Under the pieces are notes generated by a model. It saw nothing but the letters and a program-made list of their open reading frames with translations. It was not told where the DNA came from and searched no databases. Source: Escherichia coli (GTDB taxonomy: Bacteria > Pseudomonadota > Gammaproteobacteria > Enterobacterales > Enterobacteriaceae). From it: 64,000 nucleotides of DNA. Made by a program: the position numbers and the translations under genes. The stretch is taken from the NCBI RefSeq assembly GCF_044324875.1, contig NZ_CP172185.1. One strand, written 5' to 3'. Positions 1 to 64,000 of the stretch are shown here, one piece after another; the stretch's first letter is position 1, and every line of letters begins with the position of its first letter.

Positions 1-316
1 GCCGGAAGCCGAAGAAATCATTGCCCGTCTGCGCAAAATGCAGTCCTTCGATGCCGATATTCCTAAGATTGCGCTGATGCCGCAAAGTACCAGCGATGTG
101 CTGACGTTGCTTGCTGCGACCCTGGAGATGCAGGAGCAGTATGCCGATCGTCCAATCATCACGATGTCAATGGCAAAAACTGGCGTAATTTCTCGTCTGG
201 CTGGTGAAGTATTTGGCTCGGCGGCAACTTTTGGTGCGGTAAAAAAAGCCTCTGCACCAGGGCAAATCTCGGTAAATGATTTGCGCACAGTATTAACTAT
301 TTTACATCAGGCATAA
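1..316 (+). CDS. aroD: 3-dehydroquinate dehydratase, 3' portion (gene starts upstream of window)
   Basis: In-frame translation from window start continues ...[26 protein letters not shown]...ILHQA; recognised as AroD C-terminus; conserved K-12 neighbourhood. Confidence 0.85.
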
Positions 317-460
317 GCAATAATATTTCGGCGGGAATATCCTCCCCCGCCGAACTAAAAAAATATATTTAACCGTATTTAATAAAAATATTTCGTGAGT
401 CTCTGTGCGCTAATTCTCCATCTGGCGTAGGGAAAATCACATCTGAATCAGGAATTAACA

Positions 461-2056
461 ATGAAACCTGTAAAACCACCTCGTATTAATGGACGAGTGC
501 CGGTCCTGTCGGCACAGGAAGCGGTGAATTATATTCCCGACGAAGCAACACTTTGTGTGTTAGGCGCTGGCGGCGGTATTCTGGAAGCCACCACGTTAAT
601 TACAGCTCTTGCTGATAAATATAAACAGACTCAAACGCCACGTAATTTATCGATTATTAGTCCGACAGGGCTTGGCGATCGCGCCGACCGTGGTATTAGT
701 CCGCTGGCGCAAGAAGGTCTGGTGAAATGGGCATTATGCGGTCACTGGGGACAATCGCCGCGTATTTCTGATCTCGCAGAACAAAATAAAATTATTGCTT
801 ATAACTATCCACAAGGTGTACTTACACAAACCTTACGCGCCGCCGCAGCCCACCAGCCTGGTATTATTAGTGATATTGGCATCGGGACATTTGTAGATCC
901 ACGCCAGCAAGGCGGCAAACTGAATGAAGTCACTAAAGAAGACCTGATTAAACTGGTCGAGTTTGATAACCAAGAATATCTCTATTACAAAGCGATTGCG
1001 CCAGATATCGCCTTCATTCGCGCTACCACCTGCGACAGCGAAGGCTACGCCACTTTTGAAGATGAGGTGATGTATCTCGACGCATTGGTTATTGCCCAGG
1101 CGGTGCACAATAACGGCGGTATTGTGATGATGCAGGTGCAGAAAATGGTTAAGAAAGCCACGCTGCATCCTAAATCTGTCCGTATTCCGGGTTATCTGGT
1201 GGATATTGTGGTGGTCGATCCGGATCAAACCCAACTGTATGGCGGTGCGCCGGTTAACCGCTTTATTTCTGGTGACTTCACCCTTGATGACAGCACCAAA
1301 CTTAGCCTGCCCCTAAACCAACGTAAATTAGTTGCACGGCGCGCATTATTCGAAATGCGTAAAGGCGCGGTGGGGAATGTCGGCGTCGGTATTGCTGACG
1401 GCATTGGCCTGGTCGCCCGGGAAGAAGGTTGTGCTGATGACTTTATTCTGACGGTAGAAACAGGTCCGATTGGCGGAATTACTTCACAGGGTATCGCCTT
1501 TGGCGCGAACGTGAATACCCGCGCCATTCTGGATATGACGTCCCAGTTTGATTTTTATCACGGTGGTGGTCTGGATGTTTGTTATTTGAGTTTTGCTGAA
1601 GTCGACCAGCACGGTAACGTCGGCGTGCATAAATTCAATGGCAAAATCATGGGCACCGGTGGATTTATTGATATCAGTGCCACTTCGAAGAAAATCGTTT
1701 TCTGCGGCACATTAACTGCGGGCAGTTTAAAAACAGAAATTACCGACGGCAAATTAAATATCGTCCAGGAAGGACGGGTGAAGAAATTTATTCGGGAACT
1801 ACCGGAAATTACTTTCAGCGGAAAAATCGCTCTCGAGCGAGGGCTGGATGTTCGTTATATCACTGAGCGCGCAGTATTCACGCTGAAAGAAGACGGCCTG
1901 CATTTAATCGAAATCGCCCCTGGCGTCGATTTACAAAAAGATATTCTCGACAAAATGGATTTCACCCCAGTGATTTCGCCAGAACTCAAACTGATGGACG
2001 AAAGATTATTTATCGATGCGGCGATGGGTTTTGTCCTGCCTGAAGCGGCTCATTAA
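461..2056 (+). CDS. ydiF: acetate/short-chain acyl-CoA transferase (fused alpha/beta)
   Basis: 531-aa ORF; CoA-transferase-like sequence; position between aroD and ydiO as in E. coli. Confidence 0.85.
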   Translation: MKPVKPPRINGRVPVLSAQEAVNYIPDEATLCVLGAGGGILEATTLITALADKYKQTQTPRNLSIISPTGLGDRADRGISPLAQEGLVKWALCGHWGQSPRISDLAEQNKIIAYNYPQGVLTQTLRAAAAHQPGIISDIGIGTFVDPRQQGGKLNEVTKEDLIKLVEFDNQEYLYYKAIAPDIAFIRATTCDSEGYATFEDEVMYLDALVIAQAVHNNGGIVMMQVQKMVKKATLHPKSVRIPGYLVDIVVVDPDQTQLYGGAPVNRFISGDFTLDDSTKLSLPLNQRKLVARRALFEMRKGAVGNVGVGIADGIGLVAREEGCADDFILTVETGPIGGITSQGIAFGANVNTRAILDMTSQFDFYHGGGLDVCYLSFAEVDQHGNVGVHKFNGKIMGTGGFIDISATSKKIVFCGTLTAGSLKTEITDGKLNIVQEGRVKKFIRELPEITFSGKIALERGLDVRYITERAVFTLKEDGLHLIEIAPGVDLQKDILDKMDFTPVISPELKLMDERLFIDAAMGFVLPEAAH

Positions 2057-2069
2057 CAGGAGTATCACG

Positions 2070-3212
2070 ATGGATTTTTCTTTAACTGAAGAACAAGAAC
2101 TGCTGCTGGCCAGTATTCGCGAACTGATTACGACTAACTTTCCGGAAGAGTATTTCCGCACCTGCGATCAAAACGGGACATACCCGCGTGAATTTATGCG
2201 GGCACTGGCGGATAACGGTATTTCCATGCTTGGCGTGCCGGAAGAATTTGGTGGTATCCCTGCGGATTACGTCACCCAAATGCTGGCGCTGATGGAAGTG
2301 TCAAAATGCGGTGCCCCGGCATTTTTGATCACCAACGGTCAATGTATTCACAGTATGCGCCGTTTCGGTTCTGCAGAGCAGCTACGTAAAACGGCGGAAA
2401 GCACCCTGGAAACGGGTGATCCCGCCTATGCCCTGGCATTGACGGAACCAGGCGCAGGCTCAGATAACAACAGCGCCACCACCACTTACACGCGTAAAAA
2501 CGGCAAGGTTTACATCAACGGCCAGAAAACCTTTATTACCGGTGCGAAAGAGTACCCGTATATGCTGGTGCTGGCGCGCGATCCGCAACCGACAGATCCC
2601 AAAAAAGCCTTCACCCTGTGGTGGGTCGACTCCAGTAAGCCCGGCATTAAGATTAACCCGCTGCATAAAATCGGCTGGCATATGCTCAGCACCTGCGAAG
2701 TCTATCTCGACAACGTGGAAGTTGAAGAGAGCGACATGGTGGGCGAAGAAGGAATGGGTTTCCTCAATGTGATGTATAACTTTGAGATGGAGCGCCTGAT
2801 CAACGCCGCGCGCAGCACCGGCTTTGCCGAGTGTGCCTTTGAAGATGCCGCCCGCTATGCCAACCAGCGTATCGCTTTTGGTAAACCCATTGGTCATAAC
2901 CAGATGATCCAGGAAAAACTGGCGCTGATGGCGATTAAGATCGACAACATGCGCAACATGGTGTTGAAAGTGGCATGGCAAGCCGATCAGCATCAGTCAC
3001 TGCGCACCAGCGCGGCGCTGGCAAAACTGTACTGCGCACGTACCGCAATGGAAGTTATTGATGATGCGATTCAAATCATGGGCGGTCTGGGCTATACCGA
3101 TGAGGCGCGCGTCTCTCGCTTCTGGCGTGATGTCCGTTGTGAACGTATCGGCGGCGGTACAGACGAAATTATGATTTACGTAGCGGGTCGGCAGATCCTG
3201 AAAGATTATTAG
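2070..3212 (+). CDS. ydiO: acyl-CoA dehydrogenase family protein
   Basis: ORF starting MDFSLTEEQELL at ATG 2070 preceded by AGGAG; acyl-CoA dehydrogenase-like; synteny. Confidence 0.85.
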   Translation: MDFSLTEEQELLLASIRELITTNFPEEYFRTCDQNGTYPREFMRALADNGISMLGVPEEFGGIPADYVTQMLALMEVSKCGAPAFLITNGQCIHSMRRFGSAEQLRKTAESTLETGDPAYALALTEPGAGSDNNSATTTYTRKNGKVYINGQKTFITGAKEYPYMLVLARDPQPTDPKKAFTLWWVDSSKPGIKINPLHKIGWHMLSTCEVYLDNVEVEESDMVGEEGMGFLNVMYNFEMERLINAARSTGFAECAFEDAARYANQRIAFGKPIGHNQMIQEKLALMAIKIDNMRNMVLKVAWQADQHQSLRTSAALAKLYCARTAMEVIDDAIQIMGGLGYTDEARVSRFWRDVRCERIGGGTDEIMIYVAGRQILKDY

Positions 3213-3263
3213 AACAAATAATCTGCAGGCGGCGCAGCTTCTTAACAAACTGCGCCGCCAGAT

Positions 3264-4175
3264 TTATCCAACAAGACTTACCGGTTGAGGAAATTCAGAT
3301 AAGATTTCTTGTTCCGCAAAACAGTTTTTAAATTGCCTGCGGTAATCGCTGGGCGAACAGCCGACATGGCGCAAAAACAGTTTGGCAAAGTGATCGACAT
3401 TTTCATAACCCACACGCCAGGAGATCTCTGCCTGTGATAATTCAGTATTAGTGAGTGACCATTTCGCTTCCGTCATACGCCGTTGAATAACATAGTTAAT
3501 AGGGGAAATGCGATACTCTTTGGTAAATTCATGGCAAATATAACTGACGCTGGCACGAAACTTTTTCGATAACTGCTCTAAAGTGATTTTTTCGCGATAG
3601 TTATTATTCAGATAGAAAAGAATATCTTTTATCAGAACATCTTTTTTAATATATCCCTGCTCCGAACGATAAGCATTTTTAAAGTTTTCGTAGTAAAGAA
3701 TTGCTAACGTATAGGCAAAGGCGTCCCATAACGAAGATGTTTGGCTATTTTTACTTTGCGGCAAAATCACACTTAGCTCATTAAATAAGGTTTTAATGAC
3801 TTCTTTTCCCTGCCCTGCGGCAATTACCGGGCAAGAATGCGGTTGCAGTAGCTGATTTTCCTCAGCCCCCTGAAACTGAAAGCCGTACAGCGCACAGGTA
3901 CACGTCGTTGCCGGATCGTTAACGTCAGAGGCCACCGCATGCAGCCTGCCACGTTCTATCACCACAATGTCATCGGCGTGCGCGACATATAACGAAGAAT
4001 CGATGGTAAACCTTGCTACCCCTTTCTTGACGTAAATCAACTCAGTTTCATTGTCATGAACGTGATGTCCGGACTCCCATTTTGGATCATCGCTAAATGC
4101 AAAACGTGAAAGCCGTGGCGTTTTACCGGCGACAAACAGCGTTTCGCTGGCGTTATCAAAACAGTGTTGATACAT
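3264..4175 (-). CDS. ydiP: AraC-family transcriptional regulator
   Basis: 303-aa ORF with C-terminal AraC-type HTH; convergent with ydiO. Confidence 0.8.
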   Translation of the reverse strand: MYQHCFDNASETLFVAGKTPRLSRFAFSDDPKWESGHHVHDNETELIYVKKGVARFTIDSSLYVAHADDIVVIERGRLHAVASDVNDPATTCTCALYGFQFQGAEENQLLQPHSCPVIAAGQGKEVIKTLFNELSVILPQSKNSQTSSLWDAFAYTLAILYYENFKNAYRSEQGYIKKDVLIKDILFYLNNNYREKITLEQLSKKFRASVSYICHEFTKEYRISPINYVIQRRMTEAKWSLTNTELSQAEISWRVGYENVDHFAKLFLRHVGCSPSDYRRQFKNCFAEQEILSEFPQPVSLVG

Positions 4176-4490
4176 GACAACCTCCCTATTCCATGAGCAA
4201 GCAAAAACAATATATGCCGGATAAAATACGGCGTGTATTGCGGTTATACAACCGCGTTTAGCGAGAGCTAAACAAGATTATTTACACTGAATGCAAGATT
4301 GTACGGTCATGGAATAACTATATTGCCGCAAATTGTACTTTTGTTTTAGCGATCGCATTTTTTTTGCAAGATTGTTGGCAAGGAAAACAGCTTGCTCCGT
4401 CGAAAACCCCGCACCGCTATCGCACACTATTTTCAGACCATTTTTACCTTCCATCGGAGATGGTTCCGTATGCGACTCACAGGAGAAATC

Positions 4491-5255
4491 ATGAAAATAA
4501 TAACCTGCTTTAAGCTGGTGCCTGAAGAACAGGACATTGTTGTCACTCCAGAATATACCCTGAATTTCGACAATGCCGACGCCAAAATCAGCCAGTTCGA
4601 TCTCAATGCCATTGAAGCTGCAAGCCAGATTGCAACAGATGACGATGAGATAGCCGCGCTGACCATTGGCGGCTCATTGTTGCAGAACTCGAAAGTGCGT
4701 AAAGACGTGCTATCCCGCGGGCCGCACAGCCTGTATTTGGTGCAGGATGCGCAACTTGAACATGCACTACCTCTCGATACCGCAAAAGCACTGGCGGCAG
4801 CAGTTGAAAAGATCGGCTTCGATTTACTGATCTTTGGTGAAGGTTCCGGCGACCTTTATGCCCAGCAGGTTGGCTTGCTGGTCGGAGAAATTCTGCAACT
4901 TCCGGTGATTAATGCAGTGAGTGCTATTCAGCGTCAGGGCAATACACTGGTGATTGAACGCACGCTTGAAGATGATGTTGAAGTTATTGAGCTCTCTGTT
5001 CCAGCCGTGCTCTGCGTCACCTCCGATATTAACATGCCACGCATTCCTTCGATGAAAGCCATTCTCGGCGCGGGTAAAAAACCGATAAATCAGTGGCAGG
5101 CAAGTGACATTGGCTGGAGCCAGAGCGCGCCACTTGCTGAACTGACCGGCATTCGCGTACCGCCGCAAACAGAACGTAAGCACATCATTCTCGATAACGA
5201 TTCGCCGGAGGCCATTGCCGAGCTGGCGGAACATCTGAAAAAAGCCCTGAACTGA
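4491..5255 (+). CDS. ydiQ: electron transfer flavoprotein beta subunit (FixA-like)
   Basis: Start MKIITCFKLVPEEQD at ATG 4491 with AGGAGA RBS; ETF-beta-like; synteny. Confidence 0.85.
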   Translation: MKIITCFKLVPEEQDIVVTPEYTLNFDNADAKISQFDLNAIEAASQIATDDDEIAALTIGGSLLQNSKVRKDVLSRGPHSLYLVQDAQLEHALPLDTAKALAAAVEKIGFDLLIFGEGSGDLYAQQVGLLVGEILQLPVINAVSAIQRQGNTLVIERTLEDDVEVIELSVPAVLCVTSDINMPRIPSMKAILGAGKKPINQWQASDIGWSQSAPLAELTGIRVPPQTERKHIILDNDSPEAIAELAEHLKKALN

Positions 5256-5274
5256 AGCCTACGGAGAAGAAACG

Positions 5275-6213
5275 ATGAGTCAATTAAACAGCGTCTGGGT
5301 CTTTAGCGATAATCCTGAACGTTATGCTGAACTGTTTGGCGGCGCTCAGCAATGGGGCCAACAGGTGTATGCCATTGTACAAAATACCGACCAGGCGCAG
5401 GCAGTTATGCCTTATGGTCCAAAATGTATTTATGTTCTTGAGCAAAATGATGCGCTGCAACGTACTGAAAATTACGCCGAAAGCATTGCTGCCCTGCTGA
5501 AAGATAAACATCCTTCTATGTTGCTGCTGGCCGCGACGAAACGCGGTAAAGCTCTGGCAGCACGGTTAAGTGTGCAACTGAATGCGGCGCTGGTGAACGA
5601 TGCCACTGCGGTGGATATTGTCGATGGTCACATTTGCGCCGAACACCGGATGTATGGCGGGTTAGCGTTCGCACAGGAAAAGATCAATAGCCCGCTGGCG
5701 ATCATTACCCTTGCGCCCGGTGTTCAGGAACCGTGCACCAGTGATACCTCTCATCAGTGCCCGACAGAAACGGTACCTTATGTTGCCCCGCGTCATGAAA
5801 TTCTCTGTCGCGAACGCCGTGCGAAAGCGGCAAGCAGCGTGGACCTGAGCAAAGCAAAACGTGTGGTTGGCGTCGGTCGTGGTCTGGCAGCGCAGGATGA
5901 CCTGAAAATGGTCCACGAACTGGCGGCGGTGCTGAATGCTGAAGTCGGCTGTTCACGTCCAATTGCCGAAGGCGAGAACTGGATGGAGCGTGAACGTTAT
6001 ATCGGTGTCTCCGGCGTGTTGCTGAAATCCGATCTCTACCTGACGCTGGGGATCTCCGGGCAGATCCAGCATATGGTTGGCGGCAACGGCGCAAAAGTGA
6101 TTGTCGCCATCAATAAAGATAAAAATGCGCCAATCTTCAACTATGCCGACTACGGTCTGGTGGGCGATATCTACAAAGTCGTCCCTGCCCTGATTAGCCA
6201 GTTGAGCCGCTAA
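5275..6213 (+). CDS. ydiR: electron transfer flavoprotein alpha subunit (FixB-like)
   Basis: 312-aa ORF, ETF-alpha-like; follows ydiQ. Confidence 0.85.
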   Translation: MSQLNSVWVFSDNPERYAELFGGAQQWGQQVYAIVQNTDQAQAVMPYGPKCIYVLEQNDALQRTENYAESIAALLKDKHPSMLLLAATKRGKALAARLSVQLNAALVNDATAVDIVDGHICAEHRMYGGLAFAQEKINSPLAIITLAPGVQEPCTSDTSHQCPTETVPYVAPRHEILCRERRAKAASSVDLSKAKRVVGVGRGLAAQDDLKMVHELAAVLNAEVGCSRPIAEGENWMERERYIGVSGVLLKSDLYLTLGISGQIQHMVGGNGAKVIVAINKDKNAPIFNYADYGLVGDIYKVVPALISQLSR

Positions 6214-6268
6214 TTCCCCTTTCAACCACATCTCCCGCTGTAAACGCAGCGGGAAGGGAGCATAACGC

Positions 6269-7558
6269 ATGTCGGATGACAAATTTGATGCCATTGTGGT
6301 CGGTGCGGGCGTTGCTGGTAGCGTTGCCGCACTGGTCATGGCGCGAGCCGGGCTGGATGTCCTGGTGATAGAACGCGGCGACAGTGCCGGATGTAAAAAC
6401 ATGACCGGCGGGCGTCTTTATGCCCACACACTTGAAGCGATTATTCCAGGCTTTGCAGCATCAGCGCCGGTAGAACGCAAGGTCACACGCGAGAAAATCT
6501 CCTTCTTAACCGAAGAGAGTGCCGTTACCCTCGATTTTCACCGCGAGCAACCAGATGTTCCGCAACACGCGTCTTATACCGTATTGCGTAATCGTCTGGA
6601 CCCGTGGTTGATGGATCAAGCCGAACAGGCTGGCGCGCAGTTTATCCCGGGCGTTCGTGTCGATGCGCTGGTTCGTGAAGGAAACAAGGTCACTGGCGTG
6701 CAGGCCGGGGATGATATTCTCGAAGCGAATGTGGTGATTCTGGCTGATGGCGTTAACTCGATGCTTGGCCGCTCGCTGGGAATGGTTCCCGCTTCCGATC
6801 CGCATCATTACGCTGTTGGTGTTAAAGAGGTTATTGGCCTCACACCAGAACAGATCAACGATCGCTTTAATGTTACGGGCGAGGAAGGTGCCGCCTGGCT
6901 GTTTGCCGGTTCCCCTTCGGACGGCCTGATGGGTGGCGGATTCCTCTATACCAACAATGATTCCGTATCGTTGGGGCTGGTTTGTGGATTGGGTGATATC
7001 GCCCATGCGCAAAAAAGTGTGCCGCAAATGCTGGAAGATTTTAAACAACACCCCGCCATTCGCCCGCTGATTAGCGGCGGCAAACTGCTTGAATACTCCG
7101 CGCATATGGTACCGGAAGGCGGTCTGGCGATGGTGCCGCAGCTGGTTAACGATGGCGTGATTATCGTTGGTGACGCCGCAGGCTTCTGCCTGAATTTGGG
7201 TTTTACGGTCCGCGGCATGGATTTAGCCATTGCATCGGCTCAGGCTGCCGCCACAACGGTGATCGCCGCCAAAGAACGCGCGGATTTCTCCGCCAGCAGT
7301 CTTGCGCAATACAAACGTGAGCTGGAACAAAGCTGCGTCATGCGTGATATGCAGCATTTTCGCAAGATCCCGGCGCTGATGGAAAATCCGCGCCTGTTTA
7401 GTCAGTATCCGCGCATGGTCGCCGACATCATGAACGATATGTTCACCATTGACGGCAAACCAAACCAGCCGGTACGCAAAATGATCATGGGACACGCGAA
7501 GAAAATTGGGCTGATCAACTTGCTGAAAGATGGCATTAAGGGAGCAACCGCGCTATGA
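6269..7558 (+). CDS. ydiS: FAD-dependent oxidoreductase (FixC-like)
   Basis: N-terminal FAD-binding motif DAIVVGAGVAGS; 429 aa; synteny. Confidence 0.85.
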   Translation: MSDDKFDAIVVGAGVAGSVAALVMARAGLDVLVIERGDSAGCKNMTGGRLYAHTLEAIIPGFAASAPVERKVTREKISFLTEESAVTLDFHREQPDVPQHASYTVLRNRLDPWLMDQAEQAGAQFIPGVRVDALVREGNKVTGVQAGDDILEANVVILADGVNSMLGRSLGMVPASDPHHYAVGVKEVIGLTPEQINDRFNVTGEEGAAWLFAGSPSDGLMGGGFLYTNNDSVSLGLVCGLGDIAHAQKSVPQMLEDFKQHPAIRPLISGGKLLEYSAHMVPEGGLAMVPQLVNDGVIIVGDAAGFCLNLGFTVRGMDLAIASAQAAATTVIAAKERADFSASSLAQYKRELEQSCVMRDMQHFRKIPALMENPRLFSQYPRMVADIMNDMFTIDGKPNQPVRKMIMGHAKKIGLINLLKDGIKGATAL

Positions 7559-7848
7559 GCCAGAACGCTACGGTTAACGTCGACATCAAATTAGGCGTCA
7601 ATAAATTCCATGTTGATGAGGGCCACCCGCATATCATTTTGGCGGCAAATCCCGATATCAATGAATTCCGTAAATTAATGAAAGCCTGCCCTGCCGGACT
7701 TTATAAGCAGGATGATGCCGGCAACATTCATTTTGATTCTGCCGGTTGTCTGGAGTGCGGCACCTGTCGGGTGCTGTGCGGTAACACTATTCTCGAACAG
7801 TGGCAATATCCCGCAGGCACCTTCGGTATTGATTTTCGCTACGGCTAA
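7555..7848 (+). CDS. ydiT: ferredoxin-like protein (FixX-like)
   Basis: 97-aa ORF with Cys cluster (CLECGTCRVLC); start overlaps ydiS stop. Confidence 0.85.
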   Translation: MSQNATVNVDIKLGVNKFHVDEGHPHIILAANPDINEFRKLMKACPAGLYKQDDAGNIHFDSAGCLECGTCRVLCGNTILEQWQYPAGTFGIDFRYG

Positions 7849-7904
7849 TCATGCATCCCACAGGCCCGCATCTCGGGCCTGATGCTCTGTTTCGAGAGTC
7901 CAAA

Positions 7905-9551
7905 ATGAAAGTGACATTAACGTTTAACGAACAACGTCGTGCGGCGTATCGTCAGCAAGGGCTATGGGGCGATGCTTCGCTGGCCGATTACTGGCAGCAG
8001 ACCGCTCGTGCGATGCCAGACAAAATTGCCGTGGTCGATAATCATGGTGCATCGTACACCTATAGCGCGCTCGATCACGCCGCGAGCTGTCTGGCAAACT
8101 GGATGTTAGCGAAGGGTATTGAATCAGGCGATCGCATCGCATTTCAACTGCCTGGCTGGTGTGAATTTACCGTTATCTATCTTGCCTGCCTGAAAATCGG
8201 TGCGGTTTCCGTGCCGCTGTTGCCTTCCTGGCGAGAAGCAGAACTGGTGTGGGTGCTCAATAAGTGTCAGGCAAAAATGTTCTTTGCACCGACGTTGTTT
8301 AAACAAACGCGTCCGGTAGATTTAATCTTGCCGCTGCAAAATCAGCTTCCACAACTACAACAAATTGTCGGCGTGGACAAACTGGCTCCCGCCACCTCTG
8401 CTCTCTCATTAAGTCAGATTATCGCCGACAATACTCCTCTGACCACGGCGATAACGGTCCACGGCGATGAATTAGCCGCGGTGCTGTTTACCTCCGGAAC
8501 CGAGGGTCTGCCAAAGGGCGTGATGCTAACGCATAACAATATTCTCGCCAGTGAGCGGGCTTATTGCGCGCGGTTGAATCTGACCTGGCAGGATGTCTTT
8601 ATGATGCCTGCGCCACTTGGTCATGCAACGGGCTTTCTGCATGGCGTAACGGCACCATTTTTAATTGGTGCTCGCAGCGTGTTGTTAGATATTTTCACTC
8701 CTGCTGCGTGTCTCGCGCTGCTTGAGCAGCAGCGTTGCACCTGTATGCTCGGCGCAACGCCGTTTGTCTATGATCTTTTGAATTTACTGGAGAAACAGCC
8801 CGCTGACCTTTCAGCGCTGCGTTTCTTTCTTTGCGGCGGTACCACAATCCCCAAAAAAGTGGCGCGTGAATGCCAGCAGCGCGGCATTAAATTATTAAGT
8901 GTTTATGGTTCCACAGAAAGTTCGCCGCACGCAGTGGTGAATCTCGATGATCCTTTGTCGCGCTTTATGCATACCGATGGTTACGCTGCCGCAGGAGTTG
9001 AGATTAAAGTGGTCGATGACGCACGCAAGACCTTACCGCCAGGTTGCGAAGGTGAAGAAGCCTCGCGTGGCCCCAATGTGTTTATGGGGTATTTTGATGA
9101 ACCTGAATTAACCGCCCGTGCGCTGGATGAAGAAGGCTGGTATTACAGCGGCGATCTCTGCCGCATGGATGAAGCTGGCTATATAAAAATAACCGGGCGC
9201 AAGAAAGATATTATTGTCCGCGGCGGCGAAAATATTAGCAGCCGTGAAGTAGAAGATATTTTATTGCAGCATCCTAAAATTCACGATGCCTGTGTGGTTG
9301 CGATGCCCGATGAACGTTTAGGTGAACGCTCATGCGCTTATGTCGTGCTGAAAGCCCCGCATCATTCATTATCGCTGGAAGACGTGGTGACTTTTTTTAG
9401 CCGTAAACGGGTCGCGAAATATAAATATCCTGAACATATCGTGGTAATCGAAAAACTACCTCGCACTGCCTCAGGTAAAATACAAAAGTTTTTGTTAAGG
9501 AAAGATATTATGCTGCGATTAACTCAGGATGTCTGTGAAGAGATTGAATAA
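7905..9551 (+). CDS. fadK: short-chain acyl-CoA synthetase
   Basis: AMP-binding motif TSGTEGLPKGV; start taken at MKVTLTF (ATG 7905) rather than the upstream in-frame ORF start at 7851. Confidence 0.8.
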   Translation: MKVTLTFNEQRRAAYRQQGLWGDASLADYWQQTARAMPDKIAVVDNHGASYTYSALDHAASCLANWMLAKGIESGDRIAFQLPGWCEFTVIYLACLKIGAVSVPLLPSWREAELVWVLNKCQAKMFFAPTLFKQTRPVDLILPLQNQLPQLQQIVGVDKLAPATSALSLSQIIADNTPLTTAITVHGDELAAVLFTSGTEGLPKGVMLTHNNILASERAYCARLNLTWQDVFMMPAPLGHATGFLHGVTAPFLIGARSVLLDIFTPAACLALLEQQRCTCMLGATPFVYDLLNLLEKQPADLSALRFFLCGGTTIPKKVARECQQRGIKLLSVYGSTESSPHAVVNLDDPLSRFMHTDGYAAAGVEIKVVDDARKTLPPGCEGEEASRGPNVFMGYFDEPELTARALDEEGWYYSGDLCRMDEAGYIKITGRKKDIIVRGGENISSREVEDILLQHPKIHDACVVAMPDERLGERSCAYVVLKAPHHSLSLEDVVTFFSRKRVAKYKYPEHIVVIEKLPRTASGKIQKFLLRKDIMLRLTQDVCEEIE

Positions 9552-9575
9552 GTTTCATCTTCGGGGATCACATAA

Positions 9576-9612
9576 ACCCGGCGACAAAACGCCGCCGGGT
9601 ATTTATTTTATT
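9576..9612 (+). terminator. hairpin (cccggcg/cgccggg) followed by T-rich run after fadK
   Basis: Inverted repeat plus tatttattttatttc seen in sequence between convergent fadK and ppsA. Confidence 0.4.
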
Positions 9613-11986
9613 TCTTCAGTTCAGCCAGGCTTAACCAGGTTTGCACCACGGTATCCGGGTTCAGAGACAGGCTATCGATCCCTTCTTCCATCAACCATGC
9701 GGCAAAGTCTTCGTGGTCGGACGGGCCCTGACCGCAAATCCCGACATATTTGCCCTGTTTCTTCGCGGCACGAATCGCCATCGACAGCAGTGCTTTCACC
9801 GCATCGTTGCGCTCATCGAACAGTTCAGACACCACGCCGGAGTCACGATCCAGACCGAGCGCCAGCTGTGTCATGTCGTTTGAGCCAATTGAGAAGCCGT
9901 CGAAATATTCGAGGAACTGCTCTGCCAGTAAGGCGTTGGACGGAATTTCACACATCATGATGATTTTCAGTCCGTTCTCACCACGTTTCAGCCCCTGACG
10001 CGCCAGTTCGTCAACCACCGCTTTCGCCTGATCTACGGTACGCACGAACGGGATCATGATCTCAACGTTGGTCAGCCCCATATCGTTGCGCACACGTTTC
10101 ACTGCTTCACACTCCAGCGCGAAGCAGTCGCGGAAGCTGTCGGAAACATAGCGGCCCGCGCCACGGAAGCCGAGCATCGGGTTCTCTTCATCTGGCTCGT
10201 AACGCTCACCACCGACCAGGTTGGCATATTCGTTCGATTTAAAATCAGAGAGACGGACAATGACGCGCTTCGGATAAAACGCGGCACCCAGCGTCGCGAT
10301 CCCTTCAGTCAGACGACCAACGTAAAATTCACGCGGAGAATCAAAACCTTTCATCATCTCGCGGATTTCGTTTTGCAACTGCGGTTCCTGATCGTCAAAC
10401 TCAAGCAGTGCGCGTGGGTGGACGCCAATCATACGGTTGATGATAAATTCCAGACGCGCAAGGCCGACGCCTTCGTTCGGCAGGCAGGCGAAGTCGAAAG
10501 CACGGTCCGGGTTACCGACGTTCATCATTACTTTCAACGGCAGATCCGGCATCGTTTCTACGCTGGAGCTTTTCACGCTAAATTCCAGCAACTCCGCATA
10601 GACATAACCGGTATCACCTTCGGCACAAGAAACAGTGACGTTCTCACCGTCTTTCATCCGTTCTGTTGCATCACCACAGCCCACTACCGCCGGAATGCCG
10701 AGTTCACGAGCGATGATCGCCGCGTGACAGGTACGCCCCCCACGGTTGGTGACGATGGCAGATGCCTTCTTCATGATCGGTTCCCAGTCCGGGTCGGTCA
10801 TGTCAGTAACCAGCACGTCGCCAGGTTCGATGCGGTTCATTTCGCTGATGTCATGGATGACTTTCACCGGACCCGCGCCGATGCGATGACCGATAGCACG
10901 GCCTTCGGCGATAATCTTACCCTGTGAATGCAGCGTATAACGCTCCATGACCTGACCGCGTGAGCGCACGGTTTCCGGACGCGCCTGCACAATGAACAGT
11001 TTGCCGGTGTGGCCATCTTTCGCCCACTCAATATCCATTGGGCGACCGTAGTGTTTCTCAATTTGTACGGCCTGTTTTGCCAGTTCCTGCACTTCTTCGT
11101 TGGTCAGCGAGAAGATGTCACGCTGTTCCTGCGGTACGTCTTCGATTTTAACCTGCTTGCCGTGCTCCTGGGTCGGCGCGTAAACCATGCGGATTTTTTT
11201 CGACCCCATGGTGCGGCGCACGATAGCCGGGCGATTCGCCGCCAGTGTCGGTTTGTGCACGTAAAACTCATCCGGGTTAACCGCACCCTGCACGACCATT
11301 TCACCAAGGCCCCATGCGGAAGTGATAAACACCACCTGGTCAAAGCCGGATTCGGTATCAATGGAGAACATCACGCCAGAAGATGCGAGGTCGGAGCGCA
11401 CCATCCGCTGAACACCGGCGGAGAGCGCCACGCCACGGTGATCGTAACCCTGGTGCACACGATAAGAGATGGCGCGATCGTTAAACAGAGAAGCAAATAC
11501 ATGTTTCACTGCCACGAGAACGGCGTCAAAACCCTGAACGTTGAGGAAAGTTTCCTGCTGACCGGCAAAAGAAGCGTCCGGCATATCTTCTGCAGTAGCG
11601 GAGGAACGCACCGCAAACGAGGCGTTTTCGTCATCGGCGGAAAGCTGTGCATAGGCTTCGCGGATGGCGTTTTCCAGCTCAGGCTGGAAGGGAGTGTCGA
11701 TAATCCACTGGCGGATTTGCGCGCCCGCTTTCGCAAGCTGGGTAACATCGTCAATATCCGTTTTATCCAGCAGTTCATAAATGCGCTGGTTTACGCCGCT
11801 TTGGTCCAGAAACTGGTTAAACGCGTCGGCGGTTGTGGCGAAACCATTCGGAACGGAAACACCCATTCCGGAAAGGTTAGTAATCATTTCACCCAGGGAG
11901 GCATTTTTGCCCCCAACCCTGTCTACATCATTCATGCCGAGTTGGTTATACCAAAGCACCAGCGGTGACGAGCCATTGTTGGACAT
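9608..11986 (-). CDS. ppsA: phosphoenolpyruvate synthase
   Basis: 792-aa ORF; PEP-utilising enzyme sequence recognised. Confidence 0.95.
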
Positions 11987-12317
11987 CGAACAATCCTTTT
12001 GTGATAAATGAACGGTTTGAGAAACACATTTCTGCGCATTTATCTTTGCATATTTAACCGGATGAAAAAAACGGTGAATCGTTCAAGCAAATATATTTTT
12101 TTACTTTTTAAGACTGATCCCAGCGTTGCGCAAATCTGCTCTCTTCGACAATTTCCACATAAACCATCGGTATAAACGAAACCATAAAAATGAAATGCTG
12201 TTTTCATAAAAAATAAAATTGAAGGTTCATTTATAAACCAGACATAACGTTCTACGCTTCTGTGCGTTTTTAATTTATGCTTTCATAGAATTATGTCTGC
12301 ATCACGGGAAGAACAAA

Positions 12318-13151
12318 ATGGATAATGCTGTTGATCGCCACGTTTTTTATATTTCTGATGGTACGGCAATAACTGCGGAGGTATTAGGACACGCAGTAAT
12401 GTCACAATTTCCCGTCACTATCAGCAGCATTACGCTGCCGTTTGTCGAAAATGAGAGCCGTGCACGGGCAGTGAAGGATCAGATTGACGCAATTTATCAC
12501 CAGACAGGTGTGCGCCCGCTGGTCTTCTACTCCATCGTGTTGCCGGAGATTCGCGCCATCATCTTGCAAAGTGAGGGCTTTTGCCAGGATATCGTTCAGG
12601 CGCTGGTTGCCCCGCTACAACAAGAGATGAAACTGGATCCAACGCCGATTGCTCATCGTACCCATGGCCTGAACCCTAATAACCTCAATAAATATGACGC
12701 GCGTATTGCGGCGATTGATTACACCCTCGCCCACGATGATGGCATTTCGTTGCGCAATCTGGACCAGGCTCAGGTGATCCTGCTCGGTGTTTCTCGCTGT
12801 GGTAAAACCCCCACCAGTCTGTATCTGGCAATGCAATTTGGTATCCGCGCGGCAAACTACCCCTTTATTGCCGACGATATGGATAATCTGGTGCTACCCG
12901 CGTCGCTCAAACCGCTTCAGCATAAATTGTTCGGCCTGACTATCGACCCGGAACGTCTGGCGGCGATTCGCGAGGAACGTCGGGAGAACAGTCGCTATGC
13001 CTCGCTTCGTCAGTGCAGGATGGAAGTCGCGGAAGTGGAAGCATTGTACCGTAAAAATCAGATCCCGTGGATTAACAGTACCAATTATTCGGTAGAAGAG
13101 ATTGCTACCAAGATCCTCGATATCATGGGCCTTAGCCGCCGAATGTACTAG
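12318..13151 (+). CDS. ppsR: PEP synthase regulatory protein (bifunctional kinase/pyrophosphorylase)
   Basis: 277-aa ORF with P-loop GVSRCGKT; divergent from ppsA. Confidence 0.9.
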
Positions 13152-13307
13152 AGAACTAGTGCATTAACTTGTTTTTTTGTTATCATGCTAACCACCCGGC
13201 GAGGTGTGACACACCTCGCACTTGAAATCAGCTGCGATTGGTTTATCGTGATGCGCATCACTTCCCGGTAGTCCTGCCGTAGAAGCAACAAATTTCTGAG
13301 ACTTGTA

Positions 13308-14354
13308 ATGAACAGAACTGACGAACTCCGTACTGCGCGTATTGAGAGCCTGGTAACGCCCGCCGAACTCGCGCTACGGTATCCCGTAACGCCTGGCGTC
13401 GCCACCCATGTCACCGACTCCCGCCGCAGAATTGAAAAAATACTGAATGGTGAAGATAAGCGACTGTTGGTCATTATTGGCCCCTGCTCGATCCACGATC
13501 TCACCGCTGCAATGGAGTACGCCACCCGTCTGCAGTCGCTGCGCAACCAGTACCAGTCACGGCTGGAAATCGTAATGCGCACCTATTTTGAAAAACCACG
13601 AACTGTTGTCGGCTGGAAAGGGCTAATCTCCGATCCGGATTTAAACGGCAGCTATCGGGTAAATCACGGTCTGGAGCTGGCGCGCAAATTACTTTTACAG
13701 GTAAATGAGCTGGGCGTCCCCACCGCGACTGAGTTCCTCGATATGGTGACCGGTCAGTTTATTGCTGATTTAATCAGTTGGGGCGCGATTGGCGCACGTA
13801 CTACCGAAAGTCAGATCCACCGTGAAATGGCTTCGGCACTCTCCTGTCCGGTAGGTTTTAAAAATGGTACCGATGGCAACACGCGGATTGCTGTGGATGC
13901 TATCCGCGCAGCCCGCGCCAGCCATATGTTCCTCTCGCCAGACAAAAATGGTCAGATGACCATCTATCAGACCAGCGGCAACCCGTATGGCCACATTATT
14001 ATGCGTGGCGGCAAAAAACCGAATTATCATGCCGATGATATCGCCGCAGCCTGCGATACGCTGCACGAATTTGATTTGCCTGAACATCTGGTGGTGGATT
14101 TCAGCCACGGTAACTGCCAGAAGCAGCACCGTCGCCAGTTAGAAGTTTGTGAGGATATTTGTCAGCAAATCCGCAATGGCTCTACGGCGATTGCTGGAAT
14201 TATGGCGGAAAGTTTCCTGCGCGAAGGAACGCAAAAAATCGTCGGCGGTCAGCCGCTCACTTACGGTCAATCCATTACCGACCCGTGTCTGGGCTGGGAA
14301 GATACAGAACGCCTGGTCGAAAAACTCGCCTCTGCGGTTGATACCCGCTTCTGA
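13308..14354 (+). CDS. aroH: DAHP synthase, Trp-sensitive
   Basis: 348-aa ORF recognised as class I DAHP synthase; synteny. Confidence 0.9.
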   Translation: MNRTDELRTARIESLVTPAELALRYPVTPGVATHVTDSRRRIEKILNGEDKRLLVIIGPCSIHDLTAAMEYATRLQSLRNQYQSRLEIVMRTYFEKPRTVVGWKGLISDPDLNGSYRVNHGLELARKLLLQVNELGVPTATEFLDMVTGQFIADLISWGAIGARTTESQIHREMASALSCPVGFKNGTDGNTRIAVDAIRAARASHMFLSPDKNGQMTIYQTSGNPYGHIIMRGGKKPNYHADDIAAACDTLHEFDLPEHLVVDFSHGNCQKQHRRQLEVCEDICQQIRNGSTAIAGIMAESFLREGTQKIVGGQPLTYGQSITDPCLGWEDTERLVEKLASAVDTRF

Positions 14355-14485
14355 ATGCGTGCCCATTCCTGACGGAATGGGCATTTCTGCGCAACTTGTT
14401 GTCTCCTCAACAAATTACTGCTTGCTCTGGTTCGCCATAATATTGATAATAAGAATCATTGTTATATCAATTATTATTAATTTTT

Positions 14486-14677
14486 ATGCGTTATACGGAT
14501 AGCAGAAAACTCACGCCTGAAACGGATGCCAATCACAAGACCGCTTCCCCGCAGCCCATCCGGCGAATTACCAGCCAGACACTGTTAGGTCCGGATGGCA
14601 AACTGATTATCGATCATGACGGGCAAGAATATCTGCTCCGTAAAACTCAGGCTGGCAAGCTGCTGTTGACCAAGTAG
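14486..14677 (+). CDS. ydiE: HemP-like small protein
   Basis: 63-aa ORF from ATG 14486 ([14 protein letters not shown]...); position after aroH. Confidence 0.65.
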
Positions 14678-14680
14678 CCT

Positions 14681-16156
<1,476 letters not shown>

Positions 16157-16179
16157 TTAAACACCAGCAAACAGGAGGG

Positions 16180-16893
16180 TTATCGCTGAACCAACGTCGT
16201 TATCTGATTTATGGGAACGGCAGGCCACAGGCATCCCTGGAGAGCATGGAAATCAAAGGGGGTAATCTGTGCCATTATTTCTAGCGTATCAATGCCCCCC
16301 GCGATGATGCAATTGCAACATGGGGAAATTTGCGCCTGGATCGCACGAATAAACGGTTCGAAGGAGCGATGCGTGATTTGTTGCTGAATAAAACTTTTAT
16401 CCAGCATGACGCGGGTGAAAAGACCATCAAAAACCGCTTTCATTGTGCTATTGCCTGCGCCCAAATTACCTAACACAAGGGGATACATTTGCGATAAGGA
16501 AAAAAGATCGCGATTATCTTTTCCTTCATCGAGATGCGGGTAATTCTCATTAATCAACAGTTCAATAAACGGATATTTTAATAGTTCGCCTGCGTAATTA
16601 TCCCTGTCTAATAATAAAGTAGCCACTTGTGGCGTTAAATTAAGCCAGGCAAAGAGTTTATGTTGAATAAAAAAGTGTTGGCATGATTTTAGTAATTCCA
16701 ACTGCTCTGAAAATAATTGCCAATGTTGCTCCTCGGTAAGTTGCGCTATAACCCGACTCGTCGGGATACGAACCGTACCATCTTCACTGGAGAAATGGGT
16801 AATTAACTCAACGCCGACAAGGTCTTGCTGGTTATCTCTTATCGGCAGGAAATAGCAATCAGAATGATAAAGATTCTCCAAAAAAATCTTCAT
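16180..16893 (-). CDS. ydiV: anti-FlhD4C2 factor, degenerate EAL-like protein
   Basis: 237-aa ORF; synteny between selO and nlpC. Confidence 0.8.
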   Translation of the reverse strand: MKIFLENLYHSDCYFLPIRDNQQDLVGVELITHFSSEDGTVRIPTSRVIAQLTEEQHWQLFSEQLELLKSCQHFFIQHKLFAWLNLTPQVATLLLDRDNYAGELLKYPFIELLINENYPHLDEGKDNRDLFSLSQMYPLVLGNLGAGNSTMKAVFDGLFTRVMLDKSFIQQQITHRSFEPFIRAIQAQISPCCNCIIAGGIDTLEIMAQITPFDFHALQGCLWPAVPINQITTLVQR

Positions 16894-17139
16894 GGTAACC
16901 GTCCCTCTCGAAGGATGTTTTTCAGTATCCGGCTAAAAGGGATGAGGCCATAAGACATAACAATTACAGAAGGAGTAACTTTCATTTGTTCCATGTTAAC
17001 CACTTTTTCAGGGGTCCTTTTTTTAGATTATCCTGATTATAAACGAATAATCCATTTACGGAATTTTTGTCTGCAAAATACTACCGTATTCTGGAGTAAA
17101 TTGACGGCGATGTATCATCGCCGTCAATTTTTCGACATA

Positions 17140-17604
17140 CTAGATTCGTCTCGCCTGCCAGAAATTTTTCTGCCAATAGACATTATCAAGTGAGGAACGC
17201 ATCACTCCCTTGCTGGTAGAGGCGTGGATAAATTGGTTGTTGGTATCGTAAATACCTACATGCAAACCATTTTGTCCGGAGCCCGTTTTGAAAAAGACCA
17301 GGTCACCTGGCAGCAACTCGTCTTTATCAATTTGCGTGCCGATAGAGGCTTGTTCTTTAGTTTCTCGGGGCAGCTGCAAATCGAAACGATCGCGCATCGT
17401 CACAACCACAAACCCCGAACAGTCCACACCGCGCCGCGTCATGCCACCATAACGATACGGCGTGCCATGCCAGCTCTGTAGCTGGTCGTTCAAACCGGCA
17501 ATAACGGTAATCGAATCAGAAAGTCTGGCATTTGGCGGCGGTGCTTTATGGTGGCTACACCCGGCCAGAAACAGTGCTGTGATCAAAATAAGGCAGAAAC
17601 GCAT
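17140..17604 (-). CDS. nlpC: NlpC/P60-family lipoprotein
   Basis: Lipobox ...FLAGC at N-terminus, NlpC/P60 Cys/His region; 154 aa. Confidence 0.85.
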   Translation of the reverse strand: MRFCLILITALFLAGCSHHKAPPPNARLSDSITVIAGLNDQLQSWHGTPYRYGGMTRRGVDCSGFVVVTMRDRFDLQLPRETKEQASIGTQIDKDELLPGDLVFFKTGSGQNGLHVGIYDTNNQFIHASTSKGVMRSSLDNVYWQKNFWQARRI

Positions 17605-17681
17605 TCCGTACGGTTCCTCTGTTTTTTATTCTTGCATTAATTTAGCGTCGTAATTACCCGATTTTCAAGATACTAATGAAA

Positions 17682-18431
17682 TCAGATGGTCGAAATCAGC
17701 ATTCTGTGACCTTCGATATCCAGACGGCGAAAATTCATCCCATAGGCCTGCGCCAGATTTGGCGGCGTGAGCACCTCTTCCCTGCGTCCACTGGCCAGCA
17801 TTTTTCCACCTTTTAGCAACCACGCCCGATGCGCATGACGCAATGTATGGTTGAGATCGTGACTGCTCATCACAATCGCCAGTCCTTGCTGACACAGCGC
17901 GCTCAGAATTTTGTCTAATGCACTTTGTTGCGCAACATCAAGACTGTTCATCGGCTCATCAAGAAGCAGCAATTGGCCTGCGGGATTGGCTTGTGGTGTG
18001 ATTTGCAGCACCACCGCAGCAAGACGTACGCGTTGCCATTCGCCGCCGGAAAGTTGATTGGTGCTACGTCCGAGTTTGTCATCAAGAGTCAGCGCCCCTG
18101 CGACATCATTCAGTAGTTCGGTACGCGTTTTATCGTGCTGATGCAGTGTCAGGTAGTGCCAGACCGGCATTGCAAACGGTGGCGTCTGTTGTTGTGAAAG
18201 ATAGGCGCGATGCAGCGCGAGTTTTGTTGCGGACCATGCTTCCAGTGGTTGCCCCGCGAACTGAATGCTTCCCTTACCGCTGGTCATTCCGGCCATTCGC
18301 GCCAGTAAGGTACTCTTACCCGCGCCATTCGGCCCCACCAGGTGCAGGATCTCCCCAGCCCGAACCTCGCCAGAAAGCGGCCCCAGGCGGGTAGACTCCG
18401 CAACATCCTGTAACTGCATCACAATAGACAT
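17682..18431 (-). CDS. btuD: vitamin B12 ABC transporter ATP-binding protein
   Basis: Walker [10 protein letters not shown] and ABC signature LSGGEWQR. Confidence 0.95.
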
Positions 18432-18982
18432 TATTTTGCCAACGCCAGTTTAATGCTTTCCATCACAATGGGATCTTCCGGCGTCATATCCGGGGAAAAA
18501 CGCTGGATGACCAATCCGTCCCTGCCAACTAAAAATTTCTCAAAATTCCATAAGATATCATCAGGGTACAGCGGTGCACGACCTTTGCTGACCATACGGG
18601 CATAGAATCCGCTCTCTTCCGGCGCGACTGCGGTCGGCGCTGCGGCAATCAATTTTTGATACAGCGGATGGCGTCCTTCACCATTAACTTCAATCTTACT
18701 GAACATCGGGAACGTCACCCCCCATGTAGTGGTGCAGTAAGTTTTAATCTCTTCATCGCTGCCCGGTTCTTGCTCCAGAAACTGGTTGCACGGGAATCCC
18801 AGCACCACAAAACCACGATCGGCCCAGGCTTTCTGAATATTCTCCAACTGCTCATATTGCGGCGTTAAGCCACACTTTGAGGCGACATTGACAATCAACA
18901 GCACATTACCGGCGTACTTCTCCAGCGTGGTCACTTCACCGTCGATATCTTTCACTACGGTCGTCAGAATGGAATCTTGCAT
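18431..18982 (-). CDS. btuE: glutathione peroxidase-like protein
   Basis: 183-aa ORF, GPx-like; between btuD and btuC. Confidence 0.9.
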
Positions 18983-19044
18983 CGTTTCTCCTGGGTGTGG
19001 TCAGTAAAAATCTTAGCTTTTAATCATAGACCGTCTTTTTGCGG

Positions 19045-20025
19045 CTAACGTCCTGCTTTTAACAATAACCAGATAAACACCGGCGCACCCAACGTTGCGG
19101 TGACCACGCCAATAGGCAGCTCTGCGGCAGCTAATGCCAGGCGCGCTACAACATCGGCCAGCAGCAATGCGCTCGCCCCTGCCAGCGCGCAGCCGGGAAG
19201 TAATACGCGATGATCGGTCAAACCACATAACCGGAGAATATGTGGGATCACCAGACCAATAAAGCCGATAGCACCCGCCAACGCCACACTGACGCCAACC
19301 ATCCAGCCGGTCGCTGCCACCAGCACATTGCGCCAGAACCACAGGGGTAAACCCAGTTGCCGCGCCGAGATCTCGCCAAGTGCTAACATATTCATCGGCC
19401 TGGACTGACAACAGATCCACAACAACACGGGGATCAATGCCAGCATCAGCCAGCTTTGCCGCCAGTCTACGCCGCCAAAACCGCCCATCATCCAGTACAT
19501 CAGCTGACGTAAATCAACAGAGGTGGAAAAGTAGATAGCCCACGTCATTAGTGCGCTACAGATAATCCCTAATGCAACGCCAGCCAGCAATAACCGACTG
19601 GTCGAAAGATGACGACGGGCGAAACGTAAGAGTATTAAAGTGATGATAAGCGCGCCAGCAATCGCACACAGCCCCAGCGCCCAGTTGGGGAGTTGCCCTT
19701 GCCCAAGCAATACAGCGGCGATAAGCCCCACGCCTGCGCCATTAGAGACGCCAAGTAGTCCAGGTTCTGCCAGAGGATTTTCAAATAACGCCTGCATTAC
19801 AGCGCCGGATATAGCCAACGCCGCACCAACCAGCAATACAGCCAGCGTACGTGGCAGGCGAATCTGCCAGACGAACAGTTCGCCTCGAGGAGAAAACCAG
19901 TCACCTGGCGAGATCCATTGTTCACCGGCGCAAAGGCTTAAGAGAAGCGCCAGCAGCATCAAAACTGACAGGCATAATAACCAGCGAATATTTTGTCGCT
20001 GTTGTTGGCGGGCAAGTGTCAGCAT
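19045..20025 (-). CDS. btuC: vitamin B12 ABC transporter permease
   Basis: 326-aa highly hydrophobic ORF; FecCD-type permease; synteny. Confidence 0.95.
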
Positions 20026-20086
20026 GGTATCCGTTCTGCTGAAGTGTCATGGCGTTGATTTTACGGTGACTCTTCGACAGTGAAAA

Positions 20087-20108
20087 GAAAAAAGGCCGCA
20101 GAGCGGCC
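20087..20108. repeat. attL core, direct repeat gaaaaaaggccgcagagcggcc
   Basis: Identical 22-mer at 57761-57782; seen in sequence. Confidence 0.7.
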
Positions 20109-20200
20109 ATAATTGCAATCAAAAATCAATAATTTAAATACTTATCAATCACTTAAGAACACATTAAAATACAAGCAACCACGCAAAACGACGTGAATGT

Positions 20201-20218
20201 GGTCACTTTGTGGATCAT
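20201..20218. repeat. 18-bp repeat ggtcactttgtggatcat inside prophage left arm (possible integrase arm-type site)
   Basis: 17/18 match to 57705-57722 in same orientation; functional role is inference. Confidence 0.3.
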
Positions 20219-20631
20219 TCGTCCCCTTCTTTCTCTTTGTTCTGTTGAACGCTAATTGCGACACACGTAGCAATCAAATCTTTACATTTCTCCATATCTT
20301 CTGTCTTGCGCAACTTGATGCTTGCCACCGATTGTGGATTATCCGCTGTGGCACAATGCATTGTTATTTCAATGTCGTTTCGATGAAAGAGTCCCATAAT
20401 AGCTTTTGCAACCTCCGTCCCTTTTTCCGCGATATCAAAGATCAAAGCAAGTTTATACAAAATATCACCAGAAAAACACTCAACCCTGCTAAGACCAACA
20501 TCACATAATGAAAAATATTGCTCAACGTCCCCCTGGAGTTCGGGAGCACACACAATATCTATTTTTCCGTACTGGCCTGAATAAAAGTCACTATTAACTG
20601 TTTTTTTCACAACATCCTCCTTCTTCAGCAA
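20215..20631 (-). CDS. hypothetical acidic protein at prophage left end (C-terminal region paralogous to ORF 56096-56311)
   Basis: 138-aa ORF overlapping 3' end of int; FHRNDIEITMHC...IKLRKTEDMEKCKDLI resembles FRRNDIEIELHF...VKLRHARDVQACQCLI. Confidence 0.55.
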   Translation of the reverse strand: MLKKEDVVKKTVNSDFYSGQYGKIDIVCAPELQGDVEQYFSLCDVGLSRVECFSGDILYKLALIFDIAEKGTEVAKAIMGLFHRNDIEITMHCATADNPQSVASIKLRKTEDMEKCKDLIATCVAISVQQNKEKEGDE

Positions 20632-21595
20632 TTGGATTAAACCTCACCGCATCCTGCAAATAATCCGGTGCAAGATGGGCATAAATCATCGTTGTCTGAA
20701 TCTTTGCGTGCCCCAGAATTTTCTGGAGCGTCAGAATATTGCCGCCGTTCATCATGAAATGACTGGCGAAAGTGTGGCGCAGCGCGTGAACGGCCTGCCC
20801 GTCAGGAATGGAAGGGGCAACCGCTTTTATCGAATCGCGCACCAGTGAATAATCCAGCGCCGGAAATACCAGCTTTCCGCCCCGTTTTTTAATTTTGTCA
20901 AACAGGCTTTCAGAAATTGGAACAGTCCGGTTTTTACTGTTTTTGGTTCTGGAAAATGTGATCCGGGAATGCAGAACGCGGCGCTGTTCAAGTGCCACCA
21001 CCTCACCCCATCGCGCCCCGGTAGATAAAAGAATTTCAGTAGCTAGCCGTTCGTCGGGATGCTCTACCAGAACGTCAAGCAGCTGGAGGCACTCCTGCCT
21101 GTTCAGATACCCCATTTCGCGCTCGCTGACCTTCATCCCTTTCAGTCCGCTAACAGGGTTATCATTCTGGAAGTGACCGGATGAGATGAGTGCGGAAAAC
21201 ATCGCGCTAAGCGCACCAACCTCGCGGTTTATGGTACTTGGCTGAATCCCCTCCTCCGCTCTTGCCACGCGTAATTCCGTTAACGTGGTGGCGTTGACGT
21301 TGTTAACACGCGGATCCCCCATCGCTTCACACACGCGCTGTAATTTGAGGCGTGTGTTCCACCCCGATTTCATCAGTTGCCCGTGAAACTTCCACCATAA
21401 TTCGATAAGTTCGGACAACGAACGGCGATCGGTCGGCGCACTGTTCCATGCGTTATTTTGGTGTTGAGCTAAAACCCAGCGTTCGAACTGGATAGCCTCC
21501 GACTTTGTTTTGAACTTTTTACGAATGCGTTTACCTTTGCGCCCATCAGGACGCATATCAACCATGTAGCCACCAGGGATTGATTTTATGCTCAT
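20594..21595 (-). CDS. int: tyrosine-type site-specific integrase (P2 Int-like)
   Basis: Translation MSIKSIPGGYMVDMRPDGRKGKR...; C-terminal ...HALRHTFASHFMMNGGNILTLQKILGH...YAHL catalytic region; start chosen at ATG 21595 inside longer ORF. Confidence 0.9.
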   Translation of the reverse strand: MSIKSIPGGYMVDMRPDGRKGKRIRKKFKTKSEAIQFERWVLAQHQNNAWNSAPTDRRSLSELIELWWKFHGQLMKSGWNTRLKLQRVCEAMGDPRVNNVNATTLTELRVARAEEGIQPSTINREVGALSAMFSALISSGHFQNDNPVSGLKGMKVSEREMGYLNRQECLQLLDVLVEHPDERLATEILLSTGARWGEVVALEQRRVLHSRITFSRTKNSKNRTVPISESLFDKIKKRGGKLVFPALDYSLVRDSIKAVAPSIPDGQAVHALRHTFASHFMMNGGNILTLQKILGHAKIQTTMIYAHLAPDYLQDAVRFNPIAEEGGCCEKNS

Positions 21596-21644
21596 TGGCA
21601 TACCCCCAGCGTCACAAGCCCACCGTGCCCCCAGCGTTCCATAA

Positions 21645-21953
21645 TCAGCCGTGCAGTGTGCCAGTCTTGCGGACTTTTTGAGAAGGTGATGTGCTTTCTG
21701 GCCCATCAGGGGAGAGAGTCGGGCTGATCTGCCCAGCAGCCTCGTTTGTTTTTCCCGTCATGAGCCAATTCATGTACTTAAAAAAACGAGGATGATTAAC
21801 AATCTTGACGAGAGCTTCGCCGCCGACATTCTCAATCCGACCTGTCTCATAACGGCGTAGAGTACCGATAGGTACATCAATCAGTTCACAAAACTCTTCA
21901 CGCGTTAACCCTTCCGACTCACGAATTACTCTGATTTTTTCACCAATAAACAT
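21645..21953 (-). CDS. immunity repressor (P2 C-like HTH protein)
   Basis: 102-aa HTH protein upstream of int and divergent from early operon; recalled resemblance to P2 C. Confidence 0.7.
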   Translation of the reverse strand: MFIGEKIRVIRESEGLTREEFCELIDVPIGTLRRYETGRIENVGGEALVKIVNHPRFFKYMNWLMTGKTNEAAGQISPTLSPDGPESTSPSQKVRKTGTLHG

Positions 21954-21992
21954 TGACAGTGTTCCTATCAGTACAGTATTCTTGATTTCAAG

Positions 21993-22010
21993 GTGTACTT
22001 ATAAGTACAC
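21993..22010. promoter_or_regulatory. perfect 18-bp palindrome GTGTACTTATAAGTACAC in the repressor/early divergent intergenic region (putative operator)
   Basis: Seen in sequence; flanked by a second inverted repeat gtattcttg...caagaatac. Confidence 0.5.
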
Positions 22011-22050
22011 AAGAATACAAATAGCCACAGACTGGAAAGGTTACCACATC

Positions 22051-22329
22051 ATGACAAAAGTCTTGAACACATACGGGGAGACGGACTTCAACAAGCTGGC
22101 GGCAATGTACCCCTACCGTGATGAGCATGGACTGCCAGTTCTTGAGGAAAGCCTTGAGGACTACGCCAAACGAACCAATCAAGCCCTGAACACTGTTAAA
22201 AAACAGGTCGACAGAGCGCAGATCCCTATAAATCAGCATAAAAAAGGCGGGAAACGCACAGTAAATCTCTACGCAATTTTTCTGAAAACCATCATAAACG
22301 CAGAGAAATATGTACTCATGACGAAATAA
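22051..22329 (+). CDS. first early gene, Cox/Apl-position small protein (function uncertain)
   Basis: 92-aa ORF from ATG 22051 divergent from repressor; positional analogy only, no recognised similarity to P2 Cox. Confidence 0.4.
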   Translation: MTKVLNTYGETDFNKLAAMYPYRDEHGLPVLEESLEDYAKRTNQALNTVKKQVDRAQIPINQHKKGGKRTVNLYAIFLKTIINAEKYVLMTK

Positions 22330-22359
22330 CTATTTTCCGCAAATAACGAGGGCAACAAC

Positions 22360-22575
22360 ATGACCCCAAGACAAAAATTAACTACCAGCAATAATGATGT
22401 ATTAATCTGTTCAAATAAACACGTAGTGGCTGCAACAAAGGTCGGCTCATTAATCACTATTCACTTTGCTAATTTCAGCCTGGAGATACAGACCAATAAC
22501 GAGGGAGAAGCCGCAGCATACATGAATGTATTGAAAAACTCCCTGCGAGAAAAAAGAAACACCGAGGTGCAATAA
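22360..22575 (+). CDS. hypothetical early protein
   Basis: 71-aa ORF in early operon. Confidence 0.45.
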   Translation: MTPRQKLTTSNNDVLICSNKHVVAATKVGSLITIHFANFSLEIQTNNEGEAAAYMNVLKNSLREKRNTEVQ

Positions 22576-22883
22576 TGCGAAAACATTATTCACAACCATA
22601 TATCCGTAACAGTGCGCCACGCAGCAATAACCGCTGGAGCCTGCGCGAAACACACGCAACACCGGGCGGTCACGTTGTAAAACAAACTGGCGAACACACC
22701 TGGCTGATTGAGCAGGCTGGACTCGTGATCCACAGATGTAACCGCAATCCGTTTACCGGAAACCGCATCTTTGCGCTGAGCAGCGGCGACAACCAGTTCG
22801 GGCAGGATTTCACGCTACACGAAGCCCTGCGAACTGCCGACCGCTTAATTGCGGGGCGCAGCTTTCAGCACCCGGATTATTAA
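22575..22883 (+). CDS. hypothetical early protein
   Basis: 102-aa ORF, start overlaps previous stop. Confidence 0.45.
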   Translation: MRKHYSQPYIRNSAPRSNNRWSLRETHATPGGHVVKQTGEHTWLIEQAGLVIHRCNRNPFTGNRIFALSSGDNQFGQDFTLHEALRTADRLIAGRSFQHPDY

Positions 22884-22922
22884 AAGTCGGCTTAATAAGC
22901 CGTGAACCAGTCTTAATAAGAC

Positions 22923-23180
22923 ATGAGAGGCGATAAGATGAAAAGAGCCTACAAAGAAATCGCTAACGACATACTTCAGAATTATCACCTAACCCTTGCA
23001 AACGAGGGTGTCGCCTATGATGAGCAATCGTTCCGCGCAATGCAGGGTGGGATTCTTGGGCTGTATATCGCCGCCACAGCCAGCGGCGACCTCGAAGCGC
23101 TGGCAGAATTAAAGGTTATCTATCCGAAAGAACTTGGCGAAGACCTGATTAAACCCTATCTCATTGAGGAGCTGGCATGA
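22923..23180 (+). CDS. hypothetical early protein
   Basis: 85-aa ORF (alternative start MKRAYKEI at 22938). Confidence 0.45.
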   Translation: MRGDKMKRAYKEIANDILQNYHLTLANEGVAYDEQSFRAMQGGILGLYIAATASGDLEALAELKVIYPKELGEDLIKPYLIEELA

Positions 23181-23302
23181 ATATTCTTATCTCGTGGTTA
23201 ATTCTCATCCTCGCCATTATTTGCGCGGTGGGAATCATGCGAATTATTAACGGCATTAAAACCATCGAATCATTATTTACTGGCGACAAGCGCCATAAAT
23301 AA
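23177..23302 (+). CDS. small hydrophobic membrane peptide (41 aa)
   Basis: ATG 23177 overlaps previous stop (ATGA); MNILISWLILILAIICAVGIMRIINGIK...; below the 60-aa ORF track threshold. Confidence 0.35.
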   Translation: MNILISWLILILAIICAVGIMRIINGIKTIESLFTGDKRHK

Positions 23303-23382
23303 ATAACCGGAAATTACCAGAAAGCAAGAAAACATCCGCAACGGCGGAGGGATTCCCTTACGCCTGAAATAAGGAGCAGCGA

Positions 23383-23598
23383 ATGAGTAAACCACTAACC
23401 AGCATTGAGCGAAAAATTGTTTTTATGAATGTGGCAGGCGTGCAGTTCGAAGTGGATAAGCAGGTCATCGTCTCCGAAACGAGATGCCCGGCAGCAGGTG
23501 AGCAATGCACCTACCTGACACTGGCAGACGGCACGCAAATAACCGCCGTCACCGACACCATTCGCGAGCTTGTGATTATCAGAGGGGTTAAACGATGA
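23383..23598 (+). CDS. hypothetical early protein
   Basis: 71-aa ORF with AGGAG RBS upstream. Confidence 0.5.
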   Translation: MSKPLTSIERKIVFMNVAGVQFEVDKQVIVSETRCPAAGEQCTYLTLADGTQITAVTDTIRELVIIRGVKR

Positions 23599-23807
23599 CC
23601 AGCAAATACACCACCAACGCACGCAAGCCAGGCAAGGAGGCACGTCATCACATTGCCGTTCTGCGCAATCTCATCATGTGCGAAATCGACGACTTTGTGG
23701 CGGGACTGGGCCAGCCGGGCGAGCCAGCAACACCGGGCGAAATACACAAAGAACTACGCCGCCGCATAGAAAGCGCGGTGGATTACGTCATGAACCCGAA
23801 CGACTGA
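23595..23807 (+). CDS. hypothetical early protein
   Basis: 70-aa ORF, start overlaps previous stop. Confidence 0.5.
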   Translation: MTSKYTTNARKPGKEARHHIAVLRNLIMCEIDDFVAGLGQPGEPATPGEIHKELRRRIESAVDYVMNPND

Positions 23808-23847
23808 CCAGAACGCGAGCGCGCGCCGGATGACGCACGCATAACGC

Positions 23848-24333
23848 TTAGCGGGAAGCGCCAACCGTAAGGCTGGCAATGATTTTTTCGGAGAGTGAGA
23901 GAGATTCGCGATGATTAAGACCAAGAGCAGCACAAGCTTTATTGCGCGCCGGGTTGTCCATGCATTCAAGCACCGGAGAGTCCTGCTTCTCAATTTCCAC
24001 CAGTCGCGCCAGCAACACCTCCGTGCTGAGACCGTCGCTTTCAGTAATCAGGACGTTATAGCGATGAGCCTGTTCTTTTGCAGCCTGAGCGCGTCGCCCA
24101 AATTTCCAGGCGATATTGCAGCCACTAAGCACAGCCACGATACCACCCAGCAACCAACTGAAATTGCTGTCTGCAAACACAGTAGCCCCAGACGTAAGGA
24201 TGACAGCATTAATCACCGTATCCATACGGCGGTTAAACACCTCCGAAATATGTTCAAGCCAGTAACTGTTCCAGAGACGAAACATGACCTCGTGTCGCCG
24301 TTCGGCATGATTTTCAGTTGGTTGTCTGTTCAT
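23848..24333 (-). CDS. hypothetical membrane protein with a two-helix hydrophobic hairpin, opposite strand to early operon
   Basis: 161-aa ORF; hydrophobic stretch INAVILTSGATVFADSNFSWLLGGIVAVLSGCNIAW. Confidence 0.5.
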   Translation of the reverse strand: MNRQPTENHAERRHEVMFRLWNSYWLEHISEVFNRRMDTVINAVILTSGATVFADSNFSWLLGGIVAVLSGCNIAWKFGRRAQAAKEQAHRYNVLITESDGLSTEVLLARLVEIEKQDSPVLECMDNPARNKACAALGLNHRESLSLSEKIIASLTVGASR

Positions 24334-24576
24334 TGCGGTTTAACCCTCCTCATCATCTCGCCCCTGCCCTTTTTCAGGCGCGGGAGCCGGTTGCCGTGGC
24401 ACATGAAATTTATCGCTATCAGACATTTATTTTTTCCCGTGTGTTGTTGAACAAAGTGCCCGCACAGTTTTGACGGAACGGCGGGCGCTTCAAGCGTAAC
24501 ACACCCTTCTTTTCCGGTTGAAGGCGAAAAAAACCGGACAGCTACCCGACACAAACCAGACCAGCGGAGAACTGCC

Positions 24577-25131
24577 ATGTACGCACTTAAACCTATGGGG
24601 ATACCAGGCAAAGCCCCGGCGCATGTGAAAGCCTGGACACAGCAGGAAGATGATTTGCTGATCACCCTGTACCCGCAGCACACAGCACGAGATATCGCCG
24701 GGCGTCTGGGGCGCAGCCACGAAGGCGTGAAGAGCCGCATTTGTCGTCTGCGTGAACAGGGCAGGATTGGCATCAAGCAGCAAAGACTAAGCGATGAGAT
24801 GATCGCCACGCTCATCAGGAACCGCCACACCAGGTCCCTCAAGGAACTGGCACACATGGCGAAAGTTTCGACACGCACGGTAACCAACCGATTGAGGGCG
24901 CTGGGCTACAGCCTGATCAAATGCGGGGATCTGCATAAAAACACCGTCTACAGCGACCGCATCGTTGAGATTATCAGACAGTTACACGACGAGCAGGGCC
25001 TGACGTTCAGGGAAATCGCACAGCGCCTTAGCCACGAACTACAGCCGAACCCTACCCCGACACTGGCTCAACGTCTCTACTGGCGGTGCACAGCATCCGA
25101 CGCCGTATTCCGTGAACTGTTACCAGATTGA
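24577..25131 (+). CDS. putative DNA-binding protein with three HTH-like repeats
   Basis: 184-aa ORF with three similar ~35-aa segments rich in R/K after short helices. Confidence 0.5.
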   Translation: MYALKPMGIPGKAPAHVKAWTQQEDDLLITLYPQHTARDIAGRLGRSHEGVKSRICRLREQGRIGIKQQRLSDEMIATLIRNRHTRSLKELAHMAKVSTRTVTNRLRALGYSLIKCGDLHKNTVYSDRIVEIIRQLHDEQGLTFREIAQRLSHELQPNPTPTLAQRLYWRCTASDAVFRELLPD

Positions 25132-25454
25132 GCAATCACCATGTACACACAAAAAAACCGCTTGCAACAACAAACCGGAACAGGGTACGCTTCCCCCGCA
25201 CCTCATAAAGCGGGTGCCGGGTTTCGCAGCCTGCTGACTAGCAAAGCGCACAACCGCGCCAGCGGTTTTTTTGTGCGTACTGTATTGCCACGTCTTTTTC
25301 GCATCAGAATTATGGTGGGGCGTACGGGGCCGACTTCGGTCGGGCCGGTTTCTTCGTTTGCCGGTGTTGAGAACCCCGTACGTCTCGCCACCCCGAGATT
25401 CTCAACTCTGGTTGGTGAGTATCCAAAAACTCACAAACGAAGAGGCCAAACACC

Positions 25455-25673
25455 ATGGCAAACCGCAAACAGCGCCGCGCTATCGCTGCGCAGCGTCACA
25501 TCCAGACCGAAATCAACCGCAGACTCTTCCGCGCCCACAACATCGCGCGAATCATGCACGCCAACATGCTGCATGAACGCAGTAACGCGTTATCAAACCT
25601 CTATTCCGCTTCCGTTTTCAGCTATCTGGCGGACGACCTGCGCGAGCTGCAAGACCTCATTAACCAGCACTGA
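25455..25673 (+). CDS. hypothetical early protein
   Basis: 72-aa basic ORF. Confidence 0.45.
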   Translation: MANRKQRRAIAAQRHIQTEINRRLFRAHNIARIMHANMLHERSNALSNLYSASVFSYLADDLRELQDLINQH

Positions 25674-25745
25674 TAAACAACCCGAAGCCATCCTGCGCCC
25701 GTTCGCGGGAGGCTTCCGCACATCTGTAGTCGGGAGGATTGCGCC

Positions 25746-26114
25746 ATGATTCTGGCTGACGATTTTCTGGAGTACCTGAACAACACCGAGCGCGACCTGT
25801 ACGCGCGCGTTCTCACCCGTTACGAGAAATACAAACTTTCGCTGCCAGAACATCAACTCCGCGAAGGCGATATCGACATTGAAGGGCGCTACATCGTCAG
25901 GCACCTCATAGCGGGCTACGGCATCTGGCGTGTCACCGGACGTGAGCATTCATTGCTGACCATCTGCCAGAGTCCGTCCGGCGTGATAACGGAGATCGTC
26001 GCTGATAGTCTGCGACTCACCCATCACAGCGCCACCCCGGAAGAAACGCTGGCAGAAACCCAGCGTCTGTGTCGCGTCATTGCCAACGCCGCCCTCCGCG
26101 CAGACAGGAGGTAA
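25746..26114 (+). CDS. hypothetical early protein
   Basis: 122-aa ORF immediately upstream of gpA. Confidence 0.5.
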   Translation: MILADDFLEYLNNTERDLYARVLTRYEKYKLSLPEHQLREGDIDIEGRYIVRHLIAGYGIWRVTGREHSLLTICQSPSGVITEIVADSLRLTHHSATPEETLAETQRLCRVIANAALRADRR

Positions 26115-26117
26115 GCG

Positions 26118-28292
26118 ATGGAGTTCGTCAGAGACTGGCAAAAACCGCGCCCCGCTATCGGGCGCGAAGGCTTACCCGTACCTGAAACCGCACTGGATAC
26201 CATCCTGAAGTGTTACCGCGCGGACGAAGAGCGCGCCCTGAACGCTGAAGAGCAGGGTCATCCGCTTGCGGGCACAACCATCGGTAACGCGATCGACAAG
26301 TGGGAAGGCGCACAGGAGCGCCAGGAAGAGGCCATCACGCTCACACAGGAAGCGAAGAGACGCCCACCCACCCTCATTGAGGAAACCCTCAAAGAGCTGG
26401 ACACCCTGCCAAAGTGGTTGAGGCTGCCACTGATTAAGTACCTGAACTTCTTAAGGCGCAAACAGGAGGACGAACAGCAGAAAGGCAAGCGCGGCAAGGA
26501 CACCCGCAAATATGAGCGCTTCCTGAAAAACGGCATCCCCGCACGTCTTCGCCGTATTCGTGAGATTAACGCTCGCTTTGCACCGTTAAGTTTTCAGGCC
26601 GCTGCCATGCGCGAGAGTCTGGAAGAGTTAATCACACTGCCGAACCTGAGCCGTGAACGCATCCAGAAAATAGCCGTACTGCTTGCCAGCGCCGTTAAAA
26701 TGCATCTTGCCGACGCAATGGACAAGGCCCGCGAAATAACAGGGAACGACAAAGACGACAACCTGAACAACTGGCTGATTGCCTACCAGTATATTGGTCG
26801 CCGTGTCCTGAAGCTGGGGATCACCCCACCATACTGGAGCGCCCTTGAACTCCGTCCCGACCGCAGAAGCCCCCCGGACCTGACACTGGTACCGGGCGCT
26901 GTTTTGCGCCTGAACGACGCCGAATGGTGGAATAAAAAACTTCGCCAGATGCACGACGTCTGGCGTGAGGAACTTTTACGTGCAGCGGGCCTTGTATCCC
27001 GCCAGACCTCCATTTATGTGAGCCGGGAAGCGCTGGCAGACTTCCGCGAGAAACAGGCCCGTACCCGCGATTTTCTCAAAGCGCACGACGTGGAGAACGA
27101 AGACGGCGAACGCATCAGCCTGGAAGATATCTACTACGCCAGTACATCCAACCCGCATAACCGCCGCAACGAGATGATGGCGTGCGTCAAGGGAATGGAG
27201 CTTATCGCACAGGAACGTGGCGACGTGGCCTTCTTCGTCACGGTCACAGCCCCGTCTCGTTTTCACAGCGTCACCGACGCCGGTACCCTTAACCCGAAAT
27301 ACAAAGGCACAACAGTAAAAGACGCCAGCGACTATCTGGTTTATAACTTCTTCGCCTCCGCCCGCAAACTCATCAAAAAAGAGAAGCGGGGCTGGTACGG
27401 CATTCGCACCGTGGAGCCTCACCACGACGGCACGCCCCACTGGCACATGCTGGTATTCACAAGCCCCGAGAACGAAGCGCGCATCACGGAAATCATGTGC
27501 AATGCCGCCATCCGTGAAGACCGTGCAGAGCTGGGCGACGACATTACCCCGCGCTTCAAGTGCGAGAAGATAGACCCCGAAAAAGGTACGCCAACCAGCT
27601 ACATCGCCACCTACATCGGCAAAGGCATTGACGCCGCCGCATTCGGCGACACGGATCCCAAAACAGGCAAACCGCCCGTTGACCACGAAAGCGGAAAACC
27701 TATGGCGGACACCGTGGAAAACGCCGTCGCCTGGGCACGCCTGCATCGCATTCGCCAGTTCCAGTTCTTTGGCCTTCCCTCACGTCAGGTGTGGCGCGAG
27801 TTCCGCCGCCTTGCCGGACAAATGGCACGCAACCCGAAGGGGCCGCAGGCACTGACCAACCCCAAAGCCGACGCCCTCCTTGTTGCAGCCGATACGGGGT
27901 GTTTTGCCAGCTACATCATGCATCAGGGCGGTGTGCTCATTCCCCGCAGTGAATATCTGGCCCGCACGGCCTACGTCACCGCAGAAGAGCCGAACAACTA
28001 CGGCGAGTTCCCCGACCGTATTTACGGTGTACGGATGCCGGAACTGGGCGATGAGTTCACGTTATGTACCCACCCGGAAGAGTGGAAAATCGTCAGAAAG
28101 GAACCGGAACCAGACAACCGCACGGGCGAGGGTTTTGACCTTCAGGGCGACCCCGTCGCCCCTTGGACTCGTGGCAATAACTGTCACCCTGACGAAAAAA
28201 ACAACCAACAACAGCACACAAACAGAACAGTCAGAGTGGGCAAAACTGCCCCCCTTACCCCCATCGTCGGACGGTTTTGTGAGCTGGTTTAA
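26118..28292 (+). CDS. replication initiation endonuclease (P2 gpA-like rolling-circle Rep)
   Basis: 724-aa ORF with HxH metal motif (PHWHMLVF) and downstream Tyr-containing ...YIATYIGKG...; P2 gene order. Confidence 0.85.
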   Translation: MEFVRDWQKPRPAIGREGLPVPETALDTILKCYRADEERALNAEEQGHPLAGTTIGNAIDKWEGAQERQEEAITLTQEAKRRPPTLIEETLKELDTLPKWLRLPLIKYLNFLRRKQEDEQQKGKRGKDTRKYERFLKNGIPARLRRIREINARFAPLSFQAAAMRESLEELITLPNLSRERIQKIAVLLASAVKMHLADAMDKAREITGNDKDDNLNNWLIAYQYIGRRVLKLGITPPYWSALELRPDRRSPPDLTLVPGAVLRLNDAEWWNKKLRQMHDVWREELLRAAGLVSRQTSIYVSREALADFREKQARTRDFLKAHDVENEDGERISLEDIYYASTSNPHNRRNEMMACVKGMELIAQERGDVAFFVTVTAPSRFHSVTDAGTLNPKYKGTTVKDASDYLVYNFFASARKLIKKEKRGWYGIRTVEPHHDGTPHWHMLVFTSPENEARITEIMCNAAIREDRAELGDDITPRFKCEKIDPEKGTPTSYIATYIGKGIDAAAFGDTDPKTGKPPVDHESGKPMADTVENAVAWARLHRIRQFQFFGLPSRQVWREFRRLAGQMARNPKGPQALTNPKADALLVAADTGCFASYIMHQGGVLIPRSEYLARTAYVTAEEPNNYGEFPDRIYGVRMPELGDEFTLCTHPEEWKIVRKEPEPDNRTGEGFDLQGDPVAPWTRGNNCHPDEKNNQQQHTNRTVRVGKTAPLTPIVGRFCELV

Positions 28293-28329
28293 GTCGCTTA
28301 AGAGGCCGGACAGGAAAAAACTACAAAGA

Positions 28330-28608
28330 TTGCTCAAAAAACGCACCGAAGAGAGTCGCCAGAACGCCAGCGGCGGCACCGACACACCCACCGACACCAT
28401 TAACCTGGGCGTTGTGCTGCCGGAACTGCCGGAAATCGTGCAAGTCCGCCGCGATCTGGAAGCGCTGGGCGCGGACTTCCCCGAAGCAATGGCCCATTCC
28501 GTCTTTATGGGTGCCCGCGTTCGTCTGGGTGACGGTCGCACCGTTCACCGCGACGAGCAGACCGGGCGCATCACCGTCACCAGTCTGCAACCGGAGGCGA
28601 AACCATGA
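28330..28608 (+). CDS. small ORF after gpA (possible TTG start; alternatively ATG 28489)
   Basis: Open frame from gpA stop to 28608, stop overlaps next gene start; start codon unresolved. Confidence 0.3.
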   Translation: MLKKRTEESRQNASGGTDTPTDTINLGVVLPELPEIVQVRRDLEALGADFPEAMAHSVFMGARVRLGDGRTVHRDEQTGRITVTSLQPEAKP

Positions 28609-29015
28609 ACCGTTATCATTGTGTACTGCCGCGCCACTACTTCGGTCAGATTATGCGCTCGCGTATTCCGGCGGTCACGCTGCGAAACCTGAGCACGGTA
28701 CCGCAGCCGGGCGATGAGCTGGAAATCGCCGTAGCAGGCCCTGACCGTTCAGCCAGCTGCGTGACCGCCGACGTGCTGAACGCCGTGCCCGTAGGTGGTG
28801 ACTGGCTGGTTGCCATCCGCTTCCGCCAAGACCCGTTCGCACCTGAACCGCTCACCCCCGCAGGCCGCATCATGCAGAACTGGCGGGATGAAGGCGCGAA
28901 GGCGAACTGCGAAAAACTGATTAACAGGATTGCCACGACAAACCGACATGCCGCGCTGGCGCGCCGGATATACCCCGCAAAATCAACACAACCAACAGGA
29001 GTAAAAGGCCCATGA
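28605..29015 (+). CDS. hypothetical protein (accessory island gene 1)
   Basis: 136-aa ORF, translationally coupled (ATGA overlaps). Confidence 0.55.
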   Translation: MNRYHCVLPRHYFGQIMRSRIPAVTLRNLSTVPQPGDELEIAVAGPDRSASCVTADVLNAVPVGGDWLVAIRFRQDPFAPEPLTPAGRIMQNWRDEGAKANCEKLINRIATTNRHAALARRIYPAKSTQPTGVKGP

Positions 29016-29278
29016 AAAGAATCGCCGGAACTGACTACCAGGAGCTGCTTAAAGCGGTGGAAAACTACCGTTCAGCGCTGGTGTGGTGTGAGATTAAGCC
29101 CTGTGACCCGGGAGCAGTTAAGGATTGCAACCGGGCGCGTGAGGACATTCAGCGCGTAATTGGCTACCGCTATGTAGCAGCCATTATTGACCTTGTGAAT
29201 GAACTGGAGGAAGCAAAAGAGCGCATCGCAGAACTGGAAACCCAGAATAACCCCAACCAGCAGGAGCAGAAGCCATGA
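29012..29278 (+). CDS. hypothetical protein (accessory island gene 2)
   Basis: 88-aa ORF, overlapping start/stop. Confidence 0.5.
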   Translation: MKRIAGTDYQELLKAVENYRSALVWCEIKPCDPGAVKDCNRAREDIQRVIGYRYVAAIIDLVNELEEAKERIAELETQNNPNQQEQKP

Positions 29279-29856
29279 AAAAAAGAGACCTTAAAAAACA
29301 CCTCCGTAGTCAGATTGAATATTTTGAAGATAAGGCTGCAAAAACAGGGCTTTCCGGTAAAGAGAACATGAACTTCAGGGCACACCTCCTGACGTGGAGA
29401 ATACTTAATATCACGAGAGATGGACTTGAGCCGCTAGCCTACCTGATGGAAGATGGCGAGACCCTCATACAGGATCCCAATGTGGAAATGGAGAAGAAAG
29501 AGATGGACCTGCCGATAATCGGGCTGTTTGAGATCCCTGAACTAATAGGACGTTATGAACACGAAAACCGCCAGCTTGCCGCCTTTTTATCCGTGACAAT
29601 CGAACGACTGGAAGCCGTGAAACACGATATTCCGTTCGGTTTTGATGAGCGCACCGAGGGTGATTTGCTCAGCTTTCAGATTGCCCTGAACGTGCTCACC
29701 GCAGAGCCTTCTGCGTGGCTACGCCCGGAACGGCACCACAACACGTTCGCATTTACCGTAATTCCCTACGATGCCGCACAGGAAGAGGATAACTTCGAGA
29801 CCAGGCTTGTTCCCCTGTATCAGATTGCGGATTTCTATACGTTGATTCGCTGGTAA
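29275..29856 (+). CDS. hypothetical protein (accessory island gene 3)
   Basis: 193-aa ORF, overlapping start; followed by terminator. Confidence 0.55.
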   Translation: MKKRDLKKHLRSQIEYFEDKAAKTGLSGKENMNFRAHLLTWRILNITRDGLEPLAYLMEDGETLIQDPNVEMEKKEMDLPIIGLFEIPELIGRYEHENRQLAAFLSVTIERLEAVKHDIPFGFDERTEGDLLSFQIALNVLTAEPSAWLRPERHHNTFAFTVIPYDAAQEEDNFETRLVPLYQIADFYTLIRW

Positions 29857-29870
29857 TCCCCCACAGTAAA

Positions 29871-29895
29871 ACAGCCCGACCGGGCTGTTTTTTTA
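29871..29895 (+). terminator. intrinsic terminator (acagcccgaccgggctgt + T7)
   Basis: Seen in sequence after the 29275-29856 ORF. Confidence 0.6.
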
Positions 29896-29951
29896 TCTGA
29901 TATTTTTGATAACGTTGACCGGCTCATTAGCAAAAAAGCAAAGAGGAAAAC

Positions 29952-30338
29952 ATGAAAGCCCGTATCGGGATCATCCCGGAAAAAGCCCTGCGCCAGCACC
30001 TGATTGATATTGCCAGAGGGAAGCGAAAACCACAGCCCGACGAGCCAAAGGTATGGTTTTCATCCATCAATGCGGCAGGCCAGACGCTGAGCAATGAAAA
30101 TATCGCCCTTCTGCGTCTTATGAATGAGGAGAAGCCGCAGACCATGACCGCACTTGCGGAGTTATCCGGCAGAAAACTGAGCAACCTGTCTGTAACCCTG
30201 AAAATGCTGAGCAGCTACGGTTTTGTCAGTCTGGAAAAGAAAGGGAATACTGTACACCCGAAAGCACTTTTTACCGATTTTGAAATCATCGTTGATCCGT
30301 CCGTGGGTTCAGTACATCGCGCCACCGCCCGGCCCTGA
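29952..30338 (+). CDS. hypothetical protein, possible winged-helix DNA-binding
   Basis: 128-aa ORF with RBS GAGGAAAA; segment ...MTALAELSGRKLSNLSVTLKML... looks HTH-like. Confidence 0.45.
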   Translation: MKARIGIIPEKALRQHLIDIARGKRKPQPDEPKVWFSSINAAGQTLSNENIALLRLMNEEKPQTMTALAELSGRKLSNLSVTLKMLSSYGFVSLEKKGNTVHPKALFTDFEIIVDPSVGSVHRATARP

Positions 30339-30348
30339 AGTGCGCAAT

Positions 30349-30370
30349 AAACAGCCCCGTTCGGGGCTGT
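30349..30370. terminator. hairpin cagccccgttcggggctg between convergent genes
   Basis: Seen in sequence between 29952-30338 (+) and 30374-30748 (-). Confidence 0.45.
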
Positions 30371-30373
30371 TAT

Positions 30374-30748
30374 TTATTCCAGAATCAGCTGTTCAGGTGT
30401 GCAGCCGTACAGTCTGGCAAGGCGCTCAATATTTGCCCTGCGCGGGCGTTCCGTTCTTTCGAATTCGGACACGGTAGCCTGCCTGATACCCAGCGCATCC
30501 GCCACCTGCTTTTGCGTCATTCCGCGATAGATTCGCCACGCCGCCTGCATTGTGCAGCCACGCTCCGAGAGAATGTTAACCACCTCGTTGGGATACAGCG
30601 TATCAGGCGATGCACACGGTTCGTTCTGGACGTCCTCGTAGAGTTCGTCAAGGTCGCTGTCTCCTGCCAGTTTTTCAAACAACGCCACTGGCAGAATGAC
30701 GGACACCCTGTTACCCGCACCGTCAGTAATAAACTGAATCTGACTCAT
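30374..30748 (-). CDS. XRE-family HTH protein, putative antitoxin/regulator
   Basis: 124-aa ORF; C-terminal ...MTQKQVADALGIRQATVSEFERTERPRRANIERLARLYGCTPEQL typical XRE HTH; strong RBS CAGGAGGGG. Confidence 0.6.
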   Translation of the reverse strand: MSQIQFITDGAGNRVSVILPVALFEKLAGDSDLDELYEDVQNEPCASPDTLYPNEVVNILSERGCTMQAAWRIYRGMTQKQVADALGIRQATVSEFERTERPRRANIERLARLYGCTPEQLILE

Positions 30749-30794
30749 TTACCCCTCCTGCTAAACATCGGTTTATTTTTTAATTTGCTGCCGG

Positions 30795-30821
30795 TGATAA
30801 AAAACGGCGGGTCGCCCCGCC
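30795..30821 (-). terminator. hairpin ggcggg-gcga-cccgcc + T6 immediately after the RelE-like stop
   Basis: Seen in sequence (reverse complement of 30795-30821). Confidence 0.45.
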
Positions 30822-31094
30822 TTAGTATGTTGTCGAGGTTCTCCGCTGAATACGGAGGATCCTGATAACCACTATCTGCCCTCCCTCAATCGTGAACCTG
30901 ACACGGTAATGATTTACCCTGAGTCTGTACTCCCCGCCCGAGTCAGTGAGCTTTTTAATATCCAGATTCTGGAACTTCGGATAGCCATAAAGCGCGTTAA
31001 CTTTCTCGCGTAAGGATTTCTGATCCCTCGCTGGCAAAACCCGTAAATCTTTGATTGCCCGAGGGGTCCACATGATTTCAGTCGTCATAAACAC
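30822..31094 (-). CDS. RelE/ParE-superfamily toxin-like protein
   Basis: 90-aa ORF; ...KKLTDSGGEYRLRVNHYRVRFTIEGGQIVVIRI... matches the RelE/ParE pattern (KxL..G...YRLRVGDYRV.Y). Confidence 0.6.
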   Translation of the reverse strand: MFMTTEIMWTPRAIKDLRVLPARDQKSLREKVNALYGYPKFQNLDIKKLTDSGGEYRLRVNHYRVRFTIEGGQIVVIRILRIQRRTSTTY

Positions 31095-31677
31095 ACCGGA
31101 AGCAAATTATTAAAGAGCCGTGCCCGCTGGCACACCTTAAATATAGGTTTTAACCCCTATATTGTCAAACAAAATCCCTATATCATGAAGTAAAAAAGCA
31201 CCTCCCGCGACCTCCCTTTCCGGTGCACGAAAGTGCACAAATTTGCACAATTTTTTTGAACGACTTTTTGCCCTTCCGGCCCGTGTGGCGTCTGGATCCG
31301 TCGGGGATCCGTGCGTGCACGAAAAAAGGCCTTTTTCTGCGCGCAGGTGACGGGGGAACAGCCCGCGTTTCAGGGGGTAAATAGCATTCCCTGAACGATG
31401 TTGCAGTGACACAACAGAATGGCTGTATTTCTCACGCTGAGCGTGAAAAAGACGTAAGGGCTTTTGATTTGATGGGGTGAAAGATAAGGCCGTCAAAATC
31501 GCACTGAGGCAGCGAGAATATGTCGTCAGAGTTGCGGGGTTGCGTAAGCATCCGCCCGGCGATGATGGCTACAGGGCTGGAGATGTTGTGAAATTATCTG
31601 AAGGAATAACCAGCTTGCAGGAGAACCCGGGCAAAGTCAGAATAGCGGCAGGCATCAACTCAAAAGAGGATAATGTC

Positions 31678-32181
31678 ATGAGCCACTTTAATGATTTATG
31701 CCAGATCAATCGTGAAGCTGAAGAAAAACGCGCTGAGGCAGCTCAAATTTTGCGGGATGAAGCGGCAAGGCTGATTGATTTCTATGAAGAATGGCTGGGG
31801 CTTCCATCCATGTACTGGGAAGACGATGATGGCGACCTGCACCGCTACGTGGAGACAGGCTTGCCATGTAAGACAGCGGCGGATTTTAGTCCTCTTTCAG
31901 TCCACAATATCGCATCTGCACCAGACAATATTTTCCGCATGGCCGTGCGAACCTGGGTTAAGTCATCTGACAGCAGCTACCCGGTAAGCGTGGTTATTGC
32001 ACTTGAATTATATTCAGTAGATGCGGAACGGGTGTCTCTGAGAGTCCGGGTGGAAGACGATATTTCTGTTCGCGTATTTATCAATAAACCCAGCGAAGAA
32101 GCCTGGGGCGATGTTGTTATGCACATGAAAAAGCACATCGCTAATCACCTGAAAAAGCGAGCGCCATCAGCACTTCGTTAA
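31678..32181 (+). CDS. hypothetical protein adjacent to portal gene
   Basis: 168-aa ORF from ATG 31678 with RBS AAGAGGA (in-frame GTG 31477 would give 234 aa); followed by hairpin. Confidence 0.5.
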   Translation: MSHFNDLCQINREAEEKRAEAAQILRDEAARLIDFYEEWLGLPSMYWEDDDGDLHRYVETGLPCKTAADFSPLSVHNIASAPDNIFRMAVRTWVKSSDSSYPVSVVIALELYSVDAERVSLRVRVEDDISVRVFINKPSEEAWGDVVMHMKKHIANHLKKRAPSALR

Positions 32182-32197
32182 GCAGAGCTGGAGAGTC

Positions 32198-32221
32198 GGG
32201 GCATAAATTTTTTATGCCCCG
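32198..32221. terminator. palindromic hairpin ggggcataaattttttatgcccc between convergent ORF and portal gene
   Basis: Seen in sequence. Confidence 0.5.
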
Positions 32222-32247
32222 GCGAAGCAGCAGACAAGCGAAGCGCG

Positions 32248-33303
32248 TCAGGATATGGGCTGGGTGTCTAACAGTGCGTAAGGGTTAAAACGGATCACCT
32301 CTTCGCCCAGCCAGTCGTTGACGTGTTTCATTGCTTCCATGACGGGCATCAGTTCGTTAATGGCAAACACACGGGCTGCCTTCTCCACATCCCCGAATGA
32401 CCCCTTCTCACCCGGCATGGCCCCCATCAGCTGCGGCGGTACACGGTGCACGGACAGCACATCATCACGCGATGCAGCCTTGACGTTCATGAACTCATCC
32501 TTTGCGGTGATTTGCTGAAACGGCAAAATCTGTACGCCATCCTTACCACCTCCCGCCGCGTGGATGAGCAGATTTTTAAACGCCCCGCCACCACGCGCGC
32601 TTTGCAGTGTTTCCCGCAGTTTTTCCATGCTTTCACGGTCAACCTGCGCCGCACCGATGTAGACAATACAGCCCGCGTGTGAGCCGTTATCGTAGTAGAG
32701 CTTGCGGAAGATATCGGCGGAATGTGACAGGCTGGCAGACAGCAGGCCGCCCAGGTAATCCGGCATCCCGTAAATCTCCTGGTTGATATCAGGATTCATC
32801 AGGTGGCATATCGTCCCCTCACGAAAGCGGTACTCTTCCTGTCCTTCCTGTATATACCACCATGATTTCATATCGCTGCCACGTCGCATGTATTTCGCCA
32901 GCGCCCGGCGCAGGGCCAGCGGTTCGCCAAGCATGTTGCGCCGCAGCTCAAGACAGGCATTACCGAACACAAACCAGTCCATCGCCACCCCGGCGAACTC
33001 CTGGCGGGACAGCAGAGGATGTGGAATATAGCAGCCCAGCAGCACATTACGTTTGAAGCTGAGCGCCGACTGGTGCCAGGACGTCTGGCGGGCAGCCCGT
33101 GCCAGTCCGTACCAGTCAACGGGCGTTTCAAACCACCGCCCGTTGTCGGCGCAGTACATGCTGTCCAGCAGGTCGGCCCCTGACAGCCGGTAAGGTCCTT
33201 CAAACGTGAAGGCACTCAGTGTCGGGTCGCTTCGCAGGGAATCCGCAAGGCTGCCCTGCGCTGCGCGGGCGTTCGTACGTCGTTGTTTATTTTTTCTGCT
33301 CAT
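32248..33303 (-). CDS. portal protein (P2 gpQ-like)
   Basis: 351-aa ORF; position and orientation as P2 Q, overlapping terminase gene. Confidence 0.85.
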   Translation of the reverse strand: MSRKNKQRRTNARAAQGSLADSLRSDPTLSAFTFEGPYRLSGADLLDSMYCADNGRWFETPVDWYGLARAARQTSWHQSALSFKRNVLLGCYIPHPLLSRQEFAGVAMDWFVFGNACLELRRNMLGEPLALRRALAKYMRRGSDMKSWWYIQEGQEEYRFREGTICHLMNPDINQEIYGMPDYLGGLLSASLSHSADIFRKLYYDNGSHAGCIVYIGAAQVDRESMEKLRETLQSARGGGAFKNLLIHAAGGGKDGVQILPFQQITAKDEFMNVKAASRDDVLSVHRVPPQLMGAMPGEKGSFGDVEKAARVFAINELMPVMEAMKHVNDWLGEEVIRFNPYALLDTQPIS

Positions 33304-35054
33304 CAGAACTCCGTAACACTGAAGGGGGCGGCATCATGTTCACCGCCGACAGGTTCGTTGATAACGGCCAGCATGGTGGCCCATGCAAGATCGCCATGGC
33401 TTACGCCTCTTGCGCGATCTGTTTCGTAGGTGATAAATCCGGCCTGCGTTTTTGTTTTGCGTACCGCGTTAAAGGCGCTCACCAGTTCGCGCTCGCTGCG
33501 GTCGTACTCCCACCGCCCGGCGCGCATGAGCTGCAGCATCTTCAGAACCAGCGTGCGCTTTGATGACAGGGTGAAGGTGTAGGGAATGGCTGCCGGAAAA
33601 AAGCGCTTCACAATCTGATACACCGCATCCCCGTGACCGCCGGTTACGTCAATACCGATATGCTCAACGTTATAGCGAAAGGTGAACTCTTCAATCACCT
33701 TCGCCTGCGCCTCAAACTCCAGCCCCTGCACCCGCCGCGTCTCCACGGTGCGAAAACGCCCGCCCGGTACGGCTGGCGGCACCACCACGACAACCGCCCC
33801 GCTGTCACCGTTCCCGCTACTGCCGTTGGCGTCGTACCCAATCCACACAGGGCGGTTCCCCATCGGACGCGGTGCAAACGGCTTCCAGTCCGGCCACTCG
33901 TCGTATCCGTCAACACCGCAGCCAATCAGGATATTCAGGTTAAATGCCGATTCCCCTTCGCGAGCAAATTCACACATGTAGAGATTGCGGAACTCGTCTT
34001 CAGTGTTATTGCGCCGGATTTTGTCAATGTTGGTTAACGTCCATCCCTGACTGACCACATCTTCCAGCGTCACAATTTGCCGCCAGATATAGTCAGGACA
34101 GATAAGGCCGTTATGAAGCGCATTCCAGCTCACATCAAAATGCTGACGTTTATGAGTACGAAGCCCTTCATTCCAGTGATCGCCGTTCCAGTATGCATAC
34201 GCCTCATGTGTTTCACTTGATGGCGTGGAAAAATAGGTACACCGCAAACCATCCAGCGTTGCCATAGCAGCAGCCACCTTGCGCAGCTCTGCGAAACGCC
34301 CCGTCCAGAAAAACTCATCAAAATACAGATTCCCTGTGTACGCTTGCGCGGTGGCCGCAGAAGTGCCGAGAAAATGCAGCTCTGCACCGTTGGAGAGGAT
34401 GACTTTATCGCCCCCTTTCAGTTCCACATCAACTTCAGATGCAGCCTTCTGAATAATGCTTTTAAACTGGAGCGCCTGACGACGAGACGCAGACAAAAAA
34501 ATCTGGTTACGCTGGTAAGGTTGTGCCACATCGTCACGCAGCGCCATCAGCAGCGCTTCCTGCGCAAAATACCAGGTCGCCCCAATCTGGCGGGATTTCA
34601 GGATCATCCTGTCAGTAATTCCGGCACGCTCACAGGCACCGATAGCATCAAGCCATTTGCGCTGGTGTCCGGCCAGCCTGTCGGTAATTTTTTCCCGCAG
34701 CGCCGCGATCTGTTCCGGCGTGAAATGATTTTTGCGTTTTTTCGCCCGGCCTTTCTTTCCTGTTGCCGTCTCATCCGGCAGACCGTCATGCAGCTTTTTA
34801 AGCTGACGGGTCAGCAAATCAATTTCCTTAAAGTCCCCGCCTGTTTTATTCTGTTTTTCCGTGAGCTGAATGAGTCGCGCATCCATGGACTGCGTGACAC
34901 GCTGAACCGGGGGCGTCTCATCCCACTGGTCGCGTTTTTTCCACGAATGGATCGTGTTCTGGTTGATACCCATAAGGCGGGAAATTTCCGCAACAGGGTA
35001 ACCCTGCCAGTACAGCTGGCGTGCCCGCTGGCGAACAAATGTATCCTGAATCAT
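33303..35054 (-). CDS. terminase large (ATPase) subunit (P2 gpP-like)
   Basis: 583-aa ORF downstream of shared divergent late promoter region; P2 order. Confidence 0.85.
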   Translation of the reverse strand: MIQDTFVRQRARQLYWQGYPVAEISRLMGINQNTIHSWKKRDQWDETPPVQRVTQSMDARLIQLTEKQNKTGGDFKEIDLLTRQLKKLHDGLPDETATGKKGRAKKRKNHFTPEQIAALREKITDRLAGHQRKWLDAIGACERAGITDRMILKSRQIGATWYFAQEALLMALRDDVAQPYQRNQIFLSASRRQALQFKSIIQKAASEVDVELKGGDKVILSNGAELHFLGTSAATAQAYTGNLYFDEFFWTGRFAELRKVAAAMATLDGLRCTYFSTPSSETHEAYAYWNGDHWNEGLRTHKRQHFDVSWNALHNGLICPDYIWRQIVTLEDVVSQGWTLTNIDKIRRNNTEDEFRNLYMCEFAREGESAFNLNILIGCGVDGYDEWPDWKPFAPRPMGNRPVWIGYDANGSSGNGDSGAVVVVVPPAVPGGRFRTVETRRVQGLEFEAQAKVIEEFTFRYNVEHIGIDVTGGHGDAVYQIVKRFFPAAIPYTFTLSSKRTLVLKMLQLMRAGRWEYDRSERELVSAFNAVRKTKTQAGFITYETDRARGVSHGDLAWATMLAVINEPVGGEHDAAPFSVTEF

Positions 35055-35116
35055 TTCTCCCCCTCATGTGATTCAGGCAGTTTACTCACCCCTTACAGGC
35101 CTCCTGCCATGCCCGG

Positions 35117-35140
35117 TGTTGTCGGCATTCGCTTACAACA
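35117..35140. promoter_or_regulatory. dyad TGTTGT-N12-ACAACA in the divergent terminase/scaffold late promoter region (Ogr/Delta-type activator site)
   Basis: Dyad seen in sequence; matches known TGT-N12-ACA architecture of P2 late promoters. Confidence 0.45.
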
Positions 35141-35208
35141 AACGCACTTTGTCTGTCCCTGCCCCGTTTTGCCATCATGAGACAAACGATCATCACGAGG
35201 GCCCGACA

Positions 35209-36045
35209 ATGCCTGAACAGAAAAAAACATCCCGTAAAACATTCCGCGTGGCCGTTTCCGGTCCCACCGCAGACGGTCGCGAAATCAGCGCCGCAGATTT
35301 GCGCGCGGCGGCCAGTAACTTCAACCCTGAGATTTACGGCGCACGCGTGAACGTGGAGCACTGGCTTTCACCGGTTCCGTCCAGTGAATTTTCCGCCATG
35401 GGTGATGTGACGGCACTGAGCACAGAAGAAATCACCGAAGGTCCGCTGGTCGGTCGTACTGCGCTGTATGCGAAAATCGAACCCACCGACCGCATGAAAA
35501 ATCTGGTCTCCCGGGGTAAGAAAATTTACTCCAGTATTGAGCTGGCACGAAATTTCACCCCTACGGGCACCCCGTATCTTATTGGCCTTGCCATGACAGA
35601 CACCCCGGCAAGCATCGGCACGGAGCGTCTTCAGTTCGCCCTGCAGCAGCGCCGTTCGGTCATGACCTTCAATAATCAGCAGACGGAAGCACCGATGTTC
35701 TCTGACGCCATTGAGGCTGAAGTGATCGAACTGACGGAGCGCCGCAGCGAGGAAGGTGCGCAGTGGTTTAACCGCGTGATGAACATGATTGGGCGAGGAC
35801 GCAGGGCTGACGACACCCGGTTCTCCCGCATTCATGACGCCGTTGAGGGGATAGCCTCATCGCATGCCGACCTTCTCGACCGCTTCAGTGCACTGGAATC
35901 GCGCCATCAGGCAGACAGACAGAAAGTCGCCACCCTGTCCACTGAGCTGGCAGAGCTGAAAAACAGACTGCGCGGACTGGACGCTGATCAGCAAAGTCGT
36001 TTTACGGCAACCGGCGGGCAGTCCAGACAACTGGCTGACTACTGA
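35209..36045 (+). CDS. capsid scaffolding protein (P2 gpO-like)
   Basis: Start MPEQKKTSRKTFRVAVSGPTADGREISA... at ATG 35209; P2 order. Confidence 0.8.
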   Translation: MPEQKKTSRKTFRVAVSGPTADGREISAADLRAAASNFNPEIYGARVNVEHWLSPVPSSEFSAMGDVTALSTEEITEGPLVGRTALYAKIEPTDRMKNLVSRGKKIYSSIELARNFTPTGTPYLIGLAMTDTPASIGTERLQFALQQRRSVMTFNNQQTEAPMFSDAIEAEVIELTERRSEEGAQWFNRVMNMIGRGRRADDTRFSRIHDAVEGIASSHADLLDRFSALESRHQADRQKVATLSTELAELKNRLRGLDADQQSRFTATGGQSRQLADY

Positions 36046-36073
36046 CAGAAATAACCACAAGAGGTGATAACCG

Positions 36074-37213
36074 ATGAATCTGATCATGAGCGATGCCGCG
36101 CGGGCCGAGCTTTTTGCTTACCAGGCACAACAGGCGGAGATGAATAACATCACGATATCTGCGCTCTCCTCCCGCTTTTCGGTACAGCCGGCAGTGCAGC
36201 AGAGATTTGAAAACGCATCAAAGGAAAGCCATGATTTTCTTCAGAAAGCCAACAGCATTGGTGTGACAGAGCAGAAAGGTGAAAAGGTACTCCTGGACAC
36301 CACCGGGCCGGTTGCGCGCACGAACAGCAGTTATGACGGTACAAATCGTCGTAACCCGCTGAATGTGGTGGACATGAAAGCGCGACGCTATGAGTGCGAG
36401 CAGGTGAACTACGACACCTTCATCTCCTACCCTCAGCTTGACATGTGGGCCGGACACCCTGACTTCCAGCTGCGTGTGAGTCGCCAGATTGCCAGACAGG
36501 TGGCACTTGATCGCATCATGACAGGTTTTAACGGTACGCACCATGCGGAAGTCTCGGATATAAAAAAACACCCGCGACTTGAGGACGTCAATAAGGGGTG
36601 GCTGCAGGATATCAGGGACCAGGCCCCGCAACGCGTCATGAAAGACGTGATGCTGACTGCGCGCAATATGGACAATTCGGTGGCATACACAGGCAGATAC
36701 GCCAATCCCGATGCACTGGTCCAGGATGCACGCTCATCCCTGCTTGACGAATGGCACAAGGACGCAGACGACCTCGTTGTCATCATGGGGCGAAACCTCT
36801 TTAACTCCCTGCGCCTGCCGGTCCTGAACAGTATCAGCATGCAGAATGCGAATGCCGAACTGCTTGCCGGACAGCTCATTGTGTCAACGCGGACCATTGG
36901 CGGCCTTGATGTGTACCTTGCGCCATTTTTCCCGGCTCAGTCAATGCTCATCACCTCATTCAGCAACCTGTCGGTTTACTGGCAGAAGGGGTCCATGCGT
37001 CGTCTCATGAAGGATGAGCCCGAATACAACCGTATCGCCATCTATCAGTCCGTTAACGACTGCTATGTGGTTGAGGACCATGGTAAGTGCGCACTGATTG
37101 AGAATATCAGCTTTGCCGAATATGACCATGACGCGCCGGACTGGTACCGGGACGCCACAAAAGCACTGTCAGCGCAGGCTGAAGACAGGGATGCAGGGGA
37201 AGAGGAGGATTAA
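36074..37213 (+). CDS. major capsid protein (P2 gpN-like)
   Basis: 379-aa ORF with GAGGTGA RBS; P2 order. Confidence 0.85.
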   Translation: MNLIMSDAARAELFAYQAQQAEMNNITISALSSRFSVQPAVQQRFENASKESHDFLQKANSIGVTEQKGEKVLLDTTGPVARTNSSYDGTNRRNPLNVVDMKARRYECEQVNYDTFISYPQLDMWAGHPDFQLRVSRQIARQVALDRIMTGFNGTHHAEVSDIKKHPRLEDVNKGWLQDIRDQAPQRVMKDVMLTARNMDNSVAYTGRYANPDALVQDARSSLLDEWHKDADDLVVIMGRNLFNSLRLPVLNSISMQNANAELLAGQLIVSTRTIGGLDVYLAPFFPAQSMLITSFSNLSVYWQKGSMRRLMKDEPEYNRIAIYQSVNDCYVVEDHGKCALIENISFAEYDHDAPDWYRDATKALSAQAEDRDAGEEED

Positions 37214-37215
37214 CC

Positions 37216-37998
37216 ATGCTGACACCGGCACAGGCTCATTTCCAGCGCGTGATGGCTTTACGGGCAGGAACGGCAGCAGAAAACGAGGATATCGTGGCCC
37301 GCACGGCTCATGAGCAGGTCCTTCACCGTCTGCGCCTGGCACAGCAACGCATAAAGGGCGTCCAGGCAAAAGCGGCAAAGGCCGCGCTCAAGCGTGAAAT
37401 GCTGCCGGGTTTTGCAGGCTGGATAGACGGCACGCTGGAAGCCGACGGCGGACAGCAGGATGAGGTGATAGCCACACTCATGGTGTGGGCCGTGGACTGT
37501 GGCGACCTGGCGCTTGCACTGCGCATCGGGGATTATGTGGTTCGCCACAACCTCACGATGCCTGACAACTTCGGGCGTACGGCAGCCACGGTACTGACCG
37601 AGGAAATCTGCAACCCTGTTCTGACACAGGCCGGAACGGATGCACACGCCGATTTGTCCGGCTACATCGAACCGCTGGACACCCTCTGGCAAATTGTCGC
37701 GAACCGGGACATGCCCGATGAGGTCCGCGCCAAGCTGTGCAAGGCATGCGCCTTTGCCCGTCGTGGCCTGACCGATGCCGACAGCATGGCGGTGAGTCTG
37801 AAGCTGTTCCGTGAGGCAATGCACCTTAACCCGAATGCGGGGGTAAAACGTGAGATTGCCACGCTTTCACGGGCCCTGAAAAAGGCCGGACAGGATGAAG
37901 CCGCTGCCGCACAGGAGCCTGCGGCACAGAAAGATACAACCAGAGAACAGACCACGACGCCGAAGGCGAAAGCGAAAGCGAAGGCGAAACGTGGTTAA
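37216..37998 (+). CDS. terminase endonuclease/small subunit (P2 gpM-like)
   Basis: 260-aa ORF with C-terminal KAKAKAKAK tail; P2 order. Confidence 0.8.
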   Translation: MLTPAQAHFQRVMALRAGTAAENEDIVARTAHEQVLHRLRLAQQRIKGVQAKAAKAALKREMLPGFAGWIDGTLEADGGQQDEVIATLMVWAVDCGDLALALRIGDYVVRHNLTMPDNFGRTAATVLTEEICNPVLTQAGTDAHADLSGYIEPLDTLWQIVANRDMPDEVRAKLCKACAFARRGLTDADSMAVSLKLFREAMHLNPNAGVKREIATLSRALKKAGQDEAAAAQEPAAQKDTTREQTTTPKAKAKAKAKRG

Positions 37999-38100
37999 CG
38001 GCTGACCCCGTCAGAAGGCGGCGTGCCGGGCGTTCCGGTTACGGTTTTCCGTTCCCCTTACACCCGGCACCCACCGCTTTTTTTTCTGAAGGAGCGATTT

Positions 38101-38595
38101 ATGAGCATGGTCGCAAGACCGGAAGCCGCCCCTGCGCGGGACGACATCACCGACACCGACGACGGCGACGCCACCATCACCGCCGGGGCATTCTGGCCGG
38201 AGATTGTGCTGCGGGAGCTGCGCCTTGCAGTACGCCTGCCGGGCCGCATCACCTCCACACGTCTGGCGCACGTTGCCACGGGAGCCGTGGCTCACGTCAC
38301 GCGGGAGCTGGAAGAGTGGCAGCAGGCGCAAATCGCCGCAGGATTCAGCACGCTGACAGACGTACCTGCCGCCACCATCAACGGTGAGAGCGTCAACGCC
38401 TGGCATTACCGGCACGCCGTCTACAGCGCCACCCGTGCCCTGATTCTGGAACGCTGGCGGGATGTGGACACCACCGACAAGGGGGACCGCAGGGCTGACG
38501 CACTGGATGAGCAGGTGGAGGACCTGTGGCGCGACGTGCGCTGGGCGATTTCCGATATTCTCGGCTTTCCCCGTCTTTTTGTGGAGCTTGTGTGA
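38101..38595 (+). CDS. head completion/stabilisation protein (P2 gpL-like)
   Basis: ATG 38101 with AAGGAG RBS; P2 order. Confidence 0.75.
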   Translation: MSMVARPEAAPARDDITDTDDGDATITAGAFWPEIVLRELRLAVRLPGRITSTRLAHVATGAVAHVTRELEEWQQAQIAAGFSTLTDVPAATINGESVNAWHYRHAVYSATRALILERWRDVDTTDKGDRRADALDEQVEDLWRDVRWAISDILGFPRLFVELV

Positions 38596-38792
38596 TGAAA
38601 GTGAGGGCACTTCAGGGGGACACCGTCGATTTACTCTGTTTCCGGCACTACGGCACCACGCAGGGGGTGACCGCACAGGTACTTGATGCCAATCCCGGGC
38701 TCTGCCGCCAGGTAATTCTGGAAGCGGGACAGGAGGTGGAGATGCCGGAGCCGGAAAGGAAACAGCAACGCGAAAAGGTAAAGCTATGGTGA
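38595..38792 (+). CDS. tail protein X (P2 gpX-like)
   Basis: 65-aa MKVRALQGDTVDLLCFRHYG... recalled as gpX-like; ATGA overlap. Confidence 0.7.
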   Translation: MKVRALQGDTVDLLCFRHYGTTQGVTAQVLDANPGLCRQVILEAGQEVEMPEPERKQQREKVKLW

Positions 38793-39076
38793 CGGGATTT
38801 TTTCAGCGCGTCAGTGACTGGATCACCTTCTGGGCGTCAGTGACGGCAACAACCATTGGTGTTATGACCATCAGCGAAAAAATTGCGCTGGCCGGGCTGC
38901 TTCTGGGGTCACTTTCCGCCATCCATGCCTGGCGCCACCGCAGGCGTACGGAGCAGGCAATGAAGCGCCGCAATGACCTTATCGCCCGCATCCTGGCACG
39001 TTCAGAAAACCGCGAGCTTCACGACGGTGAGAGACGGGCACTGGACAGCGTGAGACAGGACGGAGAAGAGCGGTGA
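38786..39076 (+). CDS. holin
   Basis: 96-aa ORF with two hydrophobic segments and charged C-terminus directly upstream of endolysin. Confidence 0.6.
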   Translation: MVTGFFQRVSDWITFWASVTATTIGVMTISEKIALAGLLLGSLSAIHAWRHRRRTEQAMKRRNDLIARILARSENRELHDGERRALDSVRQDGEER

Positions 39077-39618
39077 AACTGCCGGTAAAACGTTATGCGG
39101 TGGCGGCCATTGTGGCGCTGGGCGTCTCCATGGCACCCGGTGAACTGAGAACCTCACGGGAAGCACAGATAAAAATCGCCACCCGGGAAGAGTGCCGGGC
39201 GACACCGTACCGTGATATTGCAGGAGTAATGACCGTGGGATGTGGTTCAACAGGGGGCGTGGAGAACCGGGTTTACGGAGAAAAGGAGGTGGCCCGCCGC
39301 TGGGTGAATGACCTGCGGCACGCGGAAAACTGTATCAACCAGAACTTCAGCGGTGCCGCCATGCCCCAGTCCGCCTTTGAGGCGATGACCGACGCGGCGT
39401 TCAACGTCGGCTGTACCGGCCTGATGTGGTACCGGGACAGGAGCGGCAACCGGCAGCGCACCACCATCTGGAAGCACGCACAGGCGCACCGCTGGGTGGC
39501 GATGTGCGGGAGACTGACCGATTTTGTCAACAGTGGCGGACGCCGCTCACAGGGGCTGGTTAACCGCCGGGAGGAGTTCAGACAGTGGTGTCTTCGCGAC
39601 ACGGGAGGCAGCACATGA
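39073..39618 (+). CDS. SAR-type endolysin (T4-lysozyme-like, GH24)
   Basis: N-terminal hydrophobic signal-anchor YAVAAIVALGVSMAPG then E...D...T region (TREECRATPYRDIAGVMTVGCG). Confidence 0.75.
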   Translation: MKLPVKRYAVAAIVALGVSMAPGELRTSREAQIKIATREECRATPYRDIAGVMTVGCGSTGGVENRVYGEKEVARRWVNDLRHAENCINQNFSGAAMPQSAFEAMTDAAFNVGCTGLMWYRDRSGNRQRTTIWKHAQAHRWVAMCGRLTDFVNSGGRRSQGLVNRREEFRQWCLRDTGGST

Positions 39619-40022
39619 GACCGGTTTACGCCGTGATTGTTGCCCTCATGGTGACCGCCCTGACGGCAGTGGCCATGTGGCAGTCATACCGGCTGGGGCG
39701 TGCCGGTGAGGCACGTGACGCCGCAGAGCAGCAGCTGGGCGAATACAGCCGGGCGCTGCGTGAGTCCTCCGCCGTTATCAGCGATGCCTCCGCCGTACTG
39801 CATGAGGTGATGACGCAGCGACAGAAAAGGGCACAGGAAGGAGAAGTCAGACGTGAACAGCTTCGCGAAATTGCTGCGACGGATGAGTGCGCCGGCACTC
39901 TTCCTGACCACCGTTTTACTGACCGGCTGCGCGAACACACGGAACGCGCCACTGCCCGCGCCCTCCTTCCGGTTCATTCCGGCGGGACTGACGACGGGAA
40001 CACGGCCCCCGCCCTTCCCTGA
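39615..40022 (+). CDS. i-spanin (Rz/LysB-like)
   Basis: N-terminal TM (VYAVIVALMVTALTAVAMW) followed by charged helical region. Confidence 0.55.
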   Translation: MRPVYAVIVALMVTALTAVAMWQSYRLGRAGEARDAAEQQLGEYSRALRESSAVISDASAVLHEVMTQRQKRAQEGEVRREQLREIAATDECAGTLPDHRFTDRLREHTERATARALLPVHSGGTDDGNTAPALP

Positions 40023-40167
40023 ACACCCCACATGGGGAAATATCGGGATATGGAGCGACAGCCTCCTGGATGCACTGGAAACCTGCAACGCAGACAAACA
40101 GGCCATTGAGGCGCTGGAGCGCCGGAGACTCAACCGACAGAACGGAGGGGGACATGCTGAAAAGTAA
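39883..40167 (+). CDS. o-spanin lipoprotein (Rz1/LysC-like), overlapping i-spanin in another frame
   Basis: Lipobox LFLTTVLLTGC, Pro-rich; embedded in spanin gene. Confidence 0.5.
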   Translation: MSAPALFLTTVLLTGCANTRNAPLPAPSFRFIPAGLTTGTRPPPFPEHPTWGNIGIWSDSLLDALETCNADKQAIEALERRRLNRQNGGGHAEK

Positions 40168-40618
40168 ATCCCTGAGCACACACATGAGTACAGCGTGCCG
40201 GTGGTGCAGGGCCAACCCGGAAAAGTTCACCGTGTTCATTGAACGTGGCGGGATAGAGACCACCGGCGAGACGCCGACGTTCGTGTACAACTACCGGCTC
40301 GTGATGTTCGTCATGGACTACACGGGCGACCTGGACGACCTGACGCTTCCACTGATTGTCTGGCTGGCAGAGAACCAGCCGCAGTTGCTGCTTAATCCTG
40401 AGCGCAACGGCGATATTCAGTTCACGGCGGCCATTAACGACGACGACAGTGCGGACGTGCTTTTTGAGCTGCCGCTGCGCGAGCGCGTGCGCGTCACCCG
40501 CAGGGATGACGGCACCCTCACAACGGAACATCTGCCGGAGCCGAAATCGCGCATCCCGCAGGACGGCGACTGGTCGCACATTCTGGAGGATGTGACGTGG
40601 GAGGTGACCGGTGACTGA
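40154..40618 (+). CDS. tail completion protein (P2 gpR-like)
   Basis: ATG 40154 (MLKSKSL...); P2 order. Confidence 0.7.
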   Translation: MLKSKSLSTHMSTACRWCRANPEKFTVFIERGGIETTGETPTFVYNYRLVMFVMDYTGDLDDLTLPLIVWLAENQPQLLLNPERNGDIQFTAAINDDDSADVLFELPLRERVRVTRRDDGTLTTEHLPEPKSRIPQDGDWSHILEDVTWEVTGD

Positions 40619-41252
40619 CAGGGCTTTCACTGAACTGGACCGCACAATGCGGACCATCAGCAGCGGACTTTCCCCGCAGGCACTGAGCCGCATTGCCGGA
40701 CAGCTTGCCAGAGAGGTTCGCCGCAGCCAGCAACAGCGTATGCGCGCACAGAAAGCGCCGGACGGTACACAGTGGGAGCCGCGCAGACGGCGCATCAGCC
40801 GCCTGCAGCAGCGTATCCGCTTCATCCGGAACAACGAAACCCGCACGCTGAAAAACTGGCATCACGACGTGAGCAGACACGGACGCACCATCACCGGCTG
40901 GGATGAGGATAAGGGAGGCCTGCGCACCTTCTACCGGGAGGATATCACCCGTTATATTGAAATCAGCACCCGCCGCATCAGCCGCAACGCCACAAAGACC
41001 GTACCGATGTTTGCGAAGCTGCGCACGGCACGCTACCTGAAAGCCAGAGGCGATGCGGGCGGTCTGACCGTCGGTTATGACGGCGTGGCGGCACGCATTG
41101 CCCGCGTTCACCAGTTCGGGGAGCGCGACCGGGTGGCCGCAGGGGTGTATACGGATTATCCGGCCCGTGAACTTCTTGGAATAACACCGGCAGATGAACG
41201 GCTGATTGCCGACAGGCTACTGAACCGCATTGCGGGAGAAATATCATCATGA
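40611..41252 (+). CDS. virion morphogenesis/tail completion protein (gpS position)
   Basis: 213-aa ORF overlapping neighbours; positional. Confidence 0.6.
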   Translation: MTDRAFTELDRTMRTISSGLSPQALSRIAGQLAREVRRSQQQRMRAQKAPDGTQWEPRRRRISRLQQRIRFIRNNETRTLKNWHHDVSRHGRTITGWDEDKGGLRTFYREDITRYIEISTRRISRNATKTVPMFAKLRTARYLKARGDAGGLTVGYDGVAARIARVHQFGERDRVAAGVYTDYPARELLGITPADERLIADRLLNRIAGEISS

Positions 41253-41830
41253 ACGCGGAGCTTATGCGCCTTATCAGCAACATTATCAGAACCGGCGTGA
41301 TTTTCGACGTGAACCCGCAGACCTGGGAGGTCCGGGTGCGCAGTGGCGGACTGGAGACAGGCTGGCTTCGCTGGAGCACCGCGCGGGCGGGCGCGTTCAG
41401 TGTCTGGGTGCCGCCAGCCACCGGTGAACAGGTGGCGTTCGTCTGTATCGGTGGTAATCCCGAAACCGCGATAATCATCGGCAGCCTCTGGAGCGATGAT
41501 ATCCCGGCACCGGGCAGCACACTGAAGGAAATCATCATGACAGCACCGGACGGTGCGGTATTCCGCTACGATGCAGACGCCGGTGCACTGGAGGTTAAGG
41601 GGATTAAAACAGCCAGCATTCAGGCCGACACGCGCATCACCCTGGACACGCCGGAGGTGGTGTGTACCCGCAAACTTATCACCGCCACCCTGGAGGTGCA
41701 GAACGGCGGCGAGATGCGCGGCAGCATATCCCACAGCGGCGGCAGCCTGACATCCAACGGTATCACCGTTCATACGCACACCCACGGTGGCGTCAGGACG
41801 GGCCCGGGCACCACGGGAGGCCCGCAATGA
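41249..41830 (+). CDS. baseplate assembly protein V (spike)
   Basis: 193-aa ORF; P2 order. Confidence 0.8.
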   Translation: MNAELMRLISNIIRTGVIFDVNPQTWEVRVRSGGLETGWLRWSTARAGAFSVWVPPATGEQVAFVCIGGNPETAIIIGSLWSDDIPAPGSTLKEIIMTAPDGAVFRYDADAGALEVKGIKTASIQADTRITLDTPEVVCTRKLITATLEVQNGGEMRGSISHSGGSLTSNGITVHTHTHGGVRTGPGTTGGPQ

Positions 41831-42177
41831 CCGCTGTTTACAGGGGGATGAACCCGCAGGGAACCGGCACGCTGAGCGACAGCGAACACCTGAAAAACAG
41901 CGTGCGGGATATCCTGACCACACCGCCAGGCAGCCGGGTGATGCGCCGCGAATACGGCAGCCTGTTACCGGACCTCATCGACGAGCCCATGAACGACACC
42001 ACGCGTTTACAGTGCATGAGCGCCACGGTGACTGCGCTGGCGCGCCATGAACCCCGTATAGCACTGCAGAACGTCGATGTGAACTGGCGGGCTGGCGGAC
42101 GCGCCGTGGTGACGTTATCCGGCATCATCACCGAAACCATGCAGAACATCACATTCAGTATCACCCTGAGGGAGTAA
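41827..42177 (+). CDS. baseplate protein W (GPW/gp25 family)
   Basis: ATG 41827 overlapping V stop; 116 aa. Confidence 0.8.
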   Translation: MTAVYRGMNPQGTGTLSDSEHLKNSVRDILTTPPGSRVMRREYGSLLPDLIDEPMNDTTRLQCMSATVTALARHEPRIALQNVDVNWRAGGRAVVTLSGIITETMQNITFSITLRE

Positions 42178-42180
42178 ATC

Positions 42181-43077
42181 ATGCCTTCCGTTGACCTGTC
42201 ACAGTTACCGGAACCGGCCATCATCGCGCAGCCGGATTTTGAGTCCATCCTGGCAGACATTAAAACCATGATGGTGAGCTCCTTCCCGGAAGAATACCGC
42301 GCCGCCGTCACCCGTGCCCTTACTCTGGAATCCGAGCCATTGAACATCATTTCCCAGGCCATGGCCTTTCGTGAAATGCTGCTTCGCCAGCGCATCAATG
42401 AAGCCGCCCGCGCCTGCATGCTCAGCCACAGCCGGGGCAGTGACCTGGACAATCTGGCCGCCAACAACAACACCCGCCGCCTGGTCATTCATCCGGCCAC
42501 TGATACCACGGAAGCAGTGATGGAAAGCGACACATCGCTGCGTCTGCGTGCCCAGTCAGCCTGGGACGGCCTGAGTGTGGCCGGACCGTCCGGCGCGTAT
42601 GAGTATTTTGCCCGGAGCGCAAGCGGTCTTGTCCGTGATGCGCGCGCCATCAGCCCGTCACCGGCCACAGTCACCGTCTCCATCCTGTCAGCAGACGGTG
42701 ACGGCACCGCCGGTGAGGCGTTACTGAACACGGTGCGCACCGCCCTGAATGCCGAGAACGTGCGCCCGGTTGCCGACCGCCTGACTGTGCAGAGTGCTAC
42801 CATCGTGAACTGGGTAATGGAAGCGAAGCTGTATTTTTATCCAGGGCCGGAGTCTGAACCCATGCTTGCGGCCGCTGACGCCGCTTTCCGTGCATGGCTG
42901 GCAGACCAGGGCCGTATCGGTCAGGACGTGGCCCTGTCAGCCATCACTGCAGCGCTGCATGTTCACGGTGTCCAGCGCGTTGAGGTCATAAAACCCACGC
43001 AGAACATCACCATCAGTGACACTCAGGCAGCCAGATGTACCACATTCAGCATCAGCGAAGGAGGACGCAATGAGTGA
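42181..43077 (+). CDS. baseplate protein J
   Basis: 298-aa ORF; P2 order. Confidence 0.85.
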   Translation: MPSVDLSQLPEPAIIAQPDFESILADIKTMMVSSFPEEYRAAVTRALTLESEPLNIISQAMAFREMLLRQRINEAARACMLSHSRGSDLDNLAANNNTRRLVIHPATDTTEAVMESDTSLRLRAQSAWDGLSVAGPSGAYEYFARSASGLVRDARAISPSPATVTVSILSADGDGTAGEALLNTVRTALNAENVRPVADRLTVQSATIVNWVMEAKLYFYPGPESEPMLAAADAAFRAWLADQGRIGQDVALSAITAALHVHGVQRVEVIKPTQNITISDTQAARCTTFSISEGGRNE

Positions 43078-43798
43078 CAGGAAAAAAACAGACAGCGCAC
43101 AGCACAGTACATCACTGCTTCCACCGTCCGCAGGGCCATTCATGCGCGCCACAGAGGCGACAGGAGTACGCATCAGTGCCATACCGGTGGACGCCGACAC
43201 CCTGTGGTCGCCGGACCGCTGCCCTGCTCACCTCCTGCCCTACCTTGCATGGGCATGTTCCGTTGACCGCTGGGACCGCAACTGGCCGGAAGAGACCAGA
43301 CGACAGGTGATTGGCCAGTCCTGGAAGGTACACCGCCAGAAAGGAACGGTCAGCGCACTGAGGGAAACAGCCGCAGCATTCGGTTATGAGATGACCATCA
43401 GTGAATGGTGGGAGCATGGAGGGCAGCCGGGCACCTTTACTGTGACCATCGGGGCAGACACTCAGGGCATCGGCCCTGAAACATGGCTGGAGATGGAGGA
43501 TCTGCTCAATGATGCACGTCCGGTTTCACGTCATATGACGGGGCTTTATGCCGCCCTGCGTTCTGGCGTGACGGTTTACTGCGCTGCGGGAGCAGGCTGT
43601 GATGAGCTTGTAACCATTCACCAGAAAGCTCGCGCCTCCCTGGCGGGCCAGGTGACCATCATCGCAGCAGGAGACACACACACAACCGACAGTGTGACCG
43701 TACTGCCGGGGGTTCCGTCAGGTATGTACGGGGAGATCTGTATCCGTACCGGCGCAGGTATATTCGTGAGTGAGATTGTGGAGGTTATCACCTTATGA
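43070..43798 (+). CDS. baseplate/tail protein I
   Basis: ATG 43070 with GAAGGAGG RBS, overlapping J stop. Confidence 0.75.
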   Translation: MSDRKKTDSAQHSTSLLPPSAGPFMRATEATGVRISAIPVDADTLWSPDRCPAHLLPYLAWACSVDRWDRNWPEETRRQVIGQSWKVHRQKGTVSALRETAAAFGYEMTISEWWEHGGQPGTFTVTIGADTQGIGPETWLEMEDLLNDARPVSRHMTGLYAALRSGVTVYCAAGAGCDELVTIHQKARASLAGQVTIIAAGDTHTTDSVTVLPGVPSGMYGEICIRTGAGIFVSEIVEVITL

Positions 43799-44910
43799 AC
43801 ACCGATTTTTATTCCGTTCTGACGGATGCCGGGCTGAAAAAACTGGCGGCAGCCGCAGCATCAGGGAATCAGATGAAAATCACCCATATGGCTGTAGGCG
43901 ACGGAAACGGAAAAGCCGTAACACCCGGCAGGGCCGACACCAGGCTTGTCAGGGAAAAATACCGTGCGCCACTGAACAGTCTGGAAGAAGACACAGAGAG
44001 ACCGGGGCATGTTATCGCAGAAATGGTGATACCTGAAAAACAGGGAGGGTGGTGGATCAGAGAATTCGGATTATTCGACGAAGACGGCGGAATGATTGTT
44101 ACAGGCAAATTTCCTGACACATGGAAGCCTGCACCTGGTCAGGGTGGAGCACGACTGATATCAGTGAAAGTGGTTGTGGCAGTATCACATACAGAAAACA
44201 TTGTGCTGAAAGTGGATCCTTCTGTTGTCATGGCAACCCGGGAATGGGTGAACACAAAAGCAGAGCAGTTAAAGAAAGAGCTCAGACAACCTGATGCAAC
44301 CACCAAAACAAAAGGCATTGTTCAGCTTAGCAGTGACATCAACAGCACCTCTGAAACGCAGGCTGCCACCCCCGGAGCGGTAAAAGCCGTGAATGATCGT
44401 GTGGACGGAAAACAGGACGCGGATCCCACGCTCACATCTCTGTCCGGGAAAAATGCACAGCAACTGAGGCAGCTTCTGGGGCTGGGCACGCTTGCCACCC
44501 TGAACAGGGGCACCGGTTCAGGGAATGTGCCGGACATGAGTCACTTTGCGAGTAAAAAAGCAGACTACGGTTACCAGTGTTTTCCTGGCGGCATAATGAT
44601 CCAGTGGCTGCGGATCCCCTCAGACCACACAGGAAGAGCTGTCAGTCAGGAAGCCCGGGTGGCACTAAGCGGCGTGCGACTGTTTTCAGTGGAGGGTAAC
44701 TGGAACGGTAATAACATGATTAAGACCCTGGCAAACTACCAGTGGCCGAGAGTTTTCGGGGCAATTTATGCGACCGTTGCAACCAGGAATCACGGATCTG
44801 CATGGCGAGTATATCCGGTGTCCGCGAACAAGGATGTGCGTGTCGTATCCATTGCCTGGGCGGGAGAAGGTACAGATGACACTTATGTGGTTGGGGTGGG
44901 AAGAGTATGA
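43795..44910 (+). CDS. tail fibre protein (gpH-like, short)
   Basis: 371-aa ORF after baseplate I; conserved N-terminal fibre anchor region then divergent C-terminus. Confidence 0.7.
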   Translation: MNTDFYSVLTDAGLKKLAAAAASGNQMKITHMAVGDGNGKAVTPGRADTRLVREKYRAPLNSLEEDTERPGHVIAEMVIPEKQGGWWIREFGLFDEDGGMIVTGKFPDTWKPAPGQGGARLISVKVVVAVSHTENIVLKVDPSVVMATREWVNTKAEQLKKELRQPDATTKTKGIVQLSSDINSTSETQAATPGAVKAVNDRVDGKQDADPTLTSLSGKNAQQLRQLLGLGTLATLNRGTGSGNVPDMSHFASKKADYGYQCFPGGIMIQWLRIPSDHTGRAVSQEARVALSGVRLFSVEGNWNGNNMIKTLANYQWPRVFGAIYATVATRNHGSAWRVYPVSANKDVRVVSIAWAGEGTDDTYVVGVGRV

Positions 44911-45353
44911 AAATGATGTGGTCGCCGTCTGTGGGCGGTTTTTTTGGTGAAGACAGCAGCCATATACCGGAAGATGCGGTGGAGGTTGATGAATCGATGT
45001 GGAGCAGGATGATGGAGGGACAACTTGAGGGAAAAATTATCGTTAACGGCCCTGACGACCTGCCTGTTCTGGAAGAGCGTCCGGGACCGGGGCCAGAAGA
45101 ATACCGGCATCAGGCTCGCCTTGAGCTTGCTGACCTTCGCCGACAGGGGCTGGAACACATAGAGTCGATGCGCTGGCGTGACAAAGCGGTCATGAACAGG
45201 CTGGGAGAAGAGGAGAAGCAGGAGTATAACGCCTGGCTTGACTGGCTCGACGCGCTTGACAGTACGGACATATCAGGGGCACCGGATGTGGTGTGGCCGG
45301 TGATGCCCGTCACGGTGGTTCCTGAACATCCTCAGAAAAAATTGCCGGAGTGA
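44907..45353 (+). CDS. tail fibre assembly protein (gpG/Tfa-like)
   Basis: 148-aa ORF overlapping H stop; positional. Confidence 0.6.
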   Translation: MKMMWSPSVGGFFGEDSSHIPEDAVEVDESMWSRMMEGQLEGKIIVNGPDDLPVLEERPGPGPEEYRHQARLELADLRRQGLEHIESMRWRDKAVMNRLGEEEKQEYNAWLDWLDALDSTDISGAPDVVWPVMPVTVVPEHPQKKLPE

Positions 45354-45360
45354 ACAGCCT

Positions 45361-45386
45361 CCGGCCTGAGACTGCACTCAGGCCGG
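45361..45386. terminator. GC-rich hairpin ccggcctgag-actgca-ctcaggccgg between convergent G and U
   Basis: Seen in sequence. Confidence 0.4.
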
Positions 45387-45394
45387 AAATTCTG

Positions 45395-45841
45395 TTATCT
45401 GCCAGCATTGCGGATGATACCCGAAAGCATATCAGACACCGACGGCATCATTCGCTCCCGCAAATCCTCATCACAGCGTTCCATACTGACAGTGAACTCA
45501 ATTTTTTTGGCCTTACCGTGGCGGTCAAGTTCGCTTCGCGTTGTGCGGACAGCCGTTATCACATACATGCCGTATATCTGCCCCACACCGTCAATCAGCG
45601 GCCATGGGCGGCCAGTGTAAGCCTGCGTCGTTAAAAGGCTGAGGGAAACCTCACCGCCGGTAATTTCGGGATAAAGCACACCGGACAACGTGATCTGGTC
45701 GTCACCCGCCCCGATATACTGCCAGCTGGCCGAACGATTGATGCGTTCATTTTTAACGTGGCGCCAGGTTTTATTATGTTGCAGTTGTTGATGAGGCAGC
45801 GTACGCAACTCAAAAACAAACATGCCGTAAATCATCATCAT
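45395..45841 (-). CDS. tail protein U
   Basis: 148-aa ORF immediately downstream of tape measure gene on minus strand. Confidence 0.75.
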   Translation of the reverse strand: MMMIYGMFVFELRTLPHQQLQHNKTWRHVKNERINRSASWQYIGAGDDQITLSGVLYPEITGGEVSLSLLTTQAYTGRPWPLIDGVGQIYGMYVITAVRTTRSELDRHGKAKKIEFTVSMERCDEDLRERMMPSVSDMLSGIIRNAGR

Positions 45842-45852
45842 GCGAGGTACTC

Positions 45853-48800
45853 CTAATCTCTGTCACGGAAACTACCGACTGTCTGGCGGATACGGCGTTC
45901 CATTTCCGCACGGACGGCATCACCCACCATTTTTGCCAGTTCGCGCGGGTTTTGCGTGTGAACATCATGCAGGTGAATATGCAGTTCGCCAGTTAATCCC
46001 CATGGTGCCGGATCACTCTGACGCGGTCGGGGCGATGCGGGGGATATGGGCTGGCGCACAGCCTCAACCACCGGACGGGATGTTGCCGTTACGACGGGTG
46101 TCATTACCGGCGCAATATTGCCGGACACTACCGGTTTAATTACCGGGGAGAGCGTCGGTATAACATCGCCAGCCATAACCGGTTTGATCGCTGGCGAAAT
46201 AACCGGAGCAACAGACTCAGCCATGACGGAACTGACAGGCTGAGGCGCTCTCACTATGCCAGCATCGATAACCAGCATGAGCTCGCGTACTGCCTCAAGG
46301 ACAGGACGGGATATTGCCGCCATCACTGGTGTCATTAGCGGGGAGAACGTCGGCATGACATCGTGAGTCATAACCGGTTTGATCACCGGCGAAACCACCG
46401 GCGTAATATTACCGGACAGTACCGGACGGACGACCGGAGGAATAACCGGCACATTATTCACGGACACCACCGGCTTCACGACCGGCGACACGTTCGCCGT
46501 GGTGGATATCAGCGGCGAAACACTGACAGGCGGTGGCGCTGGCAGCGGTGGCAACGAAGGCACACTGACCGACGGCACCTGCGGCAGTCTGACAGGTGGC
46601 TCACTGACACTACCCGGTAACAGGGAAGCTGCGCGGTTAAAGCGTTCCTCCTTCCACTCACCACGAACGGCCAGCGCTTCCGGCAGGTTTTTAAAGATAA
46701 TATCGCCGGGACCAGTGCGTTTTTTCGCCTGTTTCGCCTCATCCAGCAGGCCACCGGTGTTATCGACGATTTTATTCAGGCGACGCATGGTGCCGGTATT
46801 CTCCCCCGTCAGCGGAGCAGTTGCTGCAGGTGCAGGTACTGGCGGCTTTTTGTCTTTGTCATTTTGCGGCGGATTAATGACATTAACATCCGCCAGGAGC
46901 ATGGCGGCTTTCTCGTTCAGCAGCTCCTTCTGCTTCAGCTCTTCCGCCTTTTTCCGGGCGCGCTCAACCGCCGACGGAATCAGCCCGAGTTTTTCCAGCA
47001 CCCGGGTTAATGAGTCAATCAGCAGCGTAACCGGACCGGTCACCAGATTGCTGATAAACTCCCCGACCTTCTGCCCGAACGTCCGCCCGGCTTCCGTGCA
47101 CTTGTCCAGCTCATCCTTTGTTGTGCTTACCGGCGCGAACAAATCCACGAACCACTGCCACACACGCCCGATTGTCTGCCCGACATACTCAAACAATGGT
47201 CCCAGTGGTGCCACAGCCTCGCGCAGTGGCGTAAGCCCCTGCCACAGGCCGGACAAGAACCCGCCCACGACAGCCTTCAGCTGGTCCCAGTGCCGCCAGA
47301 TAAGCACTGCCGCACCGACCAGTGTCGCCACCACAAGGCCCACCGGACTTAACAGAAAACCCAGCGCCCCGCCAAGTGCGCCCACCGCACCACTCACCAT
47401 CCCCCACAGTGCGGGCAGACCTGACAGTCTGAGCGCCAGTATTCCGATACCGCGCCCCAGTGAAATCAGTGCGCCGCCAGGTGAAGTGAACGCAGCCAGC
47501 AGACCACCACGCAGCGCGCCAAGTCCCGCCTGCACACCACGAAGCCGCCCCGCAACTACGCCCAGCAGTGCAGCAAACCGTCCGGCACCGGAGGTGATAC
47601 CGACAAACAGCACGCGCCAGCCACCGATACCGCCCAGCGGACCACCGAGTACGCCGCGCAGCTGCGTCAGTAACGGCAGCGCACGACCGAGGCCGGATGT
47701 GCCGGTCAGCAGGGCAAACCCAAGACGCAGTTTTGCCAGCGGCCCCATCAACACACCAGTGGCAAGTGACAGCGCCCCCATGGCCGCAACCGCAGCCAGC
47801 AGTGCACCACCGGCAATCAGCAGTTGTTTTGTCAGTTCAGGGTGCGCCTGGGCCAGCGCGGTGACTTTCGCAATAACCCGGGTGAACGACTGCGTGACAG
47901 AACGCAGCGGCCCGTCAACGAGGTCAGCGACACGGATACGCAGCCCTTCCCATGCGCTGTTCAGTGATTTCAGGTCGCCGTCCAGGTTGTCCGCCATGAT
48001 TCTGGCGTTTTCTTCCAGTTCGCCGTTCGCTGCCTGAATCTCACGCGTCAGGCGCGGCAGGTTTTTTTCGCCTGCCTGTTCAACCAGGCTCATCAGGGAG
48101 ACATACGCCTCCTGCCCGGCAATATCTGAAAAGAACGAGACTTTTGCCGCGTTACCGTATTTACGGGTGGCCTGATACAGCTCATACAGGATATCTTCCA
48201 TCGGGCGCATGTTCCCGTAAGCATCCTGCGTTTCCACGCCCAGCTGTTTCAGCGCCTTTGCTGCCGCTTTAGGCGGGTTCACAAGGCGGGACAGACTGGA
48301 GCGCAGCGCCGTACCAGCATCACTGCCACGTATCCCCATCGACCCAAGCAACCCGGTCATGGCTGCGGTCTGTTCAAGAGACAGACCGAGTGAGGCGGCG
48401 ACCGGTCCCGTATATTTCATCGTCTCACCAAGCCCGCGCAGGTCGGTATTGGTGCGGGTGAACGTTGCGGCCAGCGTGTCACCCACGCGGTTCATCTGGT
48501 CGGCAGACAACCCGAACTGCGTAAGGATATTTGAGCTGATATCGGCCGTCTGACCGAGGTCCATGCCGCTGGCCGTTGCCAGATTCAGCACGCCGGGAAG
48601 AGCCGCCTGTATCGCCTGCGGCGTGAACCCCGCCATGGCAAGGAACGCCTGACCGCTGGCAGCATCACCTGCGGTAAACTGCGTTTCGGAGCCGAGTTTA
48701 AGCGCCTGTTCGCGCAGCGCCTTAAACTGCGGACTGTTTTTGTCAATACGGGTCAGCGCCTGGACGCGCGACATCTCCTTACCAAAACTGACCGCCGGTT

Positions 48801-49395
48801 GCAGGAAACGCCCGGCCGCATAGCCACCTGCCGCTGCCGTGCCGACTGCCGTAAATCCACCCGCTTTCAGTTTTCCCGCCATCTCCTGAGCGCGGAAATA
48901 TTGCTGGCGTGCCTGCGTGACGCGTGCCAGAGTCTGCCGTTCACGTTCCAGCTGTTCGTTGTATTGCTGTGTTCGCCGTATGGCCTGTTGAATGGTGTTG
49001 TCACTGCCGGAAAGCGCAATACCGTGACGCCGCAGCTCACCACCCAGTTCGCGCATTCGCTGAACTTCACGCGCACGGACCTCATTGAGACGCTCAAGTT
49101 TGAGGCTCAAATCGTTCATCAGCTTTTTCTGTTTGTCAGACAGCACGGTTCCGGCGCGCTGAATTTGCTGAAGTGCGCTTAACTGGCGTTGTGCCCGGGC
49201 AATGCCGTTTCCGGCCTTGTTTGCAGCCTCGCGGGCGCGATCAAATGAACGGGCGTGGCGTTCCAGGTTTTTGATCGCACCCTGCGTTCTCTGTATGGAG
49301 TCGCCAAGCTGGCCCATCATGCGACGGGCGTTTTCGGTGGGACGGGTCAGCCTGTCAACAGCGCTGAAGGCGACCCGTATATCAAGCGTTTTCAT
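45853..49395 (-). CDS. tail tape measure protein (gpT-like), start taken at MKTLDIR
   Basis: Very long Ala/Gly-rich ORF with Pro/Val-rich repeats near C-terminus; ORF track start at 49431 is a GTG. Confidence 0.85.
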   Translation of the reverse strand: MKTLDIRVAFSAVDRLTRPTENARRMMGQLGDSIQRTQGAIKNLERHARSFDRAREAANKAGNGIARAQRQLSALQQIQRAGTVLSDKQKKLMNDLSLKLERLNEVRAREVQRMRELGGELRRHGIALSGSDNTIQQAIRRTQQYNEQLERERQTLARVTQARQQYFRAQEMAGKLKAGGFTAVGTAAAGGYAAGRFLQPAVSFGKEMSRVQALTRIDKNSPQFKALREQALKLGSETQFTAGDAASGQAFLAMAGFTPQAIQAALPGVLNLATASGMDLGQTADISSNILTQFGLSADQMNRVGDTLAATFTRTNTDLRGLGETMKYTGPVAASLGLSLEQTAAMTGLLGSMGIRGSDAGTALRSSLSRLVNPPKAAAKALKQLGVETQDAYGNMRPMEDILYELYQATRKYGNAAKVSFFSDIAGQEAYVSLMSLVEQAGEKNLPRLTREIQAANGELEENARIMADNLDGDLKSLNSAWEGLRIRVADLVDGPLRSVTQSFTRVIAKVTALAQAHPELTKQLLIAGGALLAAVAAMGALSLATGVLMGPLAKLRLGFALLTGTSGLGRALPLLTQLRGVLGGPLGGIGGWRVLFVGITSGAGRFAALLGVVAGRLRGVQAGLGALRGGLLAAFTSPGGALISLGRGIGILALRLSGLPALWGMVSGAVGALGGALGFLLSPVGLVVATLVGAAVLIWRHWDQLKAVVGGFLSGLWQGLTPLREAVAPLGPLFEYVGQTIGRVWQWFVDLFAPVSTTKDELDKCTEAGRTFGQKVGEFISNLVTGPVTLLIDSLTRVLEKLGLIPSAVERARKKAEELKQKELLNEKAAMLLADVNVINPPQNDKDKKPPVPAPAATAPLTGENTGTMRRLNKIVDNTGGLLDEAKQAKKRTGPGDIIFKNLPEALAVRGEWKEERFNRAASLLPGSVSEPPVRLPQVPSVSVPSLPPLPAPPPVSVSPLISTTANVSPVVKPVVSVNNVPVIPPVVRPVLSGNITPVVSPVIKPVMTHDVMPTFSPLMTPVMAAISRPVLEAVRELMLVIDAGIVRAPQPVSSVMAESVAPVISPAIKPVMAGDVIPTLSPVIKPVVSGNIAPVMTPVVTATSRPVVEAVRQPISPASPRPRQSDPAPWGLTGELHIHLHDVHTQNPRELAKMVGDAVRAEMERRIRQTVGSFRDRD

Positions 49396-49908
49396 GCTCT
49401 GCGTTCCCGCTGCGAAGGGCCGCCCGCTCACGCCAGGCGACCACCTCGCCGGGATCCATCAGGAAGATTTCAGCGGGAGACCAGTTGAAAATAACGGCGA
49501 TATCCGCCACAAAGTCTTCAATATGCTCAAAGGGCACGACGGTTATCAGCCTGCCGTCGCCGCCACGCTCTTCCCGCCAGAGTCCTGACCGGCCAAAAAA
49601 TTAACCGCCACCCCGCACAGCTGAATAAAATCAGCGGACCCCATGCGCTTAAGCAGAACCTCGTCCAGTCGCGGCGAAGTGACGCGCGGGAGTAACTCAA
49701 ACATCGCGTCCGTTTTCATGTTCAGCACGTCAAGCAGTGACAGCCCGCGCAGTGAACCGGCCTGCTGTACAGCAGGCGTGATTTCCACATACGTGATTTT
49801 TTTGTTACCGAGCACAAGGGGCGTTTTCAGCGTCACGCCGCGCTCACTGGTCACGTCCGCCGCATCAGCACCGTCAGTAACAGGGGCAACAACCGGATTT
49901 TCTTTCAT
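49382..49908 (-). CDS. tail assembly chaperone E' (E+E' product via programmed -1 frameshift)
   Basis: Slippery heptamer T TTT TTG (minus strand; plus-strand CAAAAAA at 49594-49600); -1 frame stays open to 49382, overlapping tape measure start. Confidence 0.5.
49546..49908 (-). CDS. tail assembly chaperone E
   Basis: 120-aa ORF between tube and tape measure genes; ends shortly after slippery TTTTTTG. Confidence 0.75.
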   Translation of the reverse strand: MKENPVVAPVTDGADAADVTSERGVTLKTPLVLGNKKITYVEITPAVQQAGSLRGLSLLDVLNMKTDAMFELLPRVTSPRLDEVLLKRMGSADFIQLCGVAVNFLAGQDSGGKSVAATAG

Positions 49909-49958
49909 GCATAAAACCTCAAATCAGGGGGCGACGCCGCGCGCCGCCGTGGAAAACA

Positions 49959-50477
49959 TTAACCACCAAGACCAATCGCCGAGCGCACGCGGTCCGGGAA
50001 GACGCTTTTGCCGTCCTTGCGTTCGATGTGGTTCAGTAAATCAATCTCCAGCACCGGACGGTCGTTAATGCTGAGTTTGTAGTAGGTACTTTTGACCGCA
50101 TAGGTGTGAGACGTGACCTCACCCTGTTTGGCCTCCCCGGTATCAATTTCCGTCACGCGACCGCGAAGCTCAATCTCGTACAGGTCACTCTGTTCTTCAT
50201 CGTTGTAGTACTCACCGACAAAGCGCAGCAGCGTACCGTCAATCGTTCCGCCGTACTTGAGGAACAGTTCGCGGGTCGGCCCGCCCATGGTGAAACTCGC
50301 ATCCAGCGCGCCGTCATCCAGGCCAAGGTCGATATTTACTGCACCGGCCATACCACCACCGCGATAGGCTTCCGTTTTACGGGTCAGTTTGGGGGGCGTG
50401 AAGCCGGTCACCCTGCCAATCTGGTTCACCCCGTCAGTAAACAGCGTGAACACCCTGAGATTTTTTGGTACGGCCAT
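49959..50477 (-). CDS. tail tube protein (FII)
   Basis: 172-aa ORF, start overlaps sheath gene stop. Confidence 0.85.
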   Translation of the reverse strand: MAVPKNLRVFTLFTDGVNQIGRVTGFTPPKLTRKTEAYRGGGMAGAVNIDLGLDDGALDASFTMGGPTRELFLKYGGTIDGTLLRFVGEYYNDEEQSDLYEIELRGRVTEIDTGEAKQGEVTSHTYAVKSTYYKLSINDRPVLEIDLLNHIERKDGKSVFPDRVRSAIGLGG

Positions 50478-50805
50478 TAAGCACCTCCAAGCGTCGCAAA
50501 TGCAGGACCAAAGAATTCATCAGTAAACGTCTGGTAAAGTTCCATATCCTCAAGCGGCGGAACGGGCGTGTACTTGTAGCGGATACGCACGCGTCCCTGA
50601 CGAAGTTCCGTGGTGCTGTTATCCACCACGTCATACCAGCACTCCGCACCAACGAGACGTCCTGACGTAACCAGCGCATCCAGTTTTGCGCGAATTGCGC
50701 TTAACACGTCTTTCACATTAGCAGGGGTCAGCGGGGCATCAATCGTTTCAAACTGCGCTTCCGCAACAGAATCAGCCAGCACCTGATGCAAAATGGCATC
50801 TGAAT
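50477..50805 (-). pseudogene. tail sheath (FI) C-terminal fragment, separated from N-terminal part by an IS
   Basis: Frame ...AIDSDAILHQVLADSVAEAQF...RIRYKYTPVPPLEDMELYQTFTDEFFGPAFATLGGA ends where tube gene starts; 5' boundary approximate. Confidence 0.6.
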
Positions 50806-50988
50806 CGATCGCAGTTTGGCATTCGAATCGATCATGATTTGGCATCCATCTCCGATCACAGTTTGGCATCACAATCGATCACGATTTGGCATGCTTCCGA
50901 TCATTGATTGGCATCCTGCCAGTCACTCCGGGAATTAACTCTTTTCACCACAGTCTCCATTGCCGTGTTTAAACCAGTGGAGACGTCA

Positions 50989-52554
50989 ATGTCCAGAAAG
51001 AGAAAATCCAGGAGCACTATGGAAACCTGTTTTAAGATCCTTCAGCTCAAGTTCGACAAGAAGCTGACTAACCGTTGTATCGGACTGACGTTACACATCA
51101 GCGCCTCAACCGTTTTTGAGGTTCTTGCCCGCTTCAAAGCCTCTTCTCTGTCATGGCCATTACCTGCTGATATATCCCATGACACGCTGGAGAAACTCAT
51201 TTTTCCGCCCAAAGACACCTTTGCATCAGAGCTTGTAATGCCTGACATGTTGTACTTCGATACGGAAATGAGAAAACCAGGTGTGACGCGGCAACTGTTG
51301 TGGATGGAATACAAGGCACAGGCGGGTAACAAAGCGATGGGATACTCGCACTTCTGCCGTTGCTACCGGGAGTGGAAAAAAACGCGACGTCTCTCCATGC
51401 GCCAGGAGCATCGTGCCGGCGAAAAGCTTTTTATCGACTTCTGTGGTCCTACGGTTCCTGTTATTAATCCGGACACCGGTGAGATACGCCGCGTGGCAAT
51501 CTTCGTGGCCGTAATGGGGGCGTCCAACTATACCTACGTTGAAGCGTGCGAAGGTCAGGACATGATGTCATGGTTAAATGCCCACAGCCGTTGCCTGACC
51601 TTCCTGGGCGGCGTACCGAAGCTGCTCATCCCCGATAACCTCAGAAGCGCAGTGAAAAAGGCCGATCGATATGAGCCTGTCATCAACGACAGTTATCAGG
51701 CACTGGCTGAGCACTATGGCACGGTTATCATCCCGGCCCGACCACGCAAACCTAAAGATAAACCAAAAGCAGAAAACGGCGTCCTCATCGTTGAACGATG
51801 GCTTCTTGCCCGCATCCGTAATGAAACCTTCCACACGCTCAGGGCGCTGAATGCGCGCCTTAGGGAGTTACTGACAGACATGAATAACCGGCCAATGAAG
51901 GGGTACGGCAATCAAACCCGTGCAGAACGCTTCCGCATACTGGATGCGCCAGCACTCTCTCCGCTGCCTCTGGCACCTTATGAATACACGGAATACAAAG
52001 CTGTGAAGGTTGGCCCTGACTACCACGTTGAATATGCCCGTCACTGGTACTCCGTTCCACACGAACTGGTCGGTCAGCGTCTGTCACTGAAGGCGGGGCA
52101 GTCGGTGGTACAGCTCTGGCACAAGGGGCAGTGTGTGGCGCAACATCCGCGCAGCACACATGAATATAAACACACAACCAATCCGCTTCACATGCCAGAG
52201 CGCCACCGGCAGCACGGGACATGGACACCGGAACGCCTGATCGAGCAGGGAAAACGTACGGGCCCGTCCACAGGCCGGGTGGTTGAATCCATGCTGAAGG
52301 CAAAACCCCATCCGGAACTGGCTTATCGTGCAGTTCTGGGGCTGCTGGCACTTCAGAAAAAATACGGCCCGGAACGGCTGGAAAAGGCCTGTTACGTTGC
52401 CCTGCACTATAACGCCCCTGACAGACGCTTTATCGACAATCTGCTGCGTCACCATCGGGAGAACCTGGAGCTTCCATTATCCCGCCAGGGCGAACAACAT
52501 CCGGCATATGCTTCAGAGCATGAAAACCTGCGTGGTCCGGGCTACTACCACTGA
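50989..52554 (+). CDS. istA: IS21-family transposase IstA
   Basis: N-terminal HTH, DDE-type central region; start taken at MSRKRKSRS (ATG 50989). Confidence 0.85.
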   Translation: MSRKRKSRSTMETCFKILQLKFDKKLTNRCIGLTLHISASTVFEVLARFKASSLSWPLPADISHDTLEKLIFPPKDTFASELVMPDMLYFDTEMRKPGVTRQLLWMEYKAQAGNKAMGYSHFCRCYREWKKTRRLSMRQEHRAGEKLFIDFCGPTVPVINPDTGEIRRVAIFVAVMGASNYTYVEACEGQDMMSWLNAHSRCLTFLGGVPKLLIPDNLRSAVKKADRYEPVINDSYQALAEHYGTVIIPARPRKPKDKPKAENGVLIVERWLLARIRNETFHTLRALNARLRELLTDMNNRPMKGYGNQTRAERFRILDAPALSPLPLAPYEYTEYKAVKVGPDYHVEYARHWYSVPHELVGQRLSLKAGQSVVQLWHKGQCVAQHPRSTHEYKHTTNPLHMPERHRQHGTWTPERLIEQGKRTGPSTGRVVESMLKAKPHPELAYRAVLGLLALQKKYGPERLEKACYVALHYNAPDRRFIDNLLRHHRENLELPLSRQGEQHPAYASEHENLRGPGYYH

Positions 52555-52570
52555 CAGAAGGAACAACAGT

Positions 52571-53326
52571 ATGAGTGATAACCTGTTAAACAAACTGACC
52601 CAACTGAAACTCCCGGCGATGGCCGGGAGCCTGATACGGCAGCGGGAAACGCCTCAGACCTACGACGAACTGTCGTTCGAGGAAAGGCTGACGCTGCTGG
52701 TTGATGACGAGCTTCTGAGCAGGGAAAACAGCCGTGTGGCACGGTTGAGAAAAAATGCCGGCCTGAAATACCAGGCAACACCGGAAGGGCTGCGCTATCC
52801 GGCCTCAAGAGGTCTGCGGGCTGAACAGATGAGAGAACTGCTGAACGGCCACTACATAACCCACAGGAAAAACCTGCTGATAACCGGTCCGACAGGATGT
52901 GGCAAGAGCTGGATAGCCAATGCGCTGGGCGAACAGGCATGTCGACAGAAACACAGCGTCCGGTACTGTAGAACCGGGCGATTACTGGAACAACTGGCTC
53001 AGGGACGTGTTGATGGCAGCTGGCTGAAATATCTGAAACAGTTGCAAAAAATACAGGTTCTAATCCTGGACGATCTGGGGCTGGAACAGTTAAGTAACGC
53101 CCAGTGTAATGACCTTCTGGAGCTCATAGAGGATCGTTACGGACAAAGCAGCACGATAGTGGTAAGCCAGTTCCCGGTAGATAAATGGCATGGTCTGATG
53201 GAGAACCCAACAACAGCAGATGCCATCCTGGACAGACTGGTACATAACTCACACCGAGTGGTCCTTCAGGGAGAGTCACTGAGGAAAAATCCCCCGGTAG
53301 TGGAAAGCAGCGAAAAAACGCGTTAA
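52571..53326 (+). CDS. istB: IS21-family helper ATPase IstB
   Basis: Start MSDNLLNKLTQLKLP; Walker A GPTGCGKS, Walker B ILDDLG. Confidence 0.9.
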   Translation: MSDNLLNKLTQLKLPAMAGSLIRQRETPQTYDELSFEERLTLLVDDELLSRENSRVARLRKNAGLKYQATPEGLRYPASRGLRAEQMRELLNGHYITHRKNLLITGPTGCGKSWIANALGEQACRQKHSVRYCRTGRLLEQLAQGRVDGSWLKYLKQLQKIQVLILDDLGLEQLSNAQCNDLLELIEDRYGQSSTIVVSQFPVDKWHGLMENPTTADAILDRLVHNSHRVVLQGESLRKNPPVVESSEKTR

Positions 53327-53409
53327 AAAGCGGTAGAAAAAGTTAAGTTCCCGGTTGATCGAATGGATGCGAATCGCTGATCGGACTTCGATGCCAATCC
53401 GTGATCGAA

Positions 53410-54406
53410 TAGAGCGGAATACGCACACCTGAGCGGTTCGCGTGTACACCTCAAAGATATACGCCTTCGTTTCCGGCGTACGGTTGCCCCAGAAGCGGAA
53501 ACCGTTACGGCGAATGATGGTGGTGATTTCCTTGTTGTTGAGATTGTTGGCATCGCTGTCTTCGGACTGAAGGGACCAGAACACCGGGCTGGAAATACCC
53601 AGCACATTTCTTACCGGCACGTTGGACAGCGATTTATGCCAGCCCTGTTCGTGGTCAATACGTGCACGTAAACCGCAGGCGTACGCCGCAGCCGGGAAGA
53701 CCTCATTAGCGCCGGATTTCGGGTTATGGGCGATGAAGTCAGGCCAGAGCAGCATAAGTTCGCGCTCGTTAAATCTGGCGCGGTAGCTGATTGCATCAGC
53801 GGGCTTCTTGCAGTTGTGACAGCCCGCGTAGACAAATGCGCGAAGTTTTTCTGCAATTACACACAGGGATTTTGTGACAGCTTCAGTATCCAGTCCGGGC
53901 GCTGCGATGATGCGCGGACGGTAACCGATGGCATCATCCTGTTCAGCTATCAGAAGTGCATACATACCGGTATAATTACCGTCGCCATCCGTGCCACCAA
54001 TGACATACTGGTCCTGCGTTTTGTGTGGGTATACAGGATGTGCATCTTCAGACTCATCAATACCAAAAAATGCCCTGTCTTCAGGATCCAGATGACCGAA
54101 TGATGTAACTCCTGTATCCGGGGCGCCCTGAGAACTGGCATCAGGAACGCGCACCACAATCACCTTCGTGCTCACCTGGTCGGCGACAGCCTTAAGCGAT
54201 TTGTAAAGCGTCCCCTTTGTGCCGGCCTTACCCAGCACATCACTGACGCGGGTCAGCAGTGTGGGTTTGTTCAGCGGGAACAGAGTTTCATCCGCGTCAT
54301 CTGCCGTAGCCACAATACCAATAACACTGGAATCCACATCATTAATGGCGGTGGCAAGGCCGGTACTTTCCCTTACGCGCGCACCATGAAAGCGTGTTTC
54401 ACTCAT
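53410..54406 (-). pseudogene. tail sheath (FI) N-terminal fragment interrupted by IS
   Basis: Start MSETRFHGARV at ATG 54406; frame runs into IS right end where translation becomes IS-derived. Confidence 0.65.
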
Positions 54407-54490
54407 ATGTTTCACCCTTGTCTGGCTGGTTGATTTTGCGTAATCATTACCCACGATGCCGCCGGTATCATCTCCTGCCCGTTCTCACCG

Positions 54491-54506
54491 TTCGCTTACA
54501 ACAAAC
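54491..54506. promoter_or_regulatory. late-promoter-like motif TTCGCTTACAACAAAC upstream of D (same 16-mer as at 35128-35143)
   Basis: Exact 16-mer shared with the scaffold-gene promoter region. Confidence 0.3.
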
Positions 54507-54566
54507 AGCCGTTCACCACGGTCGCACGCCGTGAAAACATGACGGGACACACCACGAGGGCAGACC

Positions 54567-55658
54567 ATGACCGACCTGTTAATCAACGTTCCGTCACCGG
54601 ATATCGAAATCACCATCAACAACAACAGACTCCGTAACGTCACGGAGCGGCTCATGACGCTGTCACTGACCGACAACCGGGGCTTTGAGGCGGACCGCGT
54701 CACCCTGACCATTGACGACGCGGACGGGCAGCTTCAGCTGCCACAGCGCGGCGCACGCCTGAACGTGATGATTGGCTGGCGCGGGGAGGCGCTGGTTAAC
54801 AAGGGTGTCTACATCGTTGATGAAGTGACGTGGGAAGGCCCGCCGGACAAACTGACCATCACCGCCAGCAGCGCCGATTTTCGCGAAGAGTTCAACGTGA
54901 AGCGTGAAGTCTCCTGGCACGACGTGACGGTAAAACAGGTTGTGTCAGCCATCGCGCACCGCTACGGCCTGAAAGCACAGATAAGCGATATCCTCATGGA
55001 TATCGAAATTGACCACGCAGACCAGACCGAAGAGAGCGATATATCCTTCCTGACCCGCATGGCTGAAATGCTGGGTGCGATTGCCACCGTAAAAAACGGC
55101 AGCCTGTTATTCATTCTGCCGGGTGGCGGAACCGGGCCGGACGGAAAAGCCCTGCCTTCGTTCGCCATTACCCGCAGCAGCGGCGACAGTCACCGCTTTC
55201 GCATTGCTGACCGTGATGCGTATACGGGGGTCCGGGCGCACTGGCTCGATCTGAAGTTCGGGCAAAAGAAAAAAGTGAACGTGAAGCGACGCAGGGAAGC
55301 CGGGAAACAGAAACAGGAGAAGAGCAGCAGCCGGGAAGGTGATTACATGGAGGGCGCGGAAGGGAACGTCTACGTTCTGCGCAGGACTTACCAGAATGAA
55401 GAAACCGCACGACGTGCAGCAGCTGCAAAGTGGCAGGAACTACAGCGGGGCGCGGCATCATTCTCCATCACGCTGGCGCGCGGTCGTGCCGACCTGTACC
55501 CTGAAATGCACGGCAGGGTAACAGGTTTTAAAAGCGAGGTGGACAATCAGGACTGGATTATTGCCAGGGTGGAGCACAGCATAGATGAAAGCGGCTTCAC
55601 CACACAACTGGAGCTGGAAGCGAAAATCCCCGAATGGATAGCAGATTCAGGCGGATAA
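54567..55658 (+). CDS. late control/tail protein D
   Basis: 363-aa ORF directly upstream of ogr-like gene, as in P2. Confidence 0.85.
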   Translation: MTDLLINVPSPDIEITINNNRLRNVTERLMTLSLTDNRGFEADRVTLTIDDADGQLQLPQRGARLNVMIGWRGEALVNKGVYIVDEVTWEGPPDKLTITASSADFREEFNVKREVSWHDVTVKQVVSAIAHRYGLKAQISDILMDIEIDHADQTEESDISFLTRMAEMLGAIATVKNGSLLFILPGGGTGPDGKALPSFAITRSSGDSHRFRIADRDAYTGVRAHWLDLKFGQKKKVNVKRRREAGKQKQEKSSSREGDYMEGAEGNVYVLRRTYQNEETARRAAAAKWQELQRGAASFSITLARGRADLYPEMHGRVTGFKSEVDNQDWIIARVEHSIDESGFTTQLELEAKIPEWIADSGG

Positions 55659-55701
55659 AATTAAAATGAGCCATCTCCACTCAGCCAGATAAGGAGAAGC
55701 C

Positions 55702-55953
55702 ATGTTCCGTTGTCCCCTGTGCGGTGCATCCGCACGTATCCGCACCAGTCGCAATGAAAATGATTCAGGCACAGTTCGCCTGAAGTACTACCAGTGCAAT
55801 AACCTCGAATGCGGGATCGGCTTTACCACACTGGAGGGTTTTAACAAATTCACATCAAAACGCGCCCCGTCGCCGCAGGGTACAGAGCGGATACCGTGGG
55901 AAGATTTTCCGGGATCTCACAGGGGGAATGCTCAGATGAATCTTGATATTTAA
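55702..55953 (+). CDS. ogr: Ogr/Delta-family zinc-finger late transcription activator
   Basis: MFRCPLCG...YYQCNNLECG Cys4 arrangement; position after D. Confidence 0.8.
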   Translation: MFRCPLCGASARIRTSRNENDSGTVRLKYYQCNNLECGIGFTTLEGFNKFTSKRAPSPQGTERIPWEDFPGSHRGNAQMNLDI

Positions 55954-55965
55954 GAACAATAATCA

Positions 55966-56097
55966 GGTTGAGAGGACATCATAAGGCAAGTAGATTAACG
56001 GCAGATACTTTCCCGCAACCACGGGCAAGTATTTAATTATCCATGATGAAATATGACCTAAATTGTTTTTTGCCCGCCGGAAAGCGGGCATTTTTTT
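55966..56097 (+). repeat. repeat unit 1 (GGTTGAG...GTAGATTAAC...hairpin+T-run), candidate small RNA
   Basis: Shares 5' GGTTGAG, GTAGATTAAC core, TTATCCATGAT and terminal gcccgccNNNNNNgggc+T7 with units 2/3. Confidence 0.3.
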
Positions 56098-56311
56098 ATT
56101 CTTTTGTGGTTATGGGGTCATCAGGAACCACGTGCAGATTATATTTTTGTTTTTTTGGCGTTCCTCCGGCAGCAACGAGTTCATCAATAAGACACTGACA
56201 CGCCTGAACATCCCGGGCATGTCTTAGTTTCACCTTTATTGATTTAACCTTATCCTCACCGGAGGAGAAATGCAGTTCAATCTCAATATCGTTTCTTCGG
56301 AACAATCTCAT
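56096..56311 (-). CDS. hypothetical small protein, paralogous to C-terminal half of ORF 20215-20631
   Basis: 71-aa ORF with RBS AGGGGGG; similarity noted by eye. Confidence 0.5.
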   Translation of the reverse strand: MRLFRRNDIEIELHFSSGEDKVKSIKVKLRHARDVQACQCLIDELVAAGGTPKKQKYNLHVVPDDPITTKE

Positions 56312-56580
56312 ACGCCCCCCTGAATATATCAGAAATGCTAGTATCGAAAAATGAGAAAACAGTTAGACAGGAGAAACATATTAACACAAATCATTTATAC
56401 CTATAGATGAAATTATAATTTCATTCATGAATATGATAGATAACTATATTGTGAACAAAATGAAAAATGGCTAAATTAAAAATGGGCATGGAGGAATGCC
56501 TCGTAATCAGTAATACATGATCCATACTTCCTTGTTTTGCCCGCCGGAAAGCGGGCATTTTTTTGGCGGTTACCATCGCC

Positions 56581-56765
56581 TCACCTTCCTGGTTCACACA
56601 AAGCAACCCTGATTTTCCATGAAAACTTCAGGGTTGAGCCAAAAGCACAAAGACAGTAGATTAACCAAGGGTACCCGCCACCTGCCAACAGGAACGGTAT
56701 CCAGTACGTATTAATGACTGACAATTCACATTGCTGTTTTGCCCGCCAGAAGGTGGGCATTTTTT
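56581..56765 (+). repeat. repeat unit 2 (~203-bp period) ending in intrinsic terminator, candidate small RNA
   Basis: Near-identical to unit 3 with scattered substitutions; terminator stem 56740-56757 + T-run. Confidence 0.35.
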
Positions 56766-56783
56766 TGGCAGTTATCATGGACG

Positions 56784-56968
56784 CACCTTCATGACACATA
56801 TTAAGCAGACCTGATTTTTCCATGAAAAATTCATGGTTGAGACAAAAGCACAAAAACAGTAGATTAACCACGGGTGCCTGCCACCTGACAACAGGAAGGG
56901 GTGTCCATTATCCATGATATACAAACGAAAAGTCTTGTCTTTTGCCCGCCGTTGCGCGGGCTTTTTTT
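56784..56968 (+). repeat. repeat unit 3 ending in intrinsic terminator, candidate small RNA
   Basis: As unit 2; terminator stem 56943-56960 + T8 overlaps hicB stop. Confidence 0.35.
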
Positions 56969-57366
56969 TATCCAAGAACCCTGTCTGCAGCAACACGCGC
57001 CAGAAATCCAGAGCGGCTACCGTATTCAGGATGAGACTCAACGAACTGATCAATGCGACGAATAAGCAGAGATGGCAGGGTAACATTGATTTTTTCCGAT
57101 TTCCCCATCAGGCGGGACACATCCACCTCAACGAGCGCCCACACTGCATCACTGTATTCAGGATCTGATTGCCATTCATCAAGATTTGTAGCGACAGGGA
57201 TAGACTCACCAGATTCAACCAGTAATTCTACGTGTGCCTCAATGGCTTCACGGGCACTGTCTACCGCATCCTGAAAACTATCACCGCCAGAAAAACAGCC
57301 GGGCAGATCTGGGACGCGAACACCAAAAGATGAATCCCCCCGGTCAATAGCGATTGCATATAACAT
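56968..57366 (-). CDS. hicB: HicB-family antitoxin
   Basis: MLYAIAIDRGDSSFGVRVPDLPGCFSGGDSFQDAVDSAREAIEAH... typical HicB N-domain; C-terminal RHH-like tail. Confidence 0.8.
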   Translation of the reverse strand: MLYAIAIDRGDSSFGVRVPDLPGCFSGGDSFQDAVDSAREAIEAHVELLVESGESIPVATNLDEWQSDPEYSDAVWALVEVDVSRLMGKSEKINVTLPSLLIRRIDQFVESHPEYGSRSGFLARVAADRVLG

Positions 57367-57388
57367 TGAGACCTCCAGAAGGTGGGGC

Positions 57389-57568
57389 TTACAGCCCCGC
57401 CTGTTTCTTAATACTTTTTAAAGTTGGTAAAGGTATATCTTTTTGAGGGTGTTTTACCGTTACCAGCCCCTTCTTTGTCGGATGTTTGAATTGATGATGA
57501 CTCCCCTTAACCCTAACAAGATACCATCCATCCGCCTCTATCATTGCTATTGCACTTTTGCTATCCAT
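57389..57568 (-). CDS. hicA: HicA-family toxin (59 aa; absent from ORF track)
   Basis: Manual translation of minus strand: MDSKSAIAMIEADGWYLVRVKGSHHQFKHPTKKGLVTVKHPQKDIPLPTLKSIKKQAGL; 20 bp upstream of hicB. Confidence 0.75.
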   Translation of the reverse strand: MDSKSAIAMIEADGWYLVRVKGSHHQFKHPTKKGLVTVKHPQKDIPLPTLKSIKKQAGL

Positions 57569-57704
57569 CCCCCCGTACTCCGTCTTTCGTTGTTGGAGTT
57601 ATTATAACCCCAACAACTAGTCAAAGCAAGGGTTCGGAGTTATTAGAGTTATAGAATAATTGACTGCCTCCCCAAAACTGCGGCAAGAAAAAACCACTGA
57701 CCAC

Positions 57705-57722
57705 GGTCAATTTGTGGATCAT
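57705..57722. repeat. 18-bp repeat ggtcaatttgtggatcat inside prophage right arm
   Basis: 17/18 match to 20201-20218. Confidence 0.3.
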
Positions 57723-57760
57723 GAATTAATTTTTATTTATAAATCAATGCATTATACAAA

Positions 57761-57782
57761 GAAAAAAGGCCGCAGAGCGGCC
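57761..57782. repeat. attR core gaaaaaaggccgcagagcggcc (part of ihfA terminator hairpin)
   Basis: Identical to 20087-20108; followed by T-run, i.e. intact terminator after ihfA. Confidence 0.7.
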
Positions 57783-57799
57783 TTTTTAGTTAGATCAGA

Positions 57800-58099
57800 T
57801 TACTCGTCTTTGGGCGAAGCGTTTTCGACCCGGCTTTTTAACTTCTGCCCGGGTCTGAAGGTCACCACGCGCCGTGCTGTAATGGGAATATCCTCGCCCG
57901 TTTTCGGGTTACGTCCCGGGCGTTGATTCTTATCACGCAGATCGAAGTTACCAAAACCAGAGAGTTTCACCTGTTCGCCGTTTTCCAGAGCGCGACGGAT
58001 CTCTTCGAAAAACAGTTCAACCAGTTCTTTGGCATCCCGCTTGCTAAGCCCAAGCTTATCAAACAGATATTCTGACATTTCAGCTTTTGTAAGCGCCAT
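57800..58099 (-). CDS. ihfA: integration host factor alpha subunit
   Basis: 99-aa [57 protein letters not shown]... Confidence 0.95.
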
Positions 58100-58103
58100 A
58101 GGT

Positions 58104-60494
<2,391 letters not shown>

Positions 60495-60505
60495 CTATTC
60501 CTGCC

Positions 60506-61531
<1,026 letters not shown>

Positions 61532-61550
61532 TTAATTTTTTCAAAACGCG

Positions 61551-61580
61551 CATACAAAAAAAGCCTCCACTGGGAGGCTT
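61551..61580 (-). terminator. pheST attenuator terminator hairpin (aagcctcccagtggaggctt + T-run on minus strand)
   Basis: Seen in sequence between pheM leader and pheS. Confidence 0.6.
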
Positions 61581-61627
61581 TCAGGCGCTGTTTTCCGTTT
61601 CTCTTCTCACGCGCTAGCCTCCTGGAG

Positions 61628-61672
61628 TCAGGTGCTAAAGTAAAAAAAGAAGCGGAAAATAGCAGCATTCAT
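61628..61672 (-). CDS. pheM: pheST operon leader peptide (Phe-rich, 14 aa)
   Basis: Minus-strand ATG AAT GCT GCT ATT TTC CGC TTC TTT TTT TAC TTT AGC ACC TGA = [14 protein letters not shown]. Confidence 0.8.
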
Positions 61673-61794
61673 TGCTTGCGTTACCTTTTGGTACTTTTCA
61701 AAAGACCTTTATTGAAAAGGCTACGGCGATAAAAGTCAATGTTTTGATGGCGTTGAAACGAAAAGAGGGAGACTAGCTCCCTCTTTCAACTGGC

Positions 61795-62178
<384 letters not shown>

Positions 62179-62204
62179 TTAAAAAGTTAAAAAACGTTAA
62201 CGGC

Positions 62205-62426
<222 letters not shown>

Positions 62427-62498
62427 TTAATAAACGAAACAAAGGCGAACAAAGCCTGTGAAGCCCGAAGGCTCCACAGACAGTGCTACTTGAAGGCC

Positions 62499-63044
<546 letters not shown>

Positions 63045-64000
63045 TTATTCCTCCAATTGTTTAAGACTGCGGCTGCGAATCTCTTGTTGCAGCTTCTCGA
63101 TCACTTCATTTACGTCCATGCTTCCCAGGTCTTTACCACGGCGGGTGCGAACGGCAACTTTGCCTGATTCCACCTCTTTATCACCACAGACCAGCATATA
63201 CGGGACGCGACGCAAAGTGTGCTCGCGGATTTTAAAGCCAATCTTCTCATTTCTCAAGTCTGCTTTAACACGAATGCCCGCATTTGATAGTTTTTGCGTC
63301 AATTCGTTAACGTATTCAGACTGTGAATCGGTAATATTCATGATAACAACCTGAACCGGCGCAAGCCAGGTCGGGAAGAAACCAGCGAATTCTTCGGTCA
63401 GGATACCGATGAAACGTTCCATCGACCCCAGAATTGCGCGGTGAATCATAACCGGTACCTTACGCTCGTTGTCTTCGCCCACATAGGAGGCGCTCAGACG
63501 AGACGGCAAGGAGAAGTCCAGCTGTACTGTACCGCACTGCCATGCACGATCGAGGCAGTCATACAGGGTAAATTCAATTTTCGGACCGTAGAAAGCGCCT
63601 TCACCCAGTTGATATTCAAACGGGATGTTGTTTTCTTCCAGCGCAACCGCCAGGTCCGCCTCAGCACGATCCCACATTTCGTCGCTGCCAATACGTTTTT
63701 CAGGACGAGTGGAGAGTTTGACGACGATCTTCTCGAAGCCAAAAGTGCTGTACATATCATAGACTAAACGGATACATCCGTTAACTTCATCGCGAATTTG
63801 TTCTTCAGTACAGAAGATATGCGCGTCATCCTGGGTAAAACCACGTACACGCATCAGGCCATGCAGCGAACCTGACGGCTCGTTACGGTGGCAGCTACCA
63901 AACTCGGCCATACGCAGCGGCAAATCGCGATAAGACTTCAGCCCCTGGTTGAAAATTTGTACGTGACCCGGGCAGTTCATCGGCTTAATGCAGTATTCAC
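63045..64000 (-). CDS. thrS: threonine-tRNA ligase, 3' portion (gene continues past window end)
   Basis: C-terminal class II aaRS/anticodon-binding region; frame open to window edge. Confidence 0.9.

Follow-up and report, generated by a model that had tools for sequence, protein, structure and literature searches.

In phage P2, the interval between replication gene A and the portal gene holds tin and old. The same interval in a P2-like prophage of Escherichia coli is filled with other genes, which raises the question of whether they form an undescribed defence or exclusion system, as the original prediction proposed. The stretch of DNA analyzed (64,000 nt, hereafter the window) carries a P88-like prophage (Xuanwuvirus, P2 family) flanked by btuC and ihfA, and its gpA–gpQ interval is the cos-proximal hotspot of P2-family prophages, a variable “cargo” spot that has already been catalogued (Rousset et al. 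2022, PMC9122126). We read the interval as a mosaic of independent units at this known hotspot and not as a single system (probability about 0.7). It contains one intact predicted toxin-antitoxin pair, an antitoxin left over from another pair, a few phage genes of no assigned family and a probable packaging site. The features are as follows:

28195-28201, + strand: A7 homopolymer inside gpA, one A above four relatives (A6), breaking the gpA frame
28203-28608, + strand: C-terminal ~135 codons of gpA, out of frame
28605-29015, + strand: 136-aa gene (phrog_14984, E 2e-40) with a Shine-Dalgarno sequence and an ATGA overlap with gpA
29012-29278, + strand: 88-aa coiled-coil gene (phrog_16519, E 2e-10), part of a rare 858-bp cassette
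29275-29856, + strand: 193-aa gene, last of the predicted early operon; model with two repeats of a helical hairpin plus small sheet
29868-29891, + strand: intrinsic terminator at the end of the early operon (-15.2 kcal/mol, then a T-run); right edge of the 858-bp cassette
29890-29955, + strand: 3' remnant of tumE (DUF6516), 63 bp, about 20 codons plus stop; promoter and first ~100 codons missing
29952-30338, + strand: tumA, an intact HVO_A0114-family winged-helix antitoxin gene (Pfam PF25212, E 3e-16)
30350-30371, both strands: bidirectional terminator common to convergent tumA and xre (-17 kcal/mol on both strands)
30374-30748, - strand: XRE-family antitoxin/repressor gene, 124 aa (phrog_7241, E 2e-29; HTH_3 and HTH_31)
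30806-30821, - strand: GC-rich hairpin GGCGGG-N4-CCCGCC between toxin and antitoxin genes (-14 kcal/mol), followed by a T-run
30822-31094, - strand: RelE/ParE-superfamily toxin gene (PF05016, E 4.7e-9; phrog_1213, RelE-like, E 1e-14)
31140-31183, - strand: putative sigma-70 promoter of relE-xre, TTGACA-17-TATATT (11/12 promoter positions match)
31224-31607, no strand: conserved non-coding block common to P88-type phages; homology sets in abruptly at 31224 in six relatives with differing cargo
31399-31416, no strand: dyad TGTTG-N8-CAACA (TGT-N12-ACA) within the block; half-sites kept and spacer variable in six relatives
31675-32181, + strand: 168-aa gene of phrog_5091, flanked by the cos block and the portal gene
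32197-32221, both strands: bidirectional terminator common to the 168-aa gene and the portal-terminase operon (-21.5 kcal/mol), conserved in P88 and L006

The 136-, 88- and 193-aa ORFs, the terminator, the winged-helix gene and the RelE/ParE-like and XRE genes all lie where the original prediction had placed them. Its positional comparison is also borne out: as in the P2 old-tin locus, the prototype of the hotspot, the interval runs from the replication endonuclease gene to the portal gene and abuts cos. The P2 locus carries old and tin, whereas tblastn found no homologue of old, tin or orf91 anywhere in the window (best E 0.4), in agreement with the earlier impression that nothing here resembles tin or old. 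Comparison across related prophages revealed the cargo turnover that had been suspected, with content differing among otherwise near-identical prophages, as in the catalogued hotspot. Toxin-antitoxin modules, which are among the cargo recorded there (PMC9122126), recur at the cos-proximal end (TumE-TumA, Gp49/HTH, RelE/XRE). The portion of the supplementary loci table that was searched (PMC9122126) already includes a sister arrangement with intact TumE (WP_029400441, WP_029400439, WP_029400438 and others), and yielded no match to the exact arrangement with the 88/193 cassette.

The interval truly starts at 28605 and not at 28293, because the ‘possible 92-aa ORF’ formerly counted as a gene is the C-terminus of gpA, frameshifted by A7 versus A6, and gpA ends at 28608. 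Deleting one A from 28195-28201 restores an 829-aa gpA ORF with this end, and gpA is a single 829-aa ORF with an equivalent end in four close relatives. The out-of-frame segment shows 99-100% identity to the in-frame gpA C-terminus in L001, L002, L007 and L008, and 81% in L006. The 136-aa gene that follows (dN/dS ~0.3 versus one relative) tracks the gpA clade, even into prophages with a portal only 30% identical or unrelated head genes. It belongs to the replication module of its gpA clade and is not cargo; on this point the proposal of accessory genes, which set itself against conserved core P2-family genes, fails in part. P2 Orf91 (DUF3850) has the same position and its gene likewise overlaps the end of gene A by 4 bp, but there is no detectable sequence relationship between the two proteins (hhalign probability 0.1%; no Pfam match).

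The 136-, 88- and 193-aa ORFs each overlap their predecessor by ATGA, with a GGAG Shine-Dalgarno sequence upstream. Given this translational coupling to gpA and the single terminator that closes the series, the three genes are predicted to be the tail of the early operon. A consensus scan found no promoter of their own. The P2 old and tin genes, in contrast, are on the other strand, where their own transcript starts have been mapped; the trio thus appears, from gene layout and consensus scans, to be wired to the early lytic operon and not to a lysogen-expressed promoter, and its products would be made along with gpA in lytic growth and not in the lysogen. While the 136-aa gene would be part of the replication module, the 88/193 pair forms a rare cassette, found in 3 of the 5,426 complete E. 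coli genomes searched; homology with L002 picks up again at its right edge, at 29890. The 88-aa protein shows a weak resemblance (37% over 60 aa, E 4e-4) to the N-terminal part of P22-type EaA. A search of 1.8 billion representatives yielded only about 5 relatives of the 193-aa protein. In other P2-like prophages these follow gpA and a homologue of the 136-aa gene, and they also occur without the 88-aa gene; one distant relative adjoins RecT/YqaJ in the early-left operon of a lambdoid prophage, where the motif IPFGFDE...LTA.P.AW recurs in a gene beside RecT (weak match, E 2e-4). Both likenesses, weak as they are, point towards the ‘ea’-region accessory proteins of P22-like and lambdoid phages.

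Downstream of the operon terminator, tumA encodes a protein named HVO_A0114 family protein in RefSeq. TumA of the experimentally validated TumE-TumA toxin-antitoxin family is likewise an HVO_A0114 winged-helix protein (Durairaj et al. 2023, PMC10584680). Sister prophages (L002, L019, L021, L022) pair tumA with TumE, the intact DUF6516/TumE gene overlapping tumA by ATGA, whereas the window keeps only the last ~20 tumE codons (LSDIFDNVDRLISKKAKRKT versus LSDFFDNVDRLINEVTKGKA in L002; tblastn, 65% over 20 aa, E 0.001). Since only these codons survive, the module is best described as a predicted orphan antitoxin. The 88/193 cassette, or a deletion beside it, may have taken out the tumE promoter and most of tumE, which would leave the 63-bp remnant and an intact tumA without its toxin. 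Toxin loss is recurrent: in L020, tumA is intact but tumE carries a frameshift. In the sister prophages the toxin gene precedes its partner, while in the published survey (PMC10584680) DUF6516 mostly lay downstream, and no link between DUF6516 and phages was found in the literature searched. The bidirectional terminator at 30350-30371 is close in sequence to the hairpin at 29868-29891, and L006 has a hybrid of the two.

Such losses could mean that the whole region is decaying cargo of a defective prophage, with gpA truly frameshifted, tumE lost and the other ORFs now functionless. Besides the truncated tumE, this would account for a gpA frameshift seen in the window alone among the relatives compared, and the scars of xre and of the terminators in L006 speak for frequent deletion at the locus. 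Every other ORF is intact, however, few indels separate the prophage from the closest genome across 20 kb, and dN/dS is low for xre (0.05) and for tumA between two orphan copies (0.18), both from small counts. The homopolymer frameshift may itself be a sequencing error, or be bypassed by low-level slippage. We regard general decay as improbable.

The interval is not one accessory island, as had been supposed: a conserved, probably cos-containing block divides it into right-end cargo (28605-31223) and a separate portal-side gene (31675-32181). The stretch described as about 580 bp of repeat-rich non-coding DNA is indeed a 580-bp gap (31095-31674), but the label ‘repeat-rich’ was overstated; a repeat search found no repeat arrays there, and the gap holds the relE-xre promoter, a ~385-bp conserved block, three CCTATAT/ATATAGG elements and three GTGCAC motifs. 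The conserved block occurs in ~1,140 of 5,426 E. coli genomes. It is probably the cos region, its position resting on the cut of one deposited linear record, that of phage P88_4B11, whose ends correspond to 31268/31269, halfway between two GTGCACGAAA repeats (31223, 31315). The backbone is P88-like (Xuanwuvirus), and no similarity to the P2 cos sequence was found in the block. The dyad within the block is a possible Ogr-type late-promoter site; it resembles sites found in this prophage's P-O and FI-D late intergenic regions. The 168-aa gene lies beyond cos, on the portal side, and is possibly a late gene. The ORF is present as predicted, though not as an orphan; its family is small (phrog_5091, 16 protein clusters in Enterobacterales) and always adjoins the portal gene, across cos from the cargo. 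Its AlphaFold model is confident (pLDDT 85), with an alpha+beta fold.

That families could not be assigned to most genes proved only partly true, since TumA, RelE/XRE and the gpA C-terminus are now accounted for, and the 136-, 193- and 168-aa proteins still have no family or fold assignment. Profile searches matched PF25212, PF05016 and HTH_3/HTH_31; the 136-, 88-, 193- and 168-aa proteins gave no Pfam match, and the models of the 193-aa (also pLDDT 85) and 168-aa proteins gave no match in PDB fold searches. The genes of the interval are real and not chance ORFs, as shown by the dN/dS of the 136-aa gene, the confident models of the 193- and 168-aa proteins and the homologues that all the genes have at the same positions elsewhere.

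Such proteins could, in principle, encode an undescribed anti-phage defence or exclusion system, with the 136/88/193 trio and the 168-aa gene as candidates. In P2-like E. coli prophages this locus has been shown to harbour defence systems; more than a third of those cloned from such hotspots proved active, and one validated system from a P2 hotspot is made up of three genes, none with recognisable domains (PMC9122126). The missing family and fold matches and the rarity and variability of the 88/193 cassette fit this proposal. PADLOC, however, gave no defence-specific match in the interval, only generic HTH-domain matches to the two DNA-binding proteins, and the gene arrangement argues the other way: the trio is on the early-operon strand and coupled to gpA, the 136-aa gene goes with the replication module, relatives of the 193-aa gene dispense with the 88-aa gene and reach into a lambdoid early region, and the 168-aa gene sits across cos behind a late-promoter-like dyad. 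A defence role is therefore unlikely. We found no recognisable new defence system in the interval, and nothing in it supports an undescribed function for the genes without families.

There is close to an even chance that the trio, perhaps together with the 168-aa gene, works for the phage itself, providing replication accessory, host-takeover or counter-defence proteins in lytic growth. This would fit the early-operon wiring, the co-variation of the 136-aa gene with gpA and the EaA and RecT/YqaJ connections. The proteins are small, fast-evolving and kept in position, as the products of phage accessory and anti-defence genes typically are. Homology to known anti-defence or replication proteins is absent, however, and the 88/193 genes are dispensable, being missing from close relatives.

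Within the mosaic, relE-xre is predicted to be an intact type II toxin-antitoxin pair; judging from layout and consensus scans, no other intact unit carries lysogen-type expression signals. The toxin (83-90 aa, depending on a start at 31073, 31088 or 31094) resembles RelE3 (PDB 3bpq, E 4e-4), and the XRE protein has an N-terminal extension and a C-terminal HTH. HigBA-like type II systems, such as HigB2-HigA2 of Vibrio cholerae, have a toxin-first order with an HTH antitoxin; relE-xre shares this gene order, the small RelE/ParE-fold toxin upstream of an XRE-HTH antitoxin, and palindromes overlapping the promoter. Here, the inverted repeat ATATAGG-N8-CCTATAT overlaps the promoter and a third CCTATAT lies 21 bp off; together these are presumed to be the operator. 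Unlike HigBA-like systems, the toxin scores under the curated NCBIfam RelE_StbE cut-off (TIGR02385, 22.6 versus 27.9 bits), the antitoxin has no solved relative in sequence searches, and a conserved hairpin, with a T-run in the window, parts the two genes. A terminator-like hairpin in this position is unusual in a simple bicistronic toxin-antitoxin operon. Klebsiella phage 3LV2017 carries at the same hotspot a RelE homologue with a 69% identical XRE partner, the pair being conserved as a unit, together with the hairpin stem and similar promoter palindromes, TATAGGG/CCCTATA around TTGACA. By analogy with the RelE and HigB families, the toxin would cleave ribosome-bound mRNA (a ParE-like, gyrase target is possible instead), and XRE would both neutralise the toxin and, via the palindromes, repress the promoter. 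If the labile antitoxin were lost or shut off, the toxin would be freed, with prophage addiction and, possibly, abortive infection as the outcome.

The window carries a P88-like prophage (Xuanwuvirus, Peduoviridae) inserted between btuC and ihfA, and across the 12 kb surrounding the interval studied here the nearest complete genome, NZ_AP045770, is 99.7% identical. The interval is bounded by the replication endonuclease gene gpA on one side and the portal gene gpQ on the other, and is thus the positional equivalent of the orf91-tin-old-cos region of P2, in agreement with the original prediction, which had placed an accessory island at the tin/old position. The open reading frames, the terminator and the 580-bp gap described there are all present at the positions given.

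Features of the gpA-gpQ interval (window positions)
26118-28608: gpA, replication endonuclease gene (30% identity to P2 A)
28195-28201: run of seven A within gpA
28605-29015 (+): 136-aa gene
29012-29278 (+): 88-aa gene
29275-29856 (+): 193-aa gene
29868-29891: terminator
29890-30371: decayed TumE-TumA module, with the tumE remnant at 29890-29955
30350-30371: second terminator
30374-31183 (-): predicted relE-xre toxin-antitoxin operon
31224-31607: conserved non-coding block, probable cos region
31675-32181 (+): 168-aa gene
32248-33303: portal gene gpQ (44% identity to P2 Q)

The same E. coli locus was surveyed by Rousset et al. 2022 (PMC9122126), who described 1,650 arrangements among 18,150 loci, noted that the locus adjoins cos and found toxin-antitoxin systems among its cargo. 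Their supplementary table lists the arrangement of the L002 type, a sister of that in the window, as “hypothetical + hypothetical + HTH_3 + ParE_toxin + ...” (PMC9122126). Turnover of cargo between common flanks, which had been proposed as a comparison, is evident among related prophages: P88 and vB_EcoM-569R5 carry ParM/ParR-type genes, L005 (NZ_AP045789) carries ParMR plus a cluster of three opposite-strand genes without assigned function, L004 carries small ORFs, and L002 carries TumE-TumA and RelE-XRE. The interval is a genuine instance of a known hotspot, in a rare arrangement.

Interval components in complete E. coli genomes (number carrying each, of 5,426)
88/193 cassette: 3
relE-xre module: 9
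Window allele of the 168-aa gene (≥80% DNA identity): 30
Conserved non-coding block: ~1,140

The interval had been put forward as a candidate undescribed defence or exclusion system. As stated then, nothing in it resembles tin or old: when the window was searched with P2 Old and Tin, the best matches (E 2.0 and 0.4) fell beyond the interval. Searches of PADLOC-DB 2.0 returned nothing specific to defence. In the window, five of seven genes and the ORF at the gpA tail had no match; the two DNA-binding proteins matched only through their HTH domains, to the regulator models CasR, RmrA and CapH. Nine cargo proteins of relatives likewise gave no PADLOC match. The description of the genes as uncharacterised holds for the 136-, 193- and 168-aa proteins, which are without assignment, while most of the interval is explained by the end of gpA, TumE-TumA, RelE/XRE and a probable cos.

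The “possible 92-aa ORF” reported after gpA proved to be the C-terminus of gpA itself, since the window reads A7 at 28195-28201 against A6 in four related loci (L001, L002, L007 and L008), and deleting one A restores a single 829-aa gpA ORF. In those four loci gpA is one ORF of this length, ending at the equivalent of 28608, and the 92-aa region is 99-100% identical to the in-frame gpA C-terminus of four close relatives and 81% identical to that of a more distant one. As it reads in the window, gpA encodes 724 aa and lacks ~135 conserved C-terminal residues. The extra A may reflect an error in sequencing the homopolymer, a genuine mutation that inactivates gpA, or a position that slippage bypasses; indels relative to the nearest genome are otherwise rare.

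The 136-, 88- and 193-aa genes are wired to gpA: each start overlaps the preceding stop by ATGA, GGAG lies ~10 nt upstream of each, and from gpA through the 193-aa gene the first terminator is that at 29868-29891. Judged from this operon wiring, the three genes should be expressed together with gpA in lytic growth. The 136-aa protein belongs to phrog_14984 and has no match in Pfam, NCBIfam or PDB searches. Its identity to homologues tracks that of gpA (84% with gpA at 84% in L006, 44% with gpA at ~60% in L004 and L014-16), and does so even in L006 and L014-16, whose portals are only 30-32% identical to that of the window. Its dN/dS is ~0.3, and it behaves as a gene of the replication module. 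In position it is analogous to P2 Orf91; descent as a diverged Orf91/DUF3850 protein was rejected on hhalign (probability 0.1%) and the lack of a Pfam match. The gpA of P88 is longer, and tblastn gave no match between the 136-aa protein and its C-terminal extension, so that homology to this part was rejected as well.

The 88-aa protein weakly resembles P22-type EaA at the N-terminus of the latter. Only ~5 relatives of the 193-aa protein were found among 1.8 billion representatives; three lie downstream of gpA and a 136-aa homologue in other P2-like prophages, and one distant relative, with the motif IPFGFDE...LTA.P.AW in common, adjoins RecT/YqaJ in a lambdoid prophage. The confident AlphaFold model of the 193-aa protein (pLDDT 85) has a helical hairpin and a small sheet in two repeats, with no counterpart fold in the PDB; the internal repeat escapes BLAST and is visible only in the predicted secondary structure. 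We rejected the idea that the 193-aa protein is a new toxin partner of TumA: the two genes have a terminator between them, and relatives of this protein also exist without TumA. At the portal end, the 168-aa protein belongs to a family of ~165 aa with a conserved fold and a fixed place between the probable cos and the portal gene. No credible match came from PDB profile searches with the 136-aa or the 168-aa family. The wiring of the 136-, 193- and 168-aa genes points to functions in the phage cycle rather than to defence expressed in the lysogen.

Downstream of the 193-aa gene lies a decayed module of TumE-TumA (DUF6516 toxin and HVO_A0114 winged-helix antitoxin), a translation-targeting toxin-antitoxin family that was experimentally validated in 2023 (PMC10584680). 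Relative to L002, 858 bp of the window (29032-29889, covering all but the start of the 88-aa gene, then the 193-aa gene and the terminator after it) stand in place of 429 bp with the promoter region of tumE and its first ~100 codons. Instead of an intact toxin gene, a remnant of the last ~20 codons is left (LSDIFDNVDRLISKKAKRKT in the window versus LSDFFDNVDRLINEVTKGKA in L002). The antitoxin gene overlaps the toxin frame, the ATGA junction with the remnant being preserved, and tumA is intact (PF25212, E 3e-16). Intact tumE-tumA pairs occupy the same place in L002, L019, L021 and L022, while another E. coli prophage, L020 (3718-4088), has a frameshifted tumE beside an intact tumA; this second, independent inactivation makes toxin loss recurrent. 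No link between TumE-TumA and phages was found in the literature searched.

The tumA genes of two toxin-less lineages differ at 10 synonymous and 6 non-synonymous sites (dN/dS 0.18, from small counts), which suggests that tumA was kept under selection after loss of the toxin. A promoter scan revealed no evident tumA promoter after the deletion. One account of orphan tumA, which in at least two independent lineages stayed intact when its toxin was lost, is that it may neutralize the TumE of rival P2-family relatives, providing anti-addiction or immunity; in addition, the 193- or 168-aa protein may be an undescribed exclusion or counter-defence factor. We regard this combination as unlikely, and favor the reading of the interval as a mosaic of independent units at a known hotspot.

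The two terminators that flank tumE'-tumA have near-identical stems. In L006 (8585-8620) a hybrid of the two is found, with tumA deleted, and after it comes an 86-bp scar containing the xre 3' end; the 88-aa gene is also precisely absent from L006, and L002 keeps its first seven codons. The L006 hybrid terminator and scar and the leftover codons in L002 indicate that parts of the locus are deleted or replaced where short sequences are shared, terminator hairpins among them. The near-identical hairpins mark module edges, and the L006 hybrid suggests that they serve as recombination junctions for cargo loss.

The opposite-strand pair at 30374-31183 is a predicted type II toxin-antitoxin module and appears intact; toxicity, neutralization and autoregulation are predicted from sequence signals. 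The toxin matches the RelE/ParE domain (PF05016, E 4.7e-9), phrog_1213 “RelE-like” (E 1.2e-14) and RelE3 (PDB 3bpq, E 3.7e-4), and scores below the curated RelE_StbE (TIGR02385) cut-off (22.6 vs 27.9 bits). The antitoxin (phrog_7241) has an XRE HTH at its C-terminus, and the toxin gene precedes the antitoxin gene. The promoter, TTGACA-17-TATATT (31168-31140, -), matches at 11 of 12 positions; ATATAGG-N8-CCTATAT overlaps it, and 21 bp away there is a third CCTATAT. A GGCGGG-N4-CCCGCC hairpin followed by a T-run (30806-30821, -) lies between relE and xre, terminator-like within the operon. Klebsiella phage 3LV2017 (L018, KY271397) has an intact relE-xre pair (53% and 69% identity) at the same hotspot, between the portal and methyltransferase/gpA genes (4649-5372), unannotated in the deposited record, with similar palindromes around TTGACA and the same hairpin (~4925-4945). 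In Edwardsiella relatives this place is taken by a Gp49/HigB-type pair, and toxin-antitoxin modules are thus recurrent cos-proximal cargo. As the only unit of the interval with lysogen-type expression signals, relE-xre would be the part most likely to contribute to maintenance of the prophage or to abortive infection.

The element is associated with a third module of toxin-antitoxin type: a HicA/HicB pair (56971-57568, -) lies at the far prophage end beside ihfA and matches the pair annotated in NZ_AP045770 at 100% identity. In L005 (4391-6919), the three overlapping opposite-strand genes beside ParM/ParR (459, 114 and 269 aa) bear hypothetical annotations and gave no PADLOC match; on the opposite strand and apparently a unit of their own, they resemble a defence system more closely than any part of the window does.

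Within the non-coding stretch, 31095-31183 comprises the relE promoter and operator, and at 31224-31607 six relatives with unrelated cargo abruptly become highly similar. For phage P88_4B11 the deposited linear record has its cut at the position matching 31268/31269, with a GTGCACGAAA repeat 45 bp away on either side. On the conserved block and the cut of this one deposited record, the segment is most simply read as the putative cos region. The P2 cos 19-mer was not found with 3 mismatches allowed, BLAST of the P2 cos region against 31095-31700 gave no similarity, and Rfam returned zero matches over 28000-32400 (E ≤ 1).

The block also contains a dyad, TGTTG-N8-CAACA (TGT-N12-ACA; 31399-31416), upstream of the 168-aa gene, with half-sites conserved among relatives and a variable spacer. 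It resembles dyads (...TTCGCTTACAACAAAC) located in two late intergenic regions of the same prophage, P-O and FI-D; further occurrences are at 35120-35137 and 54483-54500. The dyad may be an Ogr-type late promoter, which we offer as a lead. TGT-N12-ACA alone was rejected as a late-promoter marker (8 sites in the window versus 15 expected by chance, not significant); only those at 31399 and 35120 are intergenic. A small frame at 31477-31607, annotated in P88 as a CDS of its own (42 aa), runs on in frame into the 168-aa ORF in the window; this fusion accounts for gene calls of 197, 234 and 236 aa in databases. Many of the differences seen among relatives are amino-acid replacements, and the frame may not be coding. 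Elsewhere, a perfect 18-bp palindrome, TGTACTTATAAGTACACA (21994-22011), near the integrase/immunity end may be an operator.

The value of these results is mainly corrective: a plausible “dark island” resolves into a core gene with a frameshift, genes at the tail of an operon, two toxin-antitoxin modules, one predicted to be live and the other decayed, and a probable packaging site. The recurrence of TumE-TumA, the module boundaries and the ~165-aa family do not alter the current view of phage defence. For the P2 family, TumE-TumA emerges as recurrent cos-adjacent prophage cargo, in which the toxin is repeatedly lost and the antitoxin retained.

Follow-up and report, generated by a model that had tools for sequence, protein, structure and literature searches.

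A RelE-type toxin gene and an XRE-HTH gene separated by a conserved GC hairpin in a P2-like prophage of Escherichia coli: a putative toxin-antitoxin module with an internal terminator

The usual description of type II toxin-antitoxin operons has both genes co-transcribed and the antitoxin kept in excess. The one published exception with an internal terminator is HicA^T B of IncI2 plasmids, in which toxin mRNA exceeds antitoxin mRNA about 10-fold owing to an intergenic GC hairpin followed by UUU (Lin et al. 2025, Nucleic Acids Res, PMC11878559). Deletion of this hairpin equalised the toxin and antitoxin mRNAs and abolished the advantage of the plasmid in competition, and in a sister subfamily the terminator is absent and the ORFs overlap (PMC11878559). 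The internal terminator was presented as a unique mechanism; published HigBA and MqsRA systems raise their antitoxin by an extra internal promoter (PMC11878559). The locus described here differs from HigBA and MqsRA in having a predicted internal terminator at that place.

We analysed a window of 64,000 nucleotides of E. coli DNA (contig NZ_CP172185.1). A P2-like prophage carries the pair of genes between its replication endonuclease and portal genes, that is, in the gpA–gpQ cargo hotspot, and the pair is present in 9 of 5426 complete genomes. The region between replication gene A and portal gene Q has been described as a hotspot before (Rousset et al. 2022, PMC9122126). The exact six-gene cargo with this pair is an entry in the supplementary table of that study, and this table was the only place where the RefSeq protein accessions of the pair were matched, the main texts of the literature giving no match. 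Other cargo of the gpA–gpQ region, P2 old and tin, occupies the same genomic position (A to Q), but its proteins are unrelated to this pair, and phage exclusion has been shown for them (Rousset et al. 2022, PMC9122126). No record of tests of the six-gene cargo was found. Among the PADLOC defence models, the toxin had no match and the HTH protein had generic HTH matches only, with no assignment to a defence system. A nucleotide-level search of a phage collection returned no match to the locus, a 19-mer query for P2 cos had no match with up to 3 mismatches, and no Rfam family was found in 30200-31500 at E≤1. We conclude that the module is accessory cargo of the hotspot in a P2-like prophage; its biological role may be phage exclusion or prophage addiction. 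The features of the locus are listed in Table 1.

Table 1. Positions of the annotated and predicted features of the locus in the window.
Feature	Position	Strand	Description
Toxin-antitoxin pair	30374-31094	minus (both genes)	RelE-type toxin and XRE-HTH partner
Putative operator	31140-31183	.	Perfect 8-nt inverted repeat AATATAGG-N8-CCTATATT, 31140-31147 / 31156-31163
Predicted sigma-70 promoter of the operon	31140-31168	minus	TTGACA-17-TATATT, 11/12 consensus positions
Leader hairpin	31119-31134	minus	TGTGCC-AGCG-GGCACG, at or near the predicted mRNA 5' end
Pyrimidine box	31110-31117	minus	CTCTTTAA, in the toxin 5' UTR, conserved
RelE-family toxin gene	30822-31094	minus	Stop TAA 30824-30822
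Predicted intrinsic terminator	30799-30821	minus	GGCGGG-GCGA-CCCGCC-G-TTTTTT; begins on the base after the toxin stop; stem 30821-30816 / 30811-30806, T6 30804-30799
Rest of spacer	30749-30798	minus	Holds the Shine-Dalgarno AGGAGG, 30759-30754
Antitoxin ribosome-binding site	30760-30752	minus	CAGGAGGGG; AGGAGG 5 nt before the ATG
Antitoxin (HTH) gene, 124 aa	30374-30748	minus	HTH_3, residues 72-121, E=8.6e-11
Operon-end hairpin	30350-30371	.	AACAGCCCC-GTTC-GGGGCTGTT; T-rich runs on both strands

Three starts are available to the toxin gene: GTG at 31094 (90 aa), ATG at 31088 (88 aa) and ATG at 31073 (83 aa). The second is the more likely one, because it fits the family alignment and is the start called by NCBI in two E. 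coli genomes; in two other genomes the NCBI start is ATG 31073. The Pfam profile ParE_toxin (PF05016) matched residues 7-81 of the toxin over model positions 1-84 of 89 (E=4.7e-9), and phrog_1213, described as 'RelE-like toxin', matched it with E=1.2e-14. Our PDB profile search gave RelE3 (3bpq, 2e-8) and E. coli RelE (4v7k, 8e-6), and the AF2 model of the toxin (pLDDT above 90) aligned with RelE folds at TM 0.73-0.78 (3bpq_B, TM 0.73 and rmsd 2.0; 3g5o_B, TM 0.78; 9g12_B, TM 0.77). Its best matches in both sequence and fold are RelE toxins, those of E. coli (RelE), M. jannaschii (RelE3, 3bpq) and M. tuberculosis (RelE1/RelE2). The full-domain PF05016 match and the RelE-like alpha/beta fold place the toxin in the RelE/ParE superfamily. 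Its score against NCBIfam TIGR02385 (RelE_StbE) was 22.6 bits, under the curated cutoff of 27.9; despite this, its RefSeq name is 'RelE family toxin'.

Residues K52/K54, R61, R81 and Y87 make up the catalytic set of E. coli RelE. In our alignment, K54, R56, R61 and R81 of RelE correspond to R57, R59, R64 and R84 of the toxin, and Y87 to Y90, which lies 6 residues past R84 just as Y87 does past R81. These basic and Tyr positions are conserved: a 10-sequence family alignment has R64 and Y90 in every sequence and R84 in at least 90% of them. K52 aligns with E55 and is not conserved. The residues are those of the RelE subfamily, which are mRNA interferases and not gyrase poisons like ParE. The best explanation is a ribosome-dependent mRNA endonuclease of the RelE type, presumably toxic and presumably neutralised by the product of the second gene.

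The second protein is covered over its full length by phrog_7241 (E=1.7e-29), and residues 5-28 have a weak RelB-like match (E=0.028). Its XRE HTH is C-terminal, and residues 1 to about 55 form a putative toxin-neutralising part. V. cholerae HigA2 has the same layout, with an N-terminal neutralising segment and a C-terminal HTH. HigBA-type modules (P. vulgaris Rts1 HigBA; V. cholerae HigB2/HigA2) also share with this locus the toxin-first order, a RelE-superfamily toxin and an XRE-HTH antitoxin, whereas RelBE operons have the antitoxin gene first and a ribbon-helix-helix antitoxin, RelB. The first-pass annotation had described a RelE/ParE toxin followed by an XRE-HTH gene in a HigBA-like order, and the two domain matches agree with it. 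The profile search that it had proposed, against RelE/ParE/HigB families, put the toxin inside RelE/ParE. Membership of the HigBA family in the strict sense was not supported: PDB profile searches with the toxin and antitoxin alignments returned RelE toxins and generic XRE HTHs, neither HigB nor HigA appeared among the chains at E≤0.1, and only the gene order is HigBA-like. By fold, P. vulgaris HigB (4mct_D) ranked 19th among the matches of the toxin, with TM 0.57.

The genes are separated by a spacer of 73 nt. A canonical intrinsic terminator has a GC-rich stem of at least 5 bp, a short loop and a U-rich tract of about 7-8 nt right after the stem. The hairpin at the start of the spacer has this structure, with a 6-bp all-GC stem, a GCGA (GNRA) loop and the tail GTTTTTTA, and it is predicted to terminate transcription. 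It was called by a terminator scan and folds at -14 kcal/mol (z=-3.1 against shuffles), in agreement with the first-pass annotation, which had placed an intrinsic terminator between the genes and had given the HTH gene a strong Shine-Dalgarno of its own. The predicted Shine-Dalgarno pairing is indeed -10.8 kcal/mol for the antitoxin versus -3.0 kcal/mol for the toxin. A single exact copy of GGCGGG-N4-CCCGCC is present in the window, which rules out the hairpin as a repeated element. At the end of the operon lies a second hairpin, which is shared with a convergent 128-aa gene. On the minus strand its stem is preceded by AATAA and followed by TATTGCGC; we infer its bidirectional use and do not take it from the scan, because the scan called it on the + strand only.

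No promoter matching at least 9 of 12 consensus positions was found in the window between the starts of the two genes, so the HTH gene is most likely read through the terminator and not transcribed separately. A search for a second promoter gave two 8/12 sites only, both without the invariant final T of the -10 element. The best match in the spacer (TTATCA-17-AATAAA, 8/12) lies right after the terminator, and there may be a weak promoter at this place. The HTH gene could then be a transcription unit of its own, encoding a stand-alone regulator that acts, for instance, on prophage genes nearby, while the toxin gene would end at its own terminator. The canonical terminator, the length of the gap, the strong Shine-Dalgarno and the 8/12 site would all fit such an arrangement, and three Serratia-type relatives have a good promoter after the hairpin (TTAACA or TTCACA, a 16-nt spacer, and TATGAT). 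We nevertheless consider it very unlikely, and not only for want of a 9/12 site. Our comparison set comprised 119 related toxin→HTH pairs, including 78 clade I loci with 53 distinct spacers. Clade I consists of phages and plasmids of Enterobacterales, Pasteurellaceae and Acinetobacter. In 119/119 detected pairs, which come from unrelated phage, plasmid and chromosomal contexts, the HTH gene comes immediately after the toxin gene, and in clade II the genes always overlap, by 17 or 20 nt, leaving no spacer. The pairwise divergences of toxin and antitoxin correlate (r=0.74). About 55 N-terminal residues of the HTH protein are conserved and contain no DNA-binding domain. In a model of a toxin-linker-antitoxin fusion (pTM 0.78; pLDDT 86, including the non-HTH half of the antitoxin), this half had pLDDT 82-87 and was placed confidently beside the toxin sequence. 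Promoters of at least 9/12 downstream of the hairpin were confined to the three relatives out of 53; in 5 others, 9/12 sites lie within the toxin gene or 1 nt upstream of the antitoxin ATG.

The constant adjacency, the correlated divergences, the confident fusion model and the promoter search all speak against the suggestion of the first-pass annotation that the HTH protein might be an independent regulator. The two genes are adjacent and co-inherited and one product is a DNA-binding protein (HTH_3), as in a type II system. Judged from these sequence features, we take the HTH protein to be the cognate antitoxin of the toxin.

The promoter layout TTGACA/TATATT recurs upstream of clade I toxin genes. 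The inverted repeat of the putative operator overlaps the -10 element and the promoter spacer, with a third half-site at 31177-31183, 21 nt away, and relatives have analogous repeats of other sequence in the same place. The HTH protein would presumably bind there. At the position of the leader hairpin, relatives have a different sequence in which the pairing is retained; this hairpin might stabilise the 5' end or act as an attenuator in the leader. The pyrimidine box, as [CT]TCTTT[ATC]A, was found in 45 of 58 distinct clade I leaders versus 0 of 32 clade II leaders. It pairs with the toxin Shine-Dalgarno in the minimum-energy fold of many relatives; no such pairing was seen in the minimum-energy fold in the window.

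Spacers of 34-189 nt were found in all 78 clade I loci. A GC hairpin of ≤-8 kcal/mol lies beside the toxin stop in 48/53 distinct spacers, compared with 2.1±1.3 (maximum 5) in shuffles and 1-2/53 in control windows from coding regions; the hairpin is more than chance. In all 48 cases, whatever the length of the spacer, its start falls between -3 and +9 nt relative to the toxin stop, with a median of 5. The operon-end terminators, in comparison, start 0-55 nt away (p=2.6e-6 for the difference). The first-pass annotation had called the arrangement atypical for a type II pair. This is true in comparison with the textbook operon only; in clade I the arrangement is the rule, and HicA^T B provides a precedent for it.

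The stem sequences vary by changes on both sides at 5/6 pair positions, and the loops are mostly GNRA. These pair types were counted on a loop-anchored gapless set which was fitted to the structure, so that only the variety of pair types is informative and not the 100% pairing. In the MAFFT alignments of the hairpins, part of the sequences were shifted by one column. The commonest stem, GGCGGG(G)/(C)CCCGCC, is common to many relatives, and therefore part of the conservation signal is inheritance. It might be argued from this stem that the hairpin is an ordinary end-of-gene terminator, a leftover of cassette assembly whose pattern reflects shared ancestry only. Such an origin is hardly credible, since the hairpin is kept at toxin identities down to 41%, where the remaining spacer is unalignable and its length varies five-fold, and since the stems differ through compensatory changes. 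Moreover, the hairpin keeps to a 12-nt range of distances from the stop codon, and the sister clade has gene overlap as the alternative stable state.

A run of at least 3 T was found after 18/48 internal hairpins versus 36/40 end terminators of the same operons, and a run of at least 4 T after 5/48 versus 25/40. The T6 of the window is the longest T run among all 48 clade I hairpins; it is the exception within the family, not the rule, and may be a lineage-specific strengthening. Because most hairpins of the family have no proper U tract, their conserved function may be something other than efficient termination. A family-wide balance between terminator strength and the asymmetry of the ribosome-binding sites was not supported, the length of the T tract showing no correlation with this asymmetry across the family (rho=-0.12, p=0.44). 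Clade I toxins usually have the stronger Shine-Dalgarno, and the weak-toxin/strong-antitoxin combination of the window is an outlier.

It is possible, though not probable, that the conserved hairpin is mainly an element of RNA stability or processing and not a terminator. It would then be a 3' protective stem-loop for a toxin-only mRNA produced by processing or weak termination and, together with the conserved 5' leader hairpin, would let the toxin message outlive the antitoxin-coding part. The 30 of 48 hairpins without a run of at least 3 T are consistent with this, as is the leader hairpin, likewise conserved in structure, where the mRNA is predicted to begin. The shortest spacers, of 34-36 nt, have the antitoxin Shine-Dalgarno AAAGGAG immediately after the hairpin, and therefore transcription must pass through the hairpin. 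However, the hairpin of the window is followed by G and T6, a textbook terminator signature, and the HicA^T B hairpin, with only UUU, was shown to terminate (PMC11878559). The two roles are also compatible with each other.

The best explanation of the locus, with a probability of about 0.6, is a toxin-first type II toxin-antitoxin module whose internal hairpin sets the toxin:antitoxin ratio. It builds on the observed protein identities and fold class, the co-inheritance and anatomy of the pair, and a hairpin that is conserved and tethered in position. Because the same hairpin is found in nearly every related gene pair, it seems to be no accident but an inbuilt dial for the ratio of toxin to antitoxin. 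The first-pass annotation had considered attenuation, and partial termination is the best reading. A single strong promoter under the palindromic operator would serve both genes and would presumably be repressed by the antitoxin or the toxin-antitoxin complex. The GC hairpin and U6 after the toxin stop would end a large share of the transcripts, so that toxin-only mRNA would be abundant and the read-through mRNA, which codes for the antitoxin as well, rarer; the transcript ratio would therefore be set by the efficiency of read-through. At this locus the weak toxin and strong antitoxin ribosome-binding sites would rebalance the ratio at translation. A ribosome that has reached the toxin stop codon would cover the start of the hairpin with its footprint and open the stem, and termination is then likely to depend on how efficiently the toxin ORF is translated. 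To have an efficient terminator but no promoter for the antitoxin would seem dangerous to the host, yet the locus is stable, its toxin gene and terminator being invariant in four E. coli relatives.

A switch of mRNA lifetime inside a type II system is a further reading, which we regard as unlikely. Here the 5' hairpin and the stop-tethered 3' hairpin would give a long-lived toxin mRNA, kept translationally quiet as a toxin-only transcript by the CUCUUU box of the leader, and antitoxin would come only from ongoing read-through. When transcription or translation is shut off by a phage or by loss of the element, the supply of antitoxin would end while the toxin mRNA persists, and abortive infection or addiction would result. 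If true, this would be a hok/sok-like logic in a RelE system and would explain the presence of the module in the P2 defence hotspot.

As to the module with a ratio-setting hairpin, HicA^T B is its closest precedent, and we read the locus as a variant of that known regulatory design. Both have the toxin gene first, a GC-rich hairpin in a short intergenic region and a second terminator at the operon end, and both families have a sister group with overlapping ORFs and no hairpin. This is the structure of an internal-terminator toxin-antitoxin operon of the HicA^T B type. The short 'TTT' tail of HicA^T B is likewise found in many relatives of this locus, whereas the window has a full U6. The proteins HicA and HicB are unrelated to the RelE fold and the XRE-HTH found here, and both ribosome-binding sites of hicA^T B are strong, while that of the toxin is weak at this locus. 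The carrier of HicA^T B is a conjugative plasmid; that of the present pair is a P2-like prophage.

An unrelated RelE/XRE family, carried by phages and plasmids, shows the same split into hairpin-spaced and overlapping pairs as HicA^T B. This suggests that mobile elements have repeatedly and convergently evolved internal hairpins as a means of setting the toxin:antitoxin ratio. The family also supplies natural hairpin variants (no U tract, U3 and U6) for gauging termination, and the locus marks candidate cargo of the P2 anti-phage hotspot.

Profile searches bore out the RelE/ParE signature that the first-pass annotation had read in the toxin (Pfam ParE_toxin, E=4.7e-9; PHROG 1213 'RelE-like toxin', E=1e-14); with the narrower NCBIfam model RelE_StbE the toxin scored 22.6, under the cutoff of 27.9. 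A profile built from ten family members matched M. jannaschii RelE3 (2e-8), P. horikoshii aRelE (8e-7) and E. coli RelE (8e-6) in the PDB, and no ParE, HigB or YoeB chain at E≤0.1. Alignment with E. coli RelE placed R57, R59, R64 and R84 of the toxin on its K54, R56, R61 and R81, with the C-terminal Y90 spaced as Y87 of RelE. R64 and Y90 are invariant in the family alignment, and ≥90% of its sequences share R84. Besides the expected C-terminal XRE HTH (residues 72–121, E=9e-11), the partner shows no more than a faint RelB-like signal (residues 5–28), and its PHROG 7241 match spans the full length. Both proteins are ordinary RelE/ParE and XRE family members in HigBA-like order, and NCBI already annotates the first as a type II toxin and the second as an HTH protein. 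RefSeq places the toxin start inconsistently, at ATG 31088 in two E. coli genomes and at ATG 31073 in two others. We favour ATG 31088, which is suggested by the family alignment and the NCBI annotation in two E. coli genomes.

Features of the toxin–HTH locus and its surroundings in the window
Feature	Position	Strand	Remarks
Toxin ORF	stop TAA 30824-30822	-	possible starts GTG 31094 (90 aa), ATG 31088 (88 aa), ATG 31073 (83 aa)
HTH ORF, 124 aa	30748-30374	-	ORF reading
Toxin–HTH spacer, 73 nt		-	first base directly after toxin stop codon; sequence
Internal hairpin	30821-30799	-	GGCGGG-GCGA-CCCGCC, then G and TTTTTT; terminator scan
HTH-gene ribosome-binding site, AGGAGG		-	5 nt upstream of HTH ATG; sequence
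Second hairpin, operon end, 3' of HTH gene	30350-30371		T-rich runs flank it on both strands; scan called + strand only
Sigma-70 promoter, TTGACA-17-TATATT, 11/12	31168-31140		upstream of toxin gene; promoter scan
Perfect 8-nt inverted repeat, AATATAGG-N8-CCTATATT			putative operator; overlaps toxin promoter; third half-site 21 nt away; repeat search
Conserved 5' leader of toxin gene	31106-31134	-	hairpin TGTGCC-AGCG-GGCACG
7-codon mini-ORF (MFSRRGK)	30745-30768	-	ATG TTT AGC AGG AGG GGT AAA TGA
Divergent region, repeat-rich	31196-31335		between toxin promoter and 197-aa gene
Rest of gpA–gpQ cargo	28605-32181	+	ORFs of 136, 88, 193, 128 aa
128-aa cargo ORF	29952-30338	+	HVO_A0114 family, putative DNA-binding; convergent to antitoxin gene
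Further cargo ORF, ~197-234 aa	31477/31588-32181	+	

Related pairs were drawn from annotated phages and plasmids, one genome per species, and IMG/VR. Both genes were located by profiles, which gave 119 toxin–HTH pairs in two groups. Clade I (78 loci, 53 distinct spacers; antitoxin of 118–136 aa, nearly all 118–125) occurs on phages and plasmids of Enterobacterales, Pasteurellaceae and Acinetobacter, and every locus has a spacer, of 34 to 189 nt. In clade II (antitoxin of ~108 aa; Pseudomonas, Burkholderia and others), the genes overlap in every pair; the overlap is 17 nt in nearly all of them and 20 nt in the remaining few.

In 48 of the 53 distinct clade I spacers, a hairpin with a folding energy of −8 kcal/mol or lower adjoins the toxin stop; same-spacer shuffles gave 2.1 on average and 5 at most, and coding-region control windows of both genes gave 1–2 of 53. 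The stems vary by sub-lineage (for example GGCGGG(G), AGTGGGGA, TGAGGGGG(A), GCTGGCGG, TGGGGGGG and GTGAGG), with both-sided changes at five of the six pair positions, and the loops are mostly GNRA, GAAA alone making up 28 of 48. All 48 hairpins start −3 to +9 nt from the toxin stop (median 5) regardless of spacer length, whereas at the ends of the same operons the distance between antitoxin stop and terminator is 0–55 nt (p=2.6e-6). The window hairpin itself has −14 kcal/mol and z=−3.1 against dinucleotide shuffles. Judged by its frequency against shuffles, stem variation, loops and distance to the stop, we regard the internal hairpin as a conserved, position-locked feature of clade I and not a chance terminator.

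The HTH protein, whose gene has a strong ribosome-binding site of its own, had been suggested as a possible independent regulator. In the window, the promoter scan found no promoter of at least 9/12 from the start of the toxin gene to that of the HTH gene, and a looser scan of the same interval gave only two 8/12 sites, neither with the invariant T that ends the −10. In clade I, a good promoter after the hairpin is present only in three Serratia-type spacers; five others reach 9/12 either within the toxin gene or 1 nt upstream of the antitoxin ATG. In each of the 119 detected pairs the two genes lie side by side, and their divergences are correlated (r=0.74 overall, 0.70 within clade I), the pairs not being phylogenetically independent. 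An AlphaFold2 model of a toxin-linker-partner fusion, made with a paired alignment of 39 loci, had a mean pLDDT of 86 and a pTM of 0.78, with 82–87 in the N-terminal half of the HTH protein, and its toxin part superposed on RelE structures (TM 0.73–0.78). Because of the adjacency, the correlated divergences and the confident fusion model, we argue for the HTH protein as a cognate antitoxin expressed by read-through, against its being an independent regulator.

The Serratia-type plasmid and phage loci (L006, L155 and L158) have a sigma-70 promoter (TTAACA or TTCACA, 16-nt spacer, TATGAT) ~35 nt after the toxin hairpin, beside the AT-rich palindrome ACTTAATAAGT, and the antitoxin of this sub-lineage probably has its own promoter.

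By sequence criteria (six GC pairs, a tetraloop, G and T6), the window hairpin is a predicted terminator. The earlier observation of toxin, terminator and HTH gene was correct in every detail, save that the minus strand was left unstated. Whether the hairpin terminates across clade I is less clear. T runs of at least 3 follow 18/48 internal and 36/40 operon-end hairpins, and runs of at least 4 follow 5/48 and 25/40; the mean number of T in the next 10 nt is 3.4 against 6.75 (p=6e-12). The longest T run among the 48 is that of the window. Many relatives have an (A/C)GTTTCC tail, of the same kind as the 'UUU' tail of HicA^T B, a toxin–antitoxin operon whose internal terminator gives ~10-fold toxin mRNA over antitoxin mRNA (PMC11878559). 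In the shortest spacers (Pasteurella type, 34–36 nt), the antitoxin Shine-Dalgarno directly abuts the hairpin, so transcripts must read through it. Our reading is that the conserved element may be a leaky, non-canonical terminator or a pause/stability hairpin, of which the E. coli lineage of the window would have a strengthened canonical version. Four E. coli relatives show no variation in the toxin gene, the hairpin or the T6, while the antitoxin genes of three of them have 7–9 substitutions.

Clade I toxin genes also share a conserved 5' leader (upstream regions in L002–L161). A small hairpin, variable in sequence but still pairing, occupies the predicted 5' end of the mRNA, and after it comes a box, (A)TG(C/T)TCTTTAA, that hardly varies and is present in 45 of 58 distinct leaders of clade I and in none of the 32 of clade II. 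The minimum-energy fold of many relatives pairs the CUCUUU box with the toxin Shine-Dalgarno; the toxin Shine-Dalgarno of the window is degenerate and unpaired. Spacers of 170–186 nt (L094–L100, L115), read by eye, contain a micro-ORF of 16–19 codons with a strong Shine-Dalgarno, downstream of the hairpin and ahead of the antitoxin gene (such as MPKNISSGLRSRIRIS and MVKIISIGIGSRRRIS); it may encode a leader peptide or represent a third small gene. The stop codon of the mini-ORF of the window overlaps the start codon of the antitoxin gene (ATGA), and the mini-ORF is without its own Shine-Dalgarno; it may be due to chance, since its RR codons follow necessarily from AGGAGG. The divergent region contains many short repeats, including ACCTCCC twice, 10 nt apart, and several GTGCAC-containing palindromes (for example TTGTGCAAATTTGTGCAC and CGTGCGTGCACG). 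P2-like cos sites would be expected close to this region; a 19-mer taken as the P2 cos sequence had no match at ≤3 mismatches.

Of 5426 complete E. coli genomes, 9 contain the 961-bp locus, chromosomal every time. Its carrier is a P2-like prophage, where it occupies the interval from the replication endonuclease gene (gpA) to the portal gene (gpQ); Rousset et al. 2022 (PMC9122126) described this interval as a hotspot for cargo directed against phages. The supplementary table of that study has exactly this arrangement of six genes travelling together, with WP_029400438 (toxin) and WP_029400439 (HTH) among them. No record of a test of this cargo was found, and the toxin matched no PADLOC defence-system model. 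Klebsiella phage 3LV2017 has a 53%-identical pair in the same hotspot. Four of the five other cargo ORFs match PHROGs of unknown function and the 193-aa ORF matches none; none matched a PADLOC model, the 128-aa ORF giving only weak CasR/CARF-type matches.

We propose that a single autoregulated promoter would drive both genes, and that the stop-codon-tethered hairpin would split transcription between a toxin-only and a toxin-antitoxin message, the toxin:antitoxin ratio being set by read-through. Given the established size of the ribosome footprint, the 5' arm of the hairpin would lie inside the mRNA stretch covered and unwound by a ribosome at the toxin stop codon, and termination should therefore respond to translation of the toxin ORF. 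The attenuation idea of the first-pass annotation fits such a ribosome-sensitive termination step. In the window, the weak toxin Shine-Dalgarno (−3.0 kcal/mol) and the strong antitoxin one (−10.8) would offset the strong terminator. Such compensation is not seen as a trend across the family (rho=−0.12), and it is thus treated as a local observation.

The one studied precedent for an internal terminator is HicA^T B, in which the same dichotomy of a terminator subfamily and an overlap subfamily was described (PMC11878559), although its proteins belong to an unrelated toxin–antitoxin family; our literature search found no further description of one in a toxin–antitoxin operon. What is new is that such a hairpin, locked to the stop codon and accompanied by a conserved leader, is carried by an entire RelE/XRE clade of phages and plasmids.

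Follow-up and report, generated by a model that had tools for sequence, protein, structure and literature searches.

In phages of the P2 family, the cohesive-end site (cos) is sited between gpA and the portal gene (PMC9122126), and the accessory region beside it is a known defence hotspot (PMC9122126; bioRxiv 10.64898/2026.02.27.708500). The cos sites of P2, 186 and P4 carry 19-nt 5′ cohesive ends, GGCGAGGCGGGGAAAGCAC / GGCGTGGCGGGGAAAGCAT (Ziermann & Calendar 1990, as cited in PMC9122126, PMC3931495 and PMC9594776), and P4-type satellites have only cos in common with their helpers (PMC9122126). For phages of the P88 type, a cos site is expected and, by analogy, would sit and work like those of P2, 186 and P4; in the searchable literature, the papers that mention both P88 and cos do not map the P88 ends. 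Here we examine a prophage of this type in a 64-kb stretch of Escherichia coli DNA (the window) and propose that positions 31224–31388 are, very probably, its cos site. The initial annotation had suggested that the repeat-rich region 31095–31677 could hold cos and signals for packaging, or else operators of the accessory genes that flank it. The sequence points to both, in different parts of the region: a cos-like architecture at 31224–31388, and a promoter with operator-like repeats at about 31106–31190.

Gene annotation of the window identifies a P2-family prophage, which is P88-like (Xuanwuvirus, Peduoviridae), its closest phages being P88 and its relatives of the genera Xuanwuvirus and Gemsvirus (Peduoviridae) and Citrobacter phiSM. 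Genes for scaffold, capsid and small terminase follow that of the large terminase, and the same element encodes a cognate P2-type terminase of which both subunits are full length (Table 1). Set against the P88-like phages, the region 31095–31677 falls into three parts: 31095–31223, which is not shared with the nearest phages (P88 and relatives); the block at 31224–31388; and a right arm (31365–31601) with an insert. The segment 31224–31601 is 85–90% identical to the P88-like phages, in which it directly adjoins the portal gene, and homology picks up again at the hairpin 32197–32221. Of 5426 complete E. coli genomes, 1150 have matches to the conserved block and the portal-proximal DNA, and nine have the full arrangement of the window.

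Table 1 Features of the predicted cos region and its gene context (window coordinates)
Feature	Coordinates	Strand	Details
Replication endonuclease (gpA-like)	26118–28292		
HTH (Xre-type) antitoxin/regulator	30374–30748	minus	3′ of toxin; Pfam HTH_3 (PF01381) E = 5.6e-11; PHROG 7241 transcriptional regulator
RelE/ParE-family toxin	30822–31094	minus	First gene of operon; Pfam PF05016 ParE_toxin E = 3.8e-9
Sigma-70-type promoter	31140–31168	minus	Faces toxin; −35 TTGACA 31168–31163, 17-nt spacer, −10 TATATT 31145–31140
Operator-like repeats	31141–31183		CCTATAT/ATATAGG copies overlapping toxin promoter
Predicted cos block	31224–31388	plus	Left arm, cohesive-end core and ~24 nt to the right
Distal boxes 1–3	31224–31248	plus	TGCAC at 31224, 31234 and 31244; exact 10-bp spacing, then T7 run
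Direct repeat GGATCCGT-N3-GGATCCGT	31294–31312	plus	Unique in window, 0 expected
Proximal box 4, TGCACGAAAAA	31316–31326	plus	30 nt ahead of core
Invariant GCGCGCA+GGTGACGGGGGAACAGCCC	31339–31364	plus	Candidate cohesive-end core
P88-type right arm, conserved noncoding	31365–31601	plus	G runs; TTCAGGG...CCCTGAA inverted repeat; TCACGCT-G-AGCGTGA palindrome
Insertion	31602–32182	plus	581 bp versus 10 nt in P88; carries ORF 31678–32181
Perfect 11-bp hairpin CGGGGCATAAA-TTT-TTTATGCCCCG	32197–32221		27 nt downstream of portal stop codon
Portal gene, P2 gpQ homologue	32248–33303	minus	
Large terminase, P2 gpP homologue	33303–35054	minus	46% identity, full length
Small terminase, P2 gpM homologue	37216–37992	plus	37% identity, full length

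Reading the sequence from 30700 to 32500 bore out the initial description of the region: all three repeats lie where they had been placed, there are several G-rich runs, and no convincing ORF is present. ORFs at 31137–31496 (minus strand) and 31223–31384 (plus strand) are frameshifted in about 58–59 of 65 relatives, and a frame beginning at 31477 is open in 57 of the 65 but shows no excess of variation at third codon positions; the small ORFs inside the region were thus rejected as genes or considered unsupported.

The block begins with a triple array, TGCAC-N5-TGCAC-N5-TGCAC, that is unique in the window (0.02 expected by chance) and includes tgcacaaatttgcacaa at 31234–31250. These distal boxes are near-invariant in more than 100 unique relatives, and box 4 is kept across lineages. 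The GGATCCGT repeat is specific to the P88-type left arm, where it takes the place of the GGCGCGGTCTGAG found in P4 and in T5282H-type lineages. No convincing match to the IHF consensus was seen by eye in the left arm. Among 121 loci picked on the distal box alone, 114 have the exact 19-mer GGTGACGGGGGAACAGCCC 113–115 nt downstream. The bases bordering the invariant block vary by lineage on both sides, being TTTTTCT, AAATGTC or GTTTGTC to the left and GCGTTTC, ACGCGAC or CCGCAAC to the right.

This layout closely resembles that of the described P2-family sites. In the P2, 186 and P4 records, the annotated cut is preceded by GTGCATnnnnTTGCAT, starting at −112, and by TGCATTAAAACC, starting at −29; in the window, GTGCACaaatTTGCAC starts at −113 and TGCACGAAAA at −30 from the 19-mer, so that the boxes are 83 nt apart in all four. 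Like these sites, the window has a TGCA-pyrimidine pair 112–113 nt before the (predicted) cut, a single box with an A run 29–30 nt before it, and a G-rich 19-mer that starts with GG-pyrimidine-GA and ends with GC-N-pyrimidine. Because we wished to avoid reliance on a forced alignment, every position of the window on both strands (128,000) was scored in a composite scan for strict P2/186/P4 consensus motifs and their spacing, with ±2 nt allowed. Position 31346(+) ranked first, scoring 32 of 44, as against 28 for the next independent site and 29 for the highest score in 200 composition-preserving shuffles. When run as a control on P88, Enterobacter phage phiT5282H, two Klebsiella phages, a satellite-like element and the closest E. 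coli genome, the scan each time chose the core equivalent to that of the window.

Architecture and alignability part company here. Alignment to P2-family cos regions had been suggested as a check, and the box layout does match P2, 186 and P4; profile searches with nhmmer, on the other hand, detected no homology to the ~55-bp P2/P4/186 cos core in either direction. The P2/186/P4 profile found nothing at 31224–31388 (its best match, E = 0.04, lies at 23175), and the P88-type profile, searched with 3000 shuffles, had no match at the P2/186/P4 junctions. A MAFFT alignment of the block with the P2/186/P4 cos is a forced alignment, and we claim no homology from it because the profile searches are empty at the site; what supports cos is the architecture of the block, its position, the constraint on it and its portability rather than alignment statistics. 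Only 13 of the 19 positions of the 19-mer agree with the P2/186 consensus, and nowhere in the window does the P2 19-mer find a match with three or fewer mismatches, in keeping with the failure of the initial annotation to recognize a P2 or 186 cohesive end.

The position is that of a P2-family cos. The block lies between the gpA side and the 3′ end of the portal gene, and no other noncoding DNA between the variable cargo and that gene is conserved; in 111 of 120 IMG/VR loci, the portal gene is 199–937 nt to the right of the 19-mer. It is scarcely plausible that the whole stretch is merely regulatory and that cos lies elsewhere, for example beside the portal gene at 32182–32247, the alternative site that the initial annotation had named. 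Such a reading could draw on the strong promoter and clustered repeats at 31106–31190 and on the P2 cos, which is only 187 nt from the portal stop codon as against 884 nt for the window core. The extra distance is accounted for, however, by the 581-bp insertion, which is missing from most relatives; in these, core and portal are 250–313 nt apart. Moreover, 32183–32247 is a conserved hairpin region that is not among the top-scoring positions of the scan, and the block at 31224–31388 is kept whatever the cargo and is shared with satellite-like elements.

Constraint on the block is sharply bounded at its left. Conservation starts at 31224 in more than 100 unique IMG/VR sequences, with unrelated cargo beyond that point, and the block is conserved irrespective of the neighbouring cargo. 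Since variable cargo begins exactly at this edge, and since cos ends have been speculated to favour exchange (Rousset et al., PMC9122126), the block could be conceived as chiefly a homology anchor for the exchange of hotspot cargo rather than a packaging signal. We consider this very improbable, as it leaves unexplained the box architecture common to the block and the annotated cos sites; if the block does act as an anchor, this is better understood as a by-product of its being cos. Recombination exactly at cos was considered and rejected: the left and right flanks co-vary by lineage, and there is accordingly no sign of breakpoints at the core.

The same conservation bears on whether the block is the inactive relic of a cos in a defective prophage. 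The prophage is known here from sequence alone, which would accommodate a relic, but the four boxes are undamaged, as is the 26-nt invariant block, and all match exactly the consensus drawn from more than 100 loci; the portal gene and both terminase genes are full length, and the same block is present in isolated phages such as P88, vB_EcoM-569R5 and PhiR44_2. A relic is therefore improbable, and we favour a cos that is still intact.

Within the block, the 19-nt 5′ cohesive end probably corresponds to 31346–31364, GGTGACGGGGGAACAGCCC, an assignment that we make with moderate confidence and with an uncertainty of a few nucleotides in the predicted nick positions, because the distance from box to core varies by 1–2 nt between lineages. 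By analogy with P2, 186 and P4, the terminase formed by the gpM and gpP homologues would recognize the left arm, with the three TGCAC boxes one helical turn apart and the fourth box, 30 nt from the cut, as its putative recognition sites. It would then nick both strands, in a staggered manner, around GCGCGCA|GGTGACGGGGGAACAGCCC|, leaving 19-nt 5′ cohesive ends. After such a cut, the accessory hotspot with its toxin–antitoxin pair would be placed at one end of the virion DNA, and the right arm, the inserted ORF and the portal gene at the opposite end.

Sequence records offer weak physical hints of a cos at this place. Two metagenome contigs of genome length, one of 32.5 kb and one of 31.8 kb with 62x coverage, terminate 3 and 22 nt beyond the core, for which a rough, post hoc estimate gives a chance expectation of ~0.06–0.08 among long contigs; no phage record or IMG/VR contig has an end at exactly the predicted nick positions. 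The other hint comes from deletions of 6–7 nt within the 19-mer in the phages Chuche and P88_4B11, which prophage-derived records do not have, bar small differences in two low-quality ones. They may have arisen in assembly at the physical ends, or they may be variants that are tolerated. The environmental isolate Chuche (PP925824, 601–647) reads GGTGACGGG-------CCC, and P88_4B11 (NC_049391, 65–113) has a different lesion, GGTGACGGGGGGACAG-------. Apparent record ends at the core were rejected as the boundaries of sequence chunks.

Beyond the features already described, the window shares with the P2, 186 and P4 systems a conservation that is confined to the left arm, the core and a few nucleotides beyond, the association with P2-type small and large terminase genes, and a block that is common to satellites; with the phages P2 and 186 it also shares G-rich DNA to the right of the cut. 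It differs from them in its boxes, which are TGCAC in all four copies rather than TGCAT, in 6 of the 19 core positions as compared with P2 and 186, in the placing of a GCGCGC element to the left of the core rather than to the right as in P2, 186 and P4, and in having no profile-alignable match to the 55-bp P2/P4 core. The cos of phage lambda (cosQ–cosN–cosB) consists of a nicking site flanked by terminase recognition elements and gives 5′ cohesive ends (PMC7617512). Its likeness to the window is one of general logic only, with no similarity of sequence or layout: the lambda overhang is 12 nt as against the predicted 19 nt, and the small-terminase sites of lambda (cosB) are on the side packaged first, whereas the conserved boxes of the window are on the hotspot side.

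The boxes themselves invite a different assignment, as a terminator or insulator that keeps hotspot transcription from crossing cos, or as sites for some other protein. A terminator scan flags 31233–31248, where a GTGCAC-N6-GTGCAC hairpin is followed by the T7 run; the first two TGCAT boxes of P4 lie in a 9-bp inverted repeat, the stem of a terminator-like hairpin, followed by T residues directly after psu; and the boxes of P2 adjoin the old promoter. The hairpin stem in the window has only five pairs, however, and the boxes of P2 and 186 are without a T run. The fixed distance of −112/−113 to the cut in P2, 186, P4 and the P88 type fits packaging better, as do the joint change from T to C in all four boxes and the retention of the boxes in satellites at 62% Psu identity. 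We therefore regard a role other than packaging as unlikely to be what the boxes are for, while noting that terminator and packaging roles are compatible with each other.

Satellites provide an independent view of the packaging signal. Across 80 sampled P4-like elements that encode Psu, the left arm is retained in full, distal TGCAT pair included, even where Psu identity has fallen to 62%, and everything to the right of the core is variable. The GGTGCAT-N4-TTGCAT pair stands at a fixed −112 from the cut in P2, 186, P4 and the 80 P4-like satellites, and so falls outside the '55-bp conserved cos' quoted in the literature. This suggests that the distal box pair, although it lies beyond those often-quoted 55 bp, is one of the conserved elements of the signal. 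The core is of the P2/186 type in all 80 of these elements and of the P88 type in none.

The P88-type block is instead carried by five satellite-like elements, L268 (the same as L129), L270, L271, L274 and L277, with predicted regions of 8.5–27 kb (8.5–15 kb in four of them) and with no portal or large terminase gene detected in their available DNA. When L268, L270, L274 and L277 are compared with the whole 64-kb window, 31224–31388 is shared at 82% identity, and beyond the block they share with the window only an integrase fragment and a 39-nt site. The block is thus portable, being carried by elements in which no large terminase gene was detected, and its sharing delimits the functional unit independently. 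The extent of the sharing parallels that between P2 and P4, in which identity runs from the distal boxes to a few nucleotides past the core.

Several further features of these elements were noted. The family encodes one or more integrases, an 897-aa primase, a 236-aa protein and a P2-family capsid-like protein, and three of the five elements have the core variant GGTGACGGGGGAACAGCAC. In L129/L268 (IMGVR_UViG_2711768167_000011, 15,286 nt), the primase belongs to PHROG 1139, a repressor-like protein and a MazF toxin are also encoded, and the capsid-like protein is 34% identical to the gpN of the window; its ORF has an apparent N-terminal extension of ~165 aa, possibly from an over-extended TTG start. 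The 39-nt site, cccccgcacctcataaagcgggtgccgggtttcgcagcc, lies at 25195–25233 of the window, contains a GCACC...GGTGC inverted repeat and is 90–97% identical between the prophage and the satellite-like elements. It is intergenic, flanked by genes for an HTH repressor-like protein and a 'derepression protein', and might be a regulatory site common to both, allowing the satellite to sense its helper.

The right arm is conserved among P88-like phages. In other lineages that share the left arm and core, its place is taken by unrelated sequence that is also G-rich. The 150 nt to the right of 31364 have a G–C skew of +0.25, as in P2, 186 and the other lineages, and P4 is without such a skew. Given this variation by lineage and the lack of the skew in P4, packaging is unlikely to require the right arm. 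The ORF carried by the insertion encodes a 167-aa protein of PHROG 5091 (residues 1–166 aligned to profile positions 2–163 of 164), preceded by the Shine–Dalgarno sequence AAGAGG and with no match in Pfam or PADLOC. The RefSeq start at 31588, 90 nt too early, was rejected in favour of the ATG at 31678 on the basis of the PHROG 5091 alignment. Of 111 IMG/VR loci, 21 have an insert of similar size between cos and the portal gene, and three of these 21 encode the same protein.

The hairpin downstream of the portal gene occupies the place of the P2 tQ terminator; it is without a T tail and was not called as a terminator. An Rfam scan of 30500–32500 gave a single, sub-threshold match, to gyrA RNA, on this hairpin, which we treated as chance. 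In four genomes with a portal of the phiT5282H type (L377, L382, L384 and L385), the interval between portal and hotspot contains an IS3-family transposase (HTH_Tnp_1 + rve) ~700 nt downstream of the portal gene, and this transposase may disrupt or displace cos.

The 19-mer and its reverse complement were not found in the searchable literature, and the version of cos described here, with its TGCAC boxes, six changes in the 19-nt core and no detectable homology to the 55-bp core, is likewise not described there. We tentatively propose, as a possibility that falls somewhat short of even odds, that the P88-type cos is a separate packaging-specificity class in the P2 family, in which all four boxes were switched together from TGCAT to TGCAC, 6 of 19 overhang bases differ, and the site is unused by Psu-type satellites (0/80) and used by an apparently undescribed satellite-like family. 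The box sequence, TGCAT or TGCAC, may set the compatibility of helper and satellite; if the P88-type cos is indeed a separate class, the range of satellites that a P2-family helper can mobilize would be set by the cos type. A P88-like cos would also fix the true genome ends for the annotation of this type of prophage, mark the right-hand boundary of a known defence and accessory hotspot, and offer a candidate packaging signal of ~165 bp for the design of cosmids or transducing particles with P88-like helpers.

The leftmost 130 bp of the region (31095–31223) is outside cos and belongs with the cargo of the gpA–portal hotspot, here a toxin–antitoxin pair. The toxin is also assigned to PHROG 1213 (RelE-like toxin) and is labelled in RefSeq as a type II TA RelE family toxin. 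A RelE/ParE-fold toxin followed by an HTH antitoxin in one operon is the arrangement of a HigBA-like type II system, and the module shares with HigBA and RelE–Xre type II operons the toxin-first order, the toxin fold, the HTH antitoxin and a strong promoter with overlapping inverted repeats. It differs from them in its rarity: the segment 30340–31223 travels as a single unit and is found in only 9 of 5426 E. coli genomes.

The toxin promoter has 11 of 12 consensus matches and is the best promoter-like site within 30700–32400. On the minus strand, an ATATAGG-N8-CCTATAT inverted repeat lies between −35 and −10 and overlaps the −10 element, and a third copy of ATATAGG stands just upstream of −35. 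The CCTATAT sites, at 31141–31147 (minus strand), 31156–31162 and 31177–31183, are the only ones in the 64 kb on both strands; their number is at chance level (3 versus 2.6 expected), but their clustering within 43 nt exceeds chance. These observations support the assignment of ~31106–31190 as the putative promoter and operator-like region of the toxin–antitoxin pair. The promoter is presumably autoregulated through the CCTATAT/ATATAGG repeats, to which the antitoxin would bind. Toxin–antitoxin homologues that are ~40% identical have different upstream repeats and a similar 5′ leader.

Between gpA and the toxin–antitoxin pair, the cargo at 28605–30338 comprises three small ORFs with no Pfam match (PHROGs 14984 and 16519, and a weak 660) and, at 29952–30338, a winged-helix protein of the HVO_A0114 family. 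No PADLOC system was matched in this segment, which is possibly an uncharacterised hotspot system.

Follow-up and report, generated by a model that had tools for sequence, protein, structure and literature searches.

Two predicted Ogr-binding dyads, each between divergent late genes, in a P88-like prophage of Escherichia coli

Where late genes of a P2-like prophage run away from each other on either side of an intergenic region, does one activator site serve both promoters, and which protein would bind it? The question arises at an inverted repeat between the terminase (P) and scaffold (O) genes of an Escherichia coli prophage (host pheS 99.6% identical) in a stretch of 64,000 nucleotides, hereafter called the window. 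Ogr of phage P2 is the model for such activators: its targets are inverted repeats with centres near −55, where it activates transcription by contacting the alpha subunit of RNA polymerase (PMC3152322). The P2 consensus is TGT-N12-ACA (PMC3931495), and a P2-like phage of Ralstonia carries TGTTGT-N13-ACAACA at four late promoters (PMC5694545). Our reading, to which we assign a probability of about 0.85 on the basis of sequence comparison, is that the window holds two dyads that would be binding sites of the prophage's own Ogr, in ordinary P2/186-type late promoters, each site being shared by a divergent pair. Four parts of this reading are predictions by homology: where transcription starts, the binding of Ogr, its contact with alpha, and activity in both directions.

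The prophage is P88-like and about 37.7 kb long; its nearest sequenced phages are the P88-like Peduoviridae (Xuanwuvirus), at about 76% identity. A 25-nt exact direct repeat, AAAGAAAAAAGGCCGCAGAGCGGCC, lies at 20084-20108, adjoining the integrase gene (20594-21706, minus strand), and at 57758-57782, just downstream of ihfA (57800-58099). The two copies probably represent attL and attR, with the 37.7-kb prophage integrated at the ihfA terminator. Of 5,426 complete genomes, about 750 carry P88-like relatives and 26 carry this particular lineage. Inside the right prophage end, between ogr and attR, is a gene for a HicB-like antitoxin (56968-57366; Pfam, 8.8e-46), which suggests a toxin-antitoxin accessory module.

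The coordinates of the late genes, the two sites, and the predicted promoter elements are given in Table 1. The gene called ogr in an earlier note, which had been made from the letters of the window alone, is borne out by its Pfam Ogr_Delta match (4.9e-14), by 42% identity to P2 Ogr (BLASTP; E = 7e-15), and by its place directly downstream of D (55658 is the last position of D and 55702 the first of ogr). Its product has the cysteines Cys4, Cys7, Cys32, and Cys37, i.e., CX2C-X24-CX4C, with 24 residues between the cysteine pairs versus 22 in P2 Ogr. Given this 24-residue gap and the 42% identity, the recognition sequence of this Ogr is a predicted one. An 83-codon homologue, 72% identical to the Ogr of the window by tblastn, is encoded at positions 34476-34724 of P88 (NC_026014.1). 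The RefSeq record of P88 has nothing annotated between D and a hok-like gene, so that the late activator of the genus type phage is unannotated. Downstream of ogr in the window, the terminator sequence TTTTGCCCGCCGGAAAGCGGGCATTTTTTT (56068-56097) has an exact duplicate 467 bp further on (56535-56564). The two copies bracket a small open reading frame (ORF) on the minus strand (56096-56311) with no family match, and this region may be an inserted accessory cassette.

Table 1. Late genes, predicted activator sites, and predicted promoter elements in the window
Feature	Position	Strand	Details
Portal Q	32248-33303	-	Pfam Phage_portal; with terminase, forms the leftward pP operon
Terminase large subunit (P2 gpP homologue)	33303-35054	-	Pfam Terminase_6N, Terminase_6C, Terminase_5
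pP (leftward terminase/portal), predicted -10 TAAACT	35079-35084	-	44.5 bp from dyad centre; predicted start ~35072; TAAnCT block in relatives
Activator (Ogr) binding site 1, predicted	35117-35143	.	Perfect dyad TGTTGT-N12-ACAACA plus conserved AAC tail; centre 35128.5
pO (rightward scaffold), predicted extended -10 TGcCATCAT	35170-35178	+	Hexamer CATCAT 44.5 bp from dyad centre; predicted start ~35185
Capsid scaffold gpO	35209-36045	+	Pfam Phage_GPO 1.4e-87; first gene of the rightward late operon, which runs to about 45353
Terminator-like hairpin	45360-45387		End of the rightward O operon
Tail sheath, N-terminal three quarters	53426-54406	-	tblastn with P88 sheath protein; Pfam Phage_sheath_1, Phage_sheath_1C
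Sheath promoter (pF equivalent), predicted -10 AATGAT	54443-54448	-	43.5 bp from dyad centre; predicted start ~54436; xAxxAT block in relatives
Activator (Ogr) binding site 2, predicted	54480-54506	.	Imperfect dyad CGTTCT-N12-ACAACA plus AAC; centre 54491.5
D-ogr promoter, predicted extended -10 TGaAAACAT	54532-54540	+	Hexamer AAACAT 43.5 bp from dyad centre; predicted start ~54547; TG-n-hexamer block conserved
Tail gene D (gpD)	54567-55658	+	Pfam Phage_GPD 4.3e-17
ogr, Ogr/Delta zinc finger	55702-55953	+	Pfam Ogr_Delta (PF04606), 52.4 bits (cutoff 26.3), 4.9e-14
Terminator-like hairpin with T run	56071-56098	+	Downstream of ogr

The sheath gene is split by an IS21-family element (50787-53425), beyond which the C-terminal part of sheath lies at 50480-50785. 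The element comprises istA (50908-52554) and istB (to 53326), has multiple terminal repeats of roughly 23 bp at 50804-50915 and 53366-53413, and matches ISSso4-type copies carried by E. coli and Escherichia fergusonii plasmids with 100% identity. A relative that is 99.6% identical (L083) lacks the element; in it, the two flanks meet in a 7-bp overlap that is probably the target duplication. Because the insertion splits sheath, the prophage would be unable to make tails, and one of its four late promoters would drive a broken gene; to judge from its sequence, it is probably tail-defective.

Two dyads and their uniqueness in the window

The first dyad consists of TGTTGT (35117-35122), a 12-nt spacer (35123-35134), and ACAACA (35135-35140), exactly where the earlier note had placed it, between a leftward ATG at 35054 and a rightward ATG at 35209. 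Allowing at most one mismatch, TGTTGT-N12-ACAACA has this single match in the 64-kb window (0.23 expected), and with two to three mismatches allowed, the counts in the window are at chance level. The same note had reported that a 16-mer overlapping the dyad, TTCGCTTACAACAAAC, recurs between sheath and D; we confirmed exact copies at 35128-35143 and 54491-54506, and no further copy with two or fewer mismatches exists in the window (0.06 expected). The window has five pairs of exact repeats of at least 16 nt, compared with about 0.5 in shuffled sequences. Taken alone, the 16-mer repeat is only mildly unusual and is weak evidence; position and conservation carry the weight.

The second copy of the 16-mer had been described as a half-site before D, a description that has to be revised. 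CGTTCT stands upstream of it at the correct spacing, and the whole (CGTTCT-N12-ACAACA, 54480-54503) is an imperfect full dyad with two mismatches relative to the perfect one.

To rank the two dyads against the rest of the window, we used a weight matrix of 27 positions built from 27 distinct sites of relatives only, with the window and its near-identical twins left out. The site at 54480-54506 scored 29.0 bits and that at 35117-35143 scored 21.4 bits. The third-best match in the 64 kb reached 10.8 bits, and the maximum over 20 shuffles was 13.5 bits. Both sites fall inside the intergenic regions of the two divergent late gene pairs, a total of 315 bp of 64,000, with one match per region. The prophage thus has two sites, exactly those two picked by the relatives-only matrix.

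A search for the minimal motif TGT-N12-ACA, which had been suggested as a check, turned out to be uninformative: the window has eight matches versus 14.9 expected, and the motif is nonspecific. The other matches were rejected as sites since they are absent from the 20 best matrix matches and therefore score below 2.9 bits. One of them, at 51296, is inside the IS and is likewise absent from those 20. Another match (21994) falls in GTGTACTTATAAGTACAC, a perfect 18-bp palindrome at 21993-22010 that is flanked by the first rightward early ORF and, on the minus strand, by a helix-turn-helix (HTH) repressor gene (21645-21953). The palindrome is probably an immunity operator; its fit to TGT-N12-ACA is coincidental, and it too is absent from the 20 best matrix matches. 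A TGTTG-N8-CAACA palindrome, TGTTGCAGTGACACAACA, lies at 31399-31416, about 60 bp upstream of an unassigned 234-codon ORF (31477-32181) that converges on the portal gene. As an Ogr site, TGTTGCAGTGACACAACA was rejected, as it fits the minimal TGT-N12-ACA but fails the family matrix. We also rejected a separate baseplate (pV-type) promoter: the S and V genes overlap at 41249-41252 without an intergenic region, and the matrix scan found no pV-type site at the S/V junction.

Half-sites, spacers, and the shared 16-mer

We compared the sites across 80 gpO-relative and 80 gpD-relative loci. In about 150 related P88-like (Xuanwuvirus) loci, the half-sites are kept at the same positions, while the 12-bp spacer varies freely. 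Every P88-like sequence of the gpO set has TGTTCT-N12-ACAACA (TGCTCT in L080), with the dyad centre 80 to 82 bp upstream of the O start, and two distant relatives (L081 and L082) keep GGGTCT-N12-ACAACA at P/O. The other conserved blocks of the P/O region, besides the right half-site, are TAAnCT on the terminase side and GCCATCATG, the extended −10 sequence (TG-n-CATCAT) predicted for pO, which is invariant even in these two distant relatives.

At the sheath/D site, xGTTCT-N12-ACAACAAAA or a close variant is present in 54 of the 56 distinct non-twin upstream sequences of the gpD set, with at least eight different spacers among its loci and −10-like blocks conserved on both flanks. Variation within the set includes GGGTGT/GGGTCT as the left half in L086 and L125; L086, with a right half ending in ACAACAGAA, and L134, with ACAACC, are the two exceptions. 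In L084 (93% gpD identity), the sheath/D dyad is perfect, TGTTGT-CTCCTGACAGCG-ACAACA, within TGTTGT-CTCCTGACAGCG-ACAACAAAA; the P/O site on the same contig (L004) is identical to that of the window, and another relative (L003) has one mismatch to the window in the P/O spacer. Overall, relatives show degeneracy in the left half-site (TGTTCT, CGTTCT, or GGGTCT). The right half with its AAA tail is nearly invariant (ACAACAAA(A/C)) and always faces the rightward gene.

Judged by this comparison, selection acts on the half-sites but not on the spacer. Since half-sites are kept while spacers vary, the exact identity of the two 16-mers is best read as incidental and peculiar to this lineage, not as the conserved feature; a short conversion tract or chance may account for it. 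One could go further and regard the repeat as copying between the regions (a short gene-conversion tract) or chance, with no function in the repeat itself. The spacer part TTCGCTT is indeed unconserved (CTCCTGACAGCG in L084 and one mismatch at P/O in L003), there are other exact 16-mer repeats in the window, and downstream of the sites the two regions resemble each other slightly more than shuffles do (z = 2.96). Yet this account explains just seven spacer bases and is compatible with Ogr-binding dyads instead of replacing them, and copying within one genome cannot explain why nine bases, ACAACAAAC, and the opposing GTTxT are kept at fixed positions in about 150 loci. We consider it very improbable as an explanation of the sites.

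The sequences downstream of the two sites have further features in common. The ribosome-binding regions of O (35193-35201) and D (54553-54561) share a 9-mer, CACGAGGGC, 7 and 5 nt before the respective ATG, and CATGA at the −10 region is also shared. The modest downstream similarity in the window (z = 2.96) is due to this shared 9-mer and the shared CATGA; in P88, the corresponding value is 1.28. Wholesale copying of the pO region to pD is weakly supported by these two values, and we rejected it.

The dyads could also encode an RNA or DNA hairpin (a terminator, an attenuator, or a processing site) instead of a protein-binding site, given that TGTTGT and ACAACA can pair in a 6-bp stem. We regard this as extremely improbable. 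Folding is no better than that of shuffled sequences (z = −0.70, −0.14, +1.32, and −1.87), and for the plus strand of site 2 no fold forms at all. The dyad is not followed by a T run, a terminator scan finds nothing at either site, and the left-arm G is changed to C in relatives without a compensating change in the right arm. Moreover, each site is upstream of the predicted transcripts, not inside them. The Ogr-type activation of late promoters that the earlier note had put forward, by comparison, gains support from the relatives: the predicted sites lie in the sole two intergenic regions where late genes diverge, no other stretch of the window scores high with the matrix, and their half-sites are conserved.

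Promoter geometry and a proposed mechanism

We measured spacing at the two sites from the centre of the dyad to the position where the nearest −10-like hexamer begins. The sites are equidistant from the hexamers on their two sides, at 44.5 and 44.5 bp for site 1 and 43.5 and 43.5 bp for site 2. The predicted starts of each pair are 113 and 111 bp apart, respectively, which by this hexamer-based prediction puts each dyad at about −55.5 to −56.5 relative to the two promoters of its pair. The hexamers themselves are weak matches to the −10 element (four of six positions for TAAACT, CATCAT, and AATGAT and three of six for AAACAT), and the extended −10 TG is conserved at the rightward promoters, not at the leftward ones. 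A simple scan for sigma-70 −35/−10 promoters found none in 34950-35300 or in the sheath-D intergenic region, which fits activator-dependent promoters.

Do the dyads serve both directions? They might activate the rightward promoters only (the O operon and D-ogr), with the terminase and sheath promoters using some other, unrecognised element. The nearly invariant right half, ACAACAAA(A/C), which faces the rightward gene while the left half drifts, and the extended −10 TG that is conserved at the rightward promoters alone both point that way. Against this, the matrix finds no second site in either intergenic region or in the rest of the prophage, and the leftward regions lack sigma-70 promoters yet have conserved −10-like hexamers at 43.5 to 44.5 bp. 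In P2 and 186, moreover, a single site is annotated for both divergent promoters, and both P2 starts are mapped; the strong half (TGTTGT) faces P in these two phages, so the orientation of the strong half does not set the promoter served. We therefore think it unlikely that only the rightward promoters are activated, but the asymmetry between a degenerate left half and an invariant right half could mean that the site is tuned mainly for them.

The suggestion of the earlier note that a single dyad may serve both divergent promoters agrees, by analogy, with the curated records of P2 and 186, which state the same, and with PP' and PO' of Smp131 (PMC3931495). That the D-side dyad is also common to the leftward sheath promoter is supported by the sequence comparison.

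In the mechanism that we propose for the shared dyads, Ogr encoded at 55702-55953 would bind both of them, each lying about 55 to 56 bp upstream of two predicted starts that face apart (pP/pO and sheath/D-ogr). With a −10-like hexamer but without a −35 element, these promoters would be used poorly by the host sigma-70 RNA polymerase until Ogr has been produced. Ogr at about −55 would, by analogy with P2, recruit the polymerase via the C-terminal domain of the alpha subunit and, because the site is a dyad placed equidistantly, one bound activator could serve polymerase on either side. The two sites would in this way switch on four late units. Two of them, P-Q and sheath through U, run leftward; the other two run rightward, namely O through G, over about 10 kb to the hairpin at 45360-45387, and D-ogr, to the terminator at 56071-56098. 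The last of these would put ogr under its own control late in infection.

Relation to P2, 186, and P88-like phages

The closest mapped counterpart is P2 (NC_001895), which like the window has divergent terminase and scaffold genes, one dyad between them, and ogr after D. Its mapped starts for P (3016, minus strand) and O (3127, plus strand) are 111 bp apart, and a single feature at 3057-3087 is annotated as "activator binding site; pO, pP promoters." There, TGTTGT-N12-CCATCC (3060-3083) is centred at 3071.5, the exact midpoint, at −55.5 for both starts, and the −10 hexamers (TAGCCT for pP) are 43.5 bp from the centre, with no −35 element. The P2 dyad is partial, with TGTTGT facing P, whereas the dyad of the window is perfect and its strong half, ACAACA, faces O. 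Phage 186 (NC_001317) also has one site between divergent terminase and scaffold genes, annotated at 3798-3817 as "B protein; activation of pV and p12 promoters," with the sequence TGTTGT-N12-CCAGTC (3797-3820). The weaker half is reduced to CCA in both P2 and 186. Unlike the window, 186 has its tail genes in P2 order with a unidirectional pJ, and its activator gene B is controlled by CI repression of pB.

P88 and other Xuanwuvirus members share the gene order of the window, including an inverted sheath-to-U tail module that faces D-ogr; in P88, sheath-tube-E-T-U are on the strand opposite D. P88 has TGTTCT-N12-ACAACAAAA at P/O and CGTTCT-N12-ACAACAAAA at sheath/D in the same geometry as the window, with distances of 42.5 bp for pP, 44.5 bp for pO, 43.5 bp for sheath (GATGAT), and 43.5 bp for D-ogr (TGcGACCAT). 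At about 76% DNA identity, its spacers differ from those of the window, and it has no 16-mer repeat. Extended TGTTGT...ACAACA dyads also lie upstream of late operons in the Ralstonia phages phiRSY1 and phiRSA1, which differ from the window in their 13-nt spacer, and in Smp131 of Stenotrophomonas, where PP' and PO' are listed at identical coordinates, one on each strand (PMC3931495); these phages have distant hosts, and their assignments were made by sequence only. The paper describing P88 (PMC5285337) makes no mention of promoters or ogr, a search of the Xuanwuvirus literature returned nothing on promoters, and in the literature searched we found no description of a bidirectional sheath/D-ogr pair.

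For P2 and 186, existing annotation already has the P/O site serving both promoters, and there is no new mechanism here. By analogy with these phages, the window would show a mild variation, a second bidirectional pair (sheath leftward and D-ogr rightward) that comes from the inverted tail module typical of P88-like phages. Because this module is inverted, the site of the unidirectional pF of P2 now lies between divergent sheath and D-ogr. A second bidirectional pair is the expected consequence of a symmetric activator site. As a tentative and rather doubtful extension, the sheath-to-U inversion itself may have turned the unidirectional pF into a second bidirectional Ogr-dependent pair, with D-ogr as a short late positive-feedback unit acting on the activator. 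If the inversion pivoted on the symmetric site, any Ogr dyad would be inherently two-faced, and a new late promoter would need only a −10 hexamer 43 to 44 bp away. The 16-mer identity could in that case be a trace of sequence exchange between the sites.

For the annotation of a common E. coli prophage group, these results outline a late regulon in which two predicted activator sites would control four transcription units, and they confirm an ogr gene that is missing from the P88 reference record. The principle of one dyad for two promoters, as annotated in P2 and 186, would thereby extend to a second locus, sheath/D-ogr.

Follow-up and report, generated by a model that had tools for sequence, protein, structure and literature searches.

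The locus raises two questions: whether the lysis genes of a P2-like prophage share the history of the structural genes between which they lie, and by which mechanism their products would open the cell. The cassette is found in a stretch of Escherichia coli DNA of 64,000 nt, referred to here as the window. The best explanation, held with a probability of about 0.85, is a lysis cassette of the P2 family that uses a SAR-type (signal-anchor-release) mechanism and in which holin, endolysin and the 5' part of Rz form an exchangeable unit.

Prophage context and organization of the cassette

The cassette belongs to a P2-family (Peduoviridae) prophage that adjoins ihfA on the E. coli chromosome; of 5426 E. 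coli genomes, 5425 contain the host flank. The P2 gene order is kept (Q, P, O, N, M, L, X ... R, S, V, W, J, I); farther downstream come the tube and sheath genes, encoded on the other strand, and then D and ogr. Pfam matches for L, X and R support a P2-family backbone, the L, X, R, S and V proteins of P2 align end to end with their prophage counterparts at 32-48% identity, and the phages closest to the prophage are classified as Peduoviridae. Within the equivalent of the late O operon the order of genes is X, holin, endolysin, Rz/Rz1, R. The left flank is tail gene X (38595..38792, + strand; PF05489, E = 1.7e-20) and the right flank is tail completion gene R (40154..40618, + strand; PF06891, E = 4e-38), the latter being 35% identical to R of P2 and 71% identical to R of the UTI89-type prophage described below. 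The interval 39073-40167, to which the preliminary description had assigned the cassette, runs exactly from the GTG start of the endolysin to the stop of Rz1. When 38595-40618 was compared by megablast with 50,697 phage records, no match was obtained, and relatives of this segment were detected only at the protein level or by short-word blastn. Scanning of 37900-41500 gave no promoters, with no signal above shuffled sequences, and two terminator-like sites against 2.5 expected from shuffles; with no terminator signal above shuffles in this interval, no counterpart of the P2 lysC attenuator was found. The tail sheath gene of this prophage copy is interrupted by a 2.6-kb insertion of the IS21 family, for which reason the cassette may have ceased to serve a productive phage. 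The insert was also considered as a group II intron, which was rejected: Rfam was empty, and Pfam identified the encoded proteins as IS21-type IstA-like and IstB.

Endolysin

The endolysin (181 aa, GTG start; 39073..39618, + strand) is a GH24 lysozyme-type enzyme of the P1 Lyz family. Residues 39-167 match PF00959 (Phage_lysozyme) with 77.6 bits (E = 1.4e-21; curated cutoff 22.3 bits), and the protein matches phrog_7 with E = 9e-48; NCBIfam offered no useful family, the match to a GTA endolysin falling far below the cutoff. The GH24 catalytic motif E-x8-D/C-x5-T is present as E39-x8-D48-x5-T54. The triad, together with Cys41 and Cys57, occupies codons 39-57 (39187..39243, + strand) and was placed by alignment to P1 Lyz, in which E39, C41, D48 and T54 stand opposite E42, C44, C51 and T57. 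Both E39 and T54 are unchanged in all 43 homologues of the endolysin. The nearest solved relative is P1 Lyz (1XJT; phmmer, E = 6.9e-36), and the alignment between the two reaches into the N-terminal anchor. The AF2 model (pLDDT 91.5) gave a TM score of 0.89 and an rmsd of 1.9 Å to 1XJT, the active form of Lyz, compared with a TM score of only 0.58 to the inactive form 1XJU; the scores of 0.6-0.7 to R21, RrrD and P22 gp19 reflect a T4-lysozyme-like fold. A GH24-like catalytic region behind an N-terminal signal-anchor, likeness to the P1-type and lambdoid SAR endolysins and dissimilarity to P2 K had been proposed for this protein from the outset. All three hold: the catalytic region is that of PF00959, the anchor lies at residues 8-23 as counted from the GTG start, P1 Lyz is matched at E = 7e-36 and R21 and RrrD more weakly, and the comparison with P2 K suggested at the time gave no BLASTP match at E ≤ 10.

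N-terminal anchor and start codon

Codons 8-23 (39094..39141, + strand) encode a putative SAR segment, YAVAAIVALGVSMAPG, recognised by hydropathy and in the model. It is uncharged and rich in Ala, Gly and Ser, with K2, K6 and R7 upstream. Its peak hydropathy is 1.91, weakly hydrophobic in comparison with 2.57 for the transmembrane domain (TMD) of Rz, and A, G, S or T occupies 8 of the 19 positions of the anchor region (residues 7-25). At only 16 residues the uncharged stretch is short for a TMD, and its length would also suit the h-region of a Sec signal. In the AF2 model residues 10-20 are helical with high confidence and packed as in 1XJT, so that the model as a whole adopts the SAR-packed conformation of active P1 Lyz. 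Hydropathy revealed no comparable N-terminal segment in P2 K or in the M15 enzyme of the UTI89-type prophage.

The anchor is present only if translation begins at GTG 39073. RefSeq/PGAP begins the identical gene at M20 (ATG 39130), which yields 163 aa without the anchor; were this model correct, the product would be a soluble cytoplasmic lysozyme in need of a large-hole holin. ATG is the commoner of the two start codons, and WP_202116435.1 is annotated by PGAP in this way in at least two genomes. However, 39130 is not preceded by a Shine-Dalgarno sequence, while GGAG lies 7 nt upstream of GTG 39073, the GTG overlaps the holin stop as GTGA, and the 19 codons upstream of M20 are conserved at the protein level in 43 homologues, which are about 180 aa long and mostly start with ATG. 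The same PGAP records also shorten lysC, begun there at ATT 39976, to a form without a lipobox, which is a known failure in the annotation of lysis genes (PMC6139136). A start at M20 is regarded as very improbable.

A further possibility is that the segment is a cleavable Sec signal peptide. The enzyme would then be soluble in the periplasm and restrained by membrane energisation, as is Lys44 of the Oenococcus phage fOg44. Endolysins with true signal peptides exist (PMC6116005), and the layout here is that of one: an n-region (MKLPVKR), a 13-residue h-region within an uncharged stretch of just 16 residues, and S19-M20-A21, which fits the -3/-1 rule. This sole AxA-like site is, however, directly followed by Pro22, which is invariant in the 43 homologues. 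Pro at +1 blocks signal peptidase I. The site itself is not kept in homologues (e.g., ...LWPQA), the anchor aligns to the uncleaved SAR domain of P1 Lyz, and the model packs it on the enzyme as in 1XJT. In relatives, moreover, a Cys of this segment co-varies with the active-site Cys; retention of the segment in the mature enzyme is the sole sensible reading of this covariation, which is seen in 28 close homologues. Cleavage is judged unlikely, and the N-terminal segment is taken as a putative uncleaved SAR anchor that would tether the endolysin to the membrane.

Cysteine pattern and regulation

The endolysin has Tyr8, Asp48 and no Cys within residues 1-24, and retains Cys41; the Cys that 28 of the 43 homologues carry in the anchor segment is absent. 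Position 57 follows the same division: Y8, D48 and C57 occur together in 15 of the 43, the other 28 have C8, C48 and I, M or L at 57, and no sequence shows a mixed state. The 15 close Y8/D48/C57 sequences are all nearest relatives of this endolysin, and the covariation among close homologues may for this reason represent a single ancestral event. When enzymes with a hydrophobic N-terminus and C41 were counted among 108 representatives, 43 had only the SAR Cys, four had only C57, one had neither and none had both (Fisher p = 2.6e-5, not corrected for phylogeny). The thiol switch of the P1 Lyz type requires one Cys in the SAR segment and a second at the catalytic position, the latter being caged by the Cys at Glu+2. 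With no SAR Cys and with Asp at position 48, the thiol-disulfide isomerisation of Lyz is impossible, and in its absence topology must be the sole means of control, as it is in R21. Judged by its residues at these positions, the endolysin is a Lyz homologue outside the thiol-switch regulatory subclass. Cys57 probably provides the conserved Cys41 with a fixed disulfide partner, as the co-occurrence of the two and the even number of cysteines suggest. A more far-reaching idea, tentative and rather doubtful, is that these enzymes form a regulatory subclass of the P1 Lyz family in which the thiol switch was dismantled and the orphaned Cys41 was pacified by a disulfide to the acquired Cys57. If true, they would be an intermediate, found in nature, between SAR endolysins caged by a disulfide (P1) and those controlled by topology alone (R21). 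The split between Cys8/Cys48 and Tyr8/Asp48/Cys57 provides a ready pair of close homologues for studying the evolution of SAR regulation.

Holin

The holin (96 aa; 38786..39076, + strand; phrog_1350, E = 7e-23) is of class II, with two TMDs at approximately residues 12-29 and 33-49, a three-residue loop (SEK) and a cytoplasmic C-terminus that is highly basic. The hydrophobicity of TMD1 is weak (peak 1.39; A, G, S or T at 8 of 15 positions), TMD2 peaks at 1.85, and residues A34, G37 and G41 of TMD2 are invariant in 12 holin homologues (AxxGxxxG motif). Profile searches matched no characterised pinholin family and NCBIfam had no useful family for the protein; the score against PF16080 (HP1 holin) was 22.5 bits, below the cutoff of 28.8, and neither P2 Y nor the UTI89-type holin showed any similarity to it. 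Its composition, topology and conserved AxxGxxxG motif make it a candidate pinholin. SAR endolysins can also function with large-hole holins, as in P1 (PMC6116005).

Spanins

The i-spanin (Rz/LysB-like, 135 aa; 39615..40022, + strand; phrog_214, E = 3.5e-26) has a single N-terminal TMD (residues 1-24, peak hydropathy 2.57) and one periplasmic Cys. It scored 16.4 bits against TIGR03495 (LysB), whose cutoff is 92.75, and is not the P2 LysB equivalog; BLASTP against P2 LysB gave no match, and the two proteins appear to be related only at the superfamily level. The o-spanin (Rz1/LysC; 39853..40167, + strand) is made as a precursor of 104 aa from a GTG start, with AAGGAG 9 nt upstream of it. Its signal sequence, MNSFAKLLRRMSAPALFLTTVLLTG, ends directly before the Cys of the lipobox (LLTG-C, with Ala at +2), and the mature part is rich in Pro. 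It matches PF23793 (LysC) with 50.4 bits (cutoff 27) and phrog_456, the Pfam family and PHROG to which P2 LysC also belongs, and is approximately 65-66% identical to the UTI89-type LysC; NCBIfam had no useful family for it. Lipobox and PF23793 match bear out the assignment of Rz1 as a lipoprotein in the preliminary description. The arrangement given there, with Rz1 embedded in Rz, would be that of lambda Rz/Rz1 and has to be corrected. Rz1 opens inside Rz at 39853 in the +1 frame, shares 170 nt with it, has its last 145 nt downstream of the Rz stop (40022) and terminates at 40167, 14 nt inside gene R, which is the 'overlapped' architecture as defined by Kongari et al. 2018 (PMC6139136). Neither spanin is foreign to the prophage: both are relatives of P2-type LysB/LysC in the overlapped layout of the P2 type.

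Exchange of holin and endolysin

The nearest relative of the structural genes is a P2-like prophage of the UTI89 type, which is present in hundreds of E. coli genomes (example locus: CP062985, 923327-934783). Amino acid identities to it are 70% for O, 75% for N, 77% for each of M, L and X, 71% for R, 67% for S, 69% for V, 73-74% for W, 80% for J and 61% for I. The gene order is the same as here, and the C-terminal half of Rz also has its nearest relative there: residues 74-135 are 58% identical, compared with 25% for residues 1-73. Between these collinear flanks, the UTI89-type slot holds a holin of 107 aa and a soluble M15 metallopeptidase of 130 aa, neither of which resembles the pair found here. 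At the DNA level (blastn, word size 7), similarity to the UTI89 locus covers 37216-38775 at 74.2% and 39834-43360 at 71.1%, and none was found across 38776-39833. The exchanged unit is 1,058 bp long (38776..39833, + strand): it starts in the end of X, takes in the holin and endolysin genes and closes with the 5' 219 nt of Rz. The left breakpoint, 38775, lies 17 nt before the X stop, and the megablast match to hundreds of E. coli genomes ends at 38758-38763. The proposal of module exchange in the lysis region, made on comparison with P2, is supported by this relative, which provides the stronger test. Together the alignments suggest that holin, endolysin and the 5' half of Rz behave as one exchangeable unit, while the 3' half of Rz and Rz1 remain linked to the structural genes. 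In otherwise collinear P2-like genomes the slot is filled by at least three unrelated types of enzyme, namely a lambda-R-type transglycosylase in P2, an M15 peptidase in the UTI89-type prophage and the GH24 SAR lysozyme here.

Lysis genes evolve fast, and Rz is just 29-42% identical even between relatives that share the cassette, from which it might be argued that no exchange took place and that the holin and endolysin merely diverged so far from their P2 and UTI89-type counterparts that the kinship can no longer be seen. However, the occupants of the slot differ in enzyme family, in solved relatives and in Pfam and PHROG assignments, and similarity breaks off abruptly on either side, the flanking DNA being 71-74% identical. 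Divergence without exchange is given practically no weight. Fast divergence alone was likewise rejected as the cause of the dissimilarity to the lysis genes of P2 and the UTI89-type prophage, since the enzyme families differ.

The direction of the exchange is a more balanced matter. The cassette could be ancestral and vertically inherited, the UTI89-type lineage having swapped a SAR-type cassette for a holin and an M15 peptidase. Four other lineages of Peduoviridae carry a two-TMD holin and a SAR GH24 enzyme in the same slot: phiT5282H (Novemvirus), ST16-OXA48phi5.4 (Reipivirus), 3LV2017 (Reginaelenavirus) and the prophage of GCA_037956395. The holin is 51-58% and the endolysin 66-77% identical to those of three of the four, and 27% and 61% identical, respectively, to those of 3LV2017; these values are in line with the flanks (about 43-78%). 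On the other hand, import into this prophage from a donor like GCA_037956395 equally needs one event, and the endolysin is somewhat more similar to that prophage (77%) than are most of the flanks (53-78%), as would follow if its shared origin were more recent. Ancestry of the cassette is credited with slightly less than an even chance. Several genera of Peduoviridae have this type of cassette as standard, and the exchange is consequently neither recent nor unique.

Proposed course of lysis

The order of steps follows the paradigms of P1 and phage 21. The class II holin (96 aa) would build up in the inner membrane, while the endolysin would be exported by Sec and remain tethered and inactive by virtue of its uncleaved, weakly hydrophobic N-terminal SAR segment. 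Triggering of the holin would collapse the membrane potential, upon which the SAR segment would leave the bilayer and pack on the catalytic domain. The GH24 site E39-D48-T54 would then cut the murein, and the complex of Rz (inner-membrane protein) and Rz1 (outer-membrane lipoprotein) would finally remove the outer membrane.

Annotation and significance

SAR endolysins are textbook knowledge. The cassette is of little consequence for genome biology, and its practical value lies in annotation, in the boundaries of the swap and in the Cys dichotomy. In the RefSeq annotation of the same cassette, the membrane-targeting signals are stripped from the endolysin and the o-spanin, and the holin is called a tail protein; anyone searching these records for lysis proteins would assign them to the wrong class. 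The swap is bounded by the end of X and a point just before the Rz1 start, so that holin and endolysin travel together and the C-terminus of Rz stays with Rz1; both pairings fit known functional partners (holin-endolysin and Rz-Rz1). The P2-like phages of Burkholderia have a holin, antiholin and endolysin that do not resemble those of P2, and two of these phages keep LysB/LysC (PMC3091744). Swapping of the lysis module in P2-like phages with retention of LysB/LysC has thus already been described, and the present cassette is a further example.

Comparison with known systems

In P2, the genes Y-K-lysA-lysB-lysC occupy the same position between X and R, with collinear flanks (32-48% identity), and lysB/lysC show the same overlapped +1 layout with lysC ending inside R. 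P2 LysB is weakly related to Rz of this cassette, with which it shares phrog_214 (LysB at 2e-4). The holin and endolysin differ: P2 Y belongs to phrog_175/PF04550 and has three TMDs by hydropathy, a family unrelated to phrog_1350, while P2 K is a soluble, lambda-R-like enzyme without a Pfam hit and unrelated to the endolysin here. The solved relatives of P2 K are structures of lambda R itself (1AM7/3D3D, E = 4e-44) and do not overlap with the PDB relatives of the present enzyme, and the PHROGs differ as well (90 for P2 K, 7 here). P2 has lysA, which is absent from this cassette.

P1 Lyz, the prototype SAR endolysin (1XJT active, 1XJU inactive), belongs to the same GH24 family and is 45% identical over residues 9-174 (tblastn). 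Its anchor is similar in length and composition, and the cysteines equivalent to C44 and four others are conserved here. Lyz has C13 in the anchor, the catalytic C51 and Ile60, whereas the present endolysin has no anchor Cys, Asp48 and Cys57; in P1, lyz also lies apart from the holin genes, unlike the compact cassette described here. R21 of phage 21 shares with this endolysin the canonical E-x8-D-x5-T triad without a Cys in the SAR domain, although the sequence similarity is distant (E = 1e-4, TM about 0.65). The S21 pinholin has two TMDs with a weakly hydrophobic TMD1, as does the holin here, and in both phages the holin is followed by the endolysin and then by the spanins.

Enterobacter phage phiT5282H and Klebsiella phage ST16-OXA48phi5.4 have the same order of genes as this prophage (X, holin, endolysin, Rz(/Rz1), R, S, V), also without lysA. 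Identities to phiT5282H and ST16-OXA48phi5.4 are 52% and 51% for the holin and 69% and 66% for the endolysin. Their Rz proteins are 29-32% identical and most structural genes 48-72%, so that in spanins and in most structural genes both phages are more distant than the UTI89-type prophage, and their endolysins are of the P1-type Cys variant (C8, C48, I57).

Gene content of the lysis cassette

The lysis cassette of the P2-family (Peduoviridae) prophage adjoining ihfA consists of tightly coupled open reading frames on the + strand, located as in a P2-like late operon between the head-completion gene L (PF05926, 3e-48 in the profile search) and the tail genes R and S. Gene X (38595-38792; PF05489, 2e-20) is followed by a 96-aa membrane protein identified as the holin (38786-39076; phrog_1350, 7e-23; PF16080, the HP1 holin family, at 22.5 bits, under the cutoff of 28.8) and by a 181-aa endolysin with a GTG start (39073-39618; PF00959, 1.4e-21; phrog_7, 9e-48). 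The i-spanin Rz (135 aa, 39615-40022; phrog_214, 3.5e-26), the o-spanin Rz1 (104 aa in the +1 frame, 39853-40167; PF23793 LysC, 2e-13; phrog_456, 2e-16) and R (40154-40618; PF06891, 4e-38) complete the series. Adjacent genes share 1 to 14 nt, except for the nested Rz/Rz1 pair. The span 39073-40167, described in the preliminary description as a mosaic lysis cassette, covers exactly the endolysin gene and the two spanin genes. The adjoining host DNA (btuCED, ihfA, pheST) is that of E. coli and is present in 5425 of 5426 complete genomes; the cassette is present in 28 of the 5426.

Module exchange in the lysis region

The nearest relative of the structural genes is the P2-like prophage of many E. 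coli genomes exemplified by UTI89, which has the same gene order and carries in the lysis slot a 107-aa holin and a soluble metallopeptidase of family M15. Amino acid identity to this UTI89-type prophage is 70% for O, 75% for N and 77% each for M, L and X on one side, and 71% for R, 67% for S, 69% for V, 73-74% for W, 80% for J and 61% for I on the other. Rz is 42% and Rz1 65-66% identical; holin and endolysin have no amino acid similarity to the proteins in the same slot. In a 9-kb megablast search against E. coli genomes, the match found in hundreds comprised gpM, L and X only (~75%) and ended at 38758-38763. Sensitive blastn aligned 37216-38775 (74.2%) and 39834-43360 (71.1%) with the UTI89-type prophage and nothing between 38775 and 39834. 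The right-hand joint, at 39834, falls within Rz and precedes the Rz1 start by 19 nt; identity in Rz is 25% over residues 1-73 and 58% over residues 74-135. The cassette is phylogenetically incongruent with its flanks, and the module exchange suspected at first reading is borne out by an unrelated holin and endolysin set with sharp breakpoints between flanks of 61-80% identity. Holin and endolysin were exchanged as a unit together with the 5' half of Rz (transmembrane domain and first helix), the C-terminal half of Rz staying linked to Rz1. The closest relatives of holin and endolysin are in a different P2-like prophage of E. coli (58% and 77%), followed by phage phiT5282H (52% and 69%); the structural genes of both are more distant, apart from M and X in the E. 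coli prophage. Since the signal-anchor-release (SAR) type of cassette is carried by several lineages, the UTI89-type lineage may instead have been the recipient of the exchange.

Endolysin

The best solved relative of the endolysin is P1 Lyz (1XJT, E=6.9e-36), aligned over residues 12-175 and thereby into the N-terminal anchor; R21, RrrD and Acinetobacter muramidases are weaker matches (about 1e-4 to 1e-5). The AF2 model (43 homologues, pLDDT 91.5) superimposes on active full-length Lyz 1XJT with a TM of 0.89 and an rmsd of 1.9 Å, on inactive Lyz 1XJU with a TM of only 0.58, and contains a confident helix at residues 10-20. The catalytic residues follow the pattern E39-x8-D48-x5-T54. At the N-terminus, MKLPVKR precedes YAVAAIVALGVSMAPG, an uncharged, Ala/Gly/Ser-rich segment with a peak hydropathy of 1.91, well under that of the Rz transmembrane domain (2.57); by hydropathy, no hydrophobic segment was found in P2 K or the UTI89-type M15 enzyme. 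The anchor depends on translation from GTG 39073, a start supported by GGAG 7 nt 5' of it, by its GTGA overlap with the holin stop, and by conservation of the N-terminal extension in the protein sequences of ~180-aa homologues. The RefSeq annotation (PGAP) of an identical gene starts at M20, with loss of the anchor (39073-39129); no Shine-Dalgarno motif was found before M20.

A cleavable signal in place of a retained SAR anchor would have a single AxA-like site, S19-M20-A21, and is quite improbable. Proline at +1 blocks signal peptidase I, and Pro22, directly after this site, is invariant in 43/43 homologues. Moreover, the site is not kept among the relatives, and co-variation of the anchor Cys with the active-site Cys is sensible only with the anchor retained.

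The 43 close homologues occur in two cysteine states only, with no mixed states. An anchor Cys with Cys41, Cys48 and Ile/Met/Leu57 is found in 28, including both closest phages (phiT5282H and ST16-OXA48phi5.4), and is the counterpart of C13/C44/C51 in P1 Lyz. The other state, Tyr8 with Cys41, Asp48 and Cys57, is found in 15/43, among them the window endolysin, which has six cysteines, not seven. With Tyr8 and Asp48, the window enzyme cannot use the disulfide-isomerisation switch of P1 Lyz; Cys57 would be a permanent partner for Cys41. The sites of the two-state pattern are codon 8 and window 39187-39243 (codons 39-57). A wider survey drew 108 representatives out of a search of 1.84 billion sequences and counted the sequences in which a hydrophobic N-terminus and Cys41 occur together: 43 had the anchor Cys without Cys57, 4 had Cys57 without the anchor Cys, none had both, and 1, its start probably miscalled, had neither (Fisher p=2.6e-5 for the exclusion, uncorrected for phylogeny). 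The 15 close homologues may represent one single event, since they are the nearest relatives of the window sequence.

Holin and spanins

The holin has two hydrophobic segments with a conserved SEK turn between them and a strongly basic tail after, which implies a predicted N-in/C-in, class II topology. The first segment is weak (peak hydropathy 1.39, half Ala/Gly/Ser/Thr), and A34, G37 and G41 are invariant in the second. Only 16 phage-collection records match the family at E<=1e-3; all 16 also match the endolysin (66-69% identity), and the holin is directly upstream of the endolysin in both annotated genomes among them. A more distant holin (27% identical) has the same position in 3LV2017. 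The protein fits a pinholin, but its pairing with a SAR endolysin is no proof: in P1, the partner of the SAR endolysin is a large-hole holin (PMC6116005). In a 99%-identical cassette of other E. coli genomes, PGAP names the holin (38786-39076) 'phage tail protein'.

The start codon of Rz1 is GTG 39853, preceded at 9 nt by AAGGAG, and the gene product has a signal with the lipobox LLTG|C and a Pro-rich mature part. In the +1 frame, the gene has 170 nt in common with Rz and continues for 145 nt beyond the stop codon of Rz; its end lies within R. Kongari et al. defined the overlapped architecture with P2 as type example, and the embedded one as the lambda type (PMC6139136); given the 145 nt past the Rz stop, 'overlapping' in the heading of the preliminary description stands and 'embedded' in its text does not. 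PGAP starts lysC of the 99%-identical cassette at ATT (39976), 3' of signal and lipobox, with loss of 39853-39975.

Prophage ends and insertions

A perfect 25-bp direct repeat, AAAGAAAAAAGGCCGCAGAGCGGCC, at 20084-20108 and 57758-57782 brackets an element of ~37.7 kb close to the 3' end of ihfA (57800-58099, minus strand); the repeats are probably attL and attR. HicA toxin (PF07927, 8e-22) and HicB antitoxin (PF15919, 9e-46) genes (56968-57568, minus strand) are located in a low-GC stretch (44%) at the right end, between ogr and the right-hand repeat; the alignment with the near-identical prophage of CM148325 ends at 56969. An IS21-family element (50787-53425; IstA-like ORF 50908-52554, IstB 52328-53326), with CACCTGA on its flanks, splits the tail sheath gene; the CM148325 prophage, 98.8-99.6% identical in other respects, lacks this element. 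The window copy is probably tail-defective. The late region (22339-50786) has a 98.8% identical counterpart in other E. coli strains, in a prophage that lies between glsA and copA. At the integrase end (20000-22338) these strains carry different DNA that does not align, and their chromosomal insertion site is another one, which suggests an exchange of the integration module too. GC content is 59-62% in the late genes (38000-44000), ~50% in the host flanks and 47-58% in the early region, a difference that would be consistent with descent from, or exchange with, phages whose host has a higher GC content.

Comparison with P2 and other phages

Over their full lengths, L, X, R, S and V are 32-48% identical to their P2 counterparts. 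The endolysin had been described as different from P2 K, and this holds clearly: neither it nor the holin had any similarity to the P2 counterparts, even at E=10. P2 K is lambda-R-like (1AM7, 4e-44) and without a Pfam match, P2 Y belongs to PF04550, and P2 lysA has no counterpart in the cassette. The o-spanin has Pfam and PHROG families in common with P2 LysC; the i-spanin is only remotely similar to LysB. P2 is too distant for judging module exchange. The window type of cassette is found in classified Peduoviridae genera, and GH24 relatives of the endolysin also occur in P2-like phages from Mannheimia, Pasteurella, Vibrio and Yersinia. In the Burkholderia phages of P2 type studied by Lynch et al. 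2010 (PMC3091744), holins, antiholins and endolysins do not resemble those of P2; LysB/LysC similar to the P2 proteins are retained in two of these phages, and in a third the lysis module was proposed to have been acquired horizontally. The lysis-cassette exchange is real but ordinary, and of a kind already known in P2-like phages.
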